The notes beneath the pieces are model-generated. The model ran no database searches and was not told the DNA's origin. It worked only from the letters and a program-made list of their open reading frames with translations. A stretch of DNA of 64,000 nt, from NCBI GenBank assembly GCA_011939005.1, contig GCA_011939005.1_4858.1. One strand, given 5' to 3'. Source of the stretch: a phage. Each line of letters begins with the position of its first letter. Position 1 is the stretch's first letter. A program made the position numbers and the translations under genes. Of this stretch, positions 1-64,000 are shown piece by piece.

Positions 1-319
1 CGGTAAATCAGCGTCGGGTTCTCCAGATAGTTCAGCCAGTCCGCAAGGTGTTCCATAATCCACCCGTACACTTTAATCCCGTCATGCGGGTCGTGTACAT
101 CTAACGCACCACCGGTCGCTAAATACTCAGCAGCTTCCGAGGGGTGCAGATAGATAGGCTTCATGTTCAGTAACAACGCTTGTCGTTTCTTCGGGTCTTC
201 TGGCAAGAACAATCCGTGTTCCTGACTGGCGTAGGTTGTGATGGTTGCGTATTCCGGTACCCGGAAGAACACCCACGCTTTAAACAGCATAAATGCTGCA
301 CTGCGCTTCTTCTCCGACA
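1..319 (-). CDS. hypothetical protein (3' end cut by window edge)
   Basis: Open frame running off position 1; ATG at 319-317 with GAGGT about 5 nt upstream on minus strand. Confidence 0.4.
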
Positions 320-322
320 TTA

Positions 323-1678
323 CTACCTCGCGTATTTCAAAATCACGTAGACCATCGGGACGTAATAGAACTGACTGTCCTTCGGTAAAGCCAGCACCAA
401 TTCTGCTAAACGTGCAGCCACTTCACTAGGTACTGGTTGTTTGTTCAGATACAGGTACAAACAATGCTCCAGAACCGAGCTGTACGAGCCGCTATAGAAC
501 GTTTCGCTTAACAGGTAGGGTTTATACGTCAACGGCAGAAAAGCCACCATATCCTCGCCTGCGTTGCCCTGATACTCAGGGAACATAACCGGTTCGAATG
601 CTTCGAACTCTGGCCACTCCCCATCGTACGTTGCCAACTGACGAATCTGTGATGTAAAGTAACGCGTCGAACTGAACTGTGACCATGCAATAGTGTTGCG
701 GGTCTGCATCGTTCTGAATGTGCGCGGGTTAACTGCGCTGCATTCTTTCTCGACGTACGGTAGCAGTTCTGGCTGTTGATTTAACAACACCGTGAACAGT
801 GTTTCGATATCCTGCACAGGTTTCGGCGGGTGTGGGTAAATACGGATATCTTTACCAACGGTTCGAAGACCAATAGCCTTCACAAACATCGCCAAGAAGA
901 CGTCGTAGTAGCCACCTGCCTTTAACCCGTCGAGTTTCCAGTCGCGTGGATAAGCAAGGGTTTCTAAACTGGTATCGTAGAAACGGCGAACAAACGTCGT
1001 CTCAATGTCCTTAATGCGGTCTCCCAGCTCCAGGAACGTACGATACTCGTTGGGGGTCAGTAAGGTATCACCACCGGTCCACGCGCGCTCACGGACGTAA
1101 TGGAGCGTTCTCACAGTGCACAGACGAATCGTCTCTGCAATCTGCGGTGTAATCTCGTACAACATCGTGTAACGTATCTGGTACGTTGCAATTTTGTTGT
1201 TCGACATTCGGGTAACGGCAGTGATGTTAAACAGTCCGTGTCGATGGTCGCCTATCGGCGCAACAAAGAAGTCACCCTCGTTCGGTGTAATCGATGCTAC
1301 CAGGGTCGACGTCCCGGTCAGTTCGAAAGTCTTACGTTGTTCGTCCTGCGTACGGTCGAGCGGTGCGTTAACACGTAATGACAGATTAACAATCTTAAGC
1401 AGCTGTTGCGTAGGGCTGTCATTCTGAGTATCGAACATCGTCTTCGGATCGTTGCGACCCGACAACGCGTGATAAAAATCAACCGGCCATTCAGAACCTT
1501 CGTTGTATTGCAGGAGATACTGTTTCGGAATCCTGTCGAAGTCCGTTACCGTGGTGCGGGTTGGAATCGTTACCAAGTTGCTGGCTTCTTTTACCCCGTC
1601 CTGCGGTTTATTGATAATCGGAATCTCAGGTTCAACAGGAACGAATTTAGTATCACCCCTCTTGTTCGCCTTGAGCAT
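323..1678 (-). CDS. hypothetical protein (451 aa)
   Basis: Long ORF; AGAGGAG Shine-Dalgarno upstream of ATG; start overlaps end of upstream gene. Confidence 0.55.
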   Translation of the reverse strand: MLKANKRGDTKFVPVEPEIPIINKPQDGVKEASNLVTIPTRTTVTDFDRIPKQYLLQYNEGSEWPVDFYHALSGRNDPKTMFDTQNDSPTQQLLKIVNLSLRVNAPLDRTQDEQRKTFELTGTSTLVASITPNEGDFFVAPIGDHRHGLFNITAVTRMSNNKIATYQIRYTMLYEITPQIAETIRLCTVRTLHYVRERAWTGGDTLLTPNEYRTFLELGDRIKDIETTFVRRFYDTSLETLAYPRDWKLDGLKAGGYYDVFLAMFVKAIGLRTVGKDIRIYPHPPKPVQDIETLFTVLLNQQPELLPYVEKECSAVNPRTFRTMQTRNTIAWSQFSSTRYFTSQIRQLATYDGEWPEFEAFEPVMFPEYQGNAGEDMVAFLPLTYKPYLLSETFYSGSYSSVLEHCLYLYLNKQPVPSEVAARLAELVLALPKDSQFYYVPMVYVILKYAR

Positions 1679-3155
1679 TATCGGCTCCTCTGATGGCTAT
1701 AATCGTGGTATTAAATTGCGTCAACAGGACACGGCGATAGAACTTCGTGATTTCATCAATCACACTTGGTGGTAACACAGGTTTATCCCACCACCAATCC
1801 GGGCAATCCCAATCTGGGAATAACCACTCAATAAGCACTTTTGCCGCTTTTGGATAAAGATGCAGTGGCCATAAGTCCATATTACGCCAGTCGTGTATTG
1901 CCGACTCTGTTAAGTAGTACGCTTTCTCGACATGAACTTCACGGTTACGTAGCGAGAAGACACCGTTTTCCCAATGGTAGAAACGTGGTTCAATGATTTG
2001 ACCATTCTCGAACAATTCCATACGGATAATGCCCGTCTGACCTGTCGGGTCTATCGTGCGACAGTGCTCGATATAAGGAACCACGTCGGCATTCCAGACA
2101 TACGGTAAATCATCGATACTACAAACCTCAGGGTCGATCATGTTTTCTTCACCGAAGGCTACATCGGTGCCGAACACATGCAGAAGCTTTGCTTTTAGCG
2201 GCGAGTGTGTACGTTCGAACTGTTCTGTCGGTGACAGCAGATACGGTAGGCGTAAGAACTGGCGAGATTCATTAATCCACCAAGTGCCGTCAAGGTTCTT
2301 TTGCTGTTGGTGACGTTGCACGCCCTCTTCATTACTCACAAACGGTGGGTCTATCTCAGGCCACCATTCATCAGGCAACGGTGTCTGGTTGATAATGTAC
2401 GGGTAGGTAATCACCACCTCTTCGGGTCGCTGATACGAGAAGCGTATAACGAAGCTGGTCTCGTAATGGTTTTCGTCGTTATCCCAGGTAGGAGAGATAA
2501 CATCGTAAACCGTCTCGATACGGGTTGGTGCATAACGCACCGCTAAGACATTCTGGCCACCGGCGACATTGCCTGTGGTGAAAACGTCGGGTGTGAAATG
2601 TGCCTTTAGATAGGCTTTAAAGTCATCGTATTTCGGCACACGGGTCCCTGCGGCGATATAGCATTCGTTCAATAGCTTAAGCGCAGGTTTTGGAATCAAG
2701 TAATACGCTTCGGATTCTGTCATGGTCGAATAGCGACCCATGTCGATAAGTGAATCCAGGCGGTTCGCCCAACGTAACAATTCGTCACGCGATGGGCCGA
2801 CACGCCGTAGCGTGATAGTCACGTTATACATTACGCGGACAGGAGCGGCGCGTACTTGGTCTTCGGGGTTATGGAAGAATGGAATCTCTGCCGCTAACCC
2901 AACTTGACGGTTAATGCGTGCGCGTTCATCACGTTCTTCTTCCACTTCGACGTAGACACGGTTCGGTGCTGAATAGTCCACCGGTGTCTCATCGCCGAGC
3001 GTAGAGCCTGGCTGATGGGCGGTGTTGAAGCTATCCGTGAAAACAACACTGGCACGTTCAATACCAGATTCGTTTAGCACACGTTCTACGACGCCGTCGA
3101 CCACAGCTTTGCGCATGGTCTTGTCCAACGATGGAATTTCAAAATACTGTTGCAT
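1653..3155 (-). CDS. hypothetical protein (500 aa)
   Basis: Long ORF, Trp/Asp-rich; no motif recognised. Confidence 0.55.
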   Translation of the reverse strand: MQQYFEIPSLDKTMRKAVVDGVVERVLNESGIERASVVFTDSFNTAHQPGSTLGDETPVDYSAPNRVYVEVEEERDERARINRQVGLAAEIPFFHNPEDQVRAAPVRVMYNVTITLRRVGPSRDELLRWANRLDSLIDMGRYSTMTESEAYYLIPKPALKLLNECYIAAGTRVPKYDDFKAYLKAHFTPDVFTTGNVAGGQNVLAVRYAPTRIETVYDVISPTWDNDENHYETSFVIRFSYQRPEEVVITYPYIINQTPLPDEWWPEIDPPFVSNEEGVQRHQQQKNLDGTWWINESRQFLRLPYLLSPTEQFERTHSPLKAKLLHVFGTDVAFGEENMIDPEVCSIDDLPYVWNADVVPYIEHCRTIDPTGQTGIIRMELFENGQIIEPRFYHWENGVFSLRNREVHVEKAYYLTESAIHDWRNMDLWPLHLYPKAAKVLIEWLFPDWDCPDWWWDKPVLPPSVIDEITKFYRRVLLTQFNTTIIAIRGADNAQGEQEG

Positions 3156-3194
3156 TAGCTGTCCCTCGTTGTAGTCATATCACTGGCCTAAAAC

Positions 3195-3230
3195 GCAAAA
3201 AAAAGAAAGGGAGCCGAAACTCCCTTCGTG
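3195..3230 (-). terminator. intrinsic terminator (7-bp stem AAGGGAG/CTCCCTT, then U-run on minus strand)
   Basis: Plus strand shows A8 then hairpin directly after stop of 3233..3562. Confidence 0.6.
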
Positions 3231-3232
3231 TT

Positions 3233-3562
3233 TTAGTGGGCCAGCCAAGCCAGCTGCCACTTCTTACATTTTATTCCGCTGTGCCCAACCGGATTGCGGA
3301 TAATGTCCATCGTTTGCCCGACAACGAATTCAATCATCTTGTCTGATAGCATTTTACCCATCGCGATAGAGAGGGCCGTAATTTGATCAGGGTCATCGAT
3401 GTACGCATAGACCGGCTCATTACTGCCGAAGATAAGATAGAAGGAACCCTCGCACACCACGATTGAGGTCAGTGGCACGATACACCCGGTATACTCTCTC
3501 GCCAGTTCAGCCGCTTTTGGGGTTACTTCCATCACGTAACCCTTAACAGATTTCTTTTCCAC
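3233..3562 (-). CDS. hypothetical protein (109 aa)
   Basis: ORF abutting DHFR gene, followed by terminator. Confidence 0.5.
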   Translation of the reverse strand: MEKKSVKGYVMEVTPKAAELAREYTGCIVPLTSIVVCEGSFYLIFGSNEPVYAYIDDPDQITALSIAMGKMLSDKMIEFVVGQTMDIIRNPVGHSGIKCKKWQLAWLAH

Positions 3563-3563
3563 T

Positions 3564-4115
3564 TTAAACTCCAGCGATACGATTTAAAATTTGATACGTC
3601 CAACGGTGCGTGTGTTTCTGGCCGTCGGGTAAATGGGTCATGGTGTAGTCGACTTGAAAAACATCTCTGTCGATTTCTGGGAAGAAAGCATCTGCACCTT
3701 CAACGGCAATGTCAATACGCGATAGATAAATACGATCCGCACGAGCGAGGGTTTGTTGATAAACTGATGCGCCACCAATAATCATCACCTCTTGCTCTTT
3801 TCCGGTATCTTTCTCGATACGTTCCAGAGCTTTGATGGCTAAATCAATACTCGTGTGAAACGTCACCAAACGCATGTCCGTGTGTTCTTCCCGGCCACTG
3901 ATATACCCTTCTGGGTTACGAGTAACAATTAAGTTGCCGCGGTTAGGCAAAGGACGACAACCTAACGATTCCCAGGTCTTACTGCCCATGATAACGTTCT
4001 TCCCTGTGGTGATTGCCTTAAAGTTAGCCAGGTCGGCAGGCAGACGCCACGGCAGTTCATTGTTTTTACCGATGGCGTTGTTGCGGTCCATCGCGACGAT
4101 AATAGAGAGTTTCAC
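3564..4115 (-). CDS. dihydrofolate reductase
   Basis: N-terminal IVAMDRNNAIG..LPW..DL..F...T.GKNVIMGSKTWESL and later MIIGGASVYQQ match the DHFR fold signature; GTG start. Confidence 0.85.
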   Translation of the reverse strand: MKLSIIVAMDRNNAIGKNNELPWRLPADLANFKAITTGKNVIMGSKTWESLGCRPLPNRGNLIVTRNPEGYISGREEHTDMRLVTFHTSIDLAIKALERIEKDTGKEQEVMIIGGASVYQQTLARADRIYLSRIDIAVEGADAFFPEIDRDVFQVDYTMTHLPDGQKHTHRWTYQILNRIAGV

Positions 4116-4486
4116 GGTTTGCTCCTACGGGCTTTAGATAATTCTTTCATTGCGTGGCGTAAATGGCGACTAAATTCAAGACGGCTATACGAGAATGTCA
4201 CCGGATAGTCCAGAATCACCGACAGTGATACCGTTCTGGCATCCACATCGACCAACAGACTGTTCGTACAGCAACCTGCAAACATCCCACTACCAACCAA
4301 CGGCCTCTTAAGCCTAATAGTTAGCGTACCAAGCCATTCTCTGTCGCCGAGCAGCAACAAGGCCTCTGCCAGGTCTTCTTCAACTACCGCTAGACAGTAT
4401 TCGTCATCTCGTACACGGAGGCGAATCTGCGGTTCTACGTTTGCGGTTTCTGGCGTCATCTCAAATTTAAATTTATCGGTCATCAC
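4112..4486 (-). CDS. hypothetical protein (124 aa)
   Basis: ORF; stop overlaps DHFR start by 4 nt. Confidence 0.5.
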   Translation of the reverse strand: MMTDKFKFEMTPETANVEPQIRLRVRDDEYCLAVVEEDLAEALLLLGDREWLGTLTIRLKRPLVGSGMFAGCCTNSLLVDVDARTVSLSVILDYPVTFSYSRLEFSRHLRHAMKELSKARRSKP

Positions 4487-4492
4487 ACAATC

Positions 4493-4524
4493 CCAAAAAA
4501 GAAGGTGGCATGTTAGGCCACCTT
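4493..4524 (-). terminator. intrinsic terminator
   Basis: Hairpin GGTGGC-atgttag-GCCACC flanked by A6 on plus strand (U-run on minus), downstream of 4531..5076. Confidence 0.6.
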
Positions 4525-4530
4525 ATTAAA

Positions 4531-5076
4531 TCATTGAACCATACGCTGCGCGTCGTAAGACGGTGCGAGGTTCACAACACGACCATGTAGAGTTTGCTCT
4601 GCTTCGTCTAACAGGTCATCACGTACGAGTGTCTGGCGAATATAGAGTGTTGCACGCACCCCTTCTGCATTATAAGGAGCGGTGACCATTTTGGTCTGGT
4701 AACCATCAATCGTCACCGGAACACGCTCACCGTTACGACGAACAAAATGCTCCAACTTACCGTAATCGTGACTGCAGACTTTAGACATGTCAGACAATCC
4801 CGCATCGATTAAATATTTCCAAAGTGCGATGATGCCTTCTGAGCAATGTTTGTTAAGTTCGCCTTCGACGACAAACTCGTACCCACCGTACGTTAGAATG
4901 TGCGTGCCTGCTGAGCGACGGTCACATTCTAAAATAAACACACCTAGACCAATCATAACTGGACGTGGAATTGTCATGACACTGGTACTAAATTGCAGCG
5001 TAGTAACCTCATCCCAAAGGGGCGATGATTTATCGTTACTTACGCTAACAATATCTTTAAGATTGACACGTTTCAT
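4531..5076 (-). CDS. hypothetical protein (181 aa)
   Basis: ORF between terminator and next gene. Confidence 0.5.
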   Translation of the reverse strand: MKRVNLKDIVSVSNDKSSPLWDEVTTLQFSTSVMTIPRPVMIGLGVFILECDRRSAGTHILTYGGYEFVVEGELNKHCSEGIIALWKYLIDAGLSDMSKVCSHDYGKLEHFVRRNGERVPVTIDGYQTKMVTAPYNAEGVRATLYIRQTLVRDDLLDEAEQTLHGRVVNLAPSYDAQRMVQ

Positions 5077-5134
5077 TATAAATACTCCTTAAGATTAATG
5101 GTCGATTACATACGGTTTCGGGCTAACGTAATAT

Positions 5135-5896
5135 TTACGCTGCTGGTTCTTCAGCGGTTTTCACTTCAACTGGTTTCATCAGCGAGTTCGCACAGTCGAA
5201 GATAGCATCCAGGAAACCACGGAACGGCTTCATGGCTTCACGCTGGGCGTTCTGACGTTCTTCTTCAGCTGCGACTTCTTGCGCCTGAATTTCTTCAGCA
5301 GTCAGCTCCGGGTGTTCCGTCATGCTTTCTGCCAGCGTCATCACTTTCGGCTGCGCATTCCGAATCGGAATACGGCGGATGACCTTGGTGATGTTCCCGA
5401 GCTTCATGCCACCCAGCACGGTTTCGAACAGCGTACCGAAATCCTGCAGTGGATCTTCGCTGACTTCCAGTACCGCCGGAGTCGCAACCAGACCAATGGC
5501 AATGACCAGTTCAACAACAGTGTCAGTGACGTGCACAGCGAACGGGGTGTCTTCCATCTGCAGGTAAGTGTTACCATTATAGGTCACCGGAATGAATTTG
5601 ATTTCTTCCCCTTTCTTCAGTCGCAGTGTATCGACTGCGGCTTTGTACTGAACTTCGTACAGTTCCGGTTTAACACCGTCAACGTTATCCAGTGTAAAGA
5701 GCAGGTCACCAACCGCCATACGGCGCGGCAGTTTGCGTTTGTTGATTTCGCGCAGCCAGACTTGTAAGCCTGTGAATTGAATTGGGGACAGTATAATTTT
5801 AAAGCCGTTGGTTGCTTGCAGGATAGCACCGTCGTCTTCGTTACGTTCGATAGAGCCATTAGCCAGAGTGAGCAGATTGATAGTTTTCATTTTCAT
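5135..5896 (-). CDS. hypothetical protein (253 aa), acidic C-terminus
   Basis: ORF; motif AGGTAATATATATCT 48-63 nt upstream of start. Confidence 0.5.
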   Translation of the reverse strand: MKMKTINLLTLANGSIERNEDDGAILQATNGFKIILSPIQFTGLQVWLREINKRKLPRRMAVGDLLFTLDNVDGVKPELYEVQYKAAVDTLRLKKGEEIKFIPVTYNGNTYLQMEDTPFAVHVTDTVVELVIAIGLVATPAVLEVSEDPLQDFGTLFETVLGGMKLGNITKVIRRIPIRNAQPKVMTLAESMTEHPELTAEEIQAQEVAAEEERQNAQREAMKPFRGFLDAIFDCANSLMKPVEVKTAEEPAA

Positions 5897-5943
5897 ATTC
5901 CTTAAGTGATAGTCGGTTAAAAGATTACCAATGCAATCTCACC

Positions 5944-5959
5944 TAGGTAATATATATCT
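5944..5959. promoter_or_regulatory. conserved near-palindromic promoter-like motif (variant AGGTAATATATATCT)
   Basis: Member of recurrent AGATAATATCTATCT family, upstream of minus-strand gene start at 5896. Confidence 0.4.
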
Positions 5960-5980
5960 GAAATCTTTTCTAATCCGAGA

Positions 5981-6020
5981 CAAAAAAAGAAAGGGTAAAT
6001 CCCCCACCGAAGTGGGGGAT
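5981..6020 (-). terminator. intrinsic terminator with UUCG loop on minus strand
   Basis: CCCCCAC-cgaa-GTGGGGG hairpin with A7 on plus strand, downstream of 6033..7292. Confidence 0.5.
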
Positions 6021-6032
6021 TCGCCAGTCTAA

Positions 6033-7292
6033 TTACTTAGACTTTTCGTACGCACCGATACCAGCGCTGATGTAGCCGTTAACGCCGGCGATCAGGTTTT
6101 TCTGGCCGGTTGCAACGCAACGTTCGGTCCAGGAGATGTACTGGTTCGCAACGGTGATTGCACGACGTGCAACACGGACGTTGGAAGTCAGTTCTGCGTT
6201 GTCGTCGATCTTCACGCCGTCGATACGTTTCAGCAGTTTCTCAATAGCCTGCTCGTAACGCTCTTGAGCCTGGTTATTTTTGTGGTATGCTTTCACGTTC
6301 TCTTCGACTGCTTTACCCAGCTGGTTGAAGAACGCAACCAGGGAAGACAGAGTCTGAGCAGACGGAGTAGAAACAGACTGCTCTACGCTACCTTCGGCGT
6401 CGATAACAGTGAAGGAAGCTTCCAGGTCATCCCCATTCACTTTCACTTCGGCTTTACCGATCTGGTTGCCCAGCAGCTGAACTTCGCCCGCTTTACCTGC
6501 GGTTGCTTTGTTAACCGCTGCTGCAAAGCCAGAGCCCAGTTTGCCGCCTTCAACTGCGCCAACCATAGCGGTAGCGGCTGCAACAACTGCATCCTGCTCA
6601 GCGTAAATGCTGCCGATAGAAGACATAACGCCTTTCAGGGTGTTGATGTCGTCACCGACGAACTTACCACCGGTGGTCAGGTTCTTAATGAACCCACCGC
6701 TAACGGTGTCTTTCTTCTGCTTGCCCAGGCCACGCAGAGCAGCGTCATATTTCTTAGCACGCGCCTGAATGGATTTACCCTGGTTGCTGAACTTCAGCCA
6801 ACGGTCTTTAACCTTACGGCCTTGTTCTTTCAGCCAGTCGTAGATGCGCTGCAGGAACGCTTTGATGTCGTCCCACAGGCTTTCACGAGCAACCTGGCGG
6901 CGCTTACGTGCACCGTAAGATTCCTGCGCGACGCTTACGCGGTGGTCGAATGCCCAACGTTTACGGATAGATTCCTGCGCAACGTCCAGCTGCTCAGCAG
7001 CTTCGTCAGGCATATCTTCTTCCACTTCCATTGGCTCTTCGCCATCTTCACCTTCACCGTCAGCGGCAGCTTCAGCAGCATCGACTGCTTCCAGCTGCGC
7101 GTCGGTTTCGTCGCCGTCTTCTGCCAGCACATCTGCTTCAGCATCCAGCTGGTCGATCGGTTTGGTGTCGTGCTCGATGTCAGCCAGAGTACCTTCTACG
7201 GACTCAGCCGGCAGCTCGATACCGTCCGGAACGACAGTACCTGTACCTTCGACAGATTCACGCGCGAGTTTACTTTTTACAAAGTTTGCCAT
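6033..7292 (-). CDS. acidic paralog A of tandem pair (possible virion or internal protein)
   Basis: N-terminus MANFVKSKLARESVE and C-terminus GYISAGIGAYEKSK shared with 7370..8647; Asp/Glu-rich middle. Confidence 0.6.
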   Translation of the reverse strand: MANFVKSKLARESVEGTGTVVPDGIELPAESVEGTLADIEHDTKPIDQLDAEADVLAEDGDETDAQLEAVDAAEAAADGEGEDGEEPMEVEEDMPDEAAEQLDVAQESIRKRWAFDHRVSVAQESYGARKRRQVARESLWDDIKAFLQRIYDWLKEQGRKVKDRWLKFSNQGKSIQARAKKYDAALRGLGKQKKDTVSGGFIKNLTTGGKFVGDDINTLKGVMSSIGSIYAEQDAVVAAATAMVGAVEGGKLGSGFAAAVNKATAGKAGEVQLLGNQIGKAEVKVNGDDLEASFTVIDAEGSVEQSVSTPSAQTLSSLVAFFNQLGKAVEENVKAYHKNNQAQERYEQAIEKLLKRIDGVKIDDNAELTSNVRVARRAITVANQYISWTERCVATGQKNLIAGVNGYISAGIGAYEKSK

Positions 7293-7369
7293 CTTTTTCT
7301 ATCCTCTAGGCGGTACGCCGTGTACCGCCATTAATGATTTGTCAACCGACGTTTGGTACGTAAAGCGGA

Positions 7370-8647
7370 TTAAGCTTTAGACTTTTCGTACGCGCCGATA
7401 CCAGCACCGATGTAGCCGTTCAGACCGCTGATAACAGTGTTACCAACATGCGCCACGGCACGGTTCAGAGTCTGGTAGTTACGCACAGCCTGGTCGGCTG
7501 CAGTACGTGCATTACGCAGTGCTTCCCACTCGCCTTCGTCGTTGGATTTATCCAGGGCAGCAGCAGCTTTGGCAGCAGCCTGCTCCAGTTTCTCAACTTC
7601 GGCGTCATAGGAGCGGAAGTCCTGCAGCACTTTCTCGAAACCTTTACCGATCGCATCAAGAGCGGTTGCTGCAGACGCCAGTGCGGTAATTGCCGGGGTA
7701 GCAATCTCTTTCGTGTCGGTAGAGTCGCCAGTTGACAGGAACGCCACCGCAGTGTACTCCTGGCCGCCGGCCAGAGTTTTGCTACCGATCTGCACATAGG
7801 CGTTGCCTGGCAGTGCCAGAACTTTCTGACCGCCTTCGCCATCTTCGAACTGCGGCAGGGTGCGCAGTTTCTTAGCAGCGGTACCGAACAGGGCAACATC
7901 AACAGCGCCTTTAGCAGCCGTTGCAGTACCTTCTGCAGTTTTGGTGATCGCTACGGCAGAGTCAGCCGCCTGAGAGGACAGCTTGTTGATAGCGTCTTTC
8001 GCTTTACCGCCGGTCAGCTCTTTCGCGATAGCGATGGAGTTGGCCACATCGAAGTCGCCTTCGATAGACAGTTTGCTAATAAAGCCGCCAGAGATGTTTT
8101 CTTTCTTCTGCTTACCGAGCTTACGCAGCATCTCTTGGTAAGCTTTCGCACGTTTCTGTGCAGACTTACCAACGTTGATGTATTTCAGTTTCAGCTCTTT
8201 CGCTTTCGCGATAACTGCTTTACACAGTTCAACGAAGCGCTTGAACAGATCTTTCAGGGTTTCTTTCCAGCCTTCCTGAGCTGCTTTGGTCATGCCACGG
8301 CCACGGCGATAAGATTCGCGCGCCAGTTTGGTACGATCGATAGCCCAACGCTTACGGATAGATTCCTGCGCCACTTCGGTGTGAGCGATGGCTTCTTCAG
8401 GCATCTCTTCACCGTTTTCGATTTTTTCGTCAGCAGCGTCGATAGCAGCTTCGGTACGCTCGGTATCAGCAGCCAGAGTTTCCTGGTCACCATCGAGCTG
8501 TTCCAGCTGACCGTCAATAGACGCAACTTCTGCCAGCTGAACGTCGATGTTCTCTTCTGCCGGTTCAACGTTGCTCAGACCGTCGATTACGTCGCCGGTA
8601 GCTTCAACGGACTCGCGGGCGAGTTTACTTTTTACAAAGTTTGCCAT
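7370..8647 (-). CDS. acidic paralog B of tandem pair
   Basis: Same N- and C-terminal blocks as 6033..7292 with a divergent central region. Confidence 0.6.
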   Translation of the reverse strand: MANFVKSKLARESVEATGDVIDGLSNVEPAEENIDVQLAEVASIDGQLEQLDGDQETLAADTERTEAAIDAADEKIENGEEMPEEAIAHTEVAQESIRKRWAIDRTKLARESYRRGRGMTKAAQEGWKETLKDLFKRFVELCKAVIAKAKELKLKYINVGKSAQKRAKAYQEMLRKLGKQKKENISGGFISKLSIEGDFDVANSIAIAKELTGGKAKDAINKLSSQAADSAVAITKTAEGTATAAKGAVDVALFGTAAKKLRTLPQFEDGEGGQKVLALPGNAYVQIGSKTLAGGQEYTAVAFLSTGDSTDTKEIATPAITALASAATALDAIGKGFEKVLQDFRSYDAEVEKLEQAAAKAAAALDKSNDEGEWEALRNARTAADQAVRNYQTLNRAVAHVGNTVISGLNGYIGAGIGAYEKSKA

Positions 8648-8703
8648 TTGTTTCGGTTCCTTTGGTTATAACCCAATTACACGCCCCTAGATAAGGGGCC
8701 CCC

Positions 8704-9261
8704 TTAGGGACGTGCGATTTTTAAAAACACTGCTAACGACGAGATCATATCGGATAACCCGTTCGGACGTGTCAACCAACGTGCCAGCAGTTCGTGGTCT
8801 GCATAAGATAATAGACGCCGGTCAGGCGTGTACGTCTGATGCGCAGTTCCCATACGGCGAACTTGCCCACTACGACCGTAAGCCGCAGCAAGAAGTCGTG
8901 AGCCCAGGGAACCGGTTCGCTCTACTTGCTTAGTAGAGTGGATATCGTTCATGTACGATACCAGAAGAACGGACCACTGTCCTGTTGACACTGTACGGCG
9001 TTTACCGTCAAGTATGAACGATGCAGATTCGTTATAAAACGTATTAAACGTAAAACCGACCTGCGGATATTCGTCATATAATACTTGTTGGACAGAGTCA
9101 GCGCCCATCATGCGGAAATACGGCAGCACGACGGCTGCAGCTTCCAGGGTTTCATGTATCAGTTCGTCGTCATGAACCAGCACGGGGTTTTGGGTCAGTT
9201 TCGCCATGTAGTTTTTAATCAACTTCTCGGCGAGGTTAAAATTCTGGTCATTGTCAAACAT
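8704..9261 (-). CDS. hypothetical protein (185 aa)
   Basis: ORF. Confidence 0.5.
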   Translation of the reverse strand: MFDNDQNFNLAEKLIKNYMAKLTQNPVLVHDDELIHETLEAAAVVLPYFRMMGADSVQQVLYDEYPQVGFTFNTFYNESASFILDGKRRTVSTGQWSVLLVSYMNDIHSTKQVERTGSLGSRLLAAAYGRSGQVRRMGTAHQTYTPDRRLLSYADHELLARWLTRPNGLSDMISSLAVFLKIARP

Positions 9262-9284
9262 GAGACTCTCCTGATAATACGGTC

Positions 9285-10217
9285 TTAGACCAGACCGTAT
9301 TTTTTCTCCAGACGTTCACGTTTGTACTTGAGTTCCATCAAGCGCTTTTCGTGCGCTTCGATGAGTTTCTCAATGTGCACGTCCCCTTCACCGGCAGCCA
9401 GTTGTTTCTTGTACAACAGAATACGCAGCTCAGTCGCTTTCGCGGCTTCCACGCACTCGTCATAACGATCCATTTGCCATTCTGCAATATTCAGACGCAC
9501 GCGGTAGACGATCGACAGCGGGAACGGAACGGAGGACATACCCAGTGGATCAGTGGTGTTCGAACCGAACTGCTGAACCAATTGGCTATATGTCTCTTCG
9601 TCAAACACCGCTTCGGGTATCTCAGCGTAGTCTGCTTTCAGTTTGGTAATGGGGGTTGCCAGGACGCGCACCGCAATACAGAAAGACGTCTTACGAGTTT
9701 GCAGATACTGAAGGTCTTTCGGACCGATTCCCTTCACTGCAATGTTCGAGTCTTGTACAGCGGCAATCTCTTCGGCCGTGATGTAGTTAATCAGGGTGCT
9801 AGCGTAACCGACGAAGAACTCGATCATATCCAGCAACTGCAACACGGTTTGTTTGTTGAACGTTAGAGATGACGTCACCAACGTCTTCCCGATATCGCGG
9901 TCGATACACTGCTCCAGGAAAGGTCGCAGCGCCTGTACGTTCTGCATAGACGCGATGACGTACTCCAGCATACTTGCGTTACGTAACCCTTTAACTTCCA
10001 AACCGGAGCTATGCAGGTACTTAACGATTTCAGTAGAAAGGTCTGCAACAGGCTTCGCTTTAAATGGCTTACCCTGGACACTTCCCACCAGTTCCTGGAG
10101 GTTCTGGAACTGTGGCTCTAATGCAGCAATCGAGTCGCAGTTAGATGACAGTTGGTTTTTTAAGTTCGTGGCTTCGAAGCTCGGCAGCAACATCGCCAAC
10201 ATATTCGGAATCGGCAT
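9285..10217 (-). CDS. hypothetical protein
   Basis: ORF track gives start at 10262; internal ATG at 10217 has AAGGGGA Shine-Dalgarno and removes the overlap with the upstream gene. Confidence 0.45.
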   Translation of the reverse strand: MPIPNMLAMLLPSFEATNLKNQLSSNCDSIAALEPQFQNLQELVGSVQGKPFKAKPVADLSTEIVKYLHSSGLEVKGLRNASMLEYVIASMQNVQALRPFLEQCIDRDIGKTLVTSSLTFNKQTVLQLLDMIEFFVGYASTLINYITAEEIAAVQDSNIAVKGIGPKDLQYLQTRKTSFCIAVRVLATPITKLKADYAEIPEAVFDEETYSQLVQQFGSNTTDPLGMSSVPFPLSIVYRVRLNIAEWQMDRYDECVEAAKATELRILLYKKQLAAGEGDVHIEKLIEAHEKRLMELKYKRERLEKKYGLV

Positions 10218-10227
10218 TCTTTTCCCC

Positions 10228-11346
10228 TTACAGTACCGGATTCGCGCCGACGCGATAGGCATCGATGATTTTGTTTACATCGCCGCTACCGGACTTCGCC
10301 TTGCTAAAGTCTGATTTGTCGAGTTCTTGAGACCCGGTCTGGCCACGCGTATAAATGGTTACACGGTTCCAGGTCTGGTCGACAACCACGTAGTAAACAG
10401 TCAGGGTGTCTTTGAACACACGCTGGCGGATATTGTAATCATCGAAGTCACCGCCCAGCTGAGCAGTCAGATCGTCGATAGTTTCTTGAGAAACCACCAT
10501 AACCGAAGACGCGTTGTTGATGGATGGGCTCAGCGTCAGTAGGCCAGACAGCCAGTTGGCGTTTTTCTTTTCCATCATCTTGCGGTAATAACCGGACTTA
10601 TCACGGAAGCGGTTCTTACGGTATTCTTCGATAAGGTCATTACACAGCGCGATATCTTTCGCGTAGCTGAGAGAACCGACCTTCGCACGCAGCACGCGTT
10701 CCCAGAAGGTTTTAGTCTGATCGCTGAACGCAATCAGTGTTTTCATTTCGTCGGTTGGCAGAGACTTCACATCAAGACGCAGACGCATCGGCAGCTCAAC
10801 TTTATTACCGTCACGTTCGAAGGTAACAGAGAACACTTTACCGTTGGACAGTCCTTCTTGATCATGCAGGAGCTTCAGTGTGTTGTTCGGCAGCACAGAA
10901 CCTGCGGATGATTCAGTCGCTACTTTGTTATCGGATTTCTGGCGACGGGATTCACCGACCGCAAGCCCGATTTTATCGTATGACGGCAGCGCGTGACGGG
11001 AGGACTCGCCGATTGCGAAAGACGCTAAGCGAGAACCCGAACGTGCAGCCGCGTCGAGGGCATTACGACGGGTGCTAACCTGGTCAAGCGTACCAAGGAT
11101 ATCAACCTCAGGAACACCTACCAGAATTGAGATGGCGGTAAGTTGGTTGCCCGCGAGCAGGATTTGGATTTTCTCCAGAATACCTGGCAGGTAATCTAAG
11201 CCCAACAGACTTTGTTCAACCAGCGTGGTGTGCTCGTTGTACAGCACAGAGTTGAATTCTTCCGTCGATTCCGCCCGCTGGCGAAGCAGCATGGGAAACT
11301 TAGAAAGAAAGGAGACGAGCGATGTCTCAAATGTTTTTTCTGCCAT
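10228..11346 (-). CDS. hypothetical protein (372 aa)
   Basis: ORF. Confidence 0.5.
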   Translation of the reverse strand: MAEKTFETSLVSFLSKFPMLLRQRAESTEEFNSVLYNEHTTLVEQSLLGLDYLPGILEKIQILLAGNQLTAISILVGVPEVDILGTLDQVSTRRNALDAAARSGSRLASFAIGESSRHALPSYDKIGLAVGESRRQKSDNKVATESSAGSVLPNNTLKLLHDQEGLSNGKVFSVTFERDGNKVELPMRLRLDVKSLPTDEMKTLIAFSDQTKTFWERVLRAKVGSLSYAKDIALCNDLIEEYRKNRFRDKSGYYRKMMEKKNANWLSGLLTLSPSINNASSVMVVSQETIDDLTAQLGGDFDDYNIRQRVFKDTLTVYYVVVDQTWNRVTIYTRGQTGSQELDKSDFSKAKSGSGDVNKIIDAYRVGANPVL

Positions 11347-11368
11347 TTTTAACTAAACTCCGGAGTTA

Positions 11369-12631
11369 ATGATGAGTAACGAGACCGATAAGAACGATCC
11401 GGGGTATGACCCGAATACCGACTACGACAATTCGTATCAAAACCCGAATAATATCGATGCAGTACCATCGGTCGCCGACTACTTTGACCGTCGACTGTCC
11501 GATGCGAAACCCACCACGGCGTACAACGTTAATGATGAGTTATCGGGTTGGAATGACCGTATCCGTCTTACGTTAGGTTTGGGTCTGGCTGCGCAGCGTG
11601 TGACCAACCCCTACATGGGGTTCAACCATATGATGGCGTCGAACCCGACGCCTGTTAACCGTGAGTACGGTGGCCTAACCTTCATTACCCGCCCTGACTT
11701 CAACTTGTGCTTTGACAACATTGCCAACTCGCGCAAGATGTCGAACATGGCTTCTCAGCCGAAATCGTCACTCGACTATTCCATTCTGGCAGCGTTAGAC
11801 CCAGATTTTGAATTGGGGTTCTCTGATTCACCGATGGAAGATGGGCGAAGAAAGAACCGTTTGGGCACGCCATTCATGAAGGACATTATGTTTGACAATC
11901 TTCAGGCATTCATACCATTGCTGAGTACACAGATGCTGAGCCTCTCGGGGATGCCTGACCAGTCTGTCGATAACTGGATGTCTGAAGAAGGTTTAATGCG
12001 CGAACAGTGGGGTATGGTTGACTCCACACATGAAATCAATAACCAGTACAGTATGTCGATGTCGCTGAACAACCCATACGGCAACCCAATCATGCGAATG
12101 ATGGGCGTGTGGCTGGAGTATATGTCCGGCATTAAGATGGGTAAGTTCAAACCGAAGATGCGTAATTCCATCCAGCGTCGCATTGACTACCAATCGAGGA
12201 TGTACGGGTTTAAATACGACGCGCTCGGAAACATCACTCGTTTCTGGACAGCGTGTGTTTGTTGGCCGATGAACGATAACGCCGGTCAAATGGCGAATGT
12301 CGATAACACCAAGCCTCAATTAAATGACGACACCACAATTAACCTCAACTGGCAATGCATCGGGGCGCGCTTCGATGACCCATTGTACATGGAGATGTTC
12401 AACTTGACGGTGTCTATGTTTAACCCGGATATGATGCCGCAACCAGGGAGCGTTGCAGCGGGCAACTTTATCCCGATTGCTGAAGACCAGCTTGTGCCGA
12501 TTGCACCACAGCTACTACCGCTGTTCAACTACTACGGCTATCCGCACATCGACTCCCTGCGTCGTAAACTGACCTGGTATGTTTATCAGGCAGATTACCA
12601 ATTCATCCTTAAACGAGCGGGCTTACTGTAA
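11369..12631 (+). CDS. hypothetical protein (420 aa)
   Basis: Plus-strand ORF, divergent from 10228..11346; ATGA-coupled to next gene. Confidence 0.55.
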   Translation: MMSNETDKNDPGYDPNTDYDNSYQNPNNIDAVPSVADYFDRRLSDAKPTTAYNVNDELSGWNDRIRLTLGLGLAAQRVTNPYMGFNHMMASNPTPVNREYGGLTFITRPDFNLCFDNIANSRKMSNMASQPKSSLDYSILAALDPDFELGFSDSPMEDGRRKNRLGTPFMKDIMFDNLQAFIPLLSTQMLSLSGMPDQSVDNWMSEEGLMREQWGMVDSTHEINNQYSMSMSLNNPYGNPIMRMMGVWLEYMSGIKMGKFKPKMRNSIQRRIDYQSRMYGFKYDALGNITRFWTACVCWPMNDNAGQMANVDNTKPQLNDDTTINLNWQCIGARFDDPLYMEMFNLTVSMFNPDMMPQPGSVAAGNFIPIAEDQLVPIAPQLLPLFNYYGYPHIDSLRRKLTWYVYQADYQFILKRAGLL

Positions 12632-15591
12632 TGACTACGAAAACGTACGACGCATTATCGAAAGACTTGCTGCTGATGGCACATAACCCATCGGCAATGC
12701 AGTCATTAATGCTGAACCAGCTCCAAGACGTGCAGGACGCCGACGGGCAAATCCTGCTACGTGACCCGACCGACCCGGTGGTCTACATGACCGAGGTCGG
12801 AATTACGATGGGCCACACGATTATCCAGGGCGATCGGGACACCATTCCGAAAATGTTCCCCTCTATGGCACAAACTCACGACGATCTGTTCCGCCACATG
12901 TCTGACGTGGATTATGTCGATGTTTTTGCCCAGCCATCACAAGCGACCTTACTGCTGCTTCTAGATGTCGACTCTCTATTAGCGAAGGCGATGCCGTTAA
13001 ACGTGGCAGGTATTCGTAAAGTCGTGATTCCACGGGATACCGTCTTTACTGTTTCAGGTTACAACTTTGCCATCCAGTATCCTATCGAAATTCGAGTGCT
13101 GCCGTATGGTACCGTTGATAATCCAGCCTTCCAGGTCTTGTGGATTACCGAAACCCAGTCACCGATATCGCCCGTAACCACTAACGCGTTGGACTGGGAG
13201 TTGACAAGTGTTCCTAGCACACCGTCGCAGATACTGGCCATCCGTATTCCGGTGATGCAGTACAGTGTAAAGGACGAGAACGATACGTTGTTGGGGCAGA
13301 ACACGTTTGTGATGACGCGCACGTTCACCAACAAGTTCTTCTACGCACGGGTGTGGAATAAACCGTCCAATTCAAACACCTGGACAGAAATCCATCACAC
13401 GCACAGTCGTGACGTTTACGATCCAAACACACCTACGGCGCTGATTCAAGTCGTTAACCAGTCCATTCGCTGTACGATACCGTCTATCTACATGGCGAAG
13501 AACCTGGTAAGTGGTGAAATCCGCATGGACGTATATACGACCATCGGGCCACTCGACCTCGACGTTTCTGCATTTCCGGCGGACGAGTACACCTTCTCAT
13601 TGCGCGACTTGAACGGTGAATACGATGCGGGATACATCAACCCGTTGAAATCATTCTCCATCAAAATGCTGGTTGCGGAAGAAGGCAGTTACGCCACTGG
13701 GGGGCGTACACAACTTTCGTTTGATGAGTTGCGTGACCGTGTGGTAAACAATGCAGTGGGGATTCGCAAACTGCCAGTAACAGAGAAGCAGTTAGAAGCC
13801 ACGGTATCGGATTACGGCCTGACCTTGTCCAAGCCGAACGATTACGTAACTGGGCGTACTTACTTCCTGACTGCGCCGATGCCGGAGTCCACGTTATCTA
13901 AAGTGAGTTCCCCTATCGGGACCATCACCGCCCCGCTGTACTTTAGCTGGGATGAACTGGTGAAACTGCCGACGGTCCGTATTAACGGCAACCGTTTGAC
14001 GATTGAGCCAGATACACTGTATCGCTTTACGGATACCAGTCTGCAAATCGATGCGGAGATGACCATCCTTGCGAAGACCATGCGTAAAGAAGATTTGGTT
14101 AACGCGGGTAACACTAACCGTTACCTGTTCACGCCGTTCCATTACGTGGTGGACATTAACAACAAATCTTGCGATGTTCGTATTTACCAACTCGATAAAC
14201 CGCAGCTAAACTCAAAACGTTTCGTTAGCACCAACGTGACAACGGAGCTGAGTGTTGTCACTGCAGATTATCAGATTGAGAAAACGGCCGAAGGTTATAT
14301 CCTGCGCACTGTGACTAAATCAGAACCGCCATACCAGGCGTTAAGTGATGACCAGGTCTTTGCGCAGATTTCCTTCTCGCCACGCAACGCAGACGGTAAG
14401 TTGGCGTACATCAACGGCACCTTAGTGGGTCGTCAAGGTTCGGAGCGTGTATGGGAATTCTTGTTGAAAACCAATCTCGATGTTGACCGTAACGATGAGT
14501 TGATTATCAACAACACCCGAATCACCACCGAAGTGGATGTGGACACACCTGCACCGTTGTTAACCGAGTATAACGTGTTCTACGGCTGTACGGGTTACTA
14601 CCCCGGTAATTACGAACGCGCTGAAATGGATACAATGATTGTACCGCCTGCGCGCGATGGTATTGGGATTACTCATGAGATTTTCAAAATCGAGCTGGGT
14701 AAAGCCATGTCCTATTACTGGCGAAAAGCACGTGCAGTAACGGACAGCATCAACTACGAATACTACCAGAAGGATGTTCTGGCGTATTGGGAAAAGGATG
14801 TTATTAAAACCAAAGACGACGGTGTAACGCCTGAGTATACGTACGACCCTAATGCTGTTCCACCGTTGCAAATCACGTACCTGCATCGTAAAGGCGATCC
14901 GAAAATAGACCCGGCCACCGGTGAACAAGAAATCGCACACCACGTTGGGGAGCAAATCTTCGACGGGAACGGTCAGCCTATTATTGCGAAACCGCGCAGT
15001 ATTAAGTTCCGTAGTGAAATGGCTGTCTTCGATGCCCGTTATAAGTTCGCAACCTCGAAAGCGGTTAAAGCGTACCTTGATAGCGTAATTGACAACATCA
15101 TCAACTATGTTACGGTGGTACTGCCTAATTTGAAACCACTGCTGTTGGAGCAAACTGAAGGCTTCTTTGTTCCTATCACCACGATGGGTTATATCGACGT
15201 ACGTACCGAAGACGGGGTTGTGTCACCACTGCCTGCTGAAAACCAGTTCACTGTCAAATATTACCTCACGGCAGCGAACCGCGCAAACAGCGAGCTTCTG
15301 GCACAAATCCGGAAACGGACTTCGCAAGTCATTAACGATTATCTGTCAACACATCTGACCGTTTCAGCAACCGAGATTGGTAATGCGCTACGCACCACGC
15401 TTAACGATGCCATTATCGGTGTTGAACTCGACGACATGGGGCCAGATAAAGACCTGCGACTGTTCACTGTCATTACCGAAGCGGCACGTGCCACGATTGG
15501 TAAGAAGCTCGATATCGAAGCCAACGGCGACATCGGTTTGAAAGATGACATCGTACTGTCGTACAACCGTCACGATACCGAAAAAGAATAA
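12631..15591 (+). CDS. large hypothetical protein (986 aa), possibly structural
   Basis: Long plus-strand ORF followed by strong bidirectional terminator. Confidence 0.55.
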   Translation: MTTKTYDALSKDLLLMAHNPSAMQSLMLNQLQDVQDADGQILLRDPTDPVVYMTEVGITMGHTIIQGDRDTIPKMFPSMAQTHDDLFRHMSDVDYVDVFAQPSQATLLLLLDVDSLLAKAMPLNVAGIRKVVIPRDTVFTVSGYNFAIQYPIEIRVLPYGTVDNPAFQVLWITETQSPISPVTTNALDWELTSVPSTPSQILAIRIPVMQYSVKDENDTLLGQNTFVMTRTFTNKFFYARVWNKPSNSNTWTEIHHTHSRDVYDPNTPTALIQVVNQSIRCTIPSIYMAKNLVSGEIRMDVYTTIGPLDLDVSAFPADEYTFSLRDLNGEYDAGYINPLKSFSIKMLVAEEGSYATGGRTQLSFDELRDRVVNNAVGIRKLPVTEKQLEATVSDYGLTLSKPNDYVTGRTYFLTAPMPESTLSKVSSPIGTITAPLYFSWDELVKLPTVRINGNRLTIEPDTLYRFTDTSLQIDAEMTILAKTMRKEDLVNAGNTNRYLFTPFHYVVDINNKSCDVRIYQLDKPQLNSKRFVSTNVTTELSVVTADYQIEKTAEGYILRTVTKSEPPYQALSDDQVFAQISFSPRNADGKLAYINGTLVGRQGSERVWEFLLKTNLDVDRNDELIINNTRITTEVDVDTPAPLLTEYNVFYGCTGYYPGNYERAEMDTMIVPPARDGIGITHEIFKIELGKAMSYYWRKARAVTDSINYEYYQKDVLAYWEKDVIKTKDDGVTPEYTYDPNAVPPLQITYLHRKGDPKIDPATGEQEIAHHVGEQIFDGNGQPIIAKPRSIKFRSEMAVFDARYKFATSKAVKAYLDSVIDNIINYVTVVLPNLKPLLLEQTEGFFVPITTMGYIDVRTEDGVVSPLPAENQFTVKYYLTAANRANSELLAQIRKRTSQVINDYLSTHLTVSATEIGNALRTTLNDAIIGVELDDMGPDKDLRLFTVITEAARATIGKKLDIEANGDIGLKDDIVLSYNRHDTEKE

Positions 15592-15635
15592 AAAGCACTA
15601 CCCTCTCCCGAAGGAGAGGGTAGCCTTTTATTTTA
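15590..15635. terminator. bidirectional intrinsic terminator
   Basis: 11-bp stem CTACCCTCTCC-cgaa-GGAGAGGGTAG with A-run before and T-run after, between convergent genes. Confidence 0.75.
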
Positions 15636-17366
15636 TTCGCCGTCAAGCATGTTTTTGCGATTATTGCCTTTCACCAACGGGTTACGTTTGGCCAGGTTCA
15701 GTATCGTCTGCAATGTAGCGGCAGCACTGCAACAACGACGCACCAACGACAGGTTACGACGCAAGCCGACGAAGAGGTCTTCGTCACCGTCTGGGGAGAA
15801 TAACACCATCGAGAGTTCACGACCGTCGGTACGCAGGCCAGAAGGCTGATTAAGCTCATTCATGATGACTTCGCTAATCAGGTTAACGTATTCAACGTTA
15901 TCCTTGGTTGCTTTCTGGAACTGCTCCAACACTTTAATCGTGTTGTTAACCGCCTTATCCAGTGCACTGTAACGATTCAGGTTAGTCGCAGCGGTGTCGT
16001 TGGTAAAGCCTTGTTTACCTAACGTTACCACTACAGCCAGCAACTCACGTTCGTCACCAACCGATAACGTGCCTGCCTGGCGCATTTGCTCTAAGCACTC
16101 GCGTCCCAAGAACGCAGATGCTTGTGCGTTGACCAATACCTTACCAGGCACGAAGTCCACACCATCGTCATGACCCACTAAACCACGAACTTTGTTTTCT
16201 GGGATAACGACCAAAGGTGCAGTAGCGTATTCGAATCCTTTGCGGGAAACGTCGCTGATGATGAAGTTCATCGTGGTGTTCAGCTGCGCTAACGCCTGAC
16301 CGAAAATAAGCGCGGTGTCGTGTGCTGCTTTGTTAACTTGCTTACCGTTGTGCGTGGTGGTTGAACCTTGCTGATTCTTAAAACCTTCGGCGACGCTTGG
16401 GTCAATCATCGCTTTAAAGGCACTCTGGAGCGAGCCAAAGTAACCGATAAGTTCGCTGGCAACATTCGACATCTGATGGAAGTTCAACAGGTTCGGAATA
16501 CGCACACCGGCTTCGCGAGCAGACTTCGGTAACGCCTGCCAGGCTTTCTTACCCACTTCAATCGGGTAGATACCGTACGTCACGTTGTGTTGTAACAGGG
16601 TGTCTAACAGATCGTGAATAACCTGCTGGCTTGACTGACGTTTCTTAGTGTAGCCTTTGAACAACTCAGTGAACGGCGAACGACCCAGCGCGCTACTCAA
16701 GTCGTTCAGATACTCTTCCGCGTTCATGTTCGTAAACACTTCGTCGGCCATCGCGATAGCCAAGTTCAGGTTTTCCAGGTCACGACCTTTCAGACCCTTA
16801 GAGGCTTCGATGTATGCATCTTTCACTGCGCTGATTTTCAGCTGACCAATGATAGTATTTTCGGTCTGGGAGAAACTCTCTGCTTTTTCGCCGACTTTCT
16901 CAGCGTAACCTTCGCCGTCAAATTCGCCATTACCAGCAAACCCGTTACCGTTGCTGATAATCCAACCGATGATTTTGATAATCGCGGTCATGATCAACAC
17001 AACCAATCCCACTTTACCTGCATTTGCCCAGGATTCGAGCGCAACAATAGTCTCTTTCTGGTGCGTGCGGGTATAGTTCGAGGTCAGGATTTTGCGAACG
17101 GCTTCGGGAATTGTACCTGGGCGAGAAGATTCAACAGCGACAGCGACATCTTTCGACAGACCTGCGCGACGCACTTCGTCAAGAATCGCGTCAATTTGCA
17201 GAATCAGTCGAGAGCCGTAGATTAAGTCAGCTTCGTTGCGTTGCATGTACAGATTGAGCTGGTTGACAGAATCAATACGCTCGGCCATACGTGAACGCAG
17301 GACTTCACCGATCTCCCCCAAACGCCATTTGGGGTGGGTGGCGTTACCTGTCATTTCCATGCTCAT
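15633..17366 (-). CDS. membrane protein (577 aa), function unknown
   Basis: Hydrophobic segment VGLVVLIMTAIIKIIGWII; ATGA overlap with 17363..17806. Confidence 0.5.
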   Translation of the reverse strand: MSMEMTGNATHPKWRLGEIGEVLRSRMAERIDSVNQLNLYMQRNEADLIYGSRLILQIDAILDEVRRAGLSKDVAVAVESSRPGTIPEAVRKILTSNYTRTHQKETIVALESWANAGKVGLVVLIMTAIIKIIGWIISNGNGFAGNGEFDGEGYAEKVGEKAESFSQTENTIIGQLKISAVKDAYIEASKGLKGRDLENLNLAIAMADEVFTNMNAEEYLNDLSSALGRSPFTELFKGYTKKRQSSQQVIHDLLDTLLQHNVTYGIYPIEVGKKAWQALPKSAREAGVRIPNLLNFHQMSNVASELIGYFGSLQSAFKAMIDPSVAEGFKNQQGSTTTHNGKQVNKAAHDTALIFGQALAQLNTTMNFIISDVSRKGFEYATAPLVVIPENKVRGLVGHDDGVDFVPGKVLVNAQASAFLGRECLEQMRQAGTLSVGDERELLAVVVTLGKQGFTNDTAATNLNRYSALDKAVNNTIKVLEQFQKATKDNVEYVNLISEVIMNELNQPSGLRTDGRELSMVLFSPDGDEDLFVGLRRNLSLVRRCCSAAATLQTILNLAKRNPLVKGNNRKNMLDGE

Positions 17367-17806
17367 GAAATTTGCCCTTTCAGTTCTGCCATGTAGAAAC
17401 CAACCACTTCCATAAAGCGGCTAATCCACAGACCGACGGTTTCCCAGATATCTTCCCCGAGTGCCTGGTTGAAAATCTCACGAACAGAGAAACTTTCCAG
17501 GGCTTTAGCGCCGCCATACACGTTGCAGTAACGATTGCAGTACAGACCCACGGTCATGTCCTCAATCACGCCCAAATCAACACAGTACAGCTCGTTAACG
17601 TCAGAGACGATATTACGCATTACCGGACGTAAAAACGTCCCAGCGGCCTCTGCAGCGCCATATTGGCCATTATCAGCCAGTACCGCGTTATACGCCAGTG
17701 AGAAAGCAACCAGGCCGGTCAAAGCACGCTGGGCGTGTACGCCTTTCCCTTCGTTGGTACGTTTGAAATCCAGTACCAGGTTATTTAAAGAAACTTTATG
17801 CGTCAT
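17363..17806 (-). CDS. hypothetical protein (147 aa)
   Basis: ORF. Confidence 0.5.
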   Translation of the reverse strand: MTHKVSLNNLVLDFKRTNEGKGVHAQRALTGLVAFSLAYNAVLADNGQYGAAEAAGTFLRPVMRNIVSDVNELYCVDLGVIEDMTVGLYCNRYCNVYGGAKALESFSVREIFNQALGEDIWETVGLWISRFMEVVGFYMAELKGQIS

Positions 17807-17821
17807 GTTAAGTACCCTTAC

Positions 17822-19174
17822 TTAGGAAGAAGTCGCCTGACTAAGCTTCGCAGAAGCCACACGCAGGTCATTAGAAAGATAGCGCTCCATCGTACGCTGA
17901 TAATCCACCCCAGCACGTTCACGGCGACCGCCAGGGGTCAGCGTTTTCATGATGAAGCTAAAGACGTTGTCTTTGTCTTTCACGGTTTTCAGTAGTTCGT
18001 CGATAGACGCAATGCCCTGCAGAATACGTTTACGATGTTCGTTCGCTTCTTTCGTGGTACTGCCTTTTAAGGTGTTCAGCTCTTCCACTAAGTTACGACG
18101 CATCGTCTCAAAACGTTCCTGCGGCGGATCGTAGATGGTGTTGCGTGGGTCGTTCACAATCAGGCCGAACGCGACTGAGATAGTCGTGAAGAACAGGCCA
18201 ACTGGATTAGTCGAAGCCACAATCAGCAGCGAAACGTTAAGCATCTCCAGCATCAGATGCACGCCGTAGTTCATGTACGACGCGTTCCGGCAGAGATAGA
18301 ATTGAGACGTTTCGATTTTGTACAGGGCTGACGCCAGGTACGGGGCTGCACCAAAGCGAGCTGCGAAGTCATCTGCAGCACGTTCCCAGGTACGGTTAGC
18401 GAACCCTTCCGAACCGGTAACAAACGGACGCTCAAGCAGAATGTCTGTCACTAGATGCATGTAGATGTTCTCTTTAGACATCTCTTTGCAGATAGTTTCC
18501 GGCTGATTCACTTTGGTGTTCAGCATACGTTCAACGTCTTTTACGACTTTTAAACGCACGGTCGGGTCTTCTGTTTGCATCATGCGGTTCGCTGCAGCAT
18601 CCGCAATCAGGTTCGTTACTACCGTACGCATCAAGGTACGGAAATAGTAATAGATGTGGCCGACTTCATGTAGAATAATCGCCGCGACTTCTAAATCCGT
18701 TAACTCGATACCGGTCAGTAGTTTCGGGGTCAGCCAAAGTGGGGACGGCACCTTGCTGAGTTCGCCTGAAAGCTTCGCATTTTTATCGTCGAACTCGCCG
18801 TTCAGCTCGTTCTCTTTTAAGAACTTACTGTAGACATCCAGGTCGATGTTACCCTGCACCATCTTGCGTTGCAGGTCGGCGATGATTGGGTTGTTCGCGT
18901 CGAGCTTCGGTGGCTCCACACCCGCAAACACAACGTCCGCCACACCTAAGTCGGACCCGTTACGAGGCAGGACTGTAATACCGTTGTTGTCAAAGACCCA
19001 GGCAGCAATACCAGAACTCTGATAACCCGCTGGCGAGAAGTCGCCCGCATCACGGAACTTACGTACCACTTCCGCCAAAGAGGCGAGTTTCTTTTTATCT
19101 TGGAATCCGATGGATTCCGAGGCCACGGCTTTCGCGTCGGCCAACGAGGTTATGTGCTTTTGCCAGTGTCCCAT
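17822..19174 (-). CDS. HExxH zinc-metallopeptidase-like membrane protein
   Basis: AAIILHEVGHIYYY contains HExxH; hydrophobic stretch LLIVASTNPVGLFFTTISVAFGLIV. Confidence 0.4.
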   Translation of the reverse strand: MGHWQKHITSLADAKAVASESIGFQDKKKLASLAEVVRKFRDAGDFSPAGYQSSGIAAWVFDNNGITVLPRNGSDLGVADVVFAGVEPPKLDANNPIIADLQRKMVQGNIDLDVYSKFLKENELNGEFDDKNAKLSGELSKVPSPLWLTPKLLTGIELTDLEVAAIILHEVGHIYYYFRTLMRTVVTNLIADAAANRMMQTEDPTVRLKVVKDVERMLNTKVNQPETICKEMSKENIYMHLVTDILLERPFVTGSEGFANRTWERAADDFAARFGAAPYLASALYKIETSQFYLCRNASYMNYGVHLMLEMLNVSLLIVASTNPVGLFFTTISVAFGLIVNDPRNTIYDPPQERFETMRRNLVEELNTLKGSTTKEANEHRKRILQGIASIDELLKTVKDKDNVFSFIMKTLTPGGRRERAGVDYQRTMERYLSNDLRVASAKLSQATSS

Positions 19175-19244
19175 TTAGACGTTCCTTTTAGAAAATACGT
19201 TACCCACAAATCAGTATAGCAGACACCATATTTGAGAGTAGACC

Positions 19245-21029
19245 ATGGAAATCAATACCTATTACGCACCCGAGGATGTCATCGCTAAAGAGTGCAAGCA
19301 CGTCGCTTATGCGACGGACGAAGAAAAAGAAAATGACTTTGTCCTCATCAAAGAGGTCATCCATACTAAGGATGGCAGGCTTATCCCGCGCTTGGTAATG
19401 CGTGAGAATTTAAAGCGTCCGGTGTACGTTACCCGTGAAGAATATCGTAACCACCAGGAGAAAAAAGAGTTCGAAGAAAAAGGAAAATGTCAAGAACTCT
19501 GGACTACTGATGCGCAGATGGCGAAGACGTTGCAGATGGGTTTAGGTGCACGTTTCCCTGACCCGAAAAAGAACCTGCGCCGAGTCTGTACTAGCCCGTA
19601 CGTTTATTGGGCCGACTTACCGATTACCAGCTGGATTAAACAGAAATACTTAAAGCGCTGGCCGAACAATATCAGTCCTAACCGTCTTTGCGTATACGAC
19701 GTGGAGACTAACGAAATGGACGGCACGAAGGAACCGTGGATCGTGTCATTTATCTTAGACGATGAAATCCATTTCTTTGGTGCTAAGAACTACATGGACC
19801 GCATCGGTAAAAACGCGGAAGAAGTCATTCTCAAAAAAGCGCAGGAACTCTTAAGCAAAATCGAATTCGATGAGAAAGACAAAAAGACTGGCGAAAAGGT
19901 GACAAAGACCAAAGACATTATCAGCGGTTATAAAATATTCACCTATACCTGCGCTACGGCAGGGCAGTGCATCGTCAGGATGTTCGAAGAAATTCATCCA
20001 CGTCTTCCTGATTTGCTGGTCGCATGGAACCACCAGTTCGATATTTCACGCATGTTGGAAACCTTGCAGAAAGAAGGTATCGATCCACTGGGCGTCTTTA
20101 ACCATCCGGATGTTCCGGAGAAATACCGTCGTCTATGGTTTAAAGAAGACCAGGCGAACAAAAAGACAGAATCCAAGTCACTCACCAAAGCACCGTCACA
20201 ACAGTGGCACGTACTCTACTGTACTGCGTCTTTCTACTGTGTGGATGCCATGGTGCTGTTTCGTTCGTTGCGTGTCCACGAAGGGCAACGTCCTTCGTAC
20301 AAGTTATCTGCCATACTGTACACCGAACTCGGTTTACACAAACTCGACATTCCTGGACTGCCGTATGAAGATAACCTGCAATGGCACATAAAAGCACAAC
20401 GGGACTACCCTGCCGAATATGCCGTATACAACATGATGGATAACTTGTTAATCGTGTTGCTGGATAAGAAGACGAACGACCTGTCTTCAGCAATATCCAT
20501 TCTGGCAGGTTTCTCAATGTACGATATCTTCCCGTCGCTACCAAAACGTATCTGCGTGGCCTTTACCTATTATCTGTATGACAAAGGATACGTCATCGGT
20601 TCCGTAGGGTCTGCAATGCGTAACGATTACGATGAAGAGGTTATCGGTACAGACGGTTGGATTGTTACCCTGACAGCATGTATGAATGCTGAGAACGGTC
20701 TGAATAACATTCTGGAGGAGATTGACGAATATTACTCTGCGTTCCGTGGACAAACTGCGGATGCGGACTTAACCCAGGCTTACCCATCGGCCACAAACAT
20801 GATGAACCAGTCTCGTGAGACCACACTCATTGAGCTGCTATCCATCAATGGGGTTAGTGAAGAGATTCGACGTCGCACGGGCGTCAACTTAACTGCTGGG
20901 CGAGTTAATGCCATGGAAATAGCGACAGACTTCTTCTGCTTACCGGACAAAGACACTGTCCTGTCTACGTTCTTACGTAAGCAAGGGGAAGTAGTGACAG
21001 AGCCTATGGAGTACATCTGCGGGTTCTAA
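19245..21029 (+). CDS. DEDD-type 3'-5' exonuclease domain protein
   Basis: Exo I-like VYDVETNE, Exo II-like WNHQFDISRM, Exo III-like YAVYNMMD in correct order. Confidence 0.5.
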   Translation: MEINTYYAPEDVIAKECKHVAYATDEEKENDFVLIKEVIHTKDGRLIPRLVMRENLKRPVYVTREEYRNHQEKKEFEEKGKCQELWTTDAQMAKTLQMGLGARFPDPKKNLRRVCTSPYVYWADLPITSWIKQKYLKRWPNNISPNRLCVYDVETNEMDGTKEPWIVSFILDDEIHFFGAKNYMDRIGKNAEEVILKKAQELLSKIEFDEKDKKTGEKVTKTKDIISGYKIFTYTCATAGQCIVRMFEEIHPRLPDLLVAWNHQFDISRMLETLQKEGIDPLGVFNHPDVPEKYRRLWFKEDQANKKTESKSLTKAPSQQWHVLYCTASFYCVDAMVLFRSLRVHEGQRPSYKLSAILYTELGLHKLDIPGLPYEDNLQWHIKAQRDYPAEYAVYNMMDNLLIVLLDKKTNDLSSAISILAGFSMYDIFPSLPKRICVAFTYYLYDKGYVIGSVGSAMRNDYDEEVIGTDGWIVTLTACMNAENGLNNILEEIDEYYSAFRGQTADADLTQAYPSATNMMNQSRETTLIELLSINGVSEEIRRRTGVNLTAGRVNAMEIATDFFCLPDKDTVLSTFLRKQGEVVTEPMEYICGF

Positions 21030-21080
21030 AACAAAAAAAGAAAGGCCTCTCTACCCTAGGGTAGAGAGGTACTTTTATTT
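21030..21080. terminator. bidirectional intrinsic terminator
   Basis: CCTCTCTACCCTAGGGTAGAGAGG palindromic hairpin with A-run before and T-run after, between convergent genes. Confidence 0.75.
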
Positions 21081-21579
21081 AACCGCCAAAGGCGTGCATA
21101 ACCAGCGAACGCAGGTCCGGGTCGTTCAGGCGACGGGCCAGGCGGTCAACATCGTTGGTATCACGAAAACGGCCTTTATCGGCGCAACGTGCGTAACGAA
21201 TCAGCATGTTAATAAAGATAACGAAGACTTCACGCTCGTCACGATTCGGGAAGTTCTCACTGATACGGTTATTAGCAGCCGGTGCGTAGAAAATACCGTT
21301 ACGGTGCTTATTAGCCGCTTCTACAAAGGCGTAGAAACCGTCCAGGAAGGCCTGACCGCGCAGTTTAAACAGCTCACGGAAAGAGTGATGCAGCTTATTA
21401 TACGCATCTTTCTCAGCCTGGGTACCAGATGCTTTGCGTGGACCGGCATTGTTACCTGCTTCATCGAGCATCGTGGTGATCAGTTTAACACGATATTGGT
21501 CGTCGTTGCTGTAAGAAGCGCTATCACGGACCACGCCTTCTGTACGCGGGTCAAGGGTAGTAGTGTCTTTCTTAGTCAT
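21079..21579 (-). CDS. hypothetical protein
   Basis: ORF track start 21654 overlaps upstream gene; ATG at 21579 with AAGGA upstream preferred. Confidence 0.45.
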   Translation of the reverse strand: MTKKDTTTLDPRTEGVVRDSASYSNDDQYRVKLITTMLDEAGNNAGPRKASGTQAEKDAYNKLHHSFRELFKLRGQAFLDGFYAFVEAANKHRNGIFYAPAANNRISENFPNRDEREVFVIFINMLIRYARCADKGRFRDTNDVDRLARRLNDPDLRSLVMHAFGG

Positions 21580-21592
21580 GAGGAAACAATCC

Positions 21593-22891
21593 TTAGGTGA
21601 TGTGGAATTTAGGGATGTACTCTTTAACCACGGTTTCACGACCGTGCATCGCACCCATTGCAGTGGTCATAACGTTCGAGAAGCCGGAAGAGATATCCGC
21701 AGCGATTGCCCGTGGCTCTTCTGCTTTGTGTGCAGAGGAGCACGCCGCACAACAGTCTACGTGACCTTGCTGACATAAGATGGGTCGGCGGAGTCGAACA
21801 ACTTTACCAAATTGAGTTTTCAAATACTCTTCGGTGAGTTGGGTAACTTTACCGTTAACCATCGCGTTCATGCCAACATAACGCTTGTAGTTATACTGGT
21901 TAATTACAACTGCATGTGTCAGTTTTGTCCCGCAATCACCAGGTACGATTTTGTGGTTCTGGAAGATCATCTGGATGATACGTACTTGCTCACCACCCTT
22001 AGCGGTTTCTGCACCACGCATGAAGGAACCTTCACGAGTGTCATTGAACTTCTCTACCAGGTACTTCATCCCGGTCTGATCAACTTCCATCAGACTCGTT
22101 GGGATTAAGGTAAAATCTGCACCTTCTTTAAAAGCGGTCTGAATACCATACATCAGCATCAGCTTACGGCGACGCATACGCGCTTTAGGCGAGCTGTAGA
22201 ACTCAACGGACTGGTCGCCACTCAACCACTCTTTATCAAGTTCGTCGAGAGCTTTTTCAATCATAACGATAACCGCAGGGTTATCCAGTTCGTCTTTGTG
22301 CTTCAACAGCAACGCATCACGTACCTTATACGCGTCAGGATGCGTTGTAAGGCTTCTAATTGTTCCTGTTGGGACAATCCCACGACACAACGGAGCAAGC
22401 TCGTGTAGACCCCCTACAAAGCGTCCTATCATGTACGGTCGAATCGCGTCTTCGTTGTCTGGATCGGTGTCATCATATTCCACACAACGCTCATACATCT
22501 CTTTACGGTAGGCTAGTGGGTCACGAGACTCTGCCAGATACGGGAGACGGGTACCGAAAGCGTAATAGATAGCAATCCAGTTAAAGACATAGCGACCCAC
22601 GGTAGTCGGAATGGGACCAGCTAAACCTGGGTACATCTCAGGACGCAATTCAAACTGCTCTTCCGGCACGAACAGCCCTTCATCTTTTTTGCACCCTTCA
22701 ATCGGCACCCATTTAATTTCTTCGTTTTCCCAGTAGTGGGGCAAGCCGTCAATGTAGTTCAGGTCGTATTGCTCAGGTGGCTCACCTTTTTCATTAAAGA
22801 TAGCCACGTTGAAAACCGCAATACGCCACACCAGTCTACGCCAAGCTTCTGCTTTACACGCAGCGACCAGATAATCAATCTTGTTCATCAT
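21593..22891 (-). CDS. hypothetical protein (432 aa)
   Basis: ORF. Confidence 0.5.
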   Translation of the reverse strand: MMNKIDYLVAACKAEAWRRLVWRIAVFNVAIFNEKGEPPEQYDLNYIDGLPHYWENEEIKWVPIEGCKKDEGLFVPEEQFELRPEMYPGLAGPIPTTVGRYVFNWIAIYYAFGTRLPYLAESRDPLAYRKEMYERCVEYDDTDPDNEDAIRPYMIGRFVGGLHELAPLCRGIVPTGTIRSLTTHPDAYKVRDALLLKHKDELDNPAVIVMIEKALDELDKEWLSGDQSVEFYSSPKARMRRRKLMLMYGIQTAFKEGADFTLIPTSLMEVDQTGMKYLVEKFNDTREGSFMRGAETAKGGEQVRIIQMIFQNHKIVPGDCGTKLTHAVVINQYNYKRYVGMNAMVNGKVTQLTEEYLKTQFGKVVRLRRPILCQQGHVDCCAACSSAHKAEEPRAIAADISSGFSNVMTTAMGAMHGRETVVKEYIPKFHIT

Positions 22892-23759
22892 CTACCTCCG
22901 CGTCCCCACTAGCGTATATGACTTTCAACGCTTCCAATCCTTTCCGCAAGATTTCTCCAGGCGGGACGTTGTCGACGTTCAACAGGGCAAGGTTCTTTTC
23001 TAAGTCACCGTAAGCCCCATCAAACTCCGCATGAGGAATAATCGATAAGCCCACCGCATACATCGTCAGCAAATCAATTTCGCTAACATCTTCTACGCGA
23101 AACTCTAACGACTGCTGCACCACCGTTAAGTCTGGCTCAGCAGGCAGATTCATAAAGACAAACGCTGACGGGTTCTCAGGGAACAACCGCAAGTAAGCGA
23201 CGATACGCTGTTGACGCTCGTCGTCGCCGTTTCGTTTCTGGCTTTCCAACGACTCTGCTGCTAAGAAGTTCTCCATCACGGTAAGCACGCGTGGGCTGAC
23301 AACAGTAATCAGGTCTTCGAAGTGCAGGTTTTCGTCACCGTAAACATAACGACACATGTTCTCCAGGATATACTCTGGTGTCTCACCAGAGGAGACAATC
23401 CCGTAAAGGGCATCACTGTCTTCGAACTCTTCGAAGGCTTCCAACACACCGTGAAGGATACGTACGGTTTCTTTCGGTTTCTGGAAGACGATTTGTGGAT
23501 TAAGTCCGATACCGAGGCGGTTGCCTAATCCAACCGCTACCTTCACGATAATGGATTCCAGACGGACAGTTTCGTCCGCGGGGTCAGACAACGGGTTGCT
23601 ATAAACATCGGATAACGCCACATCGTAACCGTAATCCATACCGAGCGTCACTAAATCTAGCATCGGTGCTGCACGACCTTCGTGACGGTTGACTGTCAAT
23701 ACAGCCGCATAGTCGGTATAAATATCAATCATGGCTCTGTTCCATAGTGAAAAGGGCAT
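22875..23759 (-). CDS. hypothetical protein (294 aa)
   Basis: ORF. Confidence 0.5.
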   Translation of the reverse strand: MPFSLWNRAMIDIYTDYAAVLTVNRHEGRAAPMLDLVTLGMDYGYDVALSDVYSNPLSDPADETVRLESIIVKVAVGLGNRLGIGLNPQIVFQKPKETVRILHGVLEAFEEFEDSDALYGIVSSGETPEYILENMCRYVYGDENLHFEDLITVVSPRVLTVMENFLAAESLESQKRNGDDERQQRIVAYLRLFPENPSAFVFMNLPAEPDLTVVQQSLEFRVEDVSEIDLLTMYAVGLSIIPHAEFDGAYGDLEKNLALLNVDNVPPGEILRKGLEALKVIYASGDAEVDDEQD

Positions 23760-23773
23760 TCATACCAAGGCGA

Positions 23774-23806
23774 ATAAAAAAAAGAAAACGGGGCCGAAGC
23801 CCCGAA
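23774..23806 (-). terminator. intrinsic terminator, UUCG loop on minus strand
   Basis: A8 then CGGGGC-cgaa-GCCCCG on plus strand, downstream of 23813..24184. Confidence 0.65.
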
Positions 23807-23812
23807 TTTCTA

Positions 23813-24184
23813 TTAATGTCCCGTCAGATCTTTCTCCAGCTCTTTTAGCGCACGTTCACCTGCCACCTGCTCGCCGGCTTTGGCGATAATCGCTTTGCGA
23901 CGACGGATATTGTCGAGCATCAGCAGTATCTGCCAGCGGGGGCGGTCGAGGAACTCGTCTATCGACATCCGGTAGTTTTCACCGACCTCTTCACGTAAGT
24001 AAGTGGCGTACCAGATATCGTAAAGACTACCGTATACCGGGTTTTCAAAATCCGACAACCCTACCTGATGGTCGCCGGTATTAAGAGCCAGTGTACGGTC
24101 ATACGCTTCCAGAAGCTCGTTATGGGCTTCCTGATACGTAATAGGACGTGTGCTACGCTGCTTGAAGAGAGAGGTGGTATCCAT
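23813..24184 (-). CDS. hypothetical protein (123 aa)
   Basis: ORF. Confidence 0.5.
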   Translation of the reverse strand: MDTTSLFKQRSTRPITYQEAHNELLEAYDRTLALNTGDHQVGLSDFENPVYGSLYDIWYATYLREEVGENYRMSIDEFLDRPRWQILLMLDNIRRRKAIIAKAGEQVAGERALKELEKDLTGH

Positions 24185-24228
24185 CTTGAGCGTTGTAATG
24201 ATTTGCTCGGACGGAACGTCTTCCTGGT

Positions 24229-26199
24229 CTAGCCAATATCGGCGTATTGATCCAGCAAGAATTTCTGAATCTCGGACACCACTCGAGAGAGCACGAAAAA
24301 AACCCTGTCCGGTGAGATGGTAACAATACCACGATACAGACCGTCTTTCTCGCCGTGTGTTTTACCGCACGCCGGGCAGCGTTTACCCATGTAACCGAAT
24401 ACCGCTAAACGTGTACGTTCGTTGTATTCAGCAATTGCGTTTTCAAACTGACCAACGTAGATACGGTCGGAAGACAGCTCTTCCAGCATCTCAACGATTT
24501 TCGCTGTGTCGGTTTCAGTTTGTGGGATAACCTGCATTTCACCGTTTACTTCACGTTGCTCATTAACAGTGATAGATTTCACCATGTGAGCGTAGCGCGT
24601 TAAGCGACGGGCTTCCGCAGTTAAACGCATATGGGATTCACGTTCACGCTCGGTAGCAAATTCAGACAGCGCTGCCGTAGTTGACGCGTTAACGTCTTCA
24701 ATCCACTTCTCGGTGGAGTCAAAGAAGCTACCCAGGGTAGAACGGCCAAATTCAACACGCACGTCGTGGTATTCAAATACCGAGGATGGGTCAACCTGAT
24801 GCGCCGCGATATATTCGCGCTGTTCAGCAATAGAAATCACTGGACGCTCAGTACCGCGTTGACGTGCCCACAGTTGTTTCTGCAGGTCGCTAAACAGACC
24901 GGAACCGAAACGGATACAGCGTGCGATATTCAGCTTCACATCTTCCTGCTGGTTGCAGCCGTCTTCGCCACACATCAGCGTCCATGGAATACCAGACGGC
25001 CACTTCGCCTGCAACGGACCCAGAATAACCAGCCAGTAGTCAGCCAGATCAATGGTATCCAACAGCACAGTACGCAGATCGTTACCCGCACAATCGATGG
25101 TTGCTTCGGTAACAAACTGAAGTGCGAATTCAACCATGTGGCGCATGTACACGCCAGAAGACGACGACAGCATCAATCCGTAGGTCTGCATACCGATGGT
25201 CGCAGTTTCCAGCGTTAGACGCATGTCGAAGTCACAAAGGTCACGTTCATGCGGTGCGCGGAAGCCCACGTAGATACCTGTGGCCGGCAACCAAACCATG
25301 TTCGGAATACCCGACTTACGTACACGACGCAAAGCAGCCAGCGCGCCAGTGTGCATATTGTCACGCGGTGCAATAGCACCAGATGCCTTGCCGTCCGGCA
25401 ACATCACGCGCTGTTCCCAAGCGGTGTCACCACGGTCCAGTGCACCAGCGAATGCCGGTACGCCGTCCTGTAGACGTGGCGGTGTCATGTTCAAAGCGCG
25501 ATAGATGTCGTCGTAAACCTGTTGCTGTTCAGGGCTTTCGAATAGCAGCCGGCCGTCTTTCGGTGAACGTTTAATATTACCGAGGAACTTTTGCAGGGAG
25601 TCTGCAATGATGTTAGGGTCTTGTTTCAGACCAATCAACATCTTCGACTGTGTCAGAATACGATCGGCTTCATCTTCACCCATTTCGGCGGTTTCAGCTA
25701 AATGGGTATTACCGAAGTCAATCTCACGCATCTGTTGTTGTTCCGGAACCTTCGGTGCTGCATCTTCCATTTCTTTTACAGCCGGCTGTGCCGGTGCAAC
25801 CGCTTCCGGAGCTTTTGGCTGCGGAGCAGGTTCTACCGTAGGCGCTTTCTCTACTACCGGTTCCGGGGCACGATGTAGGTGCTCCTGCACCTGTTCAGCA
25901 AAAGTCTGAGGTGCCGGTGGTACAGGCGCAGCAGGTTCAGGCAACGCCTCTTCTACAAACGTCGGACGCTCAAGCTTAGGCTCCGGACGATGATAGTGTT
26001 GGTGATAAACTTCTTCTGCACGGGCAAAAGAAAAATCGGGGTTGGCTTGTTTAATAGCCATGATGATTGCATCCGAGGTCGCGTCATCAGGCACGGTCGG
26101 AAGAATCATCTCTTGTTGGGTAGCAGCCGCCACAGGGGCTGGCTGGTCGGGATTAGGGCGACGGGCATTACCCGGACGCTGATCTTGGATCTCAGACAT
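24229..26199 (-). CDS. hypothetical protein (656 aa) with Pro/Ala/Glu-rich N-terminal low-complexity region
   Basis: GAGGAA Shine-Dalgarno; PEP/APE-rich repeats near N-terminus; CPACG near C-terminus. Confidence 0.55.
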   Translation of the reverse strand: MSEIQDQRPGNARRPNPDQPAPVAAATQQEMILPTVPDDATSDAIIMAIKQANPDFSFARAEEVYHQHYHRPEPKLERPTFVEEALPEPAAPVPPAPQTFAEQVQEHLHRAPEPVVEKAPTVEPAPQPKAPEAVAPAQPAVKEMEDAAPKVPEQQQMREIDFGNTHLAETAEMGEDEADRILTQSKMLIGLKQDPNIIADSLQKFLGNIKRSPKDGRLLFESPEQQQVYDDIYRALNMTPPRLQDGVPAFAGALDRGDTAWEQRVMLPDGKASGAIAPRDNMHTGALAALRRVRKSGIPNMVWLPATGIYVGFRAPHERDLCDFDMRLTLETATIGMQTYGLMLSSSSGVYMRHMVEFALQFVTEATIDCAGNDLRTVLLDTIDLADYWLVILGPLQAKWPSGIPWTLMCGEDGCNQQEDVKLNIARCIRFGSGLFSDLQKQLWARQRGTERPVISIAEQREYIAAHQVDPSSVFEYHDVRVEFGRSTLGSFFDSTEKWIEDVNASTTAALSEFATERERESHMRLTAEARRLTRYAHMVKSITVNEQREVNGEMQVIPQTETDTAKIVEMLEELSSDRIYVGQFENAIAEYNERTRLAVFGYMGKRCPACGKTHGEKDGLYRGIVTISPDRVFFVLSRVVSEIQKFLLDQYADIG

Positions 26200-26812
26200 T
26201 AGCCGCTTCCTCGGTTTCTACTACAACGTCGTTGTGATCGACGATGGCGTTTTTAGGGAGTTCTTTCGAATTATTAGCCAGAGCTTCAGCCAACAGAACC
26301 TCGGCTTGTTCCACGGTATGACCGTTATTCAGCGCCTGCTTCACGAACTTCACTTTCGCGTTATACGTGGAGAAGATTTCGATACTGGTGCCCTGAATAT
26401 CCATCGCAAGCATGTTTGCCCGCTGGTCAATCAGGGACAGTTCGGTGTGGTCGACGTGGAACTGGTCTTTGATTTCTTTCCACGTTTTGCTGTTATCGTT
26501 CAGCATGTCAAACACCGGCACAGCCTTAGCATCTGCCTCAACAATCAGTTTACCGAACAGCTCTTTGCCTTGCTGACACATGCCAAGGAAAGCCGCCTGT
26601 GCTTCATCCAGCGCTTTCAACGTAAAGGCTTTCAGCTCTTCGTGCGTAATGGCTTCAGTTACTTCACGCTCCCGATCAATTCTGCCTGACAGGAATTCGG
26701 TACTTTCGATAAACACAGCTTGTTTTTTCAACACAGACTGCATCATCGCCTTGACGAAATCGCGGGCGTCTTTACGTGGGTTATAAGCGGGTTTCTTTTT
26801 GCGACGACTCAT
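26192..26812 (-). CDS. hypothetical basic protein
   Basis: ORF track start 26854; ATG at 26812 (MSRRKKK) has AAGGA 8 nt upstream. Confidence 0.45.
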   Translation of the reverse strand: MSRRKKKPAYNPRKDARDFVKAMMQSVLKKQAVFIESTEFLSGRIDREREVTEAITHEELKAFTLKALDEAQAAFLGMCQQGKELFGKLIVEADAKAVPVFDMLNDNSKTWKEIKDQFHVDHTELSLIDQRANMLAMDIQGTSIEIFSTYNAKVKFVKQALNNGHTVEQAEVLLAEALANNSKELPKNAIVDHNDVVVETEEAANV

Positions 26813-26872
26813 CGTAATAATCCTTTTGAAATTAGGGGTTGGGTGTATACACAATATACACCCAAAACGTGA

Positions 26873-27256
26873 TTAACTTGCATCGTGTGGAACAGTCACC
26901 CAATCGTGCCATTTTTCAGAGTAAAGACGATAAGCCATCTTTGGATTCTGATCGACACTACCGGCCGGGTTCTCATTCCACAACACGTACGTATATAACT
27001 CGTACGACGAAATGTTACGGATACTTGACGTGCGGGTGACGTAATACGTCAACCCGCGTTGGTTAAGGAACAGGCCGCTGTAATGTTCAGTGACCATGTA
27101 GTAATGAAACGCCTGGTTGATAGTGGCGTCGGTACAGAGTTTCTTAGCGACGTCTTCTACGCCGGGATACGCCTTTAGAATGTTTTCGAGAAAACTTGCT
27201 AAAGTCATTCCGATGTAGGGTGGCAGCGGCTCTGCTGGACGCGGCGGAGTGAGCAT
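26873..27256 (-). CDS. hypothetical protein (127 aa)
   Basis: AAGGA Shine-Dalgarno before ATG at 27256; overlaps 3' tail of helicase ORF. Confidence 0.45.
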   Translation of the reverse strand: MLTPPRPAEPLPPYIGMTLASFLENILKAYPGVEDVAKKLCTDATINQAFHYYMVTEHYSGLFLNQRGLTYYVTRTSSIRNISSYELYTYVLWNENPAGSVDQNPKMAYRLYSEKWHDWVTVPHDAS

Positions 27257-28847
27257 GTGATTTCCTTACAACGTAGGGGGATGTCGCGATACGGAACGAC
27301 AATACGACATCCTTGAGTGATTTCTGGCGGGCATTCAAGTAATTGCAATGCTTCGGTACGTTATACGCATGGAATAACCACACCGTTGGGTCTATTTCAC
27401 CCCACTCGTTGTGGAGAATCTTACGTGGACGACCAGCCATCTGTTCGTTCAGTTGCTGGTCTTCTACCGGGGTTGAGATGTACATGTGCACCAACCCAGG
27501 TTTATCGACCGCAGTCCCCGCTTTCCCCGGTGTGGAGATAGAGAAGTCTGCTTGGATAAAGTCGTCATACGAATCACCTGCATTATATTTCGACACCATT
27601 AAGGCGTGGAATATAGGGTCACGCGACAACTTATCTTTCACATACTCGGTAAAGAACTCACACATTGCAACGGTTGCAAAGAGTATCAAACATTTCTGAC
27701 CCGGCTGGTACCGCTTAAGAAACGATTTCTCAACCACATCCCAAATCATGTTTGCGTATTCTAAGTGTAAGTTCTCTTTAATCAGTTTCCCTTCGAAGAG
27801 TTTGTGGTTATACGGCGTCATCTTCGACGCCCACCACGCAAACTTCTTATCATCTAAACGGTAGTACAACGCTTTCACGTCGACTACCGGAACGATAGGG
27901 ATACTGATACGGCACTCCATTGGGAAACGCTCCATGTACCGTTCAGCGATAAACGCTTTACTGGAACCAGGAGTTAGCGTTGCAGACATTTCAATACTTG
28001 GTGGCGGGTTAAGCATTACGCCTGCCATGTAGACCAGGTGGAAATGCTCATGTACCTCATCCATTCCCAACAACCCGATACCCAGTACGTCGTAAAACGT
28101 ATCCAAGTCTACAGGGTTTGTTGCGGCTGTGTTAATGTACTCCTTCAGGAAACGCTGTAGCGTCACCGTAGGGAGGATTATCAGCTTAATCCCACGTCTA
28201 TCCAGCTCACCCGATTTACCCATCTCCAGGGCCTCGTAGATGGCCTGCACGCCGGTACAAACCAGCACGCCATCGCGAGATTCCCTTAAGCCCGTCGGGT
28301 CGTCAGTGGTATCGAATATCCACTTCGGAACATAGGTCGGTCGAATGATAAGACCTGTCCTAACGCCCTTCTTAACAACCACTTTCATGAAGCTTTTAGA
28401 TTTCCCGGCTCCGGTCTGGATGGCAAATATCGTCTGCTGTCGACCTGGGGTCATCGCCGCTTCGCTAACTTCGTTCTGATAATAGAAACGTGAGTTAGGA
28501 TCGGTGACCTCGAGATCGAATCCGTAATTATCAAACGTGCACTTATAAGGTTCTGCACGTTCGGGATGGTGCTCTGTCAGCTTGTACTGAAAAGCATATT
28601 CAATTGCTGCCCGTTGGAGGATATGTTTAATCTTCTCAGCGAACACTTTATGGAAAATGAATGTCCTTAAAGACGGAATGTGGGCGTAGTACGCGTCACC
28701 GCGTTCCGTAGTTATTCGTCCATGTTGCTTGCCCATCTTTGGGGCGTGCATATTCTCTTCGGCCCACGCGAGTATGGCCCTTTCAGCCTGGCGGATGGGG
28801 ACTTCAACCCGTACCCCCATACTCGTGTAAGTCATTTGAATTTCTAC
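27144..28847 (-). CDS. SF2 DExH-box helicase
   Basis: Walker A AIQTGAGKSKS, DExH LGMDEVHEH, SAT motif EMSATL, motif VI QMAGRPRK; start moved to ATG at about 28847 because a terminator hairpin lies inside the track's N-terminal extension. Confidence 0.7.
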   Translation of the reverse strand, partial: VEIQMTYTSMGVRVEVPIRQAERAILAWAEENMHAPKMGKQHGRITTERGDAYYAHIPSLRTFIFHKVFAEKIKHILQRAAIEYAFQYKLTEHHPERAEPYKCTFDNYGFDLEVTDPNSRFYYQNEVSEAAMTPGRQQTIFAIQTGAGKSKSFMKVVVKKGVRTGLIIRPTYVPKWIFDTTDDPTGLRESRDGVLVCTGVQAIYEALEMGKSGELDRRGIKLIILPTVTLQRFLKEYINTAATNPVDLDTFYDVLGIGLLGMDEVHEHFHLVYMAGVMLNPPPSIEMSATLTPGSSKAFIAERYMERFPMECRISIPIVPVVDVKALYYRLDDKKFAWWASKMTPYNHKLFEGKLIKENLHLEYANMIWDVVEKSFLKRYQPGQKCLILFATVAMCEFFTEYVKDKLSRDPIFHALMVSKYNAGDSYDDFIQADFSISTPGKAGTAVDKPGLVHMYISTPVEDQQLNEQMAGRPRKILHNEWGEIDPTVWLFHAYNVPKHCNYLNARQKSLKDVVLSFRIATSPYVVRKSHAHSAASSRAAATLHRNDFSKFSRKHSKGVSRRRRRR

Positions 28848-28865
28848 CATGCTGCCCCTCTTCGC

Positions 28866-28893
28866 ACAAAAAAAGAGGGGCGCAAGGCCCCTC
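28866..28893 (-). terminator. intrinsic terminator
   Basis: A7 then GAGGGGC-gcaa-GCCCCTC on plus strand, directly after stop of 28897..31002. Confidence 0.65.
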
Positions 28894-28896
28894 GGT

Positions 28897-31002
28897 TTAC
28901 AACTCAATTACCACAGCGGCTCCTAGGTCATCGTACAACGATGCCGGGATTTTGTACTCGGTATAAAAACCAACGCGATCGATATTCCCCTGCTGTCCTT
29001 CAAACAACAACATCGGAATTGCTGAGCGCAAACTAATGAGCGTGTTGTGATCGACAAACCGTTTCCCGGTGGCATTAGTAGAATCCTCACTGTCAAATCC
29101 TACTGCCGGGAACGGATTGGTTGGCGACTCTACACGAGATATCGCCAACATAATCGCAATATGCGTCATCGGTATACCACTCAGCTTACGCTGGATATAC
29201 TTAAACGTGTCCATCAACGCATAAGTACACTGTTTCTCTGTAGCACCACCCATCTCAACCAACGTCACTGGTTTCACACGACCTTGTTTCTTGTTCAGCT
29301 TCACAGTCGATGCTGTGTTGATGATTTCCACAATGTCTTCGTTCTTATCAGCTGCAATCGAACGGAGCTTGGTTTCTAAGCCGGCTACGAACTCCGCCAT
29401 CGATTCAGAACGGTTGGTGTAGACCAGGACCGGGTGTTTCGGGTTCCATCCTTTCAAAGGAATCTGAACCGTCTTCTTCTCGATACGAATGTTCGCACGT
29501 TGTTTCAAGAAGTAATGCAAGAACGGTTTAGAGAAGTTCCCACAAACACCCATTCGCACATCGATAGAATCCGCAGCGATTATCTGCCCATCTTCTAAAC
29601 GACGTTGGAAAGTTAAGTCGGTGATTTCTGGTAATGCCGTTTCATCAATTGCATCGAGATCTTCATGATACGCAATCTGGCTCAGCTCCGAATAAACTTT
29701 GTCGGTAACAACCAACTCGTATTCTGACCAATTCCCACGCTGTGGTTTTGGCAGCAAGCACAACCCTTTCAGAGAGTTATGTTTGTATTCGGTCATATAC
29801 TCACGCATACGTGGGGTGAGTACCAGGTTGAGCAGATAACGCAAGAAGTCAAGGTGCTTGGTAGAGAGAATTCCCTGTGTACCCTTTTCCGAGATGGACG
29901 TGGATGCCAGATGACCTGGTGACGTACCTTCAGAGAGGTTATAAATCAAATCCCCCATACAGGTCGCACAGATGGACTGATTCGCCATCTCTTTACAGGT
30001 CATGGCACTACGGAAGACCAGCGGTTTGCCAACCAGGTCTGCGTATCCGCCTTTCTCAAATCTCAACCACGGACCATTATCGCCTTCTAAACGATAACGC
30101 ATCCCCACCATCGCTTTATAGGCACGCTCATCCAGCTGCGTATCCTTAAACGTGTAGCGGTGTGCGTGAGTTGTACCGCAGTCGTCGTACGTGAAATACA
30201 TCAGTACGTTTGCTGCCAACTGCAGTTTACGTGAGGCGTATTCTGCTTCGGCAATCTTGTCAGTGTTGTACAAGTGGGAACGTGAAGTTGCACCGGATTC
30301 TTTCAAACGCGAAATAACCGAATGCATTCCGGTAAAGAAGCCTTCCCACACCTGATTGGTGTATACACGTGAGTCAATTTCTGATGTTTTACCACGCACG
30401 AAGGCTTGCAATACCTGGTTCATCTTCACAGTACCGTCCAGTACCGACATCACGACCGGGTTATACCGTAGCGCAGGGTCTTTGAAGATTTTCTCGATAA
30501 GCTTGTACGCTTCTTCAACCATATCCCGACCATCTTCATCGTAGCCAGTAGGATATTGCACTTCCCACTGACGGATGAGTTCGAAGTTCGGATGGTCGTA
30601 GATCTCCATCATCGTATCAAAGTCGATTGTCGTGCAATAGGACAGCAGGTTCTTCACTGTCATGTTGAACGCATCGGCGTAGACATGTTGACTCAGGATA
30701 TAACGCGTTTCAGCAAGGTCGACACCTGCTTTACGGGCCAGTACCGCTGCTTCCGACATAAAGTCCAGATGCAGGTCATCTGTTGCTACCTGACCTGGAC
30801 GATACGCCATGGTCGATGGAGTGGGCACCTGCGGATACAGACGCGACACACCCCAATACGGCCAGCTGAGTTTGATGTGGCGACTAGACATTTCCAACGA
30901 CTTACCATCGTCGAAAGTCACGTAATAACGCCCGCGTAGTTTCCACACCTGATCAGAGTTAAGCATACGCAAATCACGCACGTGTACAGAACGACCCGCC
31001 AT
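28897..31002 (-). CDS. large hypothetical protein (701 aa), possible transcription-complex partner
   Basis: Immediately downstream of and 1-nt overlapped with the RNAP beta-like gene; no catalytic motif recognised. Confidence 0.5.
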   Translation of the reverse strand: MAGRSVHVRDLRMLNSDQVWKLRGRYYVTFDDGKSLEMSSRHIKLSWPYWGVSRLYPQVPTPSTMAYRPGQVATDDLHLDFMSEAAVLARKAGVDLAETRYILSQHVYADAFNMTVKNLLSYCTTIDFDTMMEIYDHPNFELIRQWEVQYPTGYDEDGRDMVEEAYKLIEKIFKDPALRYNPVVMSVLDGTVKMNQVLQAFVRGKTSEIDSRVYTNQVWEGFFTGMHSVISRLKESGATSRSHLYNTDKIAEAEYASRKLQLAANVLMYFTYDDCGTTHAHRYTFKDTQLDERAYKAMVGMRYRLEGDNGPWLRFEKGGYADLVGKPLVFRSAMTCKEMANQSICATCMGDLIYNLSEGTSPGHLASTSISEKGTQGILSTKHLDFLRYLLNLVLTPRMREYMTEYKHNSLKGLCLLPKPQRGNWSEYELVVTDKVYSELSQIAYHEDLDAIDETALPEITDLTFQRRLEDGQIIAADSIDVRMGVCGNFSKPFLHYFLKQRANIRIEKKTVQIPLKGWNPKHPVLVYTNRSESMAEFVAGLETKLRSIAADKNEDIVEIINTASTVKLNKKQGRVKPVTLVEMGGATEKQCTYALMDTFKYIQRKLSGIPMTHIAIMLAISRVESPTNPFPAVGFDSEDSTNATGKRFVDHNTLISLRSAIPMLLFEGQQGNIDRVGFYTEYKIPASLYDDLGAAVVIEL

Positions 31003-33239
31003 TATTTATCCTCCCGAATTGGACGCACTAATTCAAAACCTTCACAGCGATGGATGTTACGTATCATCCTGTCAATCTGCGAATCACCCATTGGTAGTTT
31101 CTTACGATCGACCAGCACCCCTGGATTGGTTGGTGTTGGCGAGTTATACAGCCCCGTTACGATCGCACGGTGTACCGCAGGGTTATTAGCGCGGTCATGA
31201 GTTTCGGGGAAGTTGCCCGGACCAAAGCCGTCGGTAAGACGCTGCTCGGAAGGACCACCCCACTTCAACCCTTTCAGGTTAATCGGATATGAACCACGTC
31301 CTTGGTTGGATGCATCAATACAACCCAAATAGTTCGTGTACATCGACGAGATACTGGAGAACTCACGACCGGTTTTATCCAGGCGCAGAGTCTCTACCAT
31401 GCCGACGTAGAACTGGTTCTTCGTCCACTCTTTCTCACCCTGATAGTTAGTAATCAGTAGCTTAGACTTGCGTGGTGCATACTCGCCTAGAGCACGGCAG
31501 ATTTCTACCTGGGTAGCATTCAATTCGTGGGGAAGCCAGATACGAATCGTGAAGTCGTAAATCTCTTTAAAGAGTTCCAGACGTGACCCAGTATCCGGGT
31601 GACTGGAATTGAGATAGAATGTCCAGCGTGGGTTATAGCGATCGATATAGTCCATCAGGATTTCCCAGGCTTCGTCAACCTGGTTGGCGGCAAGTAATGG
31701 TTTCAACCGCATCTTCAACTGCTCGGATGCAGCAGACCAATACATGTGGAACAGCGCAGCATAAGTCGAACGACGAATTACGGCGTTCATGGAACGAATG
31801 ACATGCACACGTTCTCCGAACTCGTTAATCGGCATTTCTTCATCAGGCCGCACTGCGCCCACGATACCTTTTGTACCTGAACGGTCGGTGATTTTCGATG
31901 AGACGGTAACTGGGATTGGATAACGTACCACGATGCGTATCGTGTAGCTACCAATTGGGTCCCAGAGACCACGCTGAACCGGCTGCGCCAGTTTGTTCAA
32001 CACGTTCTTATCAGCAGAACGGTTATACTCACCTTTACGCATGGCTTCATCGTATTCACGACCAATCTCTTCACGGAAGTCGTTATAGACTTCATACGTC
32101 TCAGAACAGAACGCCTTGTCAAGGATCTCAAACGCTTTCGGTGACCAGACAATGTTCTTGTCTTTGGACATCGCAAAATAGAACCGCACGATATCATTGT
32201 AAAAACGTTTCAAAGCGTTCGCGTAGTGATCTAACTCGCGTTTGTTCTCTTCGGTACATGCGATATTGTTAACACCACGATCGCATTTGGTTTCGTCCCG
32301 CCATACCTGAATATCAACGACACGAGAACCGGTACGTTCCATCTTTTCAAAGTCGCCGGCCTGACGCGCTTTGTAATGCTCAGGGTCAGCGTCAACATAC
32401 TCACAACGGTCGAAGTGCGGAGAGATATGTTGTGTTTCACCTACGTGCGAGTCAATGGCTGCCCATAGCTTATCGAAACGGCGCGCGGCAATAACCAACC
32501 CATCATCACGAATTGCCTGTCCTTTATTGGGCAGGTACTGTGGTCGACGAACGCCATCAATACCCGTTGTCCCATACGTGTCAAGCAGGTACTCGTCGTC
32601 GCGCAAGGTAAAGTCAATTGCACGCAAACCATAAGCGTGCATCGCCTTCGCTGCAGTTTCGGAGATGGTGTACGAGTCCTCGATAATGTCCGGGTGCGAC
32701 ATTGTCACGGTGTGCAGGTTGACCCCATCGACAAACTCACCGTCTTTCTGTGCCGGCAGTACGGTAAGCATTTCATCTTTTTCCAGGTGCTGCGTCTGTC
32801 CGCGCAGCAACGCCTGAAGTTTCCCAGTAGCCTCTTTCTTAGACGAGAAAATGTTATCGTGGTTGGTGTAATACTTAATATCGATTACATCAATCATCAC
32901 TTTGCGCTGGTTGGTTAAATCTGCGCGCTTGAAGAAGATAACATGCTGGAGCGGATCGTGATCCCCTTCACGACCATAGCGTGCAAAAACAGCTGCACGA
33001 GTAACACCTTCTTTGGTTGTGTAACTGCACACAGTACCACTGTCTTCCACGATATCGTTAAAACAATAATCGTGGTAGTTCACATCAGCGCCGGTAAAAT
33101 GGATAGTCGGATCTGGATTGTCCAGTGGTACCGCCGACTTCATATGTCCACCCACCATTGAGGCACGTGCCCCAGATACGCCAGTGATATTCACCTCACG
33201 GTCAGCAACGCTTGACATGAGTTCGACTGGTGTTTTCAT
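31002..33239 (-). CDS. multisubunit RNA polymerase beta-like subunit, C-terminal part
   Basis: SSKITDRSGTKGIVGAVRPDEEMPINEFGERVHVIRSMNAV aligns residue-by-residue with bacterial beta [38 protein letters not shown]. Confidence 0.75.
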   Translation of the reverse strand: MKTPVELMSSVADREVNITGVSGARASMVGGHMKSAVPLDNPDPTIHFTGADVNYHDYCFNDIVEDSGTVCSYTTKEGVTRAAVFARYGREGDHDPLQHVIFFKRADLTNQRKVMIDVIDIKYYTNHDNIFSSKKEATGKLQALLRGQTQHLEKDEMLTVLPAQKDGEFVDGVNLHTVTMSHPDIIEDSYTISETAAKAMHAYGLRAIDFTLRDDEYLLDTYGTTGIDGVRRPQYLPNKGQAIRDDGLVIAARRFDKLWAAIDSHVGETQHISPHFDRCEYVDADPEHYKARQAGDFEKMERTGSRVVDIQVWRDETKCDRGVNNIACTEENKRELDHYANALKRFYNDIVRFYFAMSKDKNIVWSPKAFEILDKAFCSETYEVYNDFREEIGREYDEAMRKGEYNRSADKNVLNKLAQPVQRGLWDPIGSYTIRIVVRYPIPVTVSSKITDRSGTKGIVGAVRPDEEMPINEFGERVHVIRSMNAVIRRSTYAALFHMYWSAASEQLKMRLKPLLAANQVDEAWEILMDYIDRYNPRWTFYLNSSHPDTGSRLELFKEIYDFTIRIWLPHELNATQVEICRALGEYAPRKSKLLITNYQGEKEWTKNQFYVGMVETLRLDKTGREFSSISSMYTNYLGCIDASNQGRGSYPINLKGLKWGGPSEQRLTDGFGPGNFPETHDRANNPAVHRAIVTGLYNSPTPTNPGVLVDRKKLPMGDSQIDRMIRNIHRCEGFELVRPIREDK

Positions 33240-33268
33240 TCGTAAATGCTCCTTTTGGTTACCTCGGT

Positions 33269-33285
33269 AAGATAATATCTATCTG
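33269..33285. promoter_or_regulatory. conserved promoter-like motif AAGATAATATCTATCTG
   Basis: In 66-nt gap between divergent genes 31002..33239(-) and 33306..33629(+). Confidence 0.5.
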
Positions 33286-33305
33286 TTTTATTTTAAGGAG
33301 AGACG

Positions 33306-33629
33306 ATGCTAGATAAATTTGCTACCTTATCCGAAATAATACCTTCGCCTGATTCGACCAAGTATAAGGTGTTGCATGACTATACAGACTTCCTTCGCAA
33401 ACACCCAGATACTACAGAAGAAGTTGTTGACCCAAAATATGCCTACCCAGAGGTACACAGTTTCTACGCGTACTGTCGTCTCAAACAGTACGATAATAGT
33501 ATTATTTATCCGATGATGTTAATGAACGGAATTTCTACTCCGTTTGATTTCACGCCAGAGATAAGAACCTTATTGGTTCCTAGTGTCGGTGTGGTAAGTA
33601 ACATCTTATCGACTATCGTAGAATCTTGA
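33306..33629 (+). CDS. hypothetical protein (107 aa)
   Basis: Plus-strand ORF with AAGGAG Shine-Dalgarno, bounded by motif and terminator. Confidence 0.55.
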   Translation: MLDKFATLSEIIPSPDSTKYKVLHDYTDFLRKHPDTTEEVVDPKYAYPEVHSFYAYCRLKQYDNSIIYPMMLMNGISTPFDFTPEIRTLLVPSVGVVSNILSTIVES

Positions 33630-33662
33630 AAAAAAGAAGGGACGCCCAGTCCCTTCTTTCTA
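33628..33662. terminator. bidirectional intrinsic terminator
   Basis: A7 then GAAGGGAC-gccca-GTCCCTTC then T-rich, between convergent genes. Confidence 0.65.
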
Positions 33663-33666
33663 ACGC

Positions 33667-35034
33667 TTAACGTAAATTAGCTGATGAGAATGGTAGGTTG
33701 CCTAAACTGCTGCTACTTCCGCCACCTAAACCACCCAGACCACCTAACACGTCACTACTCCCTCCTAAGAGGTTGGTGCTACCGCCGCCCAACTGCGTGC
33801 TACCCCCCAAGAGATTATTACTACTTCCCAGCAAACCAGAACCCAGACCACTTTCTTTCGTCACCGCATTACCACGCAGCGCTTCACCGAGAGACAGTTC
33901 TTTAATTGTCCCTTTCGGTAAATGGCCGTTGTTCTCACGCAGCGCTTCCTGAATCTTCGGTGCTAACGCGTTGAAGCTATTAGCTGAAGACGCCTGTTGC
34001 GCTTTCTTCGCACGGAAATAGTTTACCGGATCGTTGAGATCAAGATTTTCCTGCGGAGCTTGTTGAGAAGCTAAAGCAACGACCGGCTTTGTGCCGGCAG
34101 GTGTACGCCCGATACGGAAATCCGTTGCGGTGGTGTCTGTTGCCTGATCGGTGCGTGGGCCGGTATTATACGGCAGAGTTTGGATAACGTTATCATAAAC
34201 GCTCATGTTATCCAGTTGGCCAATCCATTCTTCTTCTAACGGACGCAGTGGAGTGTGGTCACGCAGACCACGAACCACTTGATTGTAGTTGGTCACGTAT
34301 TGTGCCCAACCGCGTGCCAAAGAACCGAAGTACGGACGCGGATCGTTAGAACCCGTAACCGAAGGATACCAACCAAACACTGCAGTGAGCAGGTTAAAGA
34401 TAATGACCTTATCCTGCTTACGCTGGAGCTTGGCACCGAAGAATGTTGCCGTACCATCCAGTGACTCTTCTTCAAACATGTGTTTGTAGTTCGCCACGCG
34501 GATATATTTGATACCTTCAATGGTCATATCGCTGGAGATGAAGATACTGGTGATCTTTGTCTTTTTATCTTCTTCCAGCAAACCGTAAACGTAGTTCTTC
34601 ACTGCGTGCCAGCTCTGAACCAGTTTCTTATCCATCGTCGGATCTTTCAGGTCAGCACAAACCACATCGCTTAAAAACTTCTTGTACGATGCCAGACGGA
34701 TATTTTTTCCTTCGGCTGCTGTTTCCAAAATCGCATCGATTAACTCGAAGCTTTTCAGGAAGAGGTTCGCGCTGATGGCTTTCTTCAGGAAACGAATCGT
34801 TCCAGATTCGCCAGCCAGTACCGATTCACACAGTGGGTGGAACGCATGACATTCACTACCTTCGTCATCTTCCAACCCACGCTTAATCATCGCTGCAGTT
34901 GGAAGCACCAAGCGGCGCTTCACTTTGTTGTAGGTGAACATTGCCGGATGACCATCATCGATGGTCAACATGTCACCTTCGAATCCGTATCCGAGCGAGG
35001 TCAGAAACGAACGGTAGAATTCAATCAATTTCAT
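33667..35034 (-). CDS. hypothetical protein with Gly/Ser/Leu-rich C-terminal tail
   Basis: C-terminus GLGSGLLGSSNNLLGGSTQLGGGSTNLLGGSSDVLGGLGGLGGGSSS. Confidence 0.55.
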   Translation of the reverse strand: MKLIEFYRSFLTSLGYGFEGDMLTIDDGHPAMFTYNKVKRRLVLPTAAMIKRGLEDDEGSECHAFHPLCESVLAGESGTIRFLKKAISANLFLKSFELIDAILETAAEGKNIRLASYKKFLSDVVCADLKDPTMDKKLVQSWHAVKNYVYGLLEEDKKTKITSIFISSDMTIEGIKYIRVANYKHMFEEESLDGTATFFGAKLQRKQDKVIIFNLLTAVFGWYPSVTGSNDPRPYFGSLARGWAQYVTNYNQVVRGLRDHTPLRPLEEEWIGQLDNMSVYDNVIQTLPYNTGPRTDQATDTTATDFRIGRTPAGTKPVVALASQQAPQENLDLNDPVNYFRAKKAQQASSANSFNALAPKIQEALRENNGHLPKGTIKELSLGEALRGNAVTKESGLGSGLLGSSNNLLGGSTQLGGGSTNLLGGSSDVLGGLGGLGGGSSSSLGNLPFSSANLR

Positions 35035-35046
35035 GGTTAATAATCC

Positions 35047-36747
35047 TTAATCAATGAGACCGTTGCCGAGTCCGTTTCCGCCTATACCGCCTAAGCCACC
35101 ACCCAGGTCAAGACCTCCAAGAGGATCTAAGCCACCTGTGTTAGTTGGAATGTTAGATAGCATTCGACCCCGGCCTTGGCCTTTCTCGAATTCTGTATAA
35201 CCTTCTTCTACGGCTTTCAACAGCGTTGCGGTGTTCTGTGCCAGCTCACCAACGTATTTGAGATCGGTGGTGTTGCCGGTATGGAGACGGAATTGCATAA
35301 ACGACGCGTAGGTGTAATATTCCAGCGGTTCGTCGTCGACACGGATTTCAATACGAGTAACGGTCCCCAACAATGCGGTGACCAGCATGTGGCAGCGAAT
35401 ATGGTTATGTTTAGTAACCTGAACCATCGCTTCTTTCATGTTCTGCAAGAAACGACGACCTAACGCAGCAGGTAACTGATGGTGCGTGATGCTGCTGACT
35501 GAGTTAGGAATAACTTCCAGCGTAGGCTCTATCATGATATCTGTGTTGCGATTATCAAAGACAAAGCTCACTTCACCAATCAGGTTACGTGACATAATCG
35601 GCCCGATAGACATAGCCAGATCATACGCAACTAGACTACCCTGTGTGGAGAAGCCATTACGTCCAATCCAGTGGTCGGTTTGGTTAACCAGCCCTGCACC
35701 CAACCCACGGCGACTTGCCAGCGCCAGCGATTCACGGATACATTCATCCAACCGCATTGGGTTGACAATCGCATTACGCAAATCAGCCAAACGGAACGTC
35801 GCCTTACTGGTTGCTTTCCAACCGCCAGATACATCAGACATCCCGTTCTGGAGTGCTTGACGCATCGCAGCAATCAGTTCGTGGTTGCTGTAGTTACGGA
35901 TAACACCACGTTGCTTCAATTCAGATTCAACGCCGATGGAGTTATTACCTGCAAAGAAGCTTTCCACGCTACCGAGTTCGGTATCTACCCCAGAACTTGC
36001 CAGATACGCATTACTGATTGCAGATACGTAGTTTTCTGGACGCTGGAGTTGGGATACCATCAACTGTGGTGCAGAGCTACTGGTTGCGGATAGCACAGAG
36101 TCGCTCGTTGGGACGAACTTCTCACCGCTATTCATTTCAATACGTTTTACCATGTCCGCCGCTTTCGCGATCGAAATGATATCTACCGTACTTTCTGTTT
36201 GACCTTCAACAGACAACGCTTTCGATAAAACGTAGTTATCCAGTAGACGGAATGAGTCTGGGTTCAATGTTTTGCCGCCCAGGGCATCGTGTGTATACGT
36301 TGCCTGTAAGCCGTAGATGTCGTTAATGTACAACACCATATCGTCCGGCAGCAAGCTACCCAGGCTGGTTTCTGCCTGACTGGTATAACCGGAGACGATA
36401 TATTGCGTTTCCTGAGTGCGTGTTGCATTCAGAGGTTTGGCAATAAACACCGCCACGAAGTTAAAGATACCGGTATCACGTGATTCCCATTGGAACTGTA
36501 CAGGACGATTGTCATCATCGGACACGTTGATGAATGGACGCTCAAAACCATTCTGGGTGCCATCGAAGCCCACGATGGCAGATAATGCTTCTTGATACTG
36601 CTGTGTTCCCACAGCCTTTTCCCCGCCCAGTTCAACCGCTGCTGCTAAGTCATCCAGTGCACCCGTCGATGCGTTAAAGCCGATGCGGCGACGAACTTGC
36701 TCTGGAACATCGTAGACCGGATACATCAGTAGATTTACAAGCTGCAT
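35047..36747 (-). CDS. hypothetical protein with Gly-rich C-terminal tail
   Basis: C-terminus GGLDPLGGLDLGGGLGGIGGNGLGNGLID; adjacent to similar-tailed gene. Confidence 0.55.
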   Translation of the reverse strand: MQLVNLLMYPVYDVPEQVRRRIGFNASTGALDDLAAAVELGGEKAVGTQQYQEALSAIVGFDGTQNGFERPFINVSDDDNRPVQFQWESRDTGIFNFVAVFIAKPLNATRTQETQYIVSGYTSQAETSLGSLLPDDMVLYINDIYGLQATYTHDALGGKTLNPDSFRLLDNYVLSKALSVEGQTESTVDIISIAKAADMVKRIEMNSGEKFVPTSDSVLSATSSSAPQLMVSQLQRPENYVSAISNAYLASSGVDTELGSVESFFAGNNSIGVESELKQRGVIRNYSNHELIAAMRQALQNGMSDVSGGWKATSKATFRLADLRNAIVNPMRLDECIRESLALASRRGLGAGLVNQTDHWIGRNGFSTQGSLVAYDLAMSIGPIMSRNLIGEVSFVFDNRNTDIMIEPTLEVIPNSVSSITHHQLPAALGRRFLQNMKEAMVQVTKHNHIRCHMLVTALLGTVTRIEIRVDDEPLEYYTYASFMQFRLHTGNTTDLKYVGELAQNTATLLKAVEEGYTEFEKGQGRGRMLSNIPTNTGGLDPLGGLDLGGGLGGIGGNGLGNGLID

Positions 36748-36759
36748 TTTAAATACTCC

Positions 36760-38394
36760 TTAAGAATTAAACCATTCAACTTCTTCTAACTTGCGACGTG
36801 CATTCAACACCATAAACTCCGCCAGGCTATTGTGCAGTGACAAGTGAGGTATATAGTTTGGCTGATCCGTCTCACACTTCAGCAGCGCAGCTGCTTCTGG
36901 TGTAGCCCTGAGATGGAACAGATACGGGTTGATGTGATCCTTGTGTAACAAGGTCAGTGATTCCCGTGGTGTAGATTGCGGTTCGAGATTACGCGGGTTG
37001 CGGTACTCCTGAAGATAATATCTATCTAAATCTGCTTTGAGTTCAGATCGAATTGGATCGGCTGCATAACCGGCAGACATCTCAGAACGCACCATATTGC
37101 AACTTAACAGTTGCGCAACGTCATACATTCCATAATTGAGATAAGTTGCCTGCGCCAACGCCATACCGTAGCGAAACGCTTCTGGTCCACATTCAGTATA
37201 CGTCTTATAATGCGCGCTACGATGGAGTGCTAATGCGACTAACCATTCATGCAACGTATAGACAGGACCGTCATGTGTTGCCAGTTGCGAATCAATCAAT
37301 AACTTAACATCTGCTGGAGCGGCATTATCCAGACGCATTGTTTTCAAGAAAGAGCGGTATTCTTTAAATACGTACTCGGTACGGACGTATTCTTTCATCT
37401 GTGCAGGAGAACGTGCCTGCACCAAATCCATGGCGTTTATCTTACCCTTTTCGCCATTGAATACCACACTTTCCGGATGCGCTTTTAACAGCACCGGCTG
37501 GTTAGAGATTTTGTTTGCAAAACCTGTTTCAATCTCTTGTTTAACCAGAAAATACATGCTGGTGACGATATTGTTGTTAACCATGATTTCAATCGGTAAT
37601 TCACCACCGACTTCACGGACAGCCAACAATTTAATAATAGCATACGCCAGGATATAATCTTCCATCATATCCGTGCCATAGCCCCGCACCGTAGCCAATA
37701 CCGACAAACTGGTGCTGTTCGTACCTTTGTTTGCCAGTTCTTTTTCTACCTTTTCCATCACTGTCTGTAGGAACCCACGCAGTTTCGGAATAGCAGGTAA
37801 AGACATGACTTCTGTGTCTTGAAGCATCTCCAGACAGTATGTCAGATTGTACACCATTTTCCGATGTGTTTCGATTGGCAAGTTCTTACCTATCGGGAAC
37901 GTCCCCATGGTGAGGAACACCGGAATATACGGTTTAATCATCAGGACCAGTATCAACAACTCGTAATAGTCCGGACGAATGTACGTCATCGCTTCCGGAT
38001 AATTACTGTTCATTTCATCGTGCGTATCTTCCATGTTCTGCGGAATCCACAGCTTATCGATGGGATACAGCTTACGATACACTTCAGCCTTGTGGAACTT
38101 CGCGATCATCTGCACAATCTTCGGCATGTGCTTACGCTGCGTTTCCGTCGATTCGTTTGCCAGCTCGTCCAGCATCAGATACGCCATGAACAGTTCATCT
38201 TGTTCGTCTGGCGTTAAATAATCCCACACGCGTTGTAATTCCATGAAGAGAATGTTGTCGCGTGCAATCTGTTTACCTTTAACAGTGATGTAGTCGGGTG
38301 CGTTGTTATCCTTCCGATAACGTAAGCCAATAAATGTGACCTCTTGACCATGATGCTCGATTGTCATCCGGTCTTTAATCTTCATAATTTTCAT
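36760..38394 (-). CDS. hypothetical protein (544 aa)
   Basis: ORF; contains an internal copy of the promoter-like 22-mer at 37011-37034. Confidence 0.55.
   Translation of the reverse strand: MKIMKIKDRMTIEHHGQEVTFIGLRYRKDNNAPDYITVKGKQIARDNILFMELQRVWDYLTPDEQDELFMAYLMLDELANESTETQRKHMPKIVQMIAKFHKAEVYRKLYPIDKLWIPQNMEDTHDEMNSNYPEAMTYIRPDYYELLILVLMIKPYIPVFLTMGTFPIGKNLPIETHRKMVYNLTYCLEMLQDTEVMSLPAIPKLRGFLQTVMEKVEKELANKGTNSTSLSVLATVRGYGTDMMEDYILAYAIIKLLAVREVGGELPIEIMVNNNIVTSMYFLVKQEIETGFANKISNQPVLLKAHPESVVFNGEKGKINAMDLVQARSPAQMKEYVRTEYVFKEYRSFLKTMRLDNAAPADVKLLIDSQLATHDGPVYTLHEWLVALALHRSAHYKTYTECGPEAFRYGMALAQATYLNYGMYDVAQLLSCNMVRSEMSAGYAADPIRSELKADLDRYYLQEYRNPRNLEPQSTPRESLTLLHKDHINPYLFHLRATPEAAALLKCETDQPNYIPHLSLHNSLAEFMVLNARRKLEEVEWFNS
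37011..37034. promoter_or_regulatory. intragenic copy of promoter-like motif GAAGATAATATCTATCTAAATCT
   Basis: Near-identical to intergenic copy at 38428-38450; lies in codons DRYYLQEY of 36760..38394. Confidence 0.3.
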
Positions 38395-38427
38395 TATAGT
38401 TGAACTCCGCGAATAGTCGATTGCACT

Positions 38428-38450
38428 GAGATAATATCTATCTAAATCTT
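38428..38450. promoter_or_regulatory. conserved promoter-like motif GAGATAATATCTATCTAAATCTT
   Basis: 34-56 nt upstream of minus-strand start at 38394. Confidence 0.5.
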
Positions 38451-38529
38451 CTTACAGTGTGTGTTGCAGGACCACGCATAAGCGTTAATAGCCCAAGGTT
38501 TCCCTTGGGCGTATTTTTTATTTTGTTTC

Positions 38530-39228
38530 TTAGAGTAATTCGTCGTAAGAATCAGTGGTTGCTGGAGGTGCAGATTGTTGCTGCTGTTGATAACCGCCGC
38601 CGCTACGCTGACCACCACCCTGGCCACCGCCGTATCCGCCACGACCGAAGCTACCACCACCTTGCTGGAATTCACGCGGCTTATATTTCTCTTCCAGGTT
38701 CTGTAAGAACTTCTCGAAGTTAGTGATAAACGCACGTGCGCAGCGCTCAGCAAGTTCTAAATCAGAAACCTGCTGGCCGTCGCGGAAAATACGGAAACCT
38801 TTCGGGTAGGAGAAGTAGAACTTCTTCTGGCGGGCACCAACGCCCTGGATTTCACCGGCAATAGCGATGAACGGTACCAGGTTGTCTTCACGGCCAACAA
38901 TCAGACTAACGGGCGGTTTGTTGCCGTTTTCGTTAGTAAACTTCAGCATACTCTTTTCGCTCTTACGCAGACAATCCTGCAGAGCTTCGATAATGGTACG
39001 ACAAACCGTAATCGGTGCAGAGAAATAGAGACCTTCGCCCTTACCAAAAGAGTAGCTAAACTTCATAGTTTCAACATCACCGTTGAAATCATTCGGTTCA
39101 ATGTTGAGTTTACGCGTACGGTTTTGCTGATCCGGTTCGGTCTGCGGGTAAAGCCATTTGTCTTTGAAAATTTCTTGGTTAATCATCATTTCATCCTTTT
39201 CGGAAAAGCAGTCTAGTGGTTCACACAT
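38530..39228 (-). CDS. single-stranded DNA-binding protein-like
   Basis: Gly/Gln-rich linker GGGSFGRGGYGGGQGGGQRSGGGYQQQQQ and acidic C-terminal tip DSYDELL, the classic SSB tail design; true start may be the ATG at 39189. Confidence 0.45.
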   Translation of the reverse strand: MCEPLDCFSEKDEMMINQEIFKDKWLYPQTEPDQQNRTRKLNIEPNDFNGDVETMKFSYSFGKGEGLYFSAPITVCRTIIEALQDCLRKSEKSMLKFTNENGNKPPVSLIVGREDNLVPFIAIAGEIQGVGARQKKFYFSYPKGFRIFRDGQQVSDLELAERCARAFITNFEKFLQNLEEKYKPREFQQGGGSFGRGGYGGGQGGGQRSGGGYQQQQQSAPPATTDSYDELL

Positions 39229-39254
39229 GATGTCCCACTAACGTAAATTTTAAC

Positions 39255-40091
39255 TTACTTCATAAGCCTGCGGAGCAGTTCAATTACAAATGGCTCATTC
39301 ACCAGTTTTAGACAGTTATAAATACGGTCCATTGTGGTATCCTGTTTCCAGCTGTACTTCTCTGCGGTTTTTAACACCACCCCACGCGTTTTGCGATCGA
39401 GGGGTGAAAACATTATCCCGTCGCCAAACAACGTCAGGAACGCTTTGTTAAACGGAATATGTTGGGGTTTCCCGTTAAGTTTGGTGTACCACTCCAGTTG
39501 TGTTTTCACTTTACCGGTGTGCGATTCCAACAAACCCAGTTTAGGGAAATCTTTACGTGCCAGGAGATCAGCTGGCATGTGGGTCAGTAACAGTGTGTCG
39601 CGGCTACCCTCTGGGAAAACATCGAATTGACGGAAGTAATTTTCGTGTTTCTCACCGTACATTTTTAAGGTGTCGTGTTCCAGTGCATTATAGTGCAGCT
39701 GGTTTGGCGTCATCTTATCCTGACCGCCTGCAATGTTTTTGAACGAGGCTTCGGGAAACACTTTGTTAGCGCTACGATAGCTACAAAGGTACGGAACGCA
39801 TAACACCGAAGGGGCTACCGCTCTCGCGGTAGCCGTAAGATTATTAATATCTTCTTCAATCGATGTTAGCATCACGTCGGGTGTTAACCGTTCTCTATTC
39901 TCTTCAAACGCATAGAAGGCGTTACGGAACAATGTCCGGAGATTCAGGTATATTTCCTGATAGGAATGGATAGGCAATTCACCTTTCCAGTCGGCGTATT
40001 CGCCGGTATGCAGCAGACCTTCAAACGCCAGCGAACTGGCGATTGACACTGAATAGAACCCGAAAGTGCGATCAACACTGATTGGATTCAT
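39255..40091 (-). CDS. hypothetical protein (278 aa)
   Basis: ORF. Confidence 0.5.
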   Translation of the reverse strand: MNPISVDRTFGFYSVSIASSLAFEGLLHTGEYADWKGELPIHSYQEIYLNLRTLFRNAFYAFEENRERLTPDVMLTSIEEDINNLTATARAVAPSVLCVPYLCSYRSANKVFPEASFKNIAGGQDKMTPNQLHYNALEHDTLKMYGEKHENYFRQFDVFPEGSRDTLLLTHMPADLLARKDFPKLGLLESHTGKVKTQLEWYTKLNGKPQHIPFNKAFLTLFGDGIMFSPLDRKTRGVVLKTAEKYSWKQDTTMDRIYNCLKLVNEPFVIELLRRLMK

Positions 40092-41239
40092 TCTATTTTC
40101 CTAATGATTGCAGTAACAACATCAGGGTCGTACTTCACTGATGTTAGCTCTTCGAGAACCAACCGTTCGAAGTTCTCAGGAGTAGGTTTTTCGTACAGTG
40201 GGGCTTCGTTCGAAAAACTCTTCACTAACAACTCCTCTTCTTCAGAGGAGCGCACACGTTCTCCAGATATGTGGAACGTGTATTCTTTTTTCCACCGACT
40301 GACGTATTCGGCCATCGGTGAGCCTGCGTAATACTCGACCTCAAATCGCCCAATAGCGGACGAGGGATGATTGTCGATGTATTCTAATGCAGAAAGACAA
40401 GCTGCTAACTGCGCATCAAAGTCTTCCTGTGCCCGAATCTTTTTCTGCGGGCACGCGCGTGGGTTAACCAGGAAATAATCCCTGGCAACCGTATCGGTGA
40501 AATCGACAAGAGCTACGCCTTTGTCCTCCTCTTCACCTTGAGATAGTCGCTCAGGACTACCTACAACTCTTATCTTGTCTAATTCCTTGGGTCGATGGTC
40601 ATGCCCGATAAATATCAGGTGCTTGACTCTCGGCAACCAGAACTCCTCGTGGAAAGAACGAGGGGACTCGACAGGGAGTTGAAACTGGAAGCAGCCGTGC
40701 ATGAAGATAAAGTCTAACTTCTCCAAGCCTCGTGTCGCCATCAGTTCTGCCATTTCTGCCTCAGTGGCAGCAGCATTAATTTCATCGACGCCAGCAGCTT
40801 TATATTCGTCCTGCACCCAACCTACCATCGCATCGAGAGCCGGATCGTAAAATATCCCGATCCCTGCCAAATACAAACAGTCTGCGCCTATACTGATGTT
40901 CAGCGACTCAACTATTTTGGACTGGCCATGGTCATGGGACGGTGTTCCCTCAACGATGCGAACGGCGGTATTAGTGGCCTTAGACCACTGGAGCAACCAC
41001 GTCAAGAAGCCCACAGCTTCTTGAGAATCTTCCTGGCGAAGATGTCGGGAATCATCAAATAAATCCCCTGCTATATAAAAGGCGTCAAGCGTATTTTCGC
41101 AGCTAATGAGTATCTCACGTATCACATCCACGATGTGCCATGTGGGCACACGTTTATGCAACAAATGGATATCGTTAGTGTTCAAAAGGCGCTTAACGCC
41201 TTCTGGTCTCTTAGGAGGTTTAGTAATCTTCTCCATCAC
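40088..41239 (-). CDS. calcineurin-like metallophosphoesterase (Mre11/SbcD-like nuclease)
   Basis: Ordered motifs D-x-H (NDIHLLH), GDxxD (IAGDLFDD), GxxxHD (GTPSHDHG), H (FIFMHGC), GHxH (FIGHDHR). Confidence 0.6.
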   Translation of the reverse strand: MMEKITKPPKRPEGVKRLLNTNDIHLLHKRVPTWHIVDVIREILISCENTLDAFYIAGDLFDDSRHLRQEDSQEAVGFLTWLLQWSKATNTAVRIVEGTPSHDHGQSKIVESLNISIGADCLYLAGIGIFYDPALDAMVGWVQDEYKAAGVDEINAAATEAEMAELMATRGLEKLDFIFMHGCFQFQLPVESPRSFHEEFWLPRVKHLIFIGHDHRPKELDKIRVVGSPERLSQGEEEDKGVALVDFTDTVARDYFLVNPRACPQKKIRAQEDFDAQLAACLSALEYIDNHPSSAIGRFEVEYYAGSPMAEYVSRWKKEYTFHISGERVRSSEEEELLVKSFSNEAPLYEKPTPENFERLVLEELTSVKYDPDVVTAIIRKIE

Positions 41240-41894
41240 CGATCCCTACGATTGGCTGCGTTTGAGCTGGGGCTTGCACCGAAGTCTCTGCAGCTGTCGC
41301 CGTGTTTTTACCGCCGGTAATTTTATCGACGTATTCAACCAACCCTTCCGGATATGGCAATTGACCACCCACACCGTAGCGTCGGAAAATCCAGTTCAGC
41401 AAGTCAATAATGTACTTCGCACGAACTGAATTTTCAGCCAGAGACATATTTTCGATCCCGGTTAAGGTGTAATCGATCATCTTGTACATCTGGGTTTCAC
41501 CGACGGTTGCAATCACATCAACCTGACGACGGATGTACTCAGTCTCATCGGAGAGGGAGGGTTCGCCGTCAACGGTGATTAACGAGCGGCCGGTGTTCAG
41601 CAGAGCAGGGATGGTAAATAGCAGTTTGCTGTTATCAGCATCGTCCACAATCTGTAGGGGTACAAATGGACTTCCTACGTAAGCCGTCCAGGTCTCTTCG
41701 TTAAAAGTACCATCAAGCATCCCGGACAGCAGTGGTAAGCCCTGTCGACGGAACTGTGCTTCGGTGAACACACTGCAAACGTTCTGGCTTTCCGCCAAAT
41801 CGTTTTCAATCTCTTTGAGTTTGTTATACTCAAAGCGCATCTGCTCATTCATCTGACTTAACGGTACACCGTTAAATGTAGGTTCCTGGCTCAT
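41220..41894 (-). CDS. hypothetical protein (224 aa)
   Basis: ORF. Confidence 0.5.
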   Translation of the reverse strand: MSQEPTFNGVPLSQMNEQMRFEYNKLKEIENDLAESQNVCSVFTEAQFRRQGLPLLSGMLDGTFNEETWTAYVGSPFVPLQIVDDADNSKLLFTIPALLNTGRSLITVDGEPSLSDETEYIRRQVDVIATVGETQMYKMIDYTLTGIENMSLAENSVRAKYIIDLLNWIFRRYGVGGQLPYPEGLVEYVDKITGGKNTATAAETSVQAPAQTQPIVGIGDGEDY

Positions 41895-42280
41895 TACATA
41901 TCCTCAATCGCACTCGACTCGGTATCCACGTACCGCTCAACATCGTACCATTCACCGTCTACAACTTCTTGCACACGGACACTAATGAAGATGCGGTAGC
42001 GCACATCTGAATCTTTTAAAAACTCCCAGCTGGTTTCAACTTCAACGCCAGCAGGAAATACGTTCCCGTAGAGGTTCTCCAAATCCATTTTAATCTGGGC
42101 AACCATCCCGTCGGGATCTTGTGCAAACACAGCTTGCGTATACGCAAGTGATTTAATGTTCCCACGATAAACCACCGATTGGCTATAGCCAGACTCGGTG
42201 TAATGGTTCATCAACTCACGCGCCTTTTCCTGGGGTGTACGTGCCCAGCCACGTGTGGATAAGGTTCCTACCGCAATCAT
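41894..42280 (-). CDS. hypothetical protein
   Basis: ORF track start 42400 would translate through a terminator hairpin; ATG at about 42280 has GGAG 6 nt upstream. Confidence 0.45.
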   Translation of the reverse strand: MIAVGTLSTRGWARTPQEKARELMNHYTESGYSQSVVYRGNIKSLAYTQAVFAQDPDGMVAQIKMDLENLYGNVFPAGVEVETSWEFLKDSDVRYRIFISVRVQEVVDGEWYDVERYVDTESSAIEDM

Positions 42281-42329
42281 GTTAGCTCCTGTCAAATTCA
42301 AGGTAGGATGCTGCATACAGCCCCCAGTG

Positions 42330-42364
42330 AAGAAAAAAAGAGGGGCCGAAGCCCCATCTTTTTT
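42330..42364. terminator. bidirectional intrinsic terminator, UUCG loop
   Basis: A7 then GAGGGGC-cgaa-GCCCC then T6. Confidence 0.7.
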
Positions 42365-42944
42365 AACACGTCGCGCCAAGTTCCGAACAGGGATCACCAT
42401 CTTCCCAGTCGAAAGCTGACATGCGTGCCCAGTTAAGTTGAATATCCACTTTATCGATTCGACTCAGTCGTACTGCACGATCTTCATTGGTAGCCCATTG
42501 CCAAATCTTATCTTCGTCGTACTTCGTCGAAATGCCCGATGTTGCTTCGCGGAAGTGGTCATCGGTACGCATATACGCATTGCCTTTGAACACATCCAAC
42601 CGAGAAAAGCCGTTCTCATAACCAGTCGCCATACCGTCATTATACAACTTACGATATTCCGGCATGGCAACGAGGAATGGCTGTAAAGCAGCATTGGCGA
42701 ACTGGAATTCACCCAACTCTTCGATCTGTCTTACCATCTCTACCGCATCGCTATAACGTAATTTACGTGCGGTACTGAATGTTTCACGGAAACGCTCCAG
42801 TGAGATTAAGTCCTGACAATGTTCTTTTACACGGTCAACGAGATCGGGTGCCAGGCTAGACAGCGAAAACGATTCTTTGAATACGCTGAGTGCCCCGCTA
42901 CCTTCGGTCTGTTTCGTCCACACCGTGCTACCTTGTAGCCACAT
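42363..42944 (-). CDS. hypothetical protein (193 aa)
   Basis: ORF immediately downstream of the beta-prime exon 2. Confidence 0.5.
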   Translation of the reverse strand: MWLQGSTVWTKQTEGSGALSVFKESFSLSSLAPDLVDRVKEHCQDLISLERFRETFSTARKLRYSDAVEMVRQIEELGEFQFANAALQPFLVAMPEYRKLYNDGMATGYENGFSRLDVFKGNAYMRTDDHFREATSGISTKYDEDKIWQWATNEDRAVRLSRIDKVDIQLNWARMSAFDWEDGDPCSELGATC

Positions 42945-42957
42945 TACAATACTCCTA

Positions 42958-43230
42958 TTAGCCCATCACCGCTTCCAACGGAATGCCTTCTTCATCATCC
43001 TCATCTGCTTCAATAAGGAACTGGTTCTGCATACTGATTAGCTCGTTATGTAAAACCATGCCGTGTTCTACGCGGTCCACATCAGTAGAAGACATAAAGC
43101 CGTTATCTGGACGGAATTGGAGCGCCAACTTCATCTCAGTTTCATCGACTGGTAAACGTACCTGGAACTGGTCGCCATCAAAATCCTGTTTGTCCACTCC
43201 AATCCTTTTGGAGCAGGTGTGTAGTAACAC
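42958..43230 (-). CDS. RNA polymerase beta-prime-like subunit, 3' exon (carries catalytic DFDGDQ motif)
   Basis: LLHTCSKRIGVDKQDFDGDQFQV matches beta-prime [21 protein letters not shown]; open frame begins right after in-frame TAG TGA. Confidence 0.65.
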   Translation of the reverse strand: MLLHTCSKRIGVDKQDFDGDQFQVRLPVDETEMKLALQFRPDNGFMSSTDVDRVEHGMVLHNELISMQNQFLIEADEDDEEGIPLEAVMG

Positions 43231-44589
43231 CCTCCCTAACTTTCACTAGGGCACAGACCATACCTTAGCCATGAGCTTTCGCTTTTAGGCTCCTCCCCAC
43301 TTCGGTGCTATTCTAAGCACCTACGAGCATTTCAGCTCCGGTCGTTGAACGTTCCTCTTACGAGGCTTCGCTGCTGATTACCCATTGTTAAAACCCTTAG
43401 CAGTATTGTTTAGCATAGGTCATCTCATTACTTGTTTCCGACTTTCGTCTCCACATGGGCAAATGAGCTTTAGGGGTTCCCAGCAATTCAGGGAGATACA
43501 CATCAGAGGTTTCCCGTCTGATGGGGCAAGGCTATTCTGCTGTTAAATATTGAACTTCAAATTGTTTGTACTTTCCGGTTTGTGAGACTGCTTTGGCCAC
43601 AGTGTTTCTTTTCACACCAATCGCGTTTGAAAACTCTTGTAAAGAATTCCAAATGGTTTTGATGTTAGTGGTCGTATCAGTCACACGCACCATCGACGGT
43701 ACACGTTTTGGCATTTGTGATTGTGGTCTGGGTTTGCGGAGATCGATCATGTCAGTTATGGCAACATCGATATCCACCATGTACCACGCCTCATATCCAA
43801 ACTTAGTCAAATCGACGGAACCGCCGTTGAGATGGGAATAGATGAGGTGTGGTTTTATACCCACGTATTCGGCTGCTGCCGGTACAGACGAGAACAGGAA
43901 ATATGGTTCCTTACCAACTTTTCTGATGACCAGTCCTTTATTACCTGGTCCTGAGTTCTTACCAATAGAATTCTTGGTGAGAATCCAGTCGTCTTCCGGT
44001 ACCTTGACTTCAAACACATCATTTAGCGTGTATTGACGATTAAGCCCACGTGCGATCGAGCTTGAAACCAAGTGCCGATTAACGCCGATATACTCAGCCG
44101 CCTTAGTCATGCTACGGAACTGAACTATATCGCCGGTCTCGAGATTTCTGACATCGACAATAATGTTGTCAGTTCTTAGACCAGTATCGAAAGCATGATT
44201 AACATTTTCCTTTCGATAACACCACTCAAGGTTTACCACAGATGGATTACTCTTAACACCATCACGATGGTTAACCTCGTCACCACATTTATCCAGGAAC
44301 ACAGTCGCAACAATTCGATGTAAATGGGTTTCGCCTTTACAACCGCGCACTCCCAGGTATCCACTTTTGAGAATGAAGACTGGTAGCGGCGTGACCATAC
44401 CTTTTACTTTACAGTCGCCCAATGCATCAACAAAGAGATCACGATAGACTGGGTGTCTGTAATACCCCTTAAAAACATACGAGGGCTCTAAATCATCGCG
44501 TAGTTTCCTACTCAACTTTTCAATAATCACAATTTATTCCCTATTACCAGTCACCGACTAAGAATAAGGAATAGCAGAATAACACTTTT
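43231..44589 (-). mobile_element. putative group I intron (phage IA-like) carrying an HNH homing endonuclease ORF; boundaries approximate
   Basis: Splits a beta-prime-like coding sequence; ~300 nt non-coding RNA after the endonuclease ORF contains GUUCAACGACC (R-like) and UAUGGUCUGUGC (S-like) elements whose GACC/GGUC can pair as P7; candidate 5' exon ends in U and intron ends in G. Confidence 0.55.
43532..44530 (-). CDS. HNH homing endonuclease with NUMOD/IENR-type DNA-binding repeats
   Basis: HLHRIVA...VNHRDGVKSNPSVVNLEWCYRKENVNHA is an HNH motif; three helix-turn-helix-like repeats AAEYIGVNRHLV, AAEYVGIKPHLI, FSNAIGVKRNTV. Confidence 0.8.
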   Translation of the reverse strand: MIIEKLSRKLRDDLEPSYVFKGYYRHPVYRDLFVDALGDCKVKGMVTPLPVFILKSGYLGVRGCKGETHLHRIVATVFLDKCGDEVNHRDGVKSNPSVVNLEWCYRKENVNHAFDTGLRTDNIIVDVRNLETGDIVQFRSMTKAAEYIGVNRHLVSSSIARGLNRQYTLNDVFEVKVPEDDWILTKNSIGKNSGPGNKGLVIRKVGKEPYFLFSSVPAAAEYVGIKPHLIYSHLNGGSVDLTKFGYEAWYMVDIDVAITDMIDLRKPRPQSQMPKRVPSMVRVTDTTTNIKTIWNSLQEFSNAIGVKRNTVAKAVSQTGKYKQFEVQYLTAE

Positions 44590-45957
44590 ACCGTTAGCCA
44601 TCTTGATCACACGGTCAGAGATACGCAGCGAACACTGGTTAACATCGGTAACAACTTCGTCGATGAACAGCGTCTGAATAGACAACTGTACCAGCGTTGG
44701 GTTACGTAGCGGTATGACCATGATCCCAAGACCGCCTGGGGATTCACGAATCAGTTCTTTAAAGATTTCGTCTACAAGCGGGTCATACTGCATTGCCGCT
44801 TTTGCGACGATACGTTCACACTGCCGTGACGAATAACCGCGTCGTAGCAGTTTGTTCTCGATGTGGGTCGACATCAACCCAACCATCCAACGCCATGGTG
44901 CTTTTAACTTCCAGGCATCGTGTGGTTCTGAGATAGGTGAGATGGTTGCACGACCACCGAACGGGATGTGGGTAGAACCCAATTTCGCACGATAGTCACC
45001 CGGTTTACCTTCCATAGACTCACGACGGAAGTCCATGTGGAAGTACGTTAGCTGACGGTTCGCCTTCAAAGCACGACTAATCAGAAAACGTGGTTCGATC
45101 GCTTTACGCCGCGTATAGAGCAACGCGATATTTTTCACCGCGTCAATAGCACCCGTGAACACTGGGTCTACCATGACACCACGACGACCTTCCTCAGTAA
45201 CGATAAGTTTAGAGGAGATTAGCGGTAAGTGTCTTGGGAAGAATGCATGGCGTTGCGTTTCGAATAGCTCCTTCCATTGTAAACGTAAGCGTTCACCTTC
45301 AGCGGCGTTATGCCGATTAGGTGCGAAGATTTCCTTCCAGGCTTCTGGCGTGGTAAGGATGTTAAAGATACTAACGTGGTTATCAACCAGATTGCGCAAG
45401 CCACGAACGAAACCATGTTCTTCCAATACACGTTTCACAGCATGTGCGCGTTTACCGTCTGGTTCTTCTATACGGTAATACGGGTCAATCATCCACATCA
45501 TCAAGTCATTACCGCGTTCGATAGTGACCTTGTTACGTTCAAACTTCTTCAACTTGCTATTAAAGAAAGCATTGAACATTGCCCAGAATCGTGGGTTGAC
45601 GAAGTTACCCATTTCATCGGGTGCACGTAACCAGACATCGGATTCAATTCGATGTTCAGTTACAACATAGCCACACGTCGGACACTTACAACCGAGATTG
45701 TAACGATGCGCGATCGGTGCCGGACAATCCAAACTACAAATCGGTGCAGAGTTCAGTTCTTCGTCAACGATTCTGTTCTGTACCATGCGATCGATAAGTT
45801 CAGCAACCTCGATCGCATCCCCGTTAACGGCGACATCGTTAATAATAGTGGGTGGTTTAATACCTTTGGCAGCAGCTTCTATTTGCAAATCGGACAAATA
45901 GTTATCCTGACTAACCAACCGGCCGGATATTCCGTAGAATTTTGGTACCTTTCTCAC
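44551..45957 (-). CDS. RNA polymerase beta-prime-like subunit, N-terminal part (5' exon; ORF reads on into the intron to the stop at 44551)
   Basis: Zinc-ribbon-like CSLDCPAPIAHRYNLGCKCPTCGYVVT and RNPTLVQLSIQTL resembling beta-prime RxPTLHRLGIQAF. Confidence 0.7.
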   Translation of the reverse strand: MRKVPKFYGISGRLVSQDNYLSDLQIEAAAKGIKPPTIINDVAVNGDAIEVAELIDRMVQNRIVDEELNSAPICSLDCPAPIAHRYNLGCKCPTCGYVVTEHRIESDVWLRAPDEMGNFVNPRFWAMFNAFFNSKLKKFERNKVTIERGNDLMMWMIDPYYRIEEPDGKRAHAVKRVLEEHGFVRGLRNLVDNHVSIFNILTTPEAWKEIFAPNRHNAAEGERLRLQWKELFETQRHAFFPRHLPLISSKLIVTEEGRRGVMVDPVFTGAIDAVKNIALLYTRRKAIEPRFLISRALKANRQLTYFHMDFRRESMEGKPGDYRAKLGSTHIPFGGRATISPISEPHDAWKLKAPWRWMVGLMSTHIENKLLRRGYSSRQCERIVAKAAMQYDPLVDEIFKELIRESPGGLGIMVIPLRNPTLVQLSIQTLFIDEVVTDVNQCSLRISDRVIKMANGKSVILLFLILSR

Positions 45958-45969
45958 ACTGTCAACCTC

Positions 45970-46016
45970 AACAAAAAAAGAGGGAAGGACGGAGGCGTTA
46001 GCCCCCGTCCGTTTCC
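45970..46016 (-). terminator. intrinsic terminator
   Basis: A7 then GGACGG...CCGTCC hairpin on plus strand, after stop of 46040..47893. Confidence 0.6.
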
Positions 46017-46039
46017 TAACTACTCAGTAACCGATTCGA

Positions 46040-47893
46040 TTACAGTTTGAAGTTGCTCAGAGTCACGCCCAGACCGAAATCGGAACCGCTTGCAGACAGG
46101 CCGTTGCCAGACAGCGTGAAGTCTTCCCCACCGTTGTTGAAGAACAGAGAGGTCGCCATCGTGTTGTAGGCATTTACACCAGTCATAGACCAGGTGCAGT
46201 TGTTACGGACGAAGTCCAGCAGGCATTTACCGAAGATCGGGTTGATAGCCATATCCAGAGATTCACCGGTAGCTTGCGGTGCTTTGGATGCGAACAGAGA
46301 AGCGGCCAGTTTCAGCATGTAGATACGCTGTTGACGCTCGTTCAGTTCACGGTGGCTGTAGGACTGTGCGTTCAGGTAGCTATAGACGTCGTTCGCGTTA
46401 TCACCCAGTTTGGTAACAACGGAAATCAGGTCCATATCCTGGAAGCTACGTTTCTGTGCAGTACCGGTGTAAACACCGGAAACAGTCGGTACGGCTGCTT
46501 TCACGATGTGGCTGCAATGGATGGTACCATTGAAGGCATCGCCCAGCTGTGCTTTCAGTGCAGAAGCAAATACTGCAGTGAAGCTGGTCGCTGCAACAAC
46601 TTCGCCGTTCTGATCACGCGGGGACATGGAATTCAGAATAGCGAGCAGCTGTTTCAGAGAGTTGTCGTAACCGACCGCAATTTCAGACAGCAAAGTAGAC
46701 AGACCACCCAGGCCGTTACCGGCACGATGGCTAACTACCAGTGCTGCTTCACGCGGTGCGAACATATCCAGGCAACCTTCGATAGCTTCACGGCTACCGT
46801 CGATTTTGGATACATCAGGACGAGCGTCAGCACCCCAGGACAGGTATTCTGCCACACGGGAGAACTTGCGATCTTGTTTGTTCAGACGTTTCACAAACAG
46901 GTCACGCCAGCCACCGATTGCCGCGATTTCTGCAAATGCAGCCAGCAGCAGCAGTTGACGTTCATACGGTGCCATTGCACCTTCAGTTTGAGAATCGATC
47001 AGACTTACTACGATTTCAGCCTGCAGCTGTTTCAGGTCGTAGACGCCGTTAACGACAGGCTTCTGACCGGTGAAACGCATATTGACGAAACCGGTACCGG
47101 ATACACGCGGATACACCTGTACCTGATTGGTGTCCAGCAGAGTCGGAGTGGCGTCGGTTACGTTGCTTGGGCTGTGCTCAACGGTGATTGCGAAATCAGC
47201 ACGCTGTGCGTGGCCGTTAGCATCAACAACCGCACCATCTTCCAGCGGCATTACTGCGGCCTGATAACGGTCATGCTTACGCAGGTTCAGCGTACCCAGG
47301 TAGCCTGCGATACGACCGAAGATGCCCATCATCATCTGACCCATCAGAGTACGTGCCCACTCAGCATCCAGAACTTTACCCAGGTCTGGTACGGAGTTGA
47401 TGATCATGAAGTTCGCATTGGTCAGACCATGCGCTTCCATGATGTTTTTCTGTACTACTGCCAGCACGTCTTTGTTGAACAGTTCAGTGATGGTGTAGTA
47501 GTCTTCCTGGCCGTTGTTGGTAGTTTCTTTCAGACGCAGAGACTGACCGCGTTCAAAGAAGATGATACCGTACAGCCAGTGGCCCTGCCATTGGCCTGCG
47601 ACGTACGCCGCGGAACCCATTTCGTTACCCACGCCGACGATGGTGCCCCAGCGGAATGCGTTGAGGTATTCGTTGCTTTTCTTCAGCTCATCCAGGAGGT
47701 TGGTGAAGTGCATTGCATAGGTGCTGATGTTGCGGATGCCAAATGCGTTATCGAATTGGCTGACAGTAGAAGTACCCGGCACAGCAGTTTGCACTTTTAC
47801 AGTCTCGTTGCCCAGACCGCCCAGTGGTGCGGTGTCTTGAGTCTGAGTGTTGTTCTGCTGAGCGTTGTTGTTAGAGTCAACGATTTTTACCAT
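46040..47893 (-). CDS. abundant 617-aa protein: candidate phage-nucleus shell (chimallin-like) or major structural protein
   Basis: AAGGAA Shine-Dalgarno, promoter-like motif 45 nt upstream, strong terminator downstream, sits beside the beta-prime-like gene; assignment is by context only. Confidence 0.4.
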   Translation of the reverse strand: MVKIVDSNNNAQQNNTQTQDTAPLGGLGNETVKVQTAVPGTSTVSQFDNAFGIRNISTYAMHFTNLLDELKKSNEYLNAFRWGTIVGVGNEMGSAAYVAGQWQGHWLYGIIFFERGQSLRLKETTNNGQEDYYTITELFNKDVLAVVQKNIMEAHGLTNANFMIINSVPDLGKVLDAEWARTLMGQMMMGIFGRIAGYLGTLNLRKHDRYQAAVMPLEDGAVVDANGHAQRADFAITVEHSPSNVTDATPTLLDTNQVQVYPRVSGTGFVNMRFTGQKPVVNGVYDLKQLQAEIVVSLIDSQTEGAMAPYERQLLLLAAFAEIAAIGGWRDLFVKRLNKQDRKFSRVAEYLSWGADARPDVSKIDGSREAIEGCLDMFAPREAALVVSHRAGNGLGGLSTLLSEIAVGYDNSLKQLLAILNSMSPRDQNGEVVAATSFTAVFASALKAQLGDAFNGTIHCSHIVKAAVPTVSGVYTGTAQKRSFQDMDLISVVTKLGDNANDVYSYLNAQSYSHRELNERQQRIYMLKLAASLFASKAPQATGESLDMAINPIFGKCLLDFVRNNCTWSMTGVNAYNTMATSLFFNNGGEDFTLSGNGLSASGSDFGLGVTLSNFKL

Positions 47894-47936
47894 TTTAAAT
47901 ATTCCTTAATAGTGATTGCAATCATAGTTCGGTTCG

Positions 47937-47955
47937 CAGAGATAATATCTGCCTG
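47937..47955. promoter_or_regulatory. conserved promoter-like motif CAGAGATAATATCTGCCTG
   Basis: 44-62 nt upstream of minus-strand start at 47893. Confidence 0.5.
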
Positions 47956-48030
47956 TAATTCCATGGAATGCAAGTATGCCGTCGCTTACTTACAAGGCAC
48001 ATAGTCCAGACATTTCTCAGGAACTGTCAC

Positions 48031-48050
48031 ATAGATAATATCAATCTGAG
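48031..48050. promoter_or_regulatory. conserved promoter-like motif ATAGATAATATCAATCTGAG
   Basis: 29-48 nt upstream of plus-strand start at 48079; second copy in the same divergent intergenic region. Confidence 0.45.
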
Positions 48051-48078
48051 ATATTTTTGACTGTGACTGACTTCCTAT

Positions 48079-49167
48079 GTGGAATCTAAGGAGTCTGCCA
48101 TGTTCAGCCAAGCCGAGTTAAACCAAGTGGCCATAAAGGGTCACAGCACGGACCCCTCCGCTATAACATTAGCGGCTCACGTAAAAAACAACAGCCAGCG
48201 TATACGCAACTACTTCGAACAGCTTAATCGCAGTGCTGGTAATGGCCATTTGTTGCAACAGGTGTTGTCTGCCATCGGCTATGCCGGTGAACCAGAGTAC
48301 GAAGACATCGAATGGGCTTGCCGTCGCAAGCTTGTTCAGATCGGTAACGCCTTACGCTTGACATCTGTTGGTGAGTACGGTCAAATCTTTAATAGCAAGT
48401 TTATCCAGGGCCAAGATGAGGTAATCTCTCTCGTAGCCCGCCCAGTAAATCCAGACCTTTCGTTCCGCGACTACACCCCCGCCCGTTACCTCTACCATGA
48501 GTATACCAACCTCAATTGGAAGTTCGGTGACGGACGGCCCCGAGGTGTTACGGTGATCGAAATCAACCTGGTTGCTTTGCTTTGGCAATATGTCAAAGGC
48601 CAGCAGCACTACAGTCGCGGTACCGAACCTATTGCCACACCTGTGTATCTCCAACGACATGTGATCTCTCGCATGTTGCCGAGCTACATGGATATCGCCT
48701 TTGTAAATATACATCGCGCGATAGCCTTCGGGAAAGAGATTGAACCGGATGAAACATTACGTGTCATTCCTGTTCCGCCGCTTCAAGCTTTAGCTGTGAA
48801 GCACGCAAAAGGCATCCGTAGTAAACTACTGGCTGCCAACCCGTTACCGGGACAAGTCTTAAACAACATCCCGTTGTTCTTCCAACACCCTGATGAAGAA
48901 GGCCACACAGCACTGGAACTGATTGTCTTTCGAGAACCAGGTCAAACACTGCAGAACACCTGGCACCAGAACATGGTGAACTGGTACTGGGCACTGTTTT
49001 GTCTTCAATACAACCAGGGGAATATGGAGAAACACAAACGTACGATGTTGGTTGATTTGGCGCGTTATGTGGACTCTAAAGTCCTCACACGTTTGACCAA
49101 ATCCTTCTATAACTTTATCCAACGCGATTTGATTATCCCGTTGACGACAGAGCTAGAAGAAAAATAA
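48079..49167 (+). CDS. hypothetical protein (362 aa)
   Basis: Plus-strand ORF with AAGGAG Shine-Dalgarno, terminator downstream. Confidence 0.55.
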   Translation: MESKESAMFSQAELNQVAIKGHSTDPSAITLAAHVKNNSQRIRNYFEQLNRSAGNGHLLQQVLSAIGYAGEPEYEDIEWACRRKLVQIGNALRLTSVGEYGQIFNSKFIQGQDEVISLVARPVNPDLSFRDYTPARYLYHEYTNLNWKFGDGRPRGVTVIEINLVALLWQYVKGQQHYSRGTEPIATPVYLQRHVISRMLPSYMDIAFVNIHRAIAFGKEIEPDETLRVIPVPPLQALAVKHAKGIRSKLLAANPLPGQVLNNIPLFFQHPDEEGHTALELIVFREPGQTLQNTWHQNMVNWYWALFCLQYNQGNMEKHKRTMLVDLARYVDSKVLTRLTKSFYNFIQRDLIIPLTTELEEK

Positions 49168-49214
49168 GACTTACTCTCTCCTCGCGAACACTCTTTCGAG
49201 TATTCATACTATAT

Positions 49215-49251
49215 ACAAAAACTACACACTTCGGTGTGTAGTTCTTTTTTT
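49215..49251. terminator. bidirectional intrinsic terminator, UUCG loop on plus strand
   Basis: CTACACAC-ttcg-GTGTGTAG then T9. Confidence 0.7.
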
Positions 49252-49921
49252 ATTTGCTGTCTGGGTGGTTCTTGAGGAAGTTTAAAGCATGTTCAACCGC
49301 AGCGGGATCTAGGGTTTGTACCGCAGTAAACGCCACCTCAATTTCAACACTCGACGACTTCTTTTTCTTCCCGCATTGATAGTAGGCAATACCCAACTGT
49401 TTACACACAGAAGCGACATTCGCATCCGTAAAACGAACGACATGCGTATTGCTACCCGGATCGATAACCACGAAATCGACATCAATCACCGCATTAGGTG
49501 ACCAGACTTCCGGCCCACGTACGCCATCGCGGAGAACAGCAGAATCACCAACCCAAGGTAGTTTTCGCAGGTATTCGACTAACGCCACTTCGCGAGACTT
49601 GTGCGACATAGCCCATTCGATATTAGCTGACTGAACTTCTTCAACACACTTATAGTGCCAGTTCATTTCAGTAAGCAGCTGTTTTGCCAGAGGTGTGGTC
49701 GGGTGAACAGCGACTAATAACTGAGTGCCTTTACCATGCGGTTGTGTAACTGATTGTGCCAGTGGTGTACGGAAGTTACGAATCGCTTCACTATAACCAC
49801 TCTGAGCAAAGGCTTTCTCTACGCGTTTGCTTACTTGATTAATGAGATCGTCTCGGTTGACGGTGAGATAAGTCAATTCGGGTATTGACATTGGTAACTT
49901 CAAATCTTGTTCATCACTCAT
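49250..49921 (-). CDS. hypothetical protein (223 aa)
   Basis: ORF. Confidence 0.5.
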   Translation of the reverse strand: MSDEQDLKLPMSIPELTYLTVNRDDLINQVSKRVEKAFAQSGYSEAIRNFRTPLAQSVTQPHGKGTQLLVAVHPTTPLAKQLLTEMNWHYKCVEEVQSANIEWAMSHKSREVALVEYLRKLPWVGDSAVLRDGVRGPEVWSPNAVIDVDFVVIDPGSNTHVVRFTDANVASVCKQLGIAYYQCGKKKKSSSVEIEVAFTAVQTLDPAAVEHALNFLKNHPDSK

Positions 49922-50115
49922 TTTATCGTCTCCATGAAATCACTTGCGTACGGTTTACCCCACACAGTGATACTACGTTTCCGTTTGGCATCCAATGCCG
50001 TGATATGCACCGTTTCGCCTGCCTGATGTAACTCAATATCCACGCAACCCCGTTCTTCGAGGTCGCGACGGATTGCGGTTATCATCTCTGTGGACTTCCC
50101 GCTATTTCGATACAT
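49918..50115 (-). CDS. small hypothetical protein (65 aa)
   Basis: Short ORF ATGA-coupled to downstream gene. Confidence 0.3.
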   Translation of the reverse strand: MYRNSGKSTEMITAIRRDLEERGCVDIELHQAGETVHITALDAKRKRSITVWGKPYASDFMETIK

Positions 50116-50383
50116 ACCCTTCCACCCGCACGTTTAAACCGCCTATTGCTGCAAACCAACCGTCGAGAGGATTGTCAAATTGCTTGTCAATAGACACAAC
50201 CGGTTTCATGGTTTTCCAACGATCGTCGCGTGGCGACACTGAACCTTCACACGATGCCAGTGTTTGAAACTGCGTTGGCAAAGACAACACATGCTGCCGT
50301 ACCAGGTTAGGCTGGCTGTGCAAATAGAGCTGTCGCCAGCCCCAGTTATTTGCTTTACTGTTTCGTTTCGACACAATGTTCAT
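50102..50383 (-). CDS. small hypothetical protein (93 aa)
   Basis: Short ORF in gene chain. Confidence 0.3.
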   Translation of the reverse strand: MNIVSKRNSKANNWGWRQLYLHSQPNLVRQHVLSLPTQFQTLASCEGSVSPRDDRWKTMKPVVSIDKQFDNPLDGWFAAIGGLNVRVEGYVSK

Positions 50384-50487
50384 CCTTTAGATAAGATAAC
50401 CAAAGATTGAGTAACGCCGTCGGTACCGGTGCTGGGTCCACCCACGTAAAGGTTATTGTTTGTGGTACACACGATCGTGACTTATTC

Positions 50488-52767
50488 TTACTCCTCCGCT
50501 TCTTCCCCATCTTCTTCCTCTCCATCACGTTCAGATTTCTTAACGTACTCACCGCTACCTAATTCTTCCTTGACGGAATCTACAGACTCACCGTAGTAAT
50601 CCGAAAGCAGACGAGTTCTGTTCTTGTCCATCATGAACACACCCAGACATTCCAAGATGTGATAGTAAGGTTCTACTGTGGAGAATGCGCTTCGACGTGT
50701 GTCTGCAGCATCAATCAGCTCCGGCGGAATACCGAAGTTTTCCACCAGGAACTCTGGCAGTATCAGAGTGCGATAGGTACGATAGTTGTTTTCTTCGAAC
50801 CACCGTGTTGCAGTGGTCTTAATCATCGGGTCTTTAATGTTTTCCAGCCACTCTTTAACGGCTGTTTTGTTCTCCAGGTTTACCGGAAGTTTCACGGCGT
50901 CATAAGGCGGTTCGTCCAGGTAGCCGTACTTCGGTCCAAAGATAGCGTTGTACATGCGGTGGTAGTGGTAGCTCTTTTCATCATCTTCAGAGTACGCACT
51001 ACGGTCTTTGACGTTGGTTGTTTTCAGGTAGCCTGCTTTACCAGCGCGAATAGAATCCACCACAACGTGCTCAATTGCAGCAACCTTTTCCAGCAGAGGC
51101 AGAATCTTAATCTTATCGCCGCGCGCTACAATCTCACAGAGTTCTTTAATCGTGCGTTTGAACTCTTTCATGACCACCGGAGGAATGTTCGACGTACGTA
51201 AAGACACGCCCTTAACTTCTAACTCAGGGTCAGACTTCAACTGCCCTTCCTGGCCAGTGATGATGGAGAAATAGTGTTTTGCTTTCGTGGTTAACGCAAA
51301 GGAGTCGAACTTAAATTCGTTCTTCATTGCGTACAAGAACAGACGCTCTTTCGCCACACCGATGTTCGCCGACATACTCGCCATCAGATGACGTAAGTGT
51401 TGGGTTGCGATATAAATCATCGCATCCGATACGCGCGTAGCTTCACGACCGTAATGTTGACCGGTATACCACTGTGCCCACCACTGTGCAGTCATCATCG
51501 TGGAGTCGGTATCAGATACCACACCAACACGACGAACTACGTCGGGCATCCTGGCAATGTTGATTGGCAGGTTTTTGGTGGTCAGGATGTTACGAATCAA
51601 ACATGCGTACTTACCGATGGTTTTCTGCAGATATACAGCTGAGCGAATCAGCTCTTTGTATTTTTCCTGCTTATCCCACGGTTCCGCTTTGTTCGTGTTT
51701 TCGTCTTTAAGTTTAACGTCAGAGAACGACTTACCTAACGGCACGATATCAGTACGGAACTGCGAGATAATAATCTGCATATCGCCGTCGATGGAGCGCT
51801 CGGCGGCGTCCCAATCTGTGATCTCGTCTTCCATCTCCTCAGCAATCAGCGCACCGATAAACCCACGCATGAATTCATCGTTGTATTTTGCCAAGTGATA
51901 GAAATCGCCCATGTAGACAAACGCAGCACGCACTAATGGGCTACAGTTACCTACGTAGTGGCGGATAAACTCCAGTCCTTCATCATTGCGGAAATAGAAG
52001 TCTGCAGAGTACGTAACCACTTCCATAACCTCGTCCACAGTTGGGTAGTGGAGGTTATAGAGTTCCATACACTTCTTGAACTCCGCAAAGTTAGTCAGTG
52101 TACCAATAGACAGTAAGTGATCGATAACACGGGACGGTGTATCGTAGTGACGATTACCACCCAGTAGACGTTCGTTGCCAGCGTTACCGAACGATGTAGC
52201 CGTACGGCAGGTTGACGTCAATACAGAGTGCGAAGACTGGTTAAAGATTACCGTGTACGGTGATGAGAAAGCACCAGACATCCCGTTGTTCAGCGTTTTA
52301 ACAGCATTCTGTTCGTTCTTTTTGTTAATACGTAAAACTTCGTTGCCTGCAGCACCGGCTGCATACATCTCTTTCTTAACAACCGCACGCTTACGCACGT
52401 TCTCTGCGGTAAATTCAGCAAGCTTAGAGCGCTTGACGTGTTCCGGCAAATAGAAAGTCAACGACGGTGCAGAAATGATCTGCTTATCAATCACTGTACG
52501 GAACAGTTTATCTACCGTGGTGTATTTTTCTTCGCGATCGCCGGTCTTTTGATTGCGCACCCACATCTTACACACGGGGAATTCGTGTACTAACTCACCA
52601 CCAGGTTGGAACATTTCTTCGACCTGCTGTCGACAGAACTCCAAAGAATATTTCCCGTTGGTGACGGTATGAATGTAGAGCGCCAGTTGTTCGTAGTACG
52701 CATCGATAACGTCAATGTCGCGATGATACTCGTCTTGACTAAGACGAAATGGTGAATTGTAGTCCAC
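50488..52767 (-). CDS. polymerase-like protein (possible family-B-type nucleotidyltransferase), acidic C-terminus
   Basis: VGVVSDTDSTMM resembles pol motif C (YGDTDS); KTLNNGMSG loosely resembles motif B; C-terminus GEEEDGEEAEE. Confidence 0.35.
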   Translation of the reverse strand: MDYNSPFRLSQDEYHRDIDVIDAYYEQLALYIHTVTNGKYSLEFCRQQVEEMFQPGGELVHEFPVCKMWVRNQKTGDREEKYTTVDKLFRTVIDKQIISAPSLTFYLPEHVKRSKLAEFTAENVRKRAVVKKEMYAAGAAGNEVLRINKKNEQNAVKTLNNGMSGAFSSPYTVIFNQSSHSVLTSTCRTATSFGNAGNERLLGGNRHYDTPSRVIDHLLSIGTLTNFAEFKKCMELYNLHYPTVDEVMEVVTYSADFYFRNDEGLEFIRHYVGNCSPLVRAAFVYMGDFYHLAKYNDEFMRGFIGALIAEEMEDEITDWDAAERSIDGDMQIIISQFRTDIVPLGKSFSDVKLKDENTNKAEPWDKQEKYKELIRSAVYLQKTIGKYACLIRNILTTKNLPINIARMPDVVRRVGVVSDTDSTMMTAQWWAQWYTGQHYGREATRVSDAMIYIATQHLRHLMASMSANIGVAKERLFLYAMKNEFKFDSFALTTKAKHYFSIITGQEGQLKSDPELEVKGVSLRTSNIPPVVMKEFKRTIKELCEIVARGDKIKILPLLEKVAAIEHVVVDSIRAGKAGYLKTTNVKDRSAYSEDDEKSYHYHRMYNAIFGPKYGYLDEPPYDAVKLPVNLENKTAVKEWLENIKDPMIKTTATRWFEENNYRTYRTLILPEFLVENFGIPPELIDAADTRRSAFSTVEPYYHILECLGVFMMDKNRTRLLSDYYGESVDSVKEELGSGEYVKKSERDGEEEDGEEAEE

Positions 52768-52814
52768 GTCTGGCCCCTTGGTTTTTTACTCAGCTATAAG
52801 ACTTGCGGGATACG

Positions 52815-52853
52815 TGAAAAAAGAAAAAAAATAACCCACTCCGAAGAGTGGGC
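52815..52853 (-). terminator. intrinsic terminator, UUCG loop on minus strand
   Basis: A-rich run then CCCACTC-cgaa-GAGTGGG on plus strand. Confidence 0.65.
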
Positions 52854-52858
52854 TTACT

Positions 52859-53269
52859 TTAACCGGCAATACTCTCAACGATTTCAAAATCGACGTCATT
52901 GAAACCATTGGCAGCCAGGGCACGTTTAAGGTCGTCAATCTCCTGTTTGTTATCCAGGGTGACGGTGAAGCGCACCTTCGTGTTTTCGATAATCTGAACA
53001 TCACGAATCCAGGCATCGGCAGCGACTTTTGGTTTGCCGTCAACACCTTTGAAAATCAGATACGTGTATTTGTTCACGTTATCTTCTGGCTGAGAAACAA
53101 TGGAAGAGTAGATATTCTTCTGCTCCGCCATCACATCCATATAACTTTTGGCCATTTCATAGCCAACGCCGGTTGCCAGAATAATTACACGCGTCTCTTG
53201 CCCTTTCAAAGGGGTGTCGTAAACAATGTTAACTTTTTGCCCAGCGACCAGTGTGCGTAAATCGAACAT
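52859..53269 (-). CDS. hypothetical protein (136 aa)
   Basis: ORF, first of a small-gene cassette. Confidence 0.5.
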   Translation of the reverse strand: MFDLRTLVAGQKVNIVYDTPLKGQETRVIILATGVGYEMAKSYMDVMAEQKNIYSSIVSQPEDNVNKYTYLIFKGVDGKPKVAADAWIRDVQIIENTKVRFTVTLDNKQEIDDLKRALAANGFNDVDFEIVESIAG

Positions 53270-53868
53270 TATTCCTCCTCAGGAACATCAATAAGCAGCC
53301 TCATATCCAAAGCATTGGTCACTGGTGTTTTCGGGAAGTCCACCTTGAGAACCAACGTACGGATAGCGCCATTATGCGCCTCTAAGAACATCTTCACCGG
53401 CTCAACATAATGCGCCATAACTGCCTCCGTTACGGCGGTCGCCATTAGATCCAGCGTGTAGTGCTTGAGCGTAGCCCAGTGTGAACTGTCTTGCTCTTTG
53501 TACACCAACGCTAAATCTAACAATGGTGTCAGCCCGTTAAAATGTGACTCAGTGCTGGCTTCCATTGCAACATTAAACTTCCACCGACGGTACTCGTCAG
53601 TCAGTAACGTAAAGAAGTCGTGCAAGAACGTAAGGTCGGTGCGAGGCAACATGCAACGAAACTCGTACGTATAGCTAGTCAGCGTTTCACGTATAAGTTC
53701 GTGCATCTCGTCCTGGTCCAATTCTTTTACGGGTATCTCCACGGTGATACGCGGTAGGCGGACTACGGTGTCAACCACCAAATCCAAAAACCGCATACCG
53801 TCCGGAAGATACCCCACGACCCCCAAGTCCACATTAATCAAGTGGTTGGCGATCACCTTGTAGATCAT
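53269..53868 (-). CDS. hypothetical protein (199 aa)
   Basis: ORF. Confidence 0.5.
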   Translation of the reverse strand: MIYKVIANHLINVDLGVVGYLPDGMRFLDLVVDTVVRLPRITVEIPVKELDQDEMHELIRETLTSYTYEFRCMLPRTDLTFLHDFFTLLTDEYRRWKFNVAMEASTESHFNGLTPLLDLALVYKEQDSSHWATLKHYTLDLMATAVTEAVMAHYVEPVKMFLEAHNGAIRTLVLKVDFPKTPVTNALDMRLLIDVPEEE

Positions 53869-53877
53869 TCGTACTCC

Positions 53878-54309
53878 TTAACATTCAACACAGATGAGTG
53901 CGTTGCCAATTTCATTCATAAGGAGTGAAACCTTTGTCTTTTTTGCTCCGTCTTCTGGAGTCAAGCCAGCCATGCCCCACACACGTTCTATCACGGAAAG
54001 GATTTCATAGAACCGAACATCATCCTTAATCCCACTGCTCATGCTGTAGCAGTTTAGAGGCAGCACCTTTTCAGTACCCCACATCCCGCGCAACTGTTCC
54101 AGTATCAACGCAGGGTCTGGGGGAATAAAAGTAAGAAAGTTCTTACCCTTACCTAGCCCATTAACAATAGAACGAACCGTTAATTCGGCGTAACTGGCCA
54201 GAAACAAATAAGCGACAGCGGGCTCGATCTCGCTAGTATCAGCAATCTCGGCCCGTGCCAACAACGACTCATATTTGAAGACTTCGCCTATGGTCATGTA
54301 CAGTTTCAT
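53878..54309 (-). CDS. hypothetical protein (143 aa)
   Basis: ORF. Confidence 0.5.
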   Translation of the reverse strand: MKLYMTIGEVFKYESLLARAEIADTSEIEPAVAYLFLASYAELTVRSIVNGLGKGKNFLTFIPPDPALILEQLRGMWGTEKVLPLNCYSMSSGIKDDVRFYEILSVIERVWGMAGLTPEDGAKKTKVSLLMNEIGNALICVEC

Positions 54310-54794
54310 TCGCAGATTAACACCACATCGTTAAAACTATCACCTACATACGTTTGATATCGACCCGGATACAGCGACTCTATCAATCCAGCGAAACCAG
54401 TTAAGTTTGTTAACTCTTCGACCAACAAACTTACCGCAGCGCCGAAGGCAGCTTGATGTTGTTCGGGCGAACCTTGTGCTGCCAGAAACGTCGTATCGAC
54501 AGACGTTTCTTTAGCGAACTGGTCAACGGACAGACCATCGGTCACCAACTCCCAATTGCCCAGAGGTTCAAGCGTGTCTTCCTGTAACAAATCAACCATT
54601 GTCGATGGGTCACGAGTTTTCACACCGATGATATACGCAAACGCAAAACGTTGATAAAAATCACGTATCTGCGTTTCATCAATCTCCAGGTTACTGGCTT
54701 CCAATACACGCAATGCTGCTTCGCGAACGTGCTCGTAAAACCGAGTCGCGCTATATTGGTTCGCAATATCCGCCACATCAAACAGAACGCTCAT
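54306..54794 (-). CDS. hypothetical protein (162 aa)
   Basis: ORF, ATGA-coupled. Confidence 0.5.
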   Translation of the reverse strand: MSVLFDVADIANQYSATRFYEHVREAALRVLEASNLEIDETQIRDFYQRFAFAYIIGVKTRDPSTMVDLLQEDTLEPLGNWELVTDGLSVDQFAKETSVDTTFLAAQGSPEQHQAAFGAAVSLLVEELTNLTGFAGLIESLYPGRYQTYVGDSFNDVVLICE

Positions 54795-55300
54795 ACACGG
54801 CCTCCGAGATTACCGATAAGCAAATCGATAACAGGCAGAAGCTGTGGGGTAATGCGCTCGTACGCTTCCTGGCTGGCAAACTGTGGGAATTTATCACCGC
54901 CATTATAGTCCAGTAAGAATTCGACATCCGCCGGATTGCGCGTTGTGTATTGTGCCCCTACCCAGCGACCGTAGTGAGTGAACCAATACGGAGACTGTGA
55001 CACAGCAGTCATATACGCACGACCGATGTTTTGAATTGCGGTGCCGTAAGTGATTACTTGCTCATTTTCCAACACAACGCCGTGCGCATTCAGTGTACGA
55101 GAAACAAACCCAAAGGTATTGTTCATCATAAACTTTAACTCACTACCAATGGTTCCACGTTCCACGAAGCTCATGGCGGTATTGATTATCGAGTTCAAAT
55201 CGTCATTCACTTCGCGGAGCACATCGTTTGGCGAAAACTCCGTTAACGGCCCAGCCAATAACTGATAGCCGGGGATATAAAAATGAGATCGCTCAATCAT
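54791..55300 (-). CDS. hypothetical protein (169 aa)
   Basis: ORF, ATGA-coupled. Confidence 0.5.
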   Translation of the reverse strand: MIERSHFYIPGYQLLAGPLTEFSPNDVLREVNDDLNSIINTAMSFVERGTIGSELKFMMNNTFGFVSRTLNAHGVVLENEQVITYGTAIQNIGRAYMTAVSQSPYWFTHYGRWVGAQYTTRNPADVEFLLDYNGGDKFPQFASQEAYERITPQLLPVIDLLIGNLGGRV

Positions 55301-55700
55301 TGTAAGTAACCCCTGTAGTTAACATTTTCCAGACACCATCTCCTACATGCCAAAGGAGGAAGTCGGATTGTGGTAAATAAGTCATGTCCTCGTCGATTGC
55401 TTGCCAGATGCAATCGGTGTCCCGTATCAACAACTCAAATCGACAAAGAGCCCAGTATTTTGCCGACGTGGTTGGTGTAATGATTGGGTTATCGTGAACA
55501 TACTCCATAAAGAACTGGCGTATCATGCTATCGATAACGCCATATTTTTTCCGCAGAACGTGCAACCGAACAATTTGCTCGATATAGTCGTCAAGCTCTA
55601 TCGCAGCATCCTGGTAATCGATGCCGAGATTCTCTTTGACGAGTGCGGTGAGTCGGCAAGTCAAACGCACGAACTCAGTATAAACCGTCATCATAGACAT
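55293..55700 (-). CDS. hypothetical protein (135 aa)
   Basis: ORF. Confidence 0.5.
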   Translation of the reverse strand: MSMMTVYTEFVRLTCRLTALVKENLGIDYQDAAIELDDYIEQIVRLHVLRKKYGVIDSMIRQFFMEYVHDNPIITPTTSAKYWALCRFELLIRDTDCIWQAIDEDMTYLPQSDFLLWHVGDGVWKMLTTGVTYND

Positions 55701-56142
55701 CTGTTACCTTACGTGGAATGAAACGGAGAATTCTGTCTGCTTGATTATAATGATACCGATACCCTTTTGGAGGAATGCCCATTTCCTCACAGATAGCACG
55801 ATGAACGTGTGACGCGATGGTGTGGATTTCCCGCGAATGACTTCTGGGACGATAGCACCTAACAATCAGTGAGACTGTTTCTACGTCCCACGTACCGTGT
55901 TCTGTAAATGTCGGAATCATGTATTCGAGCATACAGAGAATGATATGCTTCAACCCCGTATTAACATCATACATGCTGAACATGATGTCGCTGGGGTCAT
56001 TCAATATCCTGACGTATGCCGTCGAGGCGATGTGATCGATCAGTACCAGACGGACGATATCGTTTGTTTGGGAAGCATTGGCGGTAGTGGATGAATCTGA
56101 TGTCTTCTCCAATTTGCAACTCCAGAGATTGCACCTGCCCAC
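55675..56142 (-). CDS. hypothetical protein (155 aa)
   Basis: ORF; N-terminal 146 nt overlap the upstream ORF, so start is uncertain. Confidence 0.4.
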   Translation of the reverse strand: MGRCNLWSCKLEKTSDSSTTANASQTNDIVRLVLIDHIASTAYVRILNDPSDIMFSMYDVNTGLKHIILCMLEYMIPTFTEHGTWDVETVSLIVRCYRPRSHSREIHTIASHVHRAICEEMGIPPKGYRYHYNQADRILRFIPRKVTDVYDDGLY

Positions 56143-56560
56143 GATGGGTTATGTGTGGTTCCAGTTTAATCGTCGCATAACGATTAAACGGCTGGTTGGT
56201 GGCCTTCACAGCATTCTCCACAAGTGCATGGATACTGTCCAGGAAACTGTTGTAACAGTCTTCGAATGCCAATCCGATAAGATATTCGGTAGAACGTAAA
56301 ATCGCTACGGTCTCTTTCGTCTTATTAACCGGGGCACCCAAACCGCCACTGGAAACATATGTACGTTCCACAGGAACTGTTTTCGGTGGGAGTATGATCT
56401 GGTCAGCCACCAACATCATCGTAAGATTAAAAGCGTCAGTATAAGGTTCCAGCAAAGGTTCCATACGTGCATTAGGCATTTCCGGAACGGAGTAAAAGAT
56501 ATCTTCGAGCGCAGTGTGTAACAGTTGTACAGTTAACATCTCGCGTTCTTTTTGGCTCAT
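55997..56560 (-). CDS. hypothetical protein
   Basis: ORF track start 56758 overlaps 56557..56877 by 200 nt; ATG at 56560 overlaps that gene's stop in an ATGA arrangement. Confidence 0.4.
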   Translation of the reverse strand: MSQKEREMLTVQLLHTALEDIFYSVPEMPNARMEPLLEPYTDAFNLTMMLVADQIILPPKTVPVERTYVSSGGLGAPVNKTKETVAILRSTEYLIGLAFEDCYNSFLDSIHALVENAVKATNQPFNRYATIKLEPHITHRGQVQSLELQIGEDIRFIHYRQCFPNKRYRPSGTDRSHRLDGIRQDIE

Positions 56561-56877
56561 CCGCAGAGCGGTAGCGTACTGGGAAGCATCGACAGGCCCC
56601 CAGAAGCTAGAATGAACCGCAGCTGGTTCGAGGTATATTCTGACCACGTTTGCACAACTCCATTTTTGTAATGAAAGGGATAGCGATGGTTTCGGCCCAA
56701 CGCCGAAATAACAAACCACGCTTCCGTGCCAAAATAACTTTCGGCAATGCGTGTCCACTCACGTGGAAACTCATGCGTGCCGGGATAAATAACTTCTTGT
56801 ATCGCGCACAGTAACATGTCCGCAGGCACAATCAGCTCATTTGTCCCTGGAGAGAAATTAAAGAACATGCGCGTCAT
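56557..56877 (-). CDS. hypothetical protein (106 aa)
   Basis: ORF; promoter-like motif 26-45 nt upstream. Confidence 0.45.
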   Translation of the reverse strand: MTRMFFNFSPGTNELIVPADMLLCAIQEVIYPGTHEFPREWTRIAESYFGTEAWFVISALGRNHRYPFHYKNGVVQTWSEYTSNQLRFILASGGLSMLPSTLPLCG

Positions 56878-56902
56878 CGAGAAATGCTCCTTAAGGATAA
56901 TT

Positions 56903-56922
56903 CACGAAGATAATATCTATGC
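56903..56922. promoter_or_regulatory. conserved promoter-like motif CACGAAGATAATATCTATGC
   Basis: Between divergent genes 56557..56877(-) and 57011..57853(+). Confidence 0.5.
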
Positions 56923-57010
56923 AAAATTTCTTCGAGTATGGTGCGCACATAAAGGTCGTAAAACGTATTTTAATGTCAGGTAATGCTATCCCATTACCCG
57001 ATGGTATGAG

Positions 57011-57853
57011 TTGTCCTACGAGCTTCATAGGAGCCTTAGAATGAATGTTATCGACTACTGCCTGCGTAAAATCAGACAGCATATCCCTGCCCCGATTCTA
57101 CAGGCGGCTTTTGTTCCAGAAAACCTCAAGTTACTGGGAATTGCAAGCTCTGTAGATAACGAAATTCAACAACGCGTTATTCGTGAAATTCTGGTCCCTG
57201 AAATCTCCAGAATGGGGCAGTATCAAGAAGTAGATTTGCAAGGTGTTCCTTGGGATAACGACACGCAAGATTATTTCAGTCGCGTGTATTATCTCGACGA
57301 CATCAAAACAGGTGGTCGCCCAATTCTGGACGCCCATATCTCTGTAACACCTGTTGCCGGACAGGCGTACACCATGCCACCCGCGGGTTCGTATCTGGAC
57401 GGTGCAACCTCTGGCGTACTGGCGTCCACTCAACAAGTGGTTGATAGTCAATCCGCGATGCCGCGTATCGCCTCACCAGAAGTTGAAGTGCTCGGTCCGA
57501 ATACCATTCGTATCAAAGACCCAGGCATGTTCGTTTACTCTACCAAACTCGTGGTGAAGTACGAACTGTCCCAGGAGATGAACGAAATCAAACCAGCATT
57601 CTATCCGGTTGTAGGTGAGCTGGCAGTCATGGCTGTTAAGCAATATATCTACAACACCATGATCTTCGACATGGATTCCGGTAAACTGGAAAATGGTATG
57701 GAGTTCGGTGCCTTCAGAAACGTTATTGAAGGTTACTCGGACGCCGGTCAAATGTTCGAAGACACCTTGCCGAAAATGCAACGTTGCCTGGTCCACAACG
57801 ACAACATCGGAAACCGTTGGAACTACATGAACGGTGGTCGCTTCAAGTCGTAA
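57011..57853 (+). CDS. hypothetical protein (280 aa)
   Basis: Plus-strand ORF with GGAG Shine-Dalgarno, terminator downstream. Confidence 0.55.
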   Translation: MSYELHRSLRMNVIDYCLRKIRQHIPAPILQAAFVPENLKLLGIASSVDNEIQQRVIREILVPEISRMGQYQEVDLQGVPWDNDTQDYFSRVYYLDDIKTGGRPILDAHISVTPVAGQAYTMPPAGSYLDGATSGVLASTQQVVDSQSAMPRIASPEVEVLGPNTIRIKDPGMFVYSTKLVVKYELSQEMNEIKPAFYPVVGELAVMAVKQYIYNTMIFDMDSGKLENGMEFGAFRNVIEGYSDAGQMFEDTLPKMQRCLVHNDNIGNRWNYMNGGRFKS

Positions 57854-57854
57854 C

Positions 57855-57908
57855 AAAAAAAGAAAGATTCCGTACCTCTACGCAAGTAGAGGTACTTCTT
57901 CTTTTTTA
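57855..57908. terminator. bidirectional intrinsic terminator, GCAA loop
   Basis: A7 then GTACCTCTAC-gcaa-GTAGAGGTAC then T-run. Confidence 0.75.
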
Positions 57909-58295
57909 ACCGGCAACACCCAGCACATCCTTAAGATGATGGGTAATACCTGACGTCCACGCTTCACCTTCACGCACGATTTCCGGTTGAGCGTTAACCA
58001 GTCGGCGGAGAGAAATTGTGTGTTCCGCTAAACCAGCTACGGGAAACACAGGTGGAACGGTGGCTTGTTTGACATAATCGACGACATCGTTGAAGCCTTC
58101 GTTAGAAGACCAATCGATTTCTACGCCGTCGCAGACATCTAATTGACGCGTGTTGTTCTCTTCATCGGGGTGGAAAGTAAAACCCCATTGAATAGTATCC
58201 AGGAGACCACGGTCAAGTTCGTTGACCACTTTAATTTTCTTGAGGGTATCCGGATGCGCCATAATCACGTCCAGCGGACGCAGTTTGTTTTTCAT
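57906..58295 (-). CDS. hypothetical protein (129 aa)
   Basis: ORF. Confidence 0.5.
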   Translation of the reverse strand: MKNKLRPLDVIMAHPDTLKKIKVVNELDRGLLDTIQWGFTFHPDEENNTRQLDVCDGVEIDWSSNEGFNDVVDYVKQATVPPVFPVAGLAEHTISLRRLVNAQPEIVREGEAWTSGITHHLKDVLGVAG

Positions 58296-58362
58296 CGAGC
58301 ATCTCCTTTGGAATCTATTACAGCACAGACTCCCTACAAGATAGGTGCCTGCCGTAAAAAAG

Positions 58363-64000: not shown

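Follow-up and report, generated by a model that had tools for sequence, protein, structure and literature searches.

A nine-gene operon beside the DNA polymerase gene of SPN3US-like jumbo phages and its possible link to the phage nucleus

Genes and transcription signals of the cassette

The DNA analysed here, a stretch of 64,000 nucleotides (the window), is from an SPN3US-like Salmonella jumbo phage (Seoulvirus, Chimalliviridae). On its minus strand, nine genes run in an unbroken series from 56877 to 52859 and are the counterpart of SPN3US gp9-gp17 (Table 1). A preliminary description of this DNA had already recognized nine consecutive small genes, which also appear in the annotations of SPN3US (7435-11453) and of more than 30 related genomes. 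On the other hand, the sizes given there (106-253 aa) have to be corrected to 102-199 aa. The ORFs of 253 aa and 155 aa are mechanical, maximal extensions started at GTG; gp10 truly starts at the ATG at 56560, whose ATGA overlaps the gp9 stop (187 aa), and gp11 at the ATG at 55983 (102 aa; for the uncertainty see Table 1).

Table 1. Features of the gp9-gp17 cassette and its neighbours in the window
Feature	Coordinates	Strand	Remarks
gp8, 270 aa, DUF7484, divergent	57041..57853	+	Pfam PF24302, E 1.4e-96
Early-promoter-like motif	56903..56920	-	ATAGATATTATC-N5-G; core ATATTAT-N6-G at 56916-56903
gp9, 106 aa, first gene of the operon	56557..56877	-	AAGGAG ribosome-binding site; PHROG 9874 (no function assigned)
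gp10, 187 aa	55997..56560	-	ATGA overlap with gp9
gp11, 102 aa	55675..55983	-	PHROG 8134; ATG at 55983 or 55974 as start (uncertain)
gp12, 135 aa	55293..55700	-	17-26 nt overlap with gp11
gp13, 169 aa, alpha/beta protein	54791..55300	-	8-nt overlap with gp12
gp14, 162 aa	54306..54794	-	ATGA overlap; GGAGG ribosome-binding site; pI 4.2; variable central insert
gp15, 143 aa	53878..54309	-	ATGA overlap
gp16, 199 aa, alpha+beta protein	53269..53868	-	AAGGAG ribosome-binding site; conserved EYRRWKF motif
gp17, 136 aa, SH3DP protein	52859..53269	-	TAATG overlap; Pfam PF20287
Intrinsic terminator, operon end	52833..52854	-	Starts 4 nt past gp17 stop
gp18, divergent family-B DNA polymerase, downstream neighbour	50488..52767	-	Pfam PF20286 (divDNApol), E 2.9e-284

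Overlapping stop and start codons, which had been described for the whole series, occur at six of the eight junctions: ATGA at gp9/10, gp13/14 and gp14/15, TAATG at gp16/17, and longer overlaps at gp11/12 (17-26 nt) and gp12/13 (8 nt). At the other two junctions, the genes do not overlap but are separated by 13 nt (gp10/11) and 9 nt (gp15/16). Translational coupling of the genes is probable, because they are so tightly packed. The terminator and the promoter-like motif said to bound the cassette both held up, the latter as a phage-specific element ahead of gp9. The terminator lies directly past the last gene, is composed of a 9-bp stem, five pairs of which are GC, and a subsequent T run (52854-52833), and separates the operon from the polymerase gene gp18, with nothing else between gp17 and gp18. 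A coupled operon should have no internal promoter or terminator, and scanning of the window and related loci found no copy of the early motif within the cassette. These features support a single operon of nine small proteins.

With regard to the promoter, a sigma-70 scan gave 12 sites against 15.2 expected in shuffled sequence, that is, no excess. Ahead of gp9, we found the element ATAGATATTATC-N5-G, which is kept in all of the 11 aligned phages and places the predicted start at the G at 56903, 26 nt upstream of the gp9 ATG. The window has four exact copies of the motif, all of them minus-strand, where 0.2 would be expected, and variants also precede the chimallin gene. In 44 related loci, about 39 of the 47 same-strand copies immediately precede the gp9 homolog. 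The element shares the ATATTAT core, a spacer of 6 nt and a G as predicted start with the experimentally defined early consensus of the virion RNA polymerase (vRNAP) of phage AR9, AAATATATATTAT-N6-G (PMC5312081), but the AR9 consensus has an extended upstream AT run where the SPN3US-like motif has ATAG. Strong strand specificity and position at operon heads are shared with the early promoters of phiKZ-related vRNAPs. A conserved AT-rich element with a start site 6 nt downstream is what is expected of a vRNAP early unit, and a promoter of this type predicts early expression. By this analogy, we infer that the operon is transcribed early by the virion RNA polymerase.

The nine ORFs are real genes under purifying selection and not chance ORFs, because dN/dS is low and every family is conserved. 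In comparison with three relatives, dN/dS is 0-0.39 across the nine genes, well below 1, and each family is still conserved at 21-35% identity. The highest values (0.2-0.39) are those of gp9-gp12 (gp9, 0.20-0.30; gp12, 0.27-0.39), gp12 being the fastest-evolving member. Among relatives, identity of the cassette proteins is 21-57%, against 69-92% for the polymerase. The proteins are mostly acidic: pI is below 6 in seven of the nine, the exceptions being gp9 (6.25) and gp11 (7.05). An early promoter combined with small acidic proteins is equally compatible with host-directed effectors.

Protein families and conservation of the slot

The preliminary description found no recognizable motifs in any of the nine proteins, which is wrong for gp17. 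This protein matches the Pfam family PF20287 (SH3DP) with E 3.2e-35 and 120.9 bits (cut-off 25) over profile positions 2-122 of 122, that is, in full length, and we saw no feature distinguishing it from the family. It is an ortholog of phiKZ gp49 and is encoded directly upstream of the PF20286 polymerase gp18, an arrangement of the SH3DP and polymerase genes found in 154 loci. SH3DP is a core chimallivirus protein, cg1 (Table S3 of PMC10299810), and is presumed or reported to be a partner of the DNA polymerase (PMC7824862, PMC12571901). In phiKZ, gp49 was described as a polymerase interactor, and knock-down of phiKZ049 and phiKZ050 strongly reduced plaques (PMC12571901). By analogy, gp17 is presumed to be a partner protein that assists the divergent family-B DNA polymerase.

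The remaining eight proteins, gp9-gp16, fall in no family of Pfam or NCBIfam and in no PHROG with a function, and none of the nine matched a known anti-defence or host-targeting protein in Pfam, PHROGs or NCBIfam. The best conserved of these orphans is gp13, with 21 invariant residues (gp10 has 18); its homologs number 37 among 5.8 billion proteins, and 19 representatives were found among 1.84 billion. Structure prediction and fold search were carried out for gp13 and gp16. Models were obtained (AF2 model of gp13: pLDDT 88, pTM 0.85), and these AlphaFold models matched no known fold. For gp13, the BFVD search returned its own family and one unnamed 145-aa protein (E 1.5e-3). Searches of BFVD and PDB sequences with gp13 and gp16, and of PDB folds with gp16, likewise revealed no likeness to anti-defence or host-targeting proteins.

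The neighbourhood of the polymerase raises the question of whether the cassette encodes unrecognized replisome subunits, namely a processivity factor, primase, single-strand-binding protein or helicase loader that is apparently absent from group-1 jumbo phages. The genes adjoin SH3DP and the polymerase, gp9-gp16 share an operon with SH3DP, and Iyer et al. (PMC7824862) recognized no sliding clamp or primase in these phages. Moreover, gp12 gave a match to PriL, though below the threshold (E 0.079). However, no protein of the cassette is basic and most have a pI below 6, and searches gave no significant match to DNA-binding proteins, clamps, OB folds or primases, at the level of either fold or family. 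A universal part of the replisome would also be expected to be conserved together with the polymerase and helicase, whereas the cassette families stop at the clade boundary. We regard such a function as quite improbable.

Collinearity extends over the whole cassette in 40-51 genomes and contigs, which represent five genera and further metagenomic lineages. In these loci, all nine genes keep the same order, nearly the same lengths and fixed relative positions (for example, gp9 in 42 loci, gp11 in 44, gp12 in 40, gp14 in 42 and gp15 in 40). The cassette always lies between the divergent DUF7484 gene on one side and SH3DP with the divergent PolB on the other. The DUF7484 protein gp8 corresponds to phiKZ gp42 (core gene cg68) and bounds the slot upstream in every lineage; cg68/DUF7484 and cg1/SH3DP both belong to the Chimalliviridae core genome (Table S3 of PMC10299810). 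The same slot architecture is found in ten other clades. On the other hand, the families gp9-gp16 end at the clade boundary, beyond which the polymerase can still be aligned, and no relatives of gp9 and gp11-gp16 were detectable beyond the SPN3US clade. Across the family, no fewer than 88 different sequence clusters occur in the slot, so that gene replacement, and not divergence, is a live alternative. The cassette-bearing phages infect Salmonella, Erwinia, Cronobacter or marine bacteria.

A variable anti-defence or host-takeover island would be expected to differ in content between close relatives and to be located outside the core genome; with its nine families fixed in the 40-51 loci between cg68 and cg1, the cassette does not resemble such an island.

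Possible roles of the cassette

We favour, at somewhat better than even confidence, the explanation that the cassette is the SPN3US-clade version of an early operon which all nucleus-forming jumbo phages (Chimalliviridae) have at one fixed place, with the divergent DUF7484 core gene on one side and the divergent family-B DNA polymerase on the other. In this scheme, the virion RNA polymerase would transcribe the operon early and gp17 would work with the DNA polymerase. The other proteins, which are acidic, soluble and presumably not part of the virion, may serve the phage nucleus and replication factory as accessory factors that bind proteins. They could be import adaptors with specific cargoes, or assembly factors, as are the nuclear-import factors Imp2 (gp47) and Imp4 (gp48) that occupy the slot in phiKZ (10.1101/2024.03.27.586873). 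Co-evolution with phage partners may account for the fast evolution of these proteins. We thus infer by analogy that gp9-gp16 are fast-evolving accessory genes of the phage nucleus and replication, a role which for gp9 and gp11-gp16 is read from genomic position only. Among the amber mutations listed for SPN3US in the available part of the source, none falls within gp9-gp17.

The preliminary description instead proposed a cassette for host takeover or anti-defence. On this reading, the early proteins, small and acidic, would bind to host proteins or defence systems and inhibit them before completion of the phage nucleus. A motif of the early-promoter type, the small size and acidity of the proteins, their fast evolution relative to the polymerase, the lack of relatives in Pfam, NCBIfam and PHROGs, and the relatively high dN/dS of gp9-gp12 all fit with such effectors. 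However, accessory counter-defence islands are normally variable in content, whereas this cassette shows no presence/absence variation and its order and gene lengths are fixed in the 40-51 loci. It lies in a core region flanked by cg68 and cg1, its operon includes the polymerase partner SH3DP, dN/dS is well below 1, and phages with the same cassette infect differing hosts. Moreover, the characterized members of the slot in phiKZ act on import into the phage nucleus and not on the host. The invariant content, the core flanks, the SH3DP member and the phiKZ import factors argue against this proposal for the cassette as a whole, which we consider unlikely, though individual members may have an anti-host role.

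Virion or head-assembly proteins (scaffold, chaperone or ejection proteins) were also considered. About 46% of the SPN3US genome codes for virion proteins, and the plus-strand gene at 48079-49167, beyond the polymerase gene, corresponds in position to a gene whose annotation in relatives is virion or head protein. On the other hand, the promoter type predicts early expression. In the phiKZ record, none of gp42-gp49 (PHIKZ042-049) is flagged as structural, whereas their neighbours are. The available part of one SPN3US virion-proteome study does not name gp8, gp9, gp10, gp13, gp16 and gp17, and that of another makes no mention of gp8, gp9, gp10, gp14, gp16 and gp17, both of which are weak evidence against virion proteins. 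A virion role is highly improbable.

Comparison with phiKZ and other systems

The accessory-factor explanation draws on the comparison with phiKZ. Its gp43-gp49 occupy the same position, after DUF7484 (gp42; here gp8) and before the divergent PolB (gp50; here gp18), on the same strand, with SH3DP last and a similar gene number (7-8 plus SH3DP). The total length is nearly equal, about 1229 aa against 1203 aa in the SPN3US-type cassette, and slot proteins of the phiKZ type are also mostly acidic, with a few near-neutral or basic ones. In phiKZ, the RecA-like Nlp1 and the host TopA need Imp2 and Imp4 to be imported, Imp2 itself is nuclear, and the imp2 and imp4 genes carried no disruptive transposon insertions (10.1101/2024.03.27.586873). 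The cassette lies where Imp2 and Imp4 are encoded, which is positional equivalence only, and nuclear-import function was shown for the phiKZ proteins only. An iterated HMM of Imp2 found 12 loci and the Imp4 family comprises 13 (phiKZ-like, EL-like and RP31), none of them in the SPN3US supergroup, where hhalign gave at most 1.5% and 3.8%, respectively. In contrast to the shared architecture, phiKZ gp44-gp48 have no sequence or profile similarity to gp9 and gp11-gp16. Fold searches with gp13 and gp16 gave no significant match to any phiKZ-type protein, and no sequence, profile or (for gp13 and gp16) fold link connected gp9 and gp11-gp16 with slot proteins of other clades.

On the other hand, a transitive sequence link makes a remote homology between gp10 and the phiKZ gp43 family probable. 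Like the gp43 family in most other chimalliviruses, gp10 is second in the string after the DUF7484 gene. The common C-terminal domain has the pattern N.W...L..GEDxRH, and the link covers about 60 residues. Two bridging proteins of an intermediate lineage, L059 (5957-6655) and L112 (3063-3734), match both leave-out HMMs: E was 4e-7 and 2e-5, respectively, for the gp10 HMM, and 3e-6 and 8e-4 for the phiKZ gp43 HMM. By hhalign, they scored 96% and 88% in the same C-terminal region. The direct gp10-gp43 hhalign comparison was weak, at 0.6% without the bridging sequences, and reached 31% at best (E 5e-4, best of 480) only with the bridging pair in the gp10 profile. If the second gene of the phiKZ string is indeed homologous to gp10, both ends of the module are anchored by homologous genes and it would be ancestral.

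Finally, large lytic phages have early accessory gene clusters; in phiKZ, for example, non-essential variable regions tolerate insertions and are candidate anti-defence loci (PMC12676376). The cassette resembles them in its small, tightly packed, uncharacterized and probably early genes. However, the phiKZ regions vary between relatives, whereas the SPN3US cassette has the same genes in the same order throughout and is located within the core part of the genome.

Gene content and coding status of the cassette

The 4.3-kb region around the cassette shares 97-98.7% identity with Salmonella jumbo phages of the SPN3US type (genus Seoulvirus of the nucleus-forming Chimalliviridae), and its counterpart in SPN3US (7435-11453) comprises gp9-gp17 in the original numbering, all annotated as hypothetical proteins and located directly upstream of a gene annotated as DNA polymerase. 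The nine consecutive genes of the preliminary description were all found on the minus strand, but two of the ORF sizes given there, 253 and 155 aa, proved to be longest-ORF artefacts, and the refined lengths range from 102 to 199 aa. The 253-aa ORF would overlap gp9 by 200 nt; gp10 begins with ATG 56560, part of an ATGA shared with the gp9 stop codon, and the true start of the 155-aa ORF is ATG 55983, which gives gp11. At six of the eight junctions neighbouring genes overlap, by 1 to about 26 nt, and short gaps of 9 and 13 nt separate them at the remaining two; the same pattern is seen in relatives.

Coordinates of the cassette genes, their terminator and the flanking genes in the window
Feature	Position	Strand	Length	Remark
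gp8	57041-57853	+		DUF7484 gene
gp9	56557-56877	-	106 aa	
gp10	55997-56560	-	187 aa	
gp11	55675-55983	-	102 aa	
gp12	55293-55700	-	135 aa	
gp13	54791-55300	-	169 aa	
gp14	54306-54794	-	162 aa	
gp15	53878-54309	-	143 aa	
gp16	53269-53868	-	199 aa	
gp17	52859-53269	-	136 aa	SH3DP
Strong terminator	52854-52833	-		after gp17 stop
gp18	50488-52767	-		family-B DNA polymerase

All nine are genuine coding genes, because their dN/dS values are 0-0.39 (against SPN3US, SPAsTU and Erwinia phage Stratton) and each family is still conserved where identity within it falls as low as 21-35%. The cassette is a conserved, compact nine-gene unit under purifying selection, with one promoter-like motif and one terminator. 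With regard to synonymous divergence from SPN3US, the stretch 52859-57853 is a mosaic, dS being 0.01-0.06 in gp9-gp12 and gp15 and 0.13-0.28 in gp8, gp13, gp14, gp16, gp17 and gp18, a pattern suggestive of recent recombination among Seoulvirus genomes within the cassette. Several of the SPFM records (LR535901-LR535917) match the cassette region only as many short pieces and encode the cassette proteins in truncated or scrambled form; this appears to reflect a problem of assembly or sequencing quality, not biology.

Flanking core genes and predicted folds

The preliminary description saw no recognisable motifs in the cassette. This does not hold for gp17, a full-length member of Pfam PF20287 (SH3DP, E 3.2e-35), though the other eight proteins have no Pfam match. 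Core genes flank the cassette, and the polymerase-associated SH3DP is its last gene: gp18 is a divergent family-B polymerase (PF20286), and gp8, on the opposite strand, belongs to DUF7484. A small SH3 gene upstream of this polymerase type was noted as a possible subunit (Iyer et al.; PMC7824862). In phiKZ, the SH3DP gp49 is core gene cg1, unique to chimallin-encoding phages, the polymerase gp50 is cg2 and the DUF7484 gene gp42 is cg68 (Prichard et al.). Plaque formation was strongly impaired by antisense knock-down of phiKZ genes 042, 049 and 050 in a study that also describes gp49 as a polymerase interactor (PMC12571901). We found SH3DP upstream of the polymerase in 154 loci. The direct adjacency is not absolute, because two to four extra small genes intervene in Derbicusvirus (L010, L011 and L012, polymerase loci of this genus, about 7600-9150) and in one metagenomic lineage (L025, 9956-11256). 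Beyond gp8, the position that the tubulin PhuZ takes in phiKZ, upstream of the DUF7484 gene, is occupied by the minus-strand counterpart of SPN3US gp5 (58862-59812, 316 aa), which is similar in length to PhuZ and has no Pfam match at E < 0.01.

Against Pfam, PHROGs and NCBIfam, the nine proteins gave SH3DP only, the rest being sub-threshold noise. The eight orphans (gp9-gp16) match only unannotated PHROG families. It is unlikely that the cassette encodes virion proteins. One nr label calls a gp13 homolog DUF4719, which the Pfam scan does not support. The structure model of gp16 (pLDDT 84, pTM 0.81) begins with a strand, a pair of helices and another strand, continues with four helices, of which two are long, and ends in two strands; it found only its own orthologs in BFVD (TM 0.81-0.90, 20-36% identity), which supports the model. 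In BFVD, the gp13 model (pLDDT 88, pTM 0.85) found its own family and one 145-aa unnamed viral protein, A0A1S6L237 (E 1.5e-3, TM 0.58/0.67), followed by non-significant matches with several small chimallivirus proteins among them. PDB sequence-profile searches with gp13 and gp16 returned noise only, and neither model resembles a clamp, OB fold, primase, nuclease or known anti-defence protein. That the cassette holds hidden replisome components would suit its location and the known gaps in the replication apparatus of these phages, but basic proteins are absent, no DNA-binding fold signal was found and the families are restricted to one clade, which makes this reading quite unlikely.

Promoter-like motif and predicted timing

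The gp8-gp9 intergenic region was aligned from 11 phages, whose cassette proteins are as little as 21-35% identical. A near-invariant block, ATAGATATTATC, lies ~30 nt before the gp9 ribosome-binding site. A 12-mer of this block has four copies in the window, where 0.2 would be expected; all of them stand at gene heads on the minus strand, and every motif copy reads ATATTAT(C), six bases, then G. In 44 related loci the motif is strand-biased (47 copies vs 6), and about 39 copies are located just upstream of the gp9 homolog. The experimentally mapped early promoters used by the virion RNA polymerase of the related phage AR9 read AAATATATATTAT-N6-G(+1), which is the same architecture as the cassette motif. 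According to the authors of that work, early promoters of phiKZ and phiR1-37 also place a conserved start site 6 nt beyond the consensus element, and extended AT-rich elements are used by all phiKZ-related phages (PMC5312081). Because of this shared architecture together with the position and strand bias of the motif, we predict that the injected virion RNA polymerase would transcribe the cassette early. A sigma-70 promoter reading was rejected, as the number of sites was no higher than in shuffled sequence.

Further copies of (ATAG)ATATTAT(C)-N6-G stand at gene heads on the minus strand of the window, at 33282, 37025 and 38441, and minus-strand variants occur at 5954 (gene head) and at 47949 and 48042, upstream of a chimallin-like gene (46040-47893). 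The motif copies could serve to map the early regulon of this phage. On the gp8 strand (+), a block TGCTATGAA is conserved in all 11 phages at about 57005-57008, ~33 nt before the gp8 start at 57041. It includes TATG, which has been reported as the motif of the late promoters of phiKZ (those of the non-virion polymerase), and thus gp8 may belong to another temporal class than the cassette.

Distribution of the cassette and its equivalents in other chimalliviruses

Concatenated tblastn found the complete cassette (~4.05 kb) in Seoulvirus, Erskinevirus, Machinavirus, Wellingtonvirus and Derbicusvirus, including Cronobacter phage CR5, and reached other clades through gp17 only. In annotated regions of relatives, gene order is identical and lengths are nearly so. 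The preliminary description had likened the cassette to those that hold host-takeover or anti-defence genes; an early promoter, small size and fast evolution fit this, but it is at odds with gene content that is constant across hosts and genera and with a location in the core genome, and we regard it as unlikely.

The cassette families are tiny on a global scale: among 5.8 billion proteins, gp16 had 15 matches and gp13 had 37, and gp13 has 19 representatives among 1.84 billion proteins. The most distant gp13 relatives are on metagenomic contigs, one of them marine, which carry an opposite-strand DUF7484 gene, about ten small genes and then SH3DP, followed by the polymerase where the contig is long enough; two also carry a ~350-aa opposite-strand gene and chimallin. 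HMMs placed gp9, gp10, gp11, gp13, gp16 and gp17 at the expected positions in these contigs, while positional equivalents of gp12, gp14 and gp15 were not detectable. After the locus set was enlarged by 160 polymerase loci, iterated HMMs levelled off at 40-51 loci, in which the distances to SH3DP are fixed, and recruited no other clade.

The eight orphan HMMs found nothing in the polymerase-upstream loci of ten distant chimallivirus clades, and all-against-all phmmer and hhalign, run with both thin and rich profiles and with 480 comparisons in the last round, linked no SPN3US family to other clades except gp10 to phiKZ gp43. As a control, hhalign failed for gp12, gp14 and gp15 against their obvious positional equivalents in intermediate metagenomic lineages. 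Since profile methods fail between such clear positional orthologs within the SPN3US supergroup (the clade carrying the cassette families), the negative profile results are compatible with homology, and for the inner genes divergence and replacement are indistinguishable by them.

The gp43 family reaches 78 loci on iteration, that is, most non-SPN3US lineages. Two proteins belong both to it and to the gp10 family; they lie at polymerase loci L059 (5957-6655) and L112 (3063-3734), and each is the product of the second cassette gene in an intermediate lineage with a polymerase 48% identical to gp18. With this lineage left out of both profiles, the bridging proteins matched the gp10 HMM at E 4e-7 (L059) and 2e-5 (L112), with an hhalign probability of 96%, and the gp43 HMM at E 3e-6 and 8e-4, respectively, with one of 88%, and both alignments fall on the same C-terminal segment carrying N.W...L..GEDxRH. 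The direct rich-profile comparison of gp10 with gp43 was the best of the 480 at only 31% probability (E 5e-4), and fell to 0.6% with the bridging sequences removed. An IMG/VR search for more relatives of the bridging lineage returned the lineage itself only, a literature search on the locus tags PHIKZ043-047 gave nothing relevant, and the accessible part of the core-genome supplementary spreadsheet holds no entry matching SPN3US gp9-gp17. On these profile matches, gp10 is probably homologous to phiKZ gp43. If so, the module is anchored at either end by a homologous gene throughout the family, and about 123 of the ~149 loci with enough upstream sequence contain gp10/gp43.

All ten distant clades (phiKZ-like, Pawinskivirus, Phabio, Agricanvirus, Moabitevirus, Iapetusvirus, RP31, Vibrio, Aeromonas and EL-like) carry a string of small genes on the same strand with SH3DP last, before the polymerase, and most have a DUF7484-sized (~270-aa) opposite-strand gene upstream of it, sometimes with PhuZ between. 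For the slot that these small genes occupy, 0.1-6.5 kb upstream of SH3DP, at least 88 distinct sequence clusters were counted across about 150 chimallivirus loci, every cluster being present in a minimum of four loci. Most of the clusters are lineage-specific and fixed in position, and their diversity is unusually high for a position between core genes. In phiKZ the slot holds two known cargo-specific import factors: orf47 (Imp2), which is itself carried into the phage nucleus and is required there for the entry of the RecA-like Nlp1, and orf48 (Imp4), on which the entry of host TopA depends. Their reported conservation is limited to Pseudomonas phages (10.1101/2024.03.27.586873), and neither gene tolerates disruptive transposon insertions (PMC12676376). 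By phmmer, the Imp4 family (L013 7945-8328, L022 8062-8442, L016 4460-4855) also has members in an EL-like phage and Ralstonia phage RP31, a wider range than the published one, which was confined to phiKZ-like phages of Pseudomonas. The first gene of the phiKZ string, a 142-aa ORF (about 15900-16330 in phiKZ NC_004629, 4302-4730 in L013), is conserved in 12-13 loci and is annotated in relatives, though not in the phiKZ reference record.

Because the cassette proteins are mostly acidic and collinear clade-wide, and because Imp2 and Imp4 occupy the equivalent phiKZ slot, we infer that those other than SH3DP would serve the nucleus-based replication system as accessory factors that bind proteins. 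A more specific proposal, possible though hardly probable, is that the orphans are diverged phiKZ gp43-gp48, and that every nucleus-forming jumbo phage has beside its polymerase an early-promoted, fast-evolving, lineage-specific adaptor set that would license replication/recombination and host proteins for nuclear entry. If this is true, the slot, with its at least 88 clusters, would be the main site diversifying nuclear-import specificity, and gp10/gp43 a hidden near-universal core gene. The question touches on how proteins are selected for phage-nucleus entry and on what completes the replisome of these phages. SPN3US gp9-gp16 is a concrete candidate list in a genetically tractable Salmonella system, and even if the candidates prove to have no part in import, the operon remains a defined gene set conserved clade-wide beside the polymerase.

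Finally, our comparison shows that every chimallivirus uses the slot of Imp2 and Imp4 for a set of small acidic proteins of its own, collinear and under an early-type promoter, anchored by SH3DP at one end and probably by gp10/gp43 at the other. The phiKZ string, which consists of the unannotated 142-aa ORF, gp43, gp44, gp45, gp46, gp47, gp48 and gp49, totals ~1229 aa before SH3DP vs 1203 aa in the cassette, and its proteins are mostly acidic, as in the cassette.
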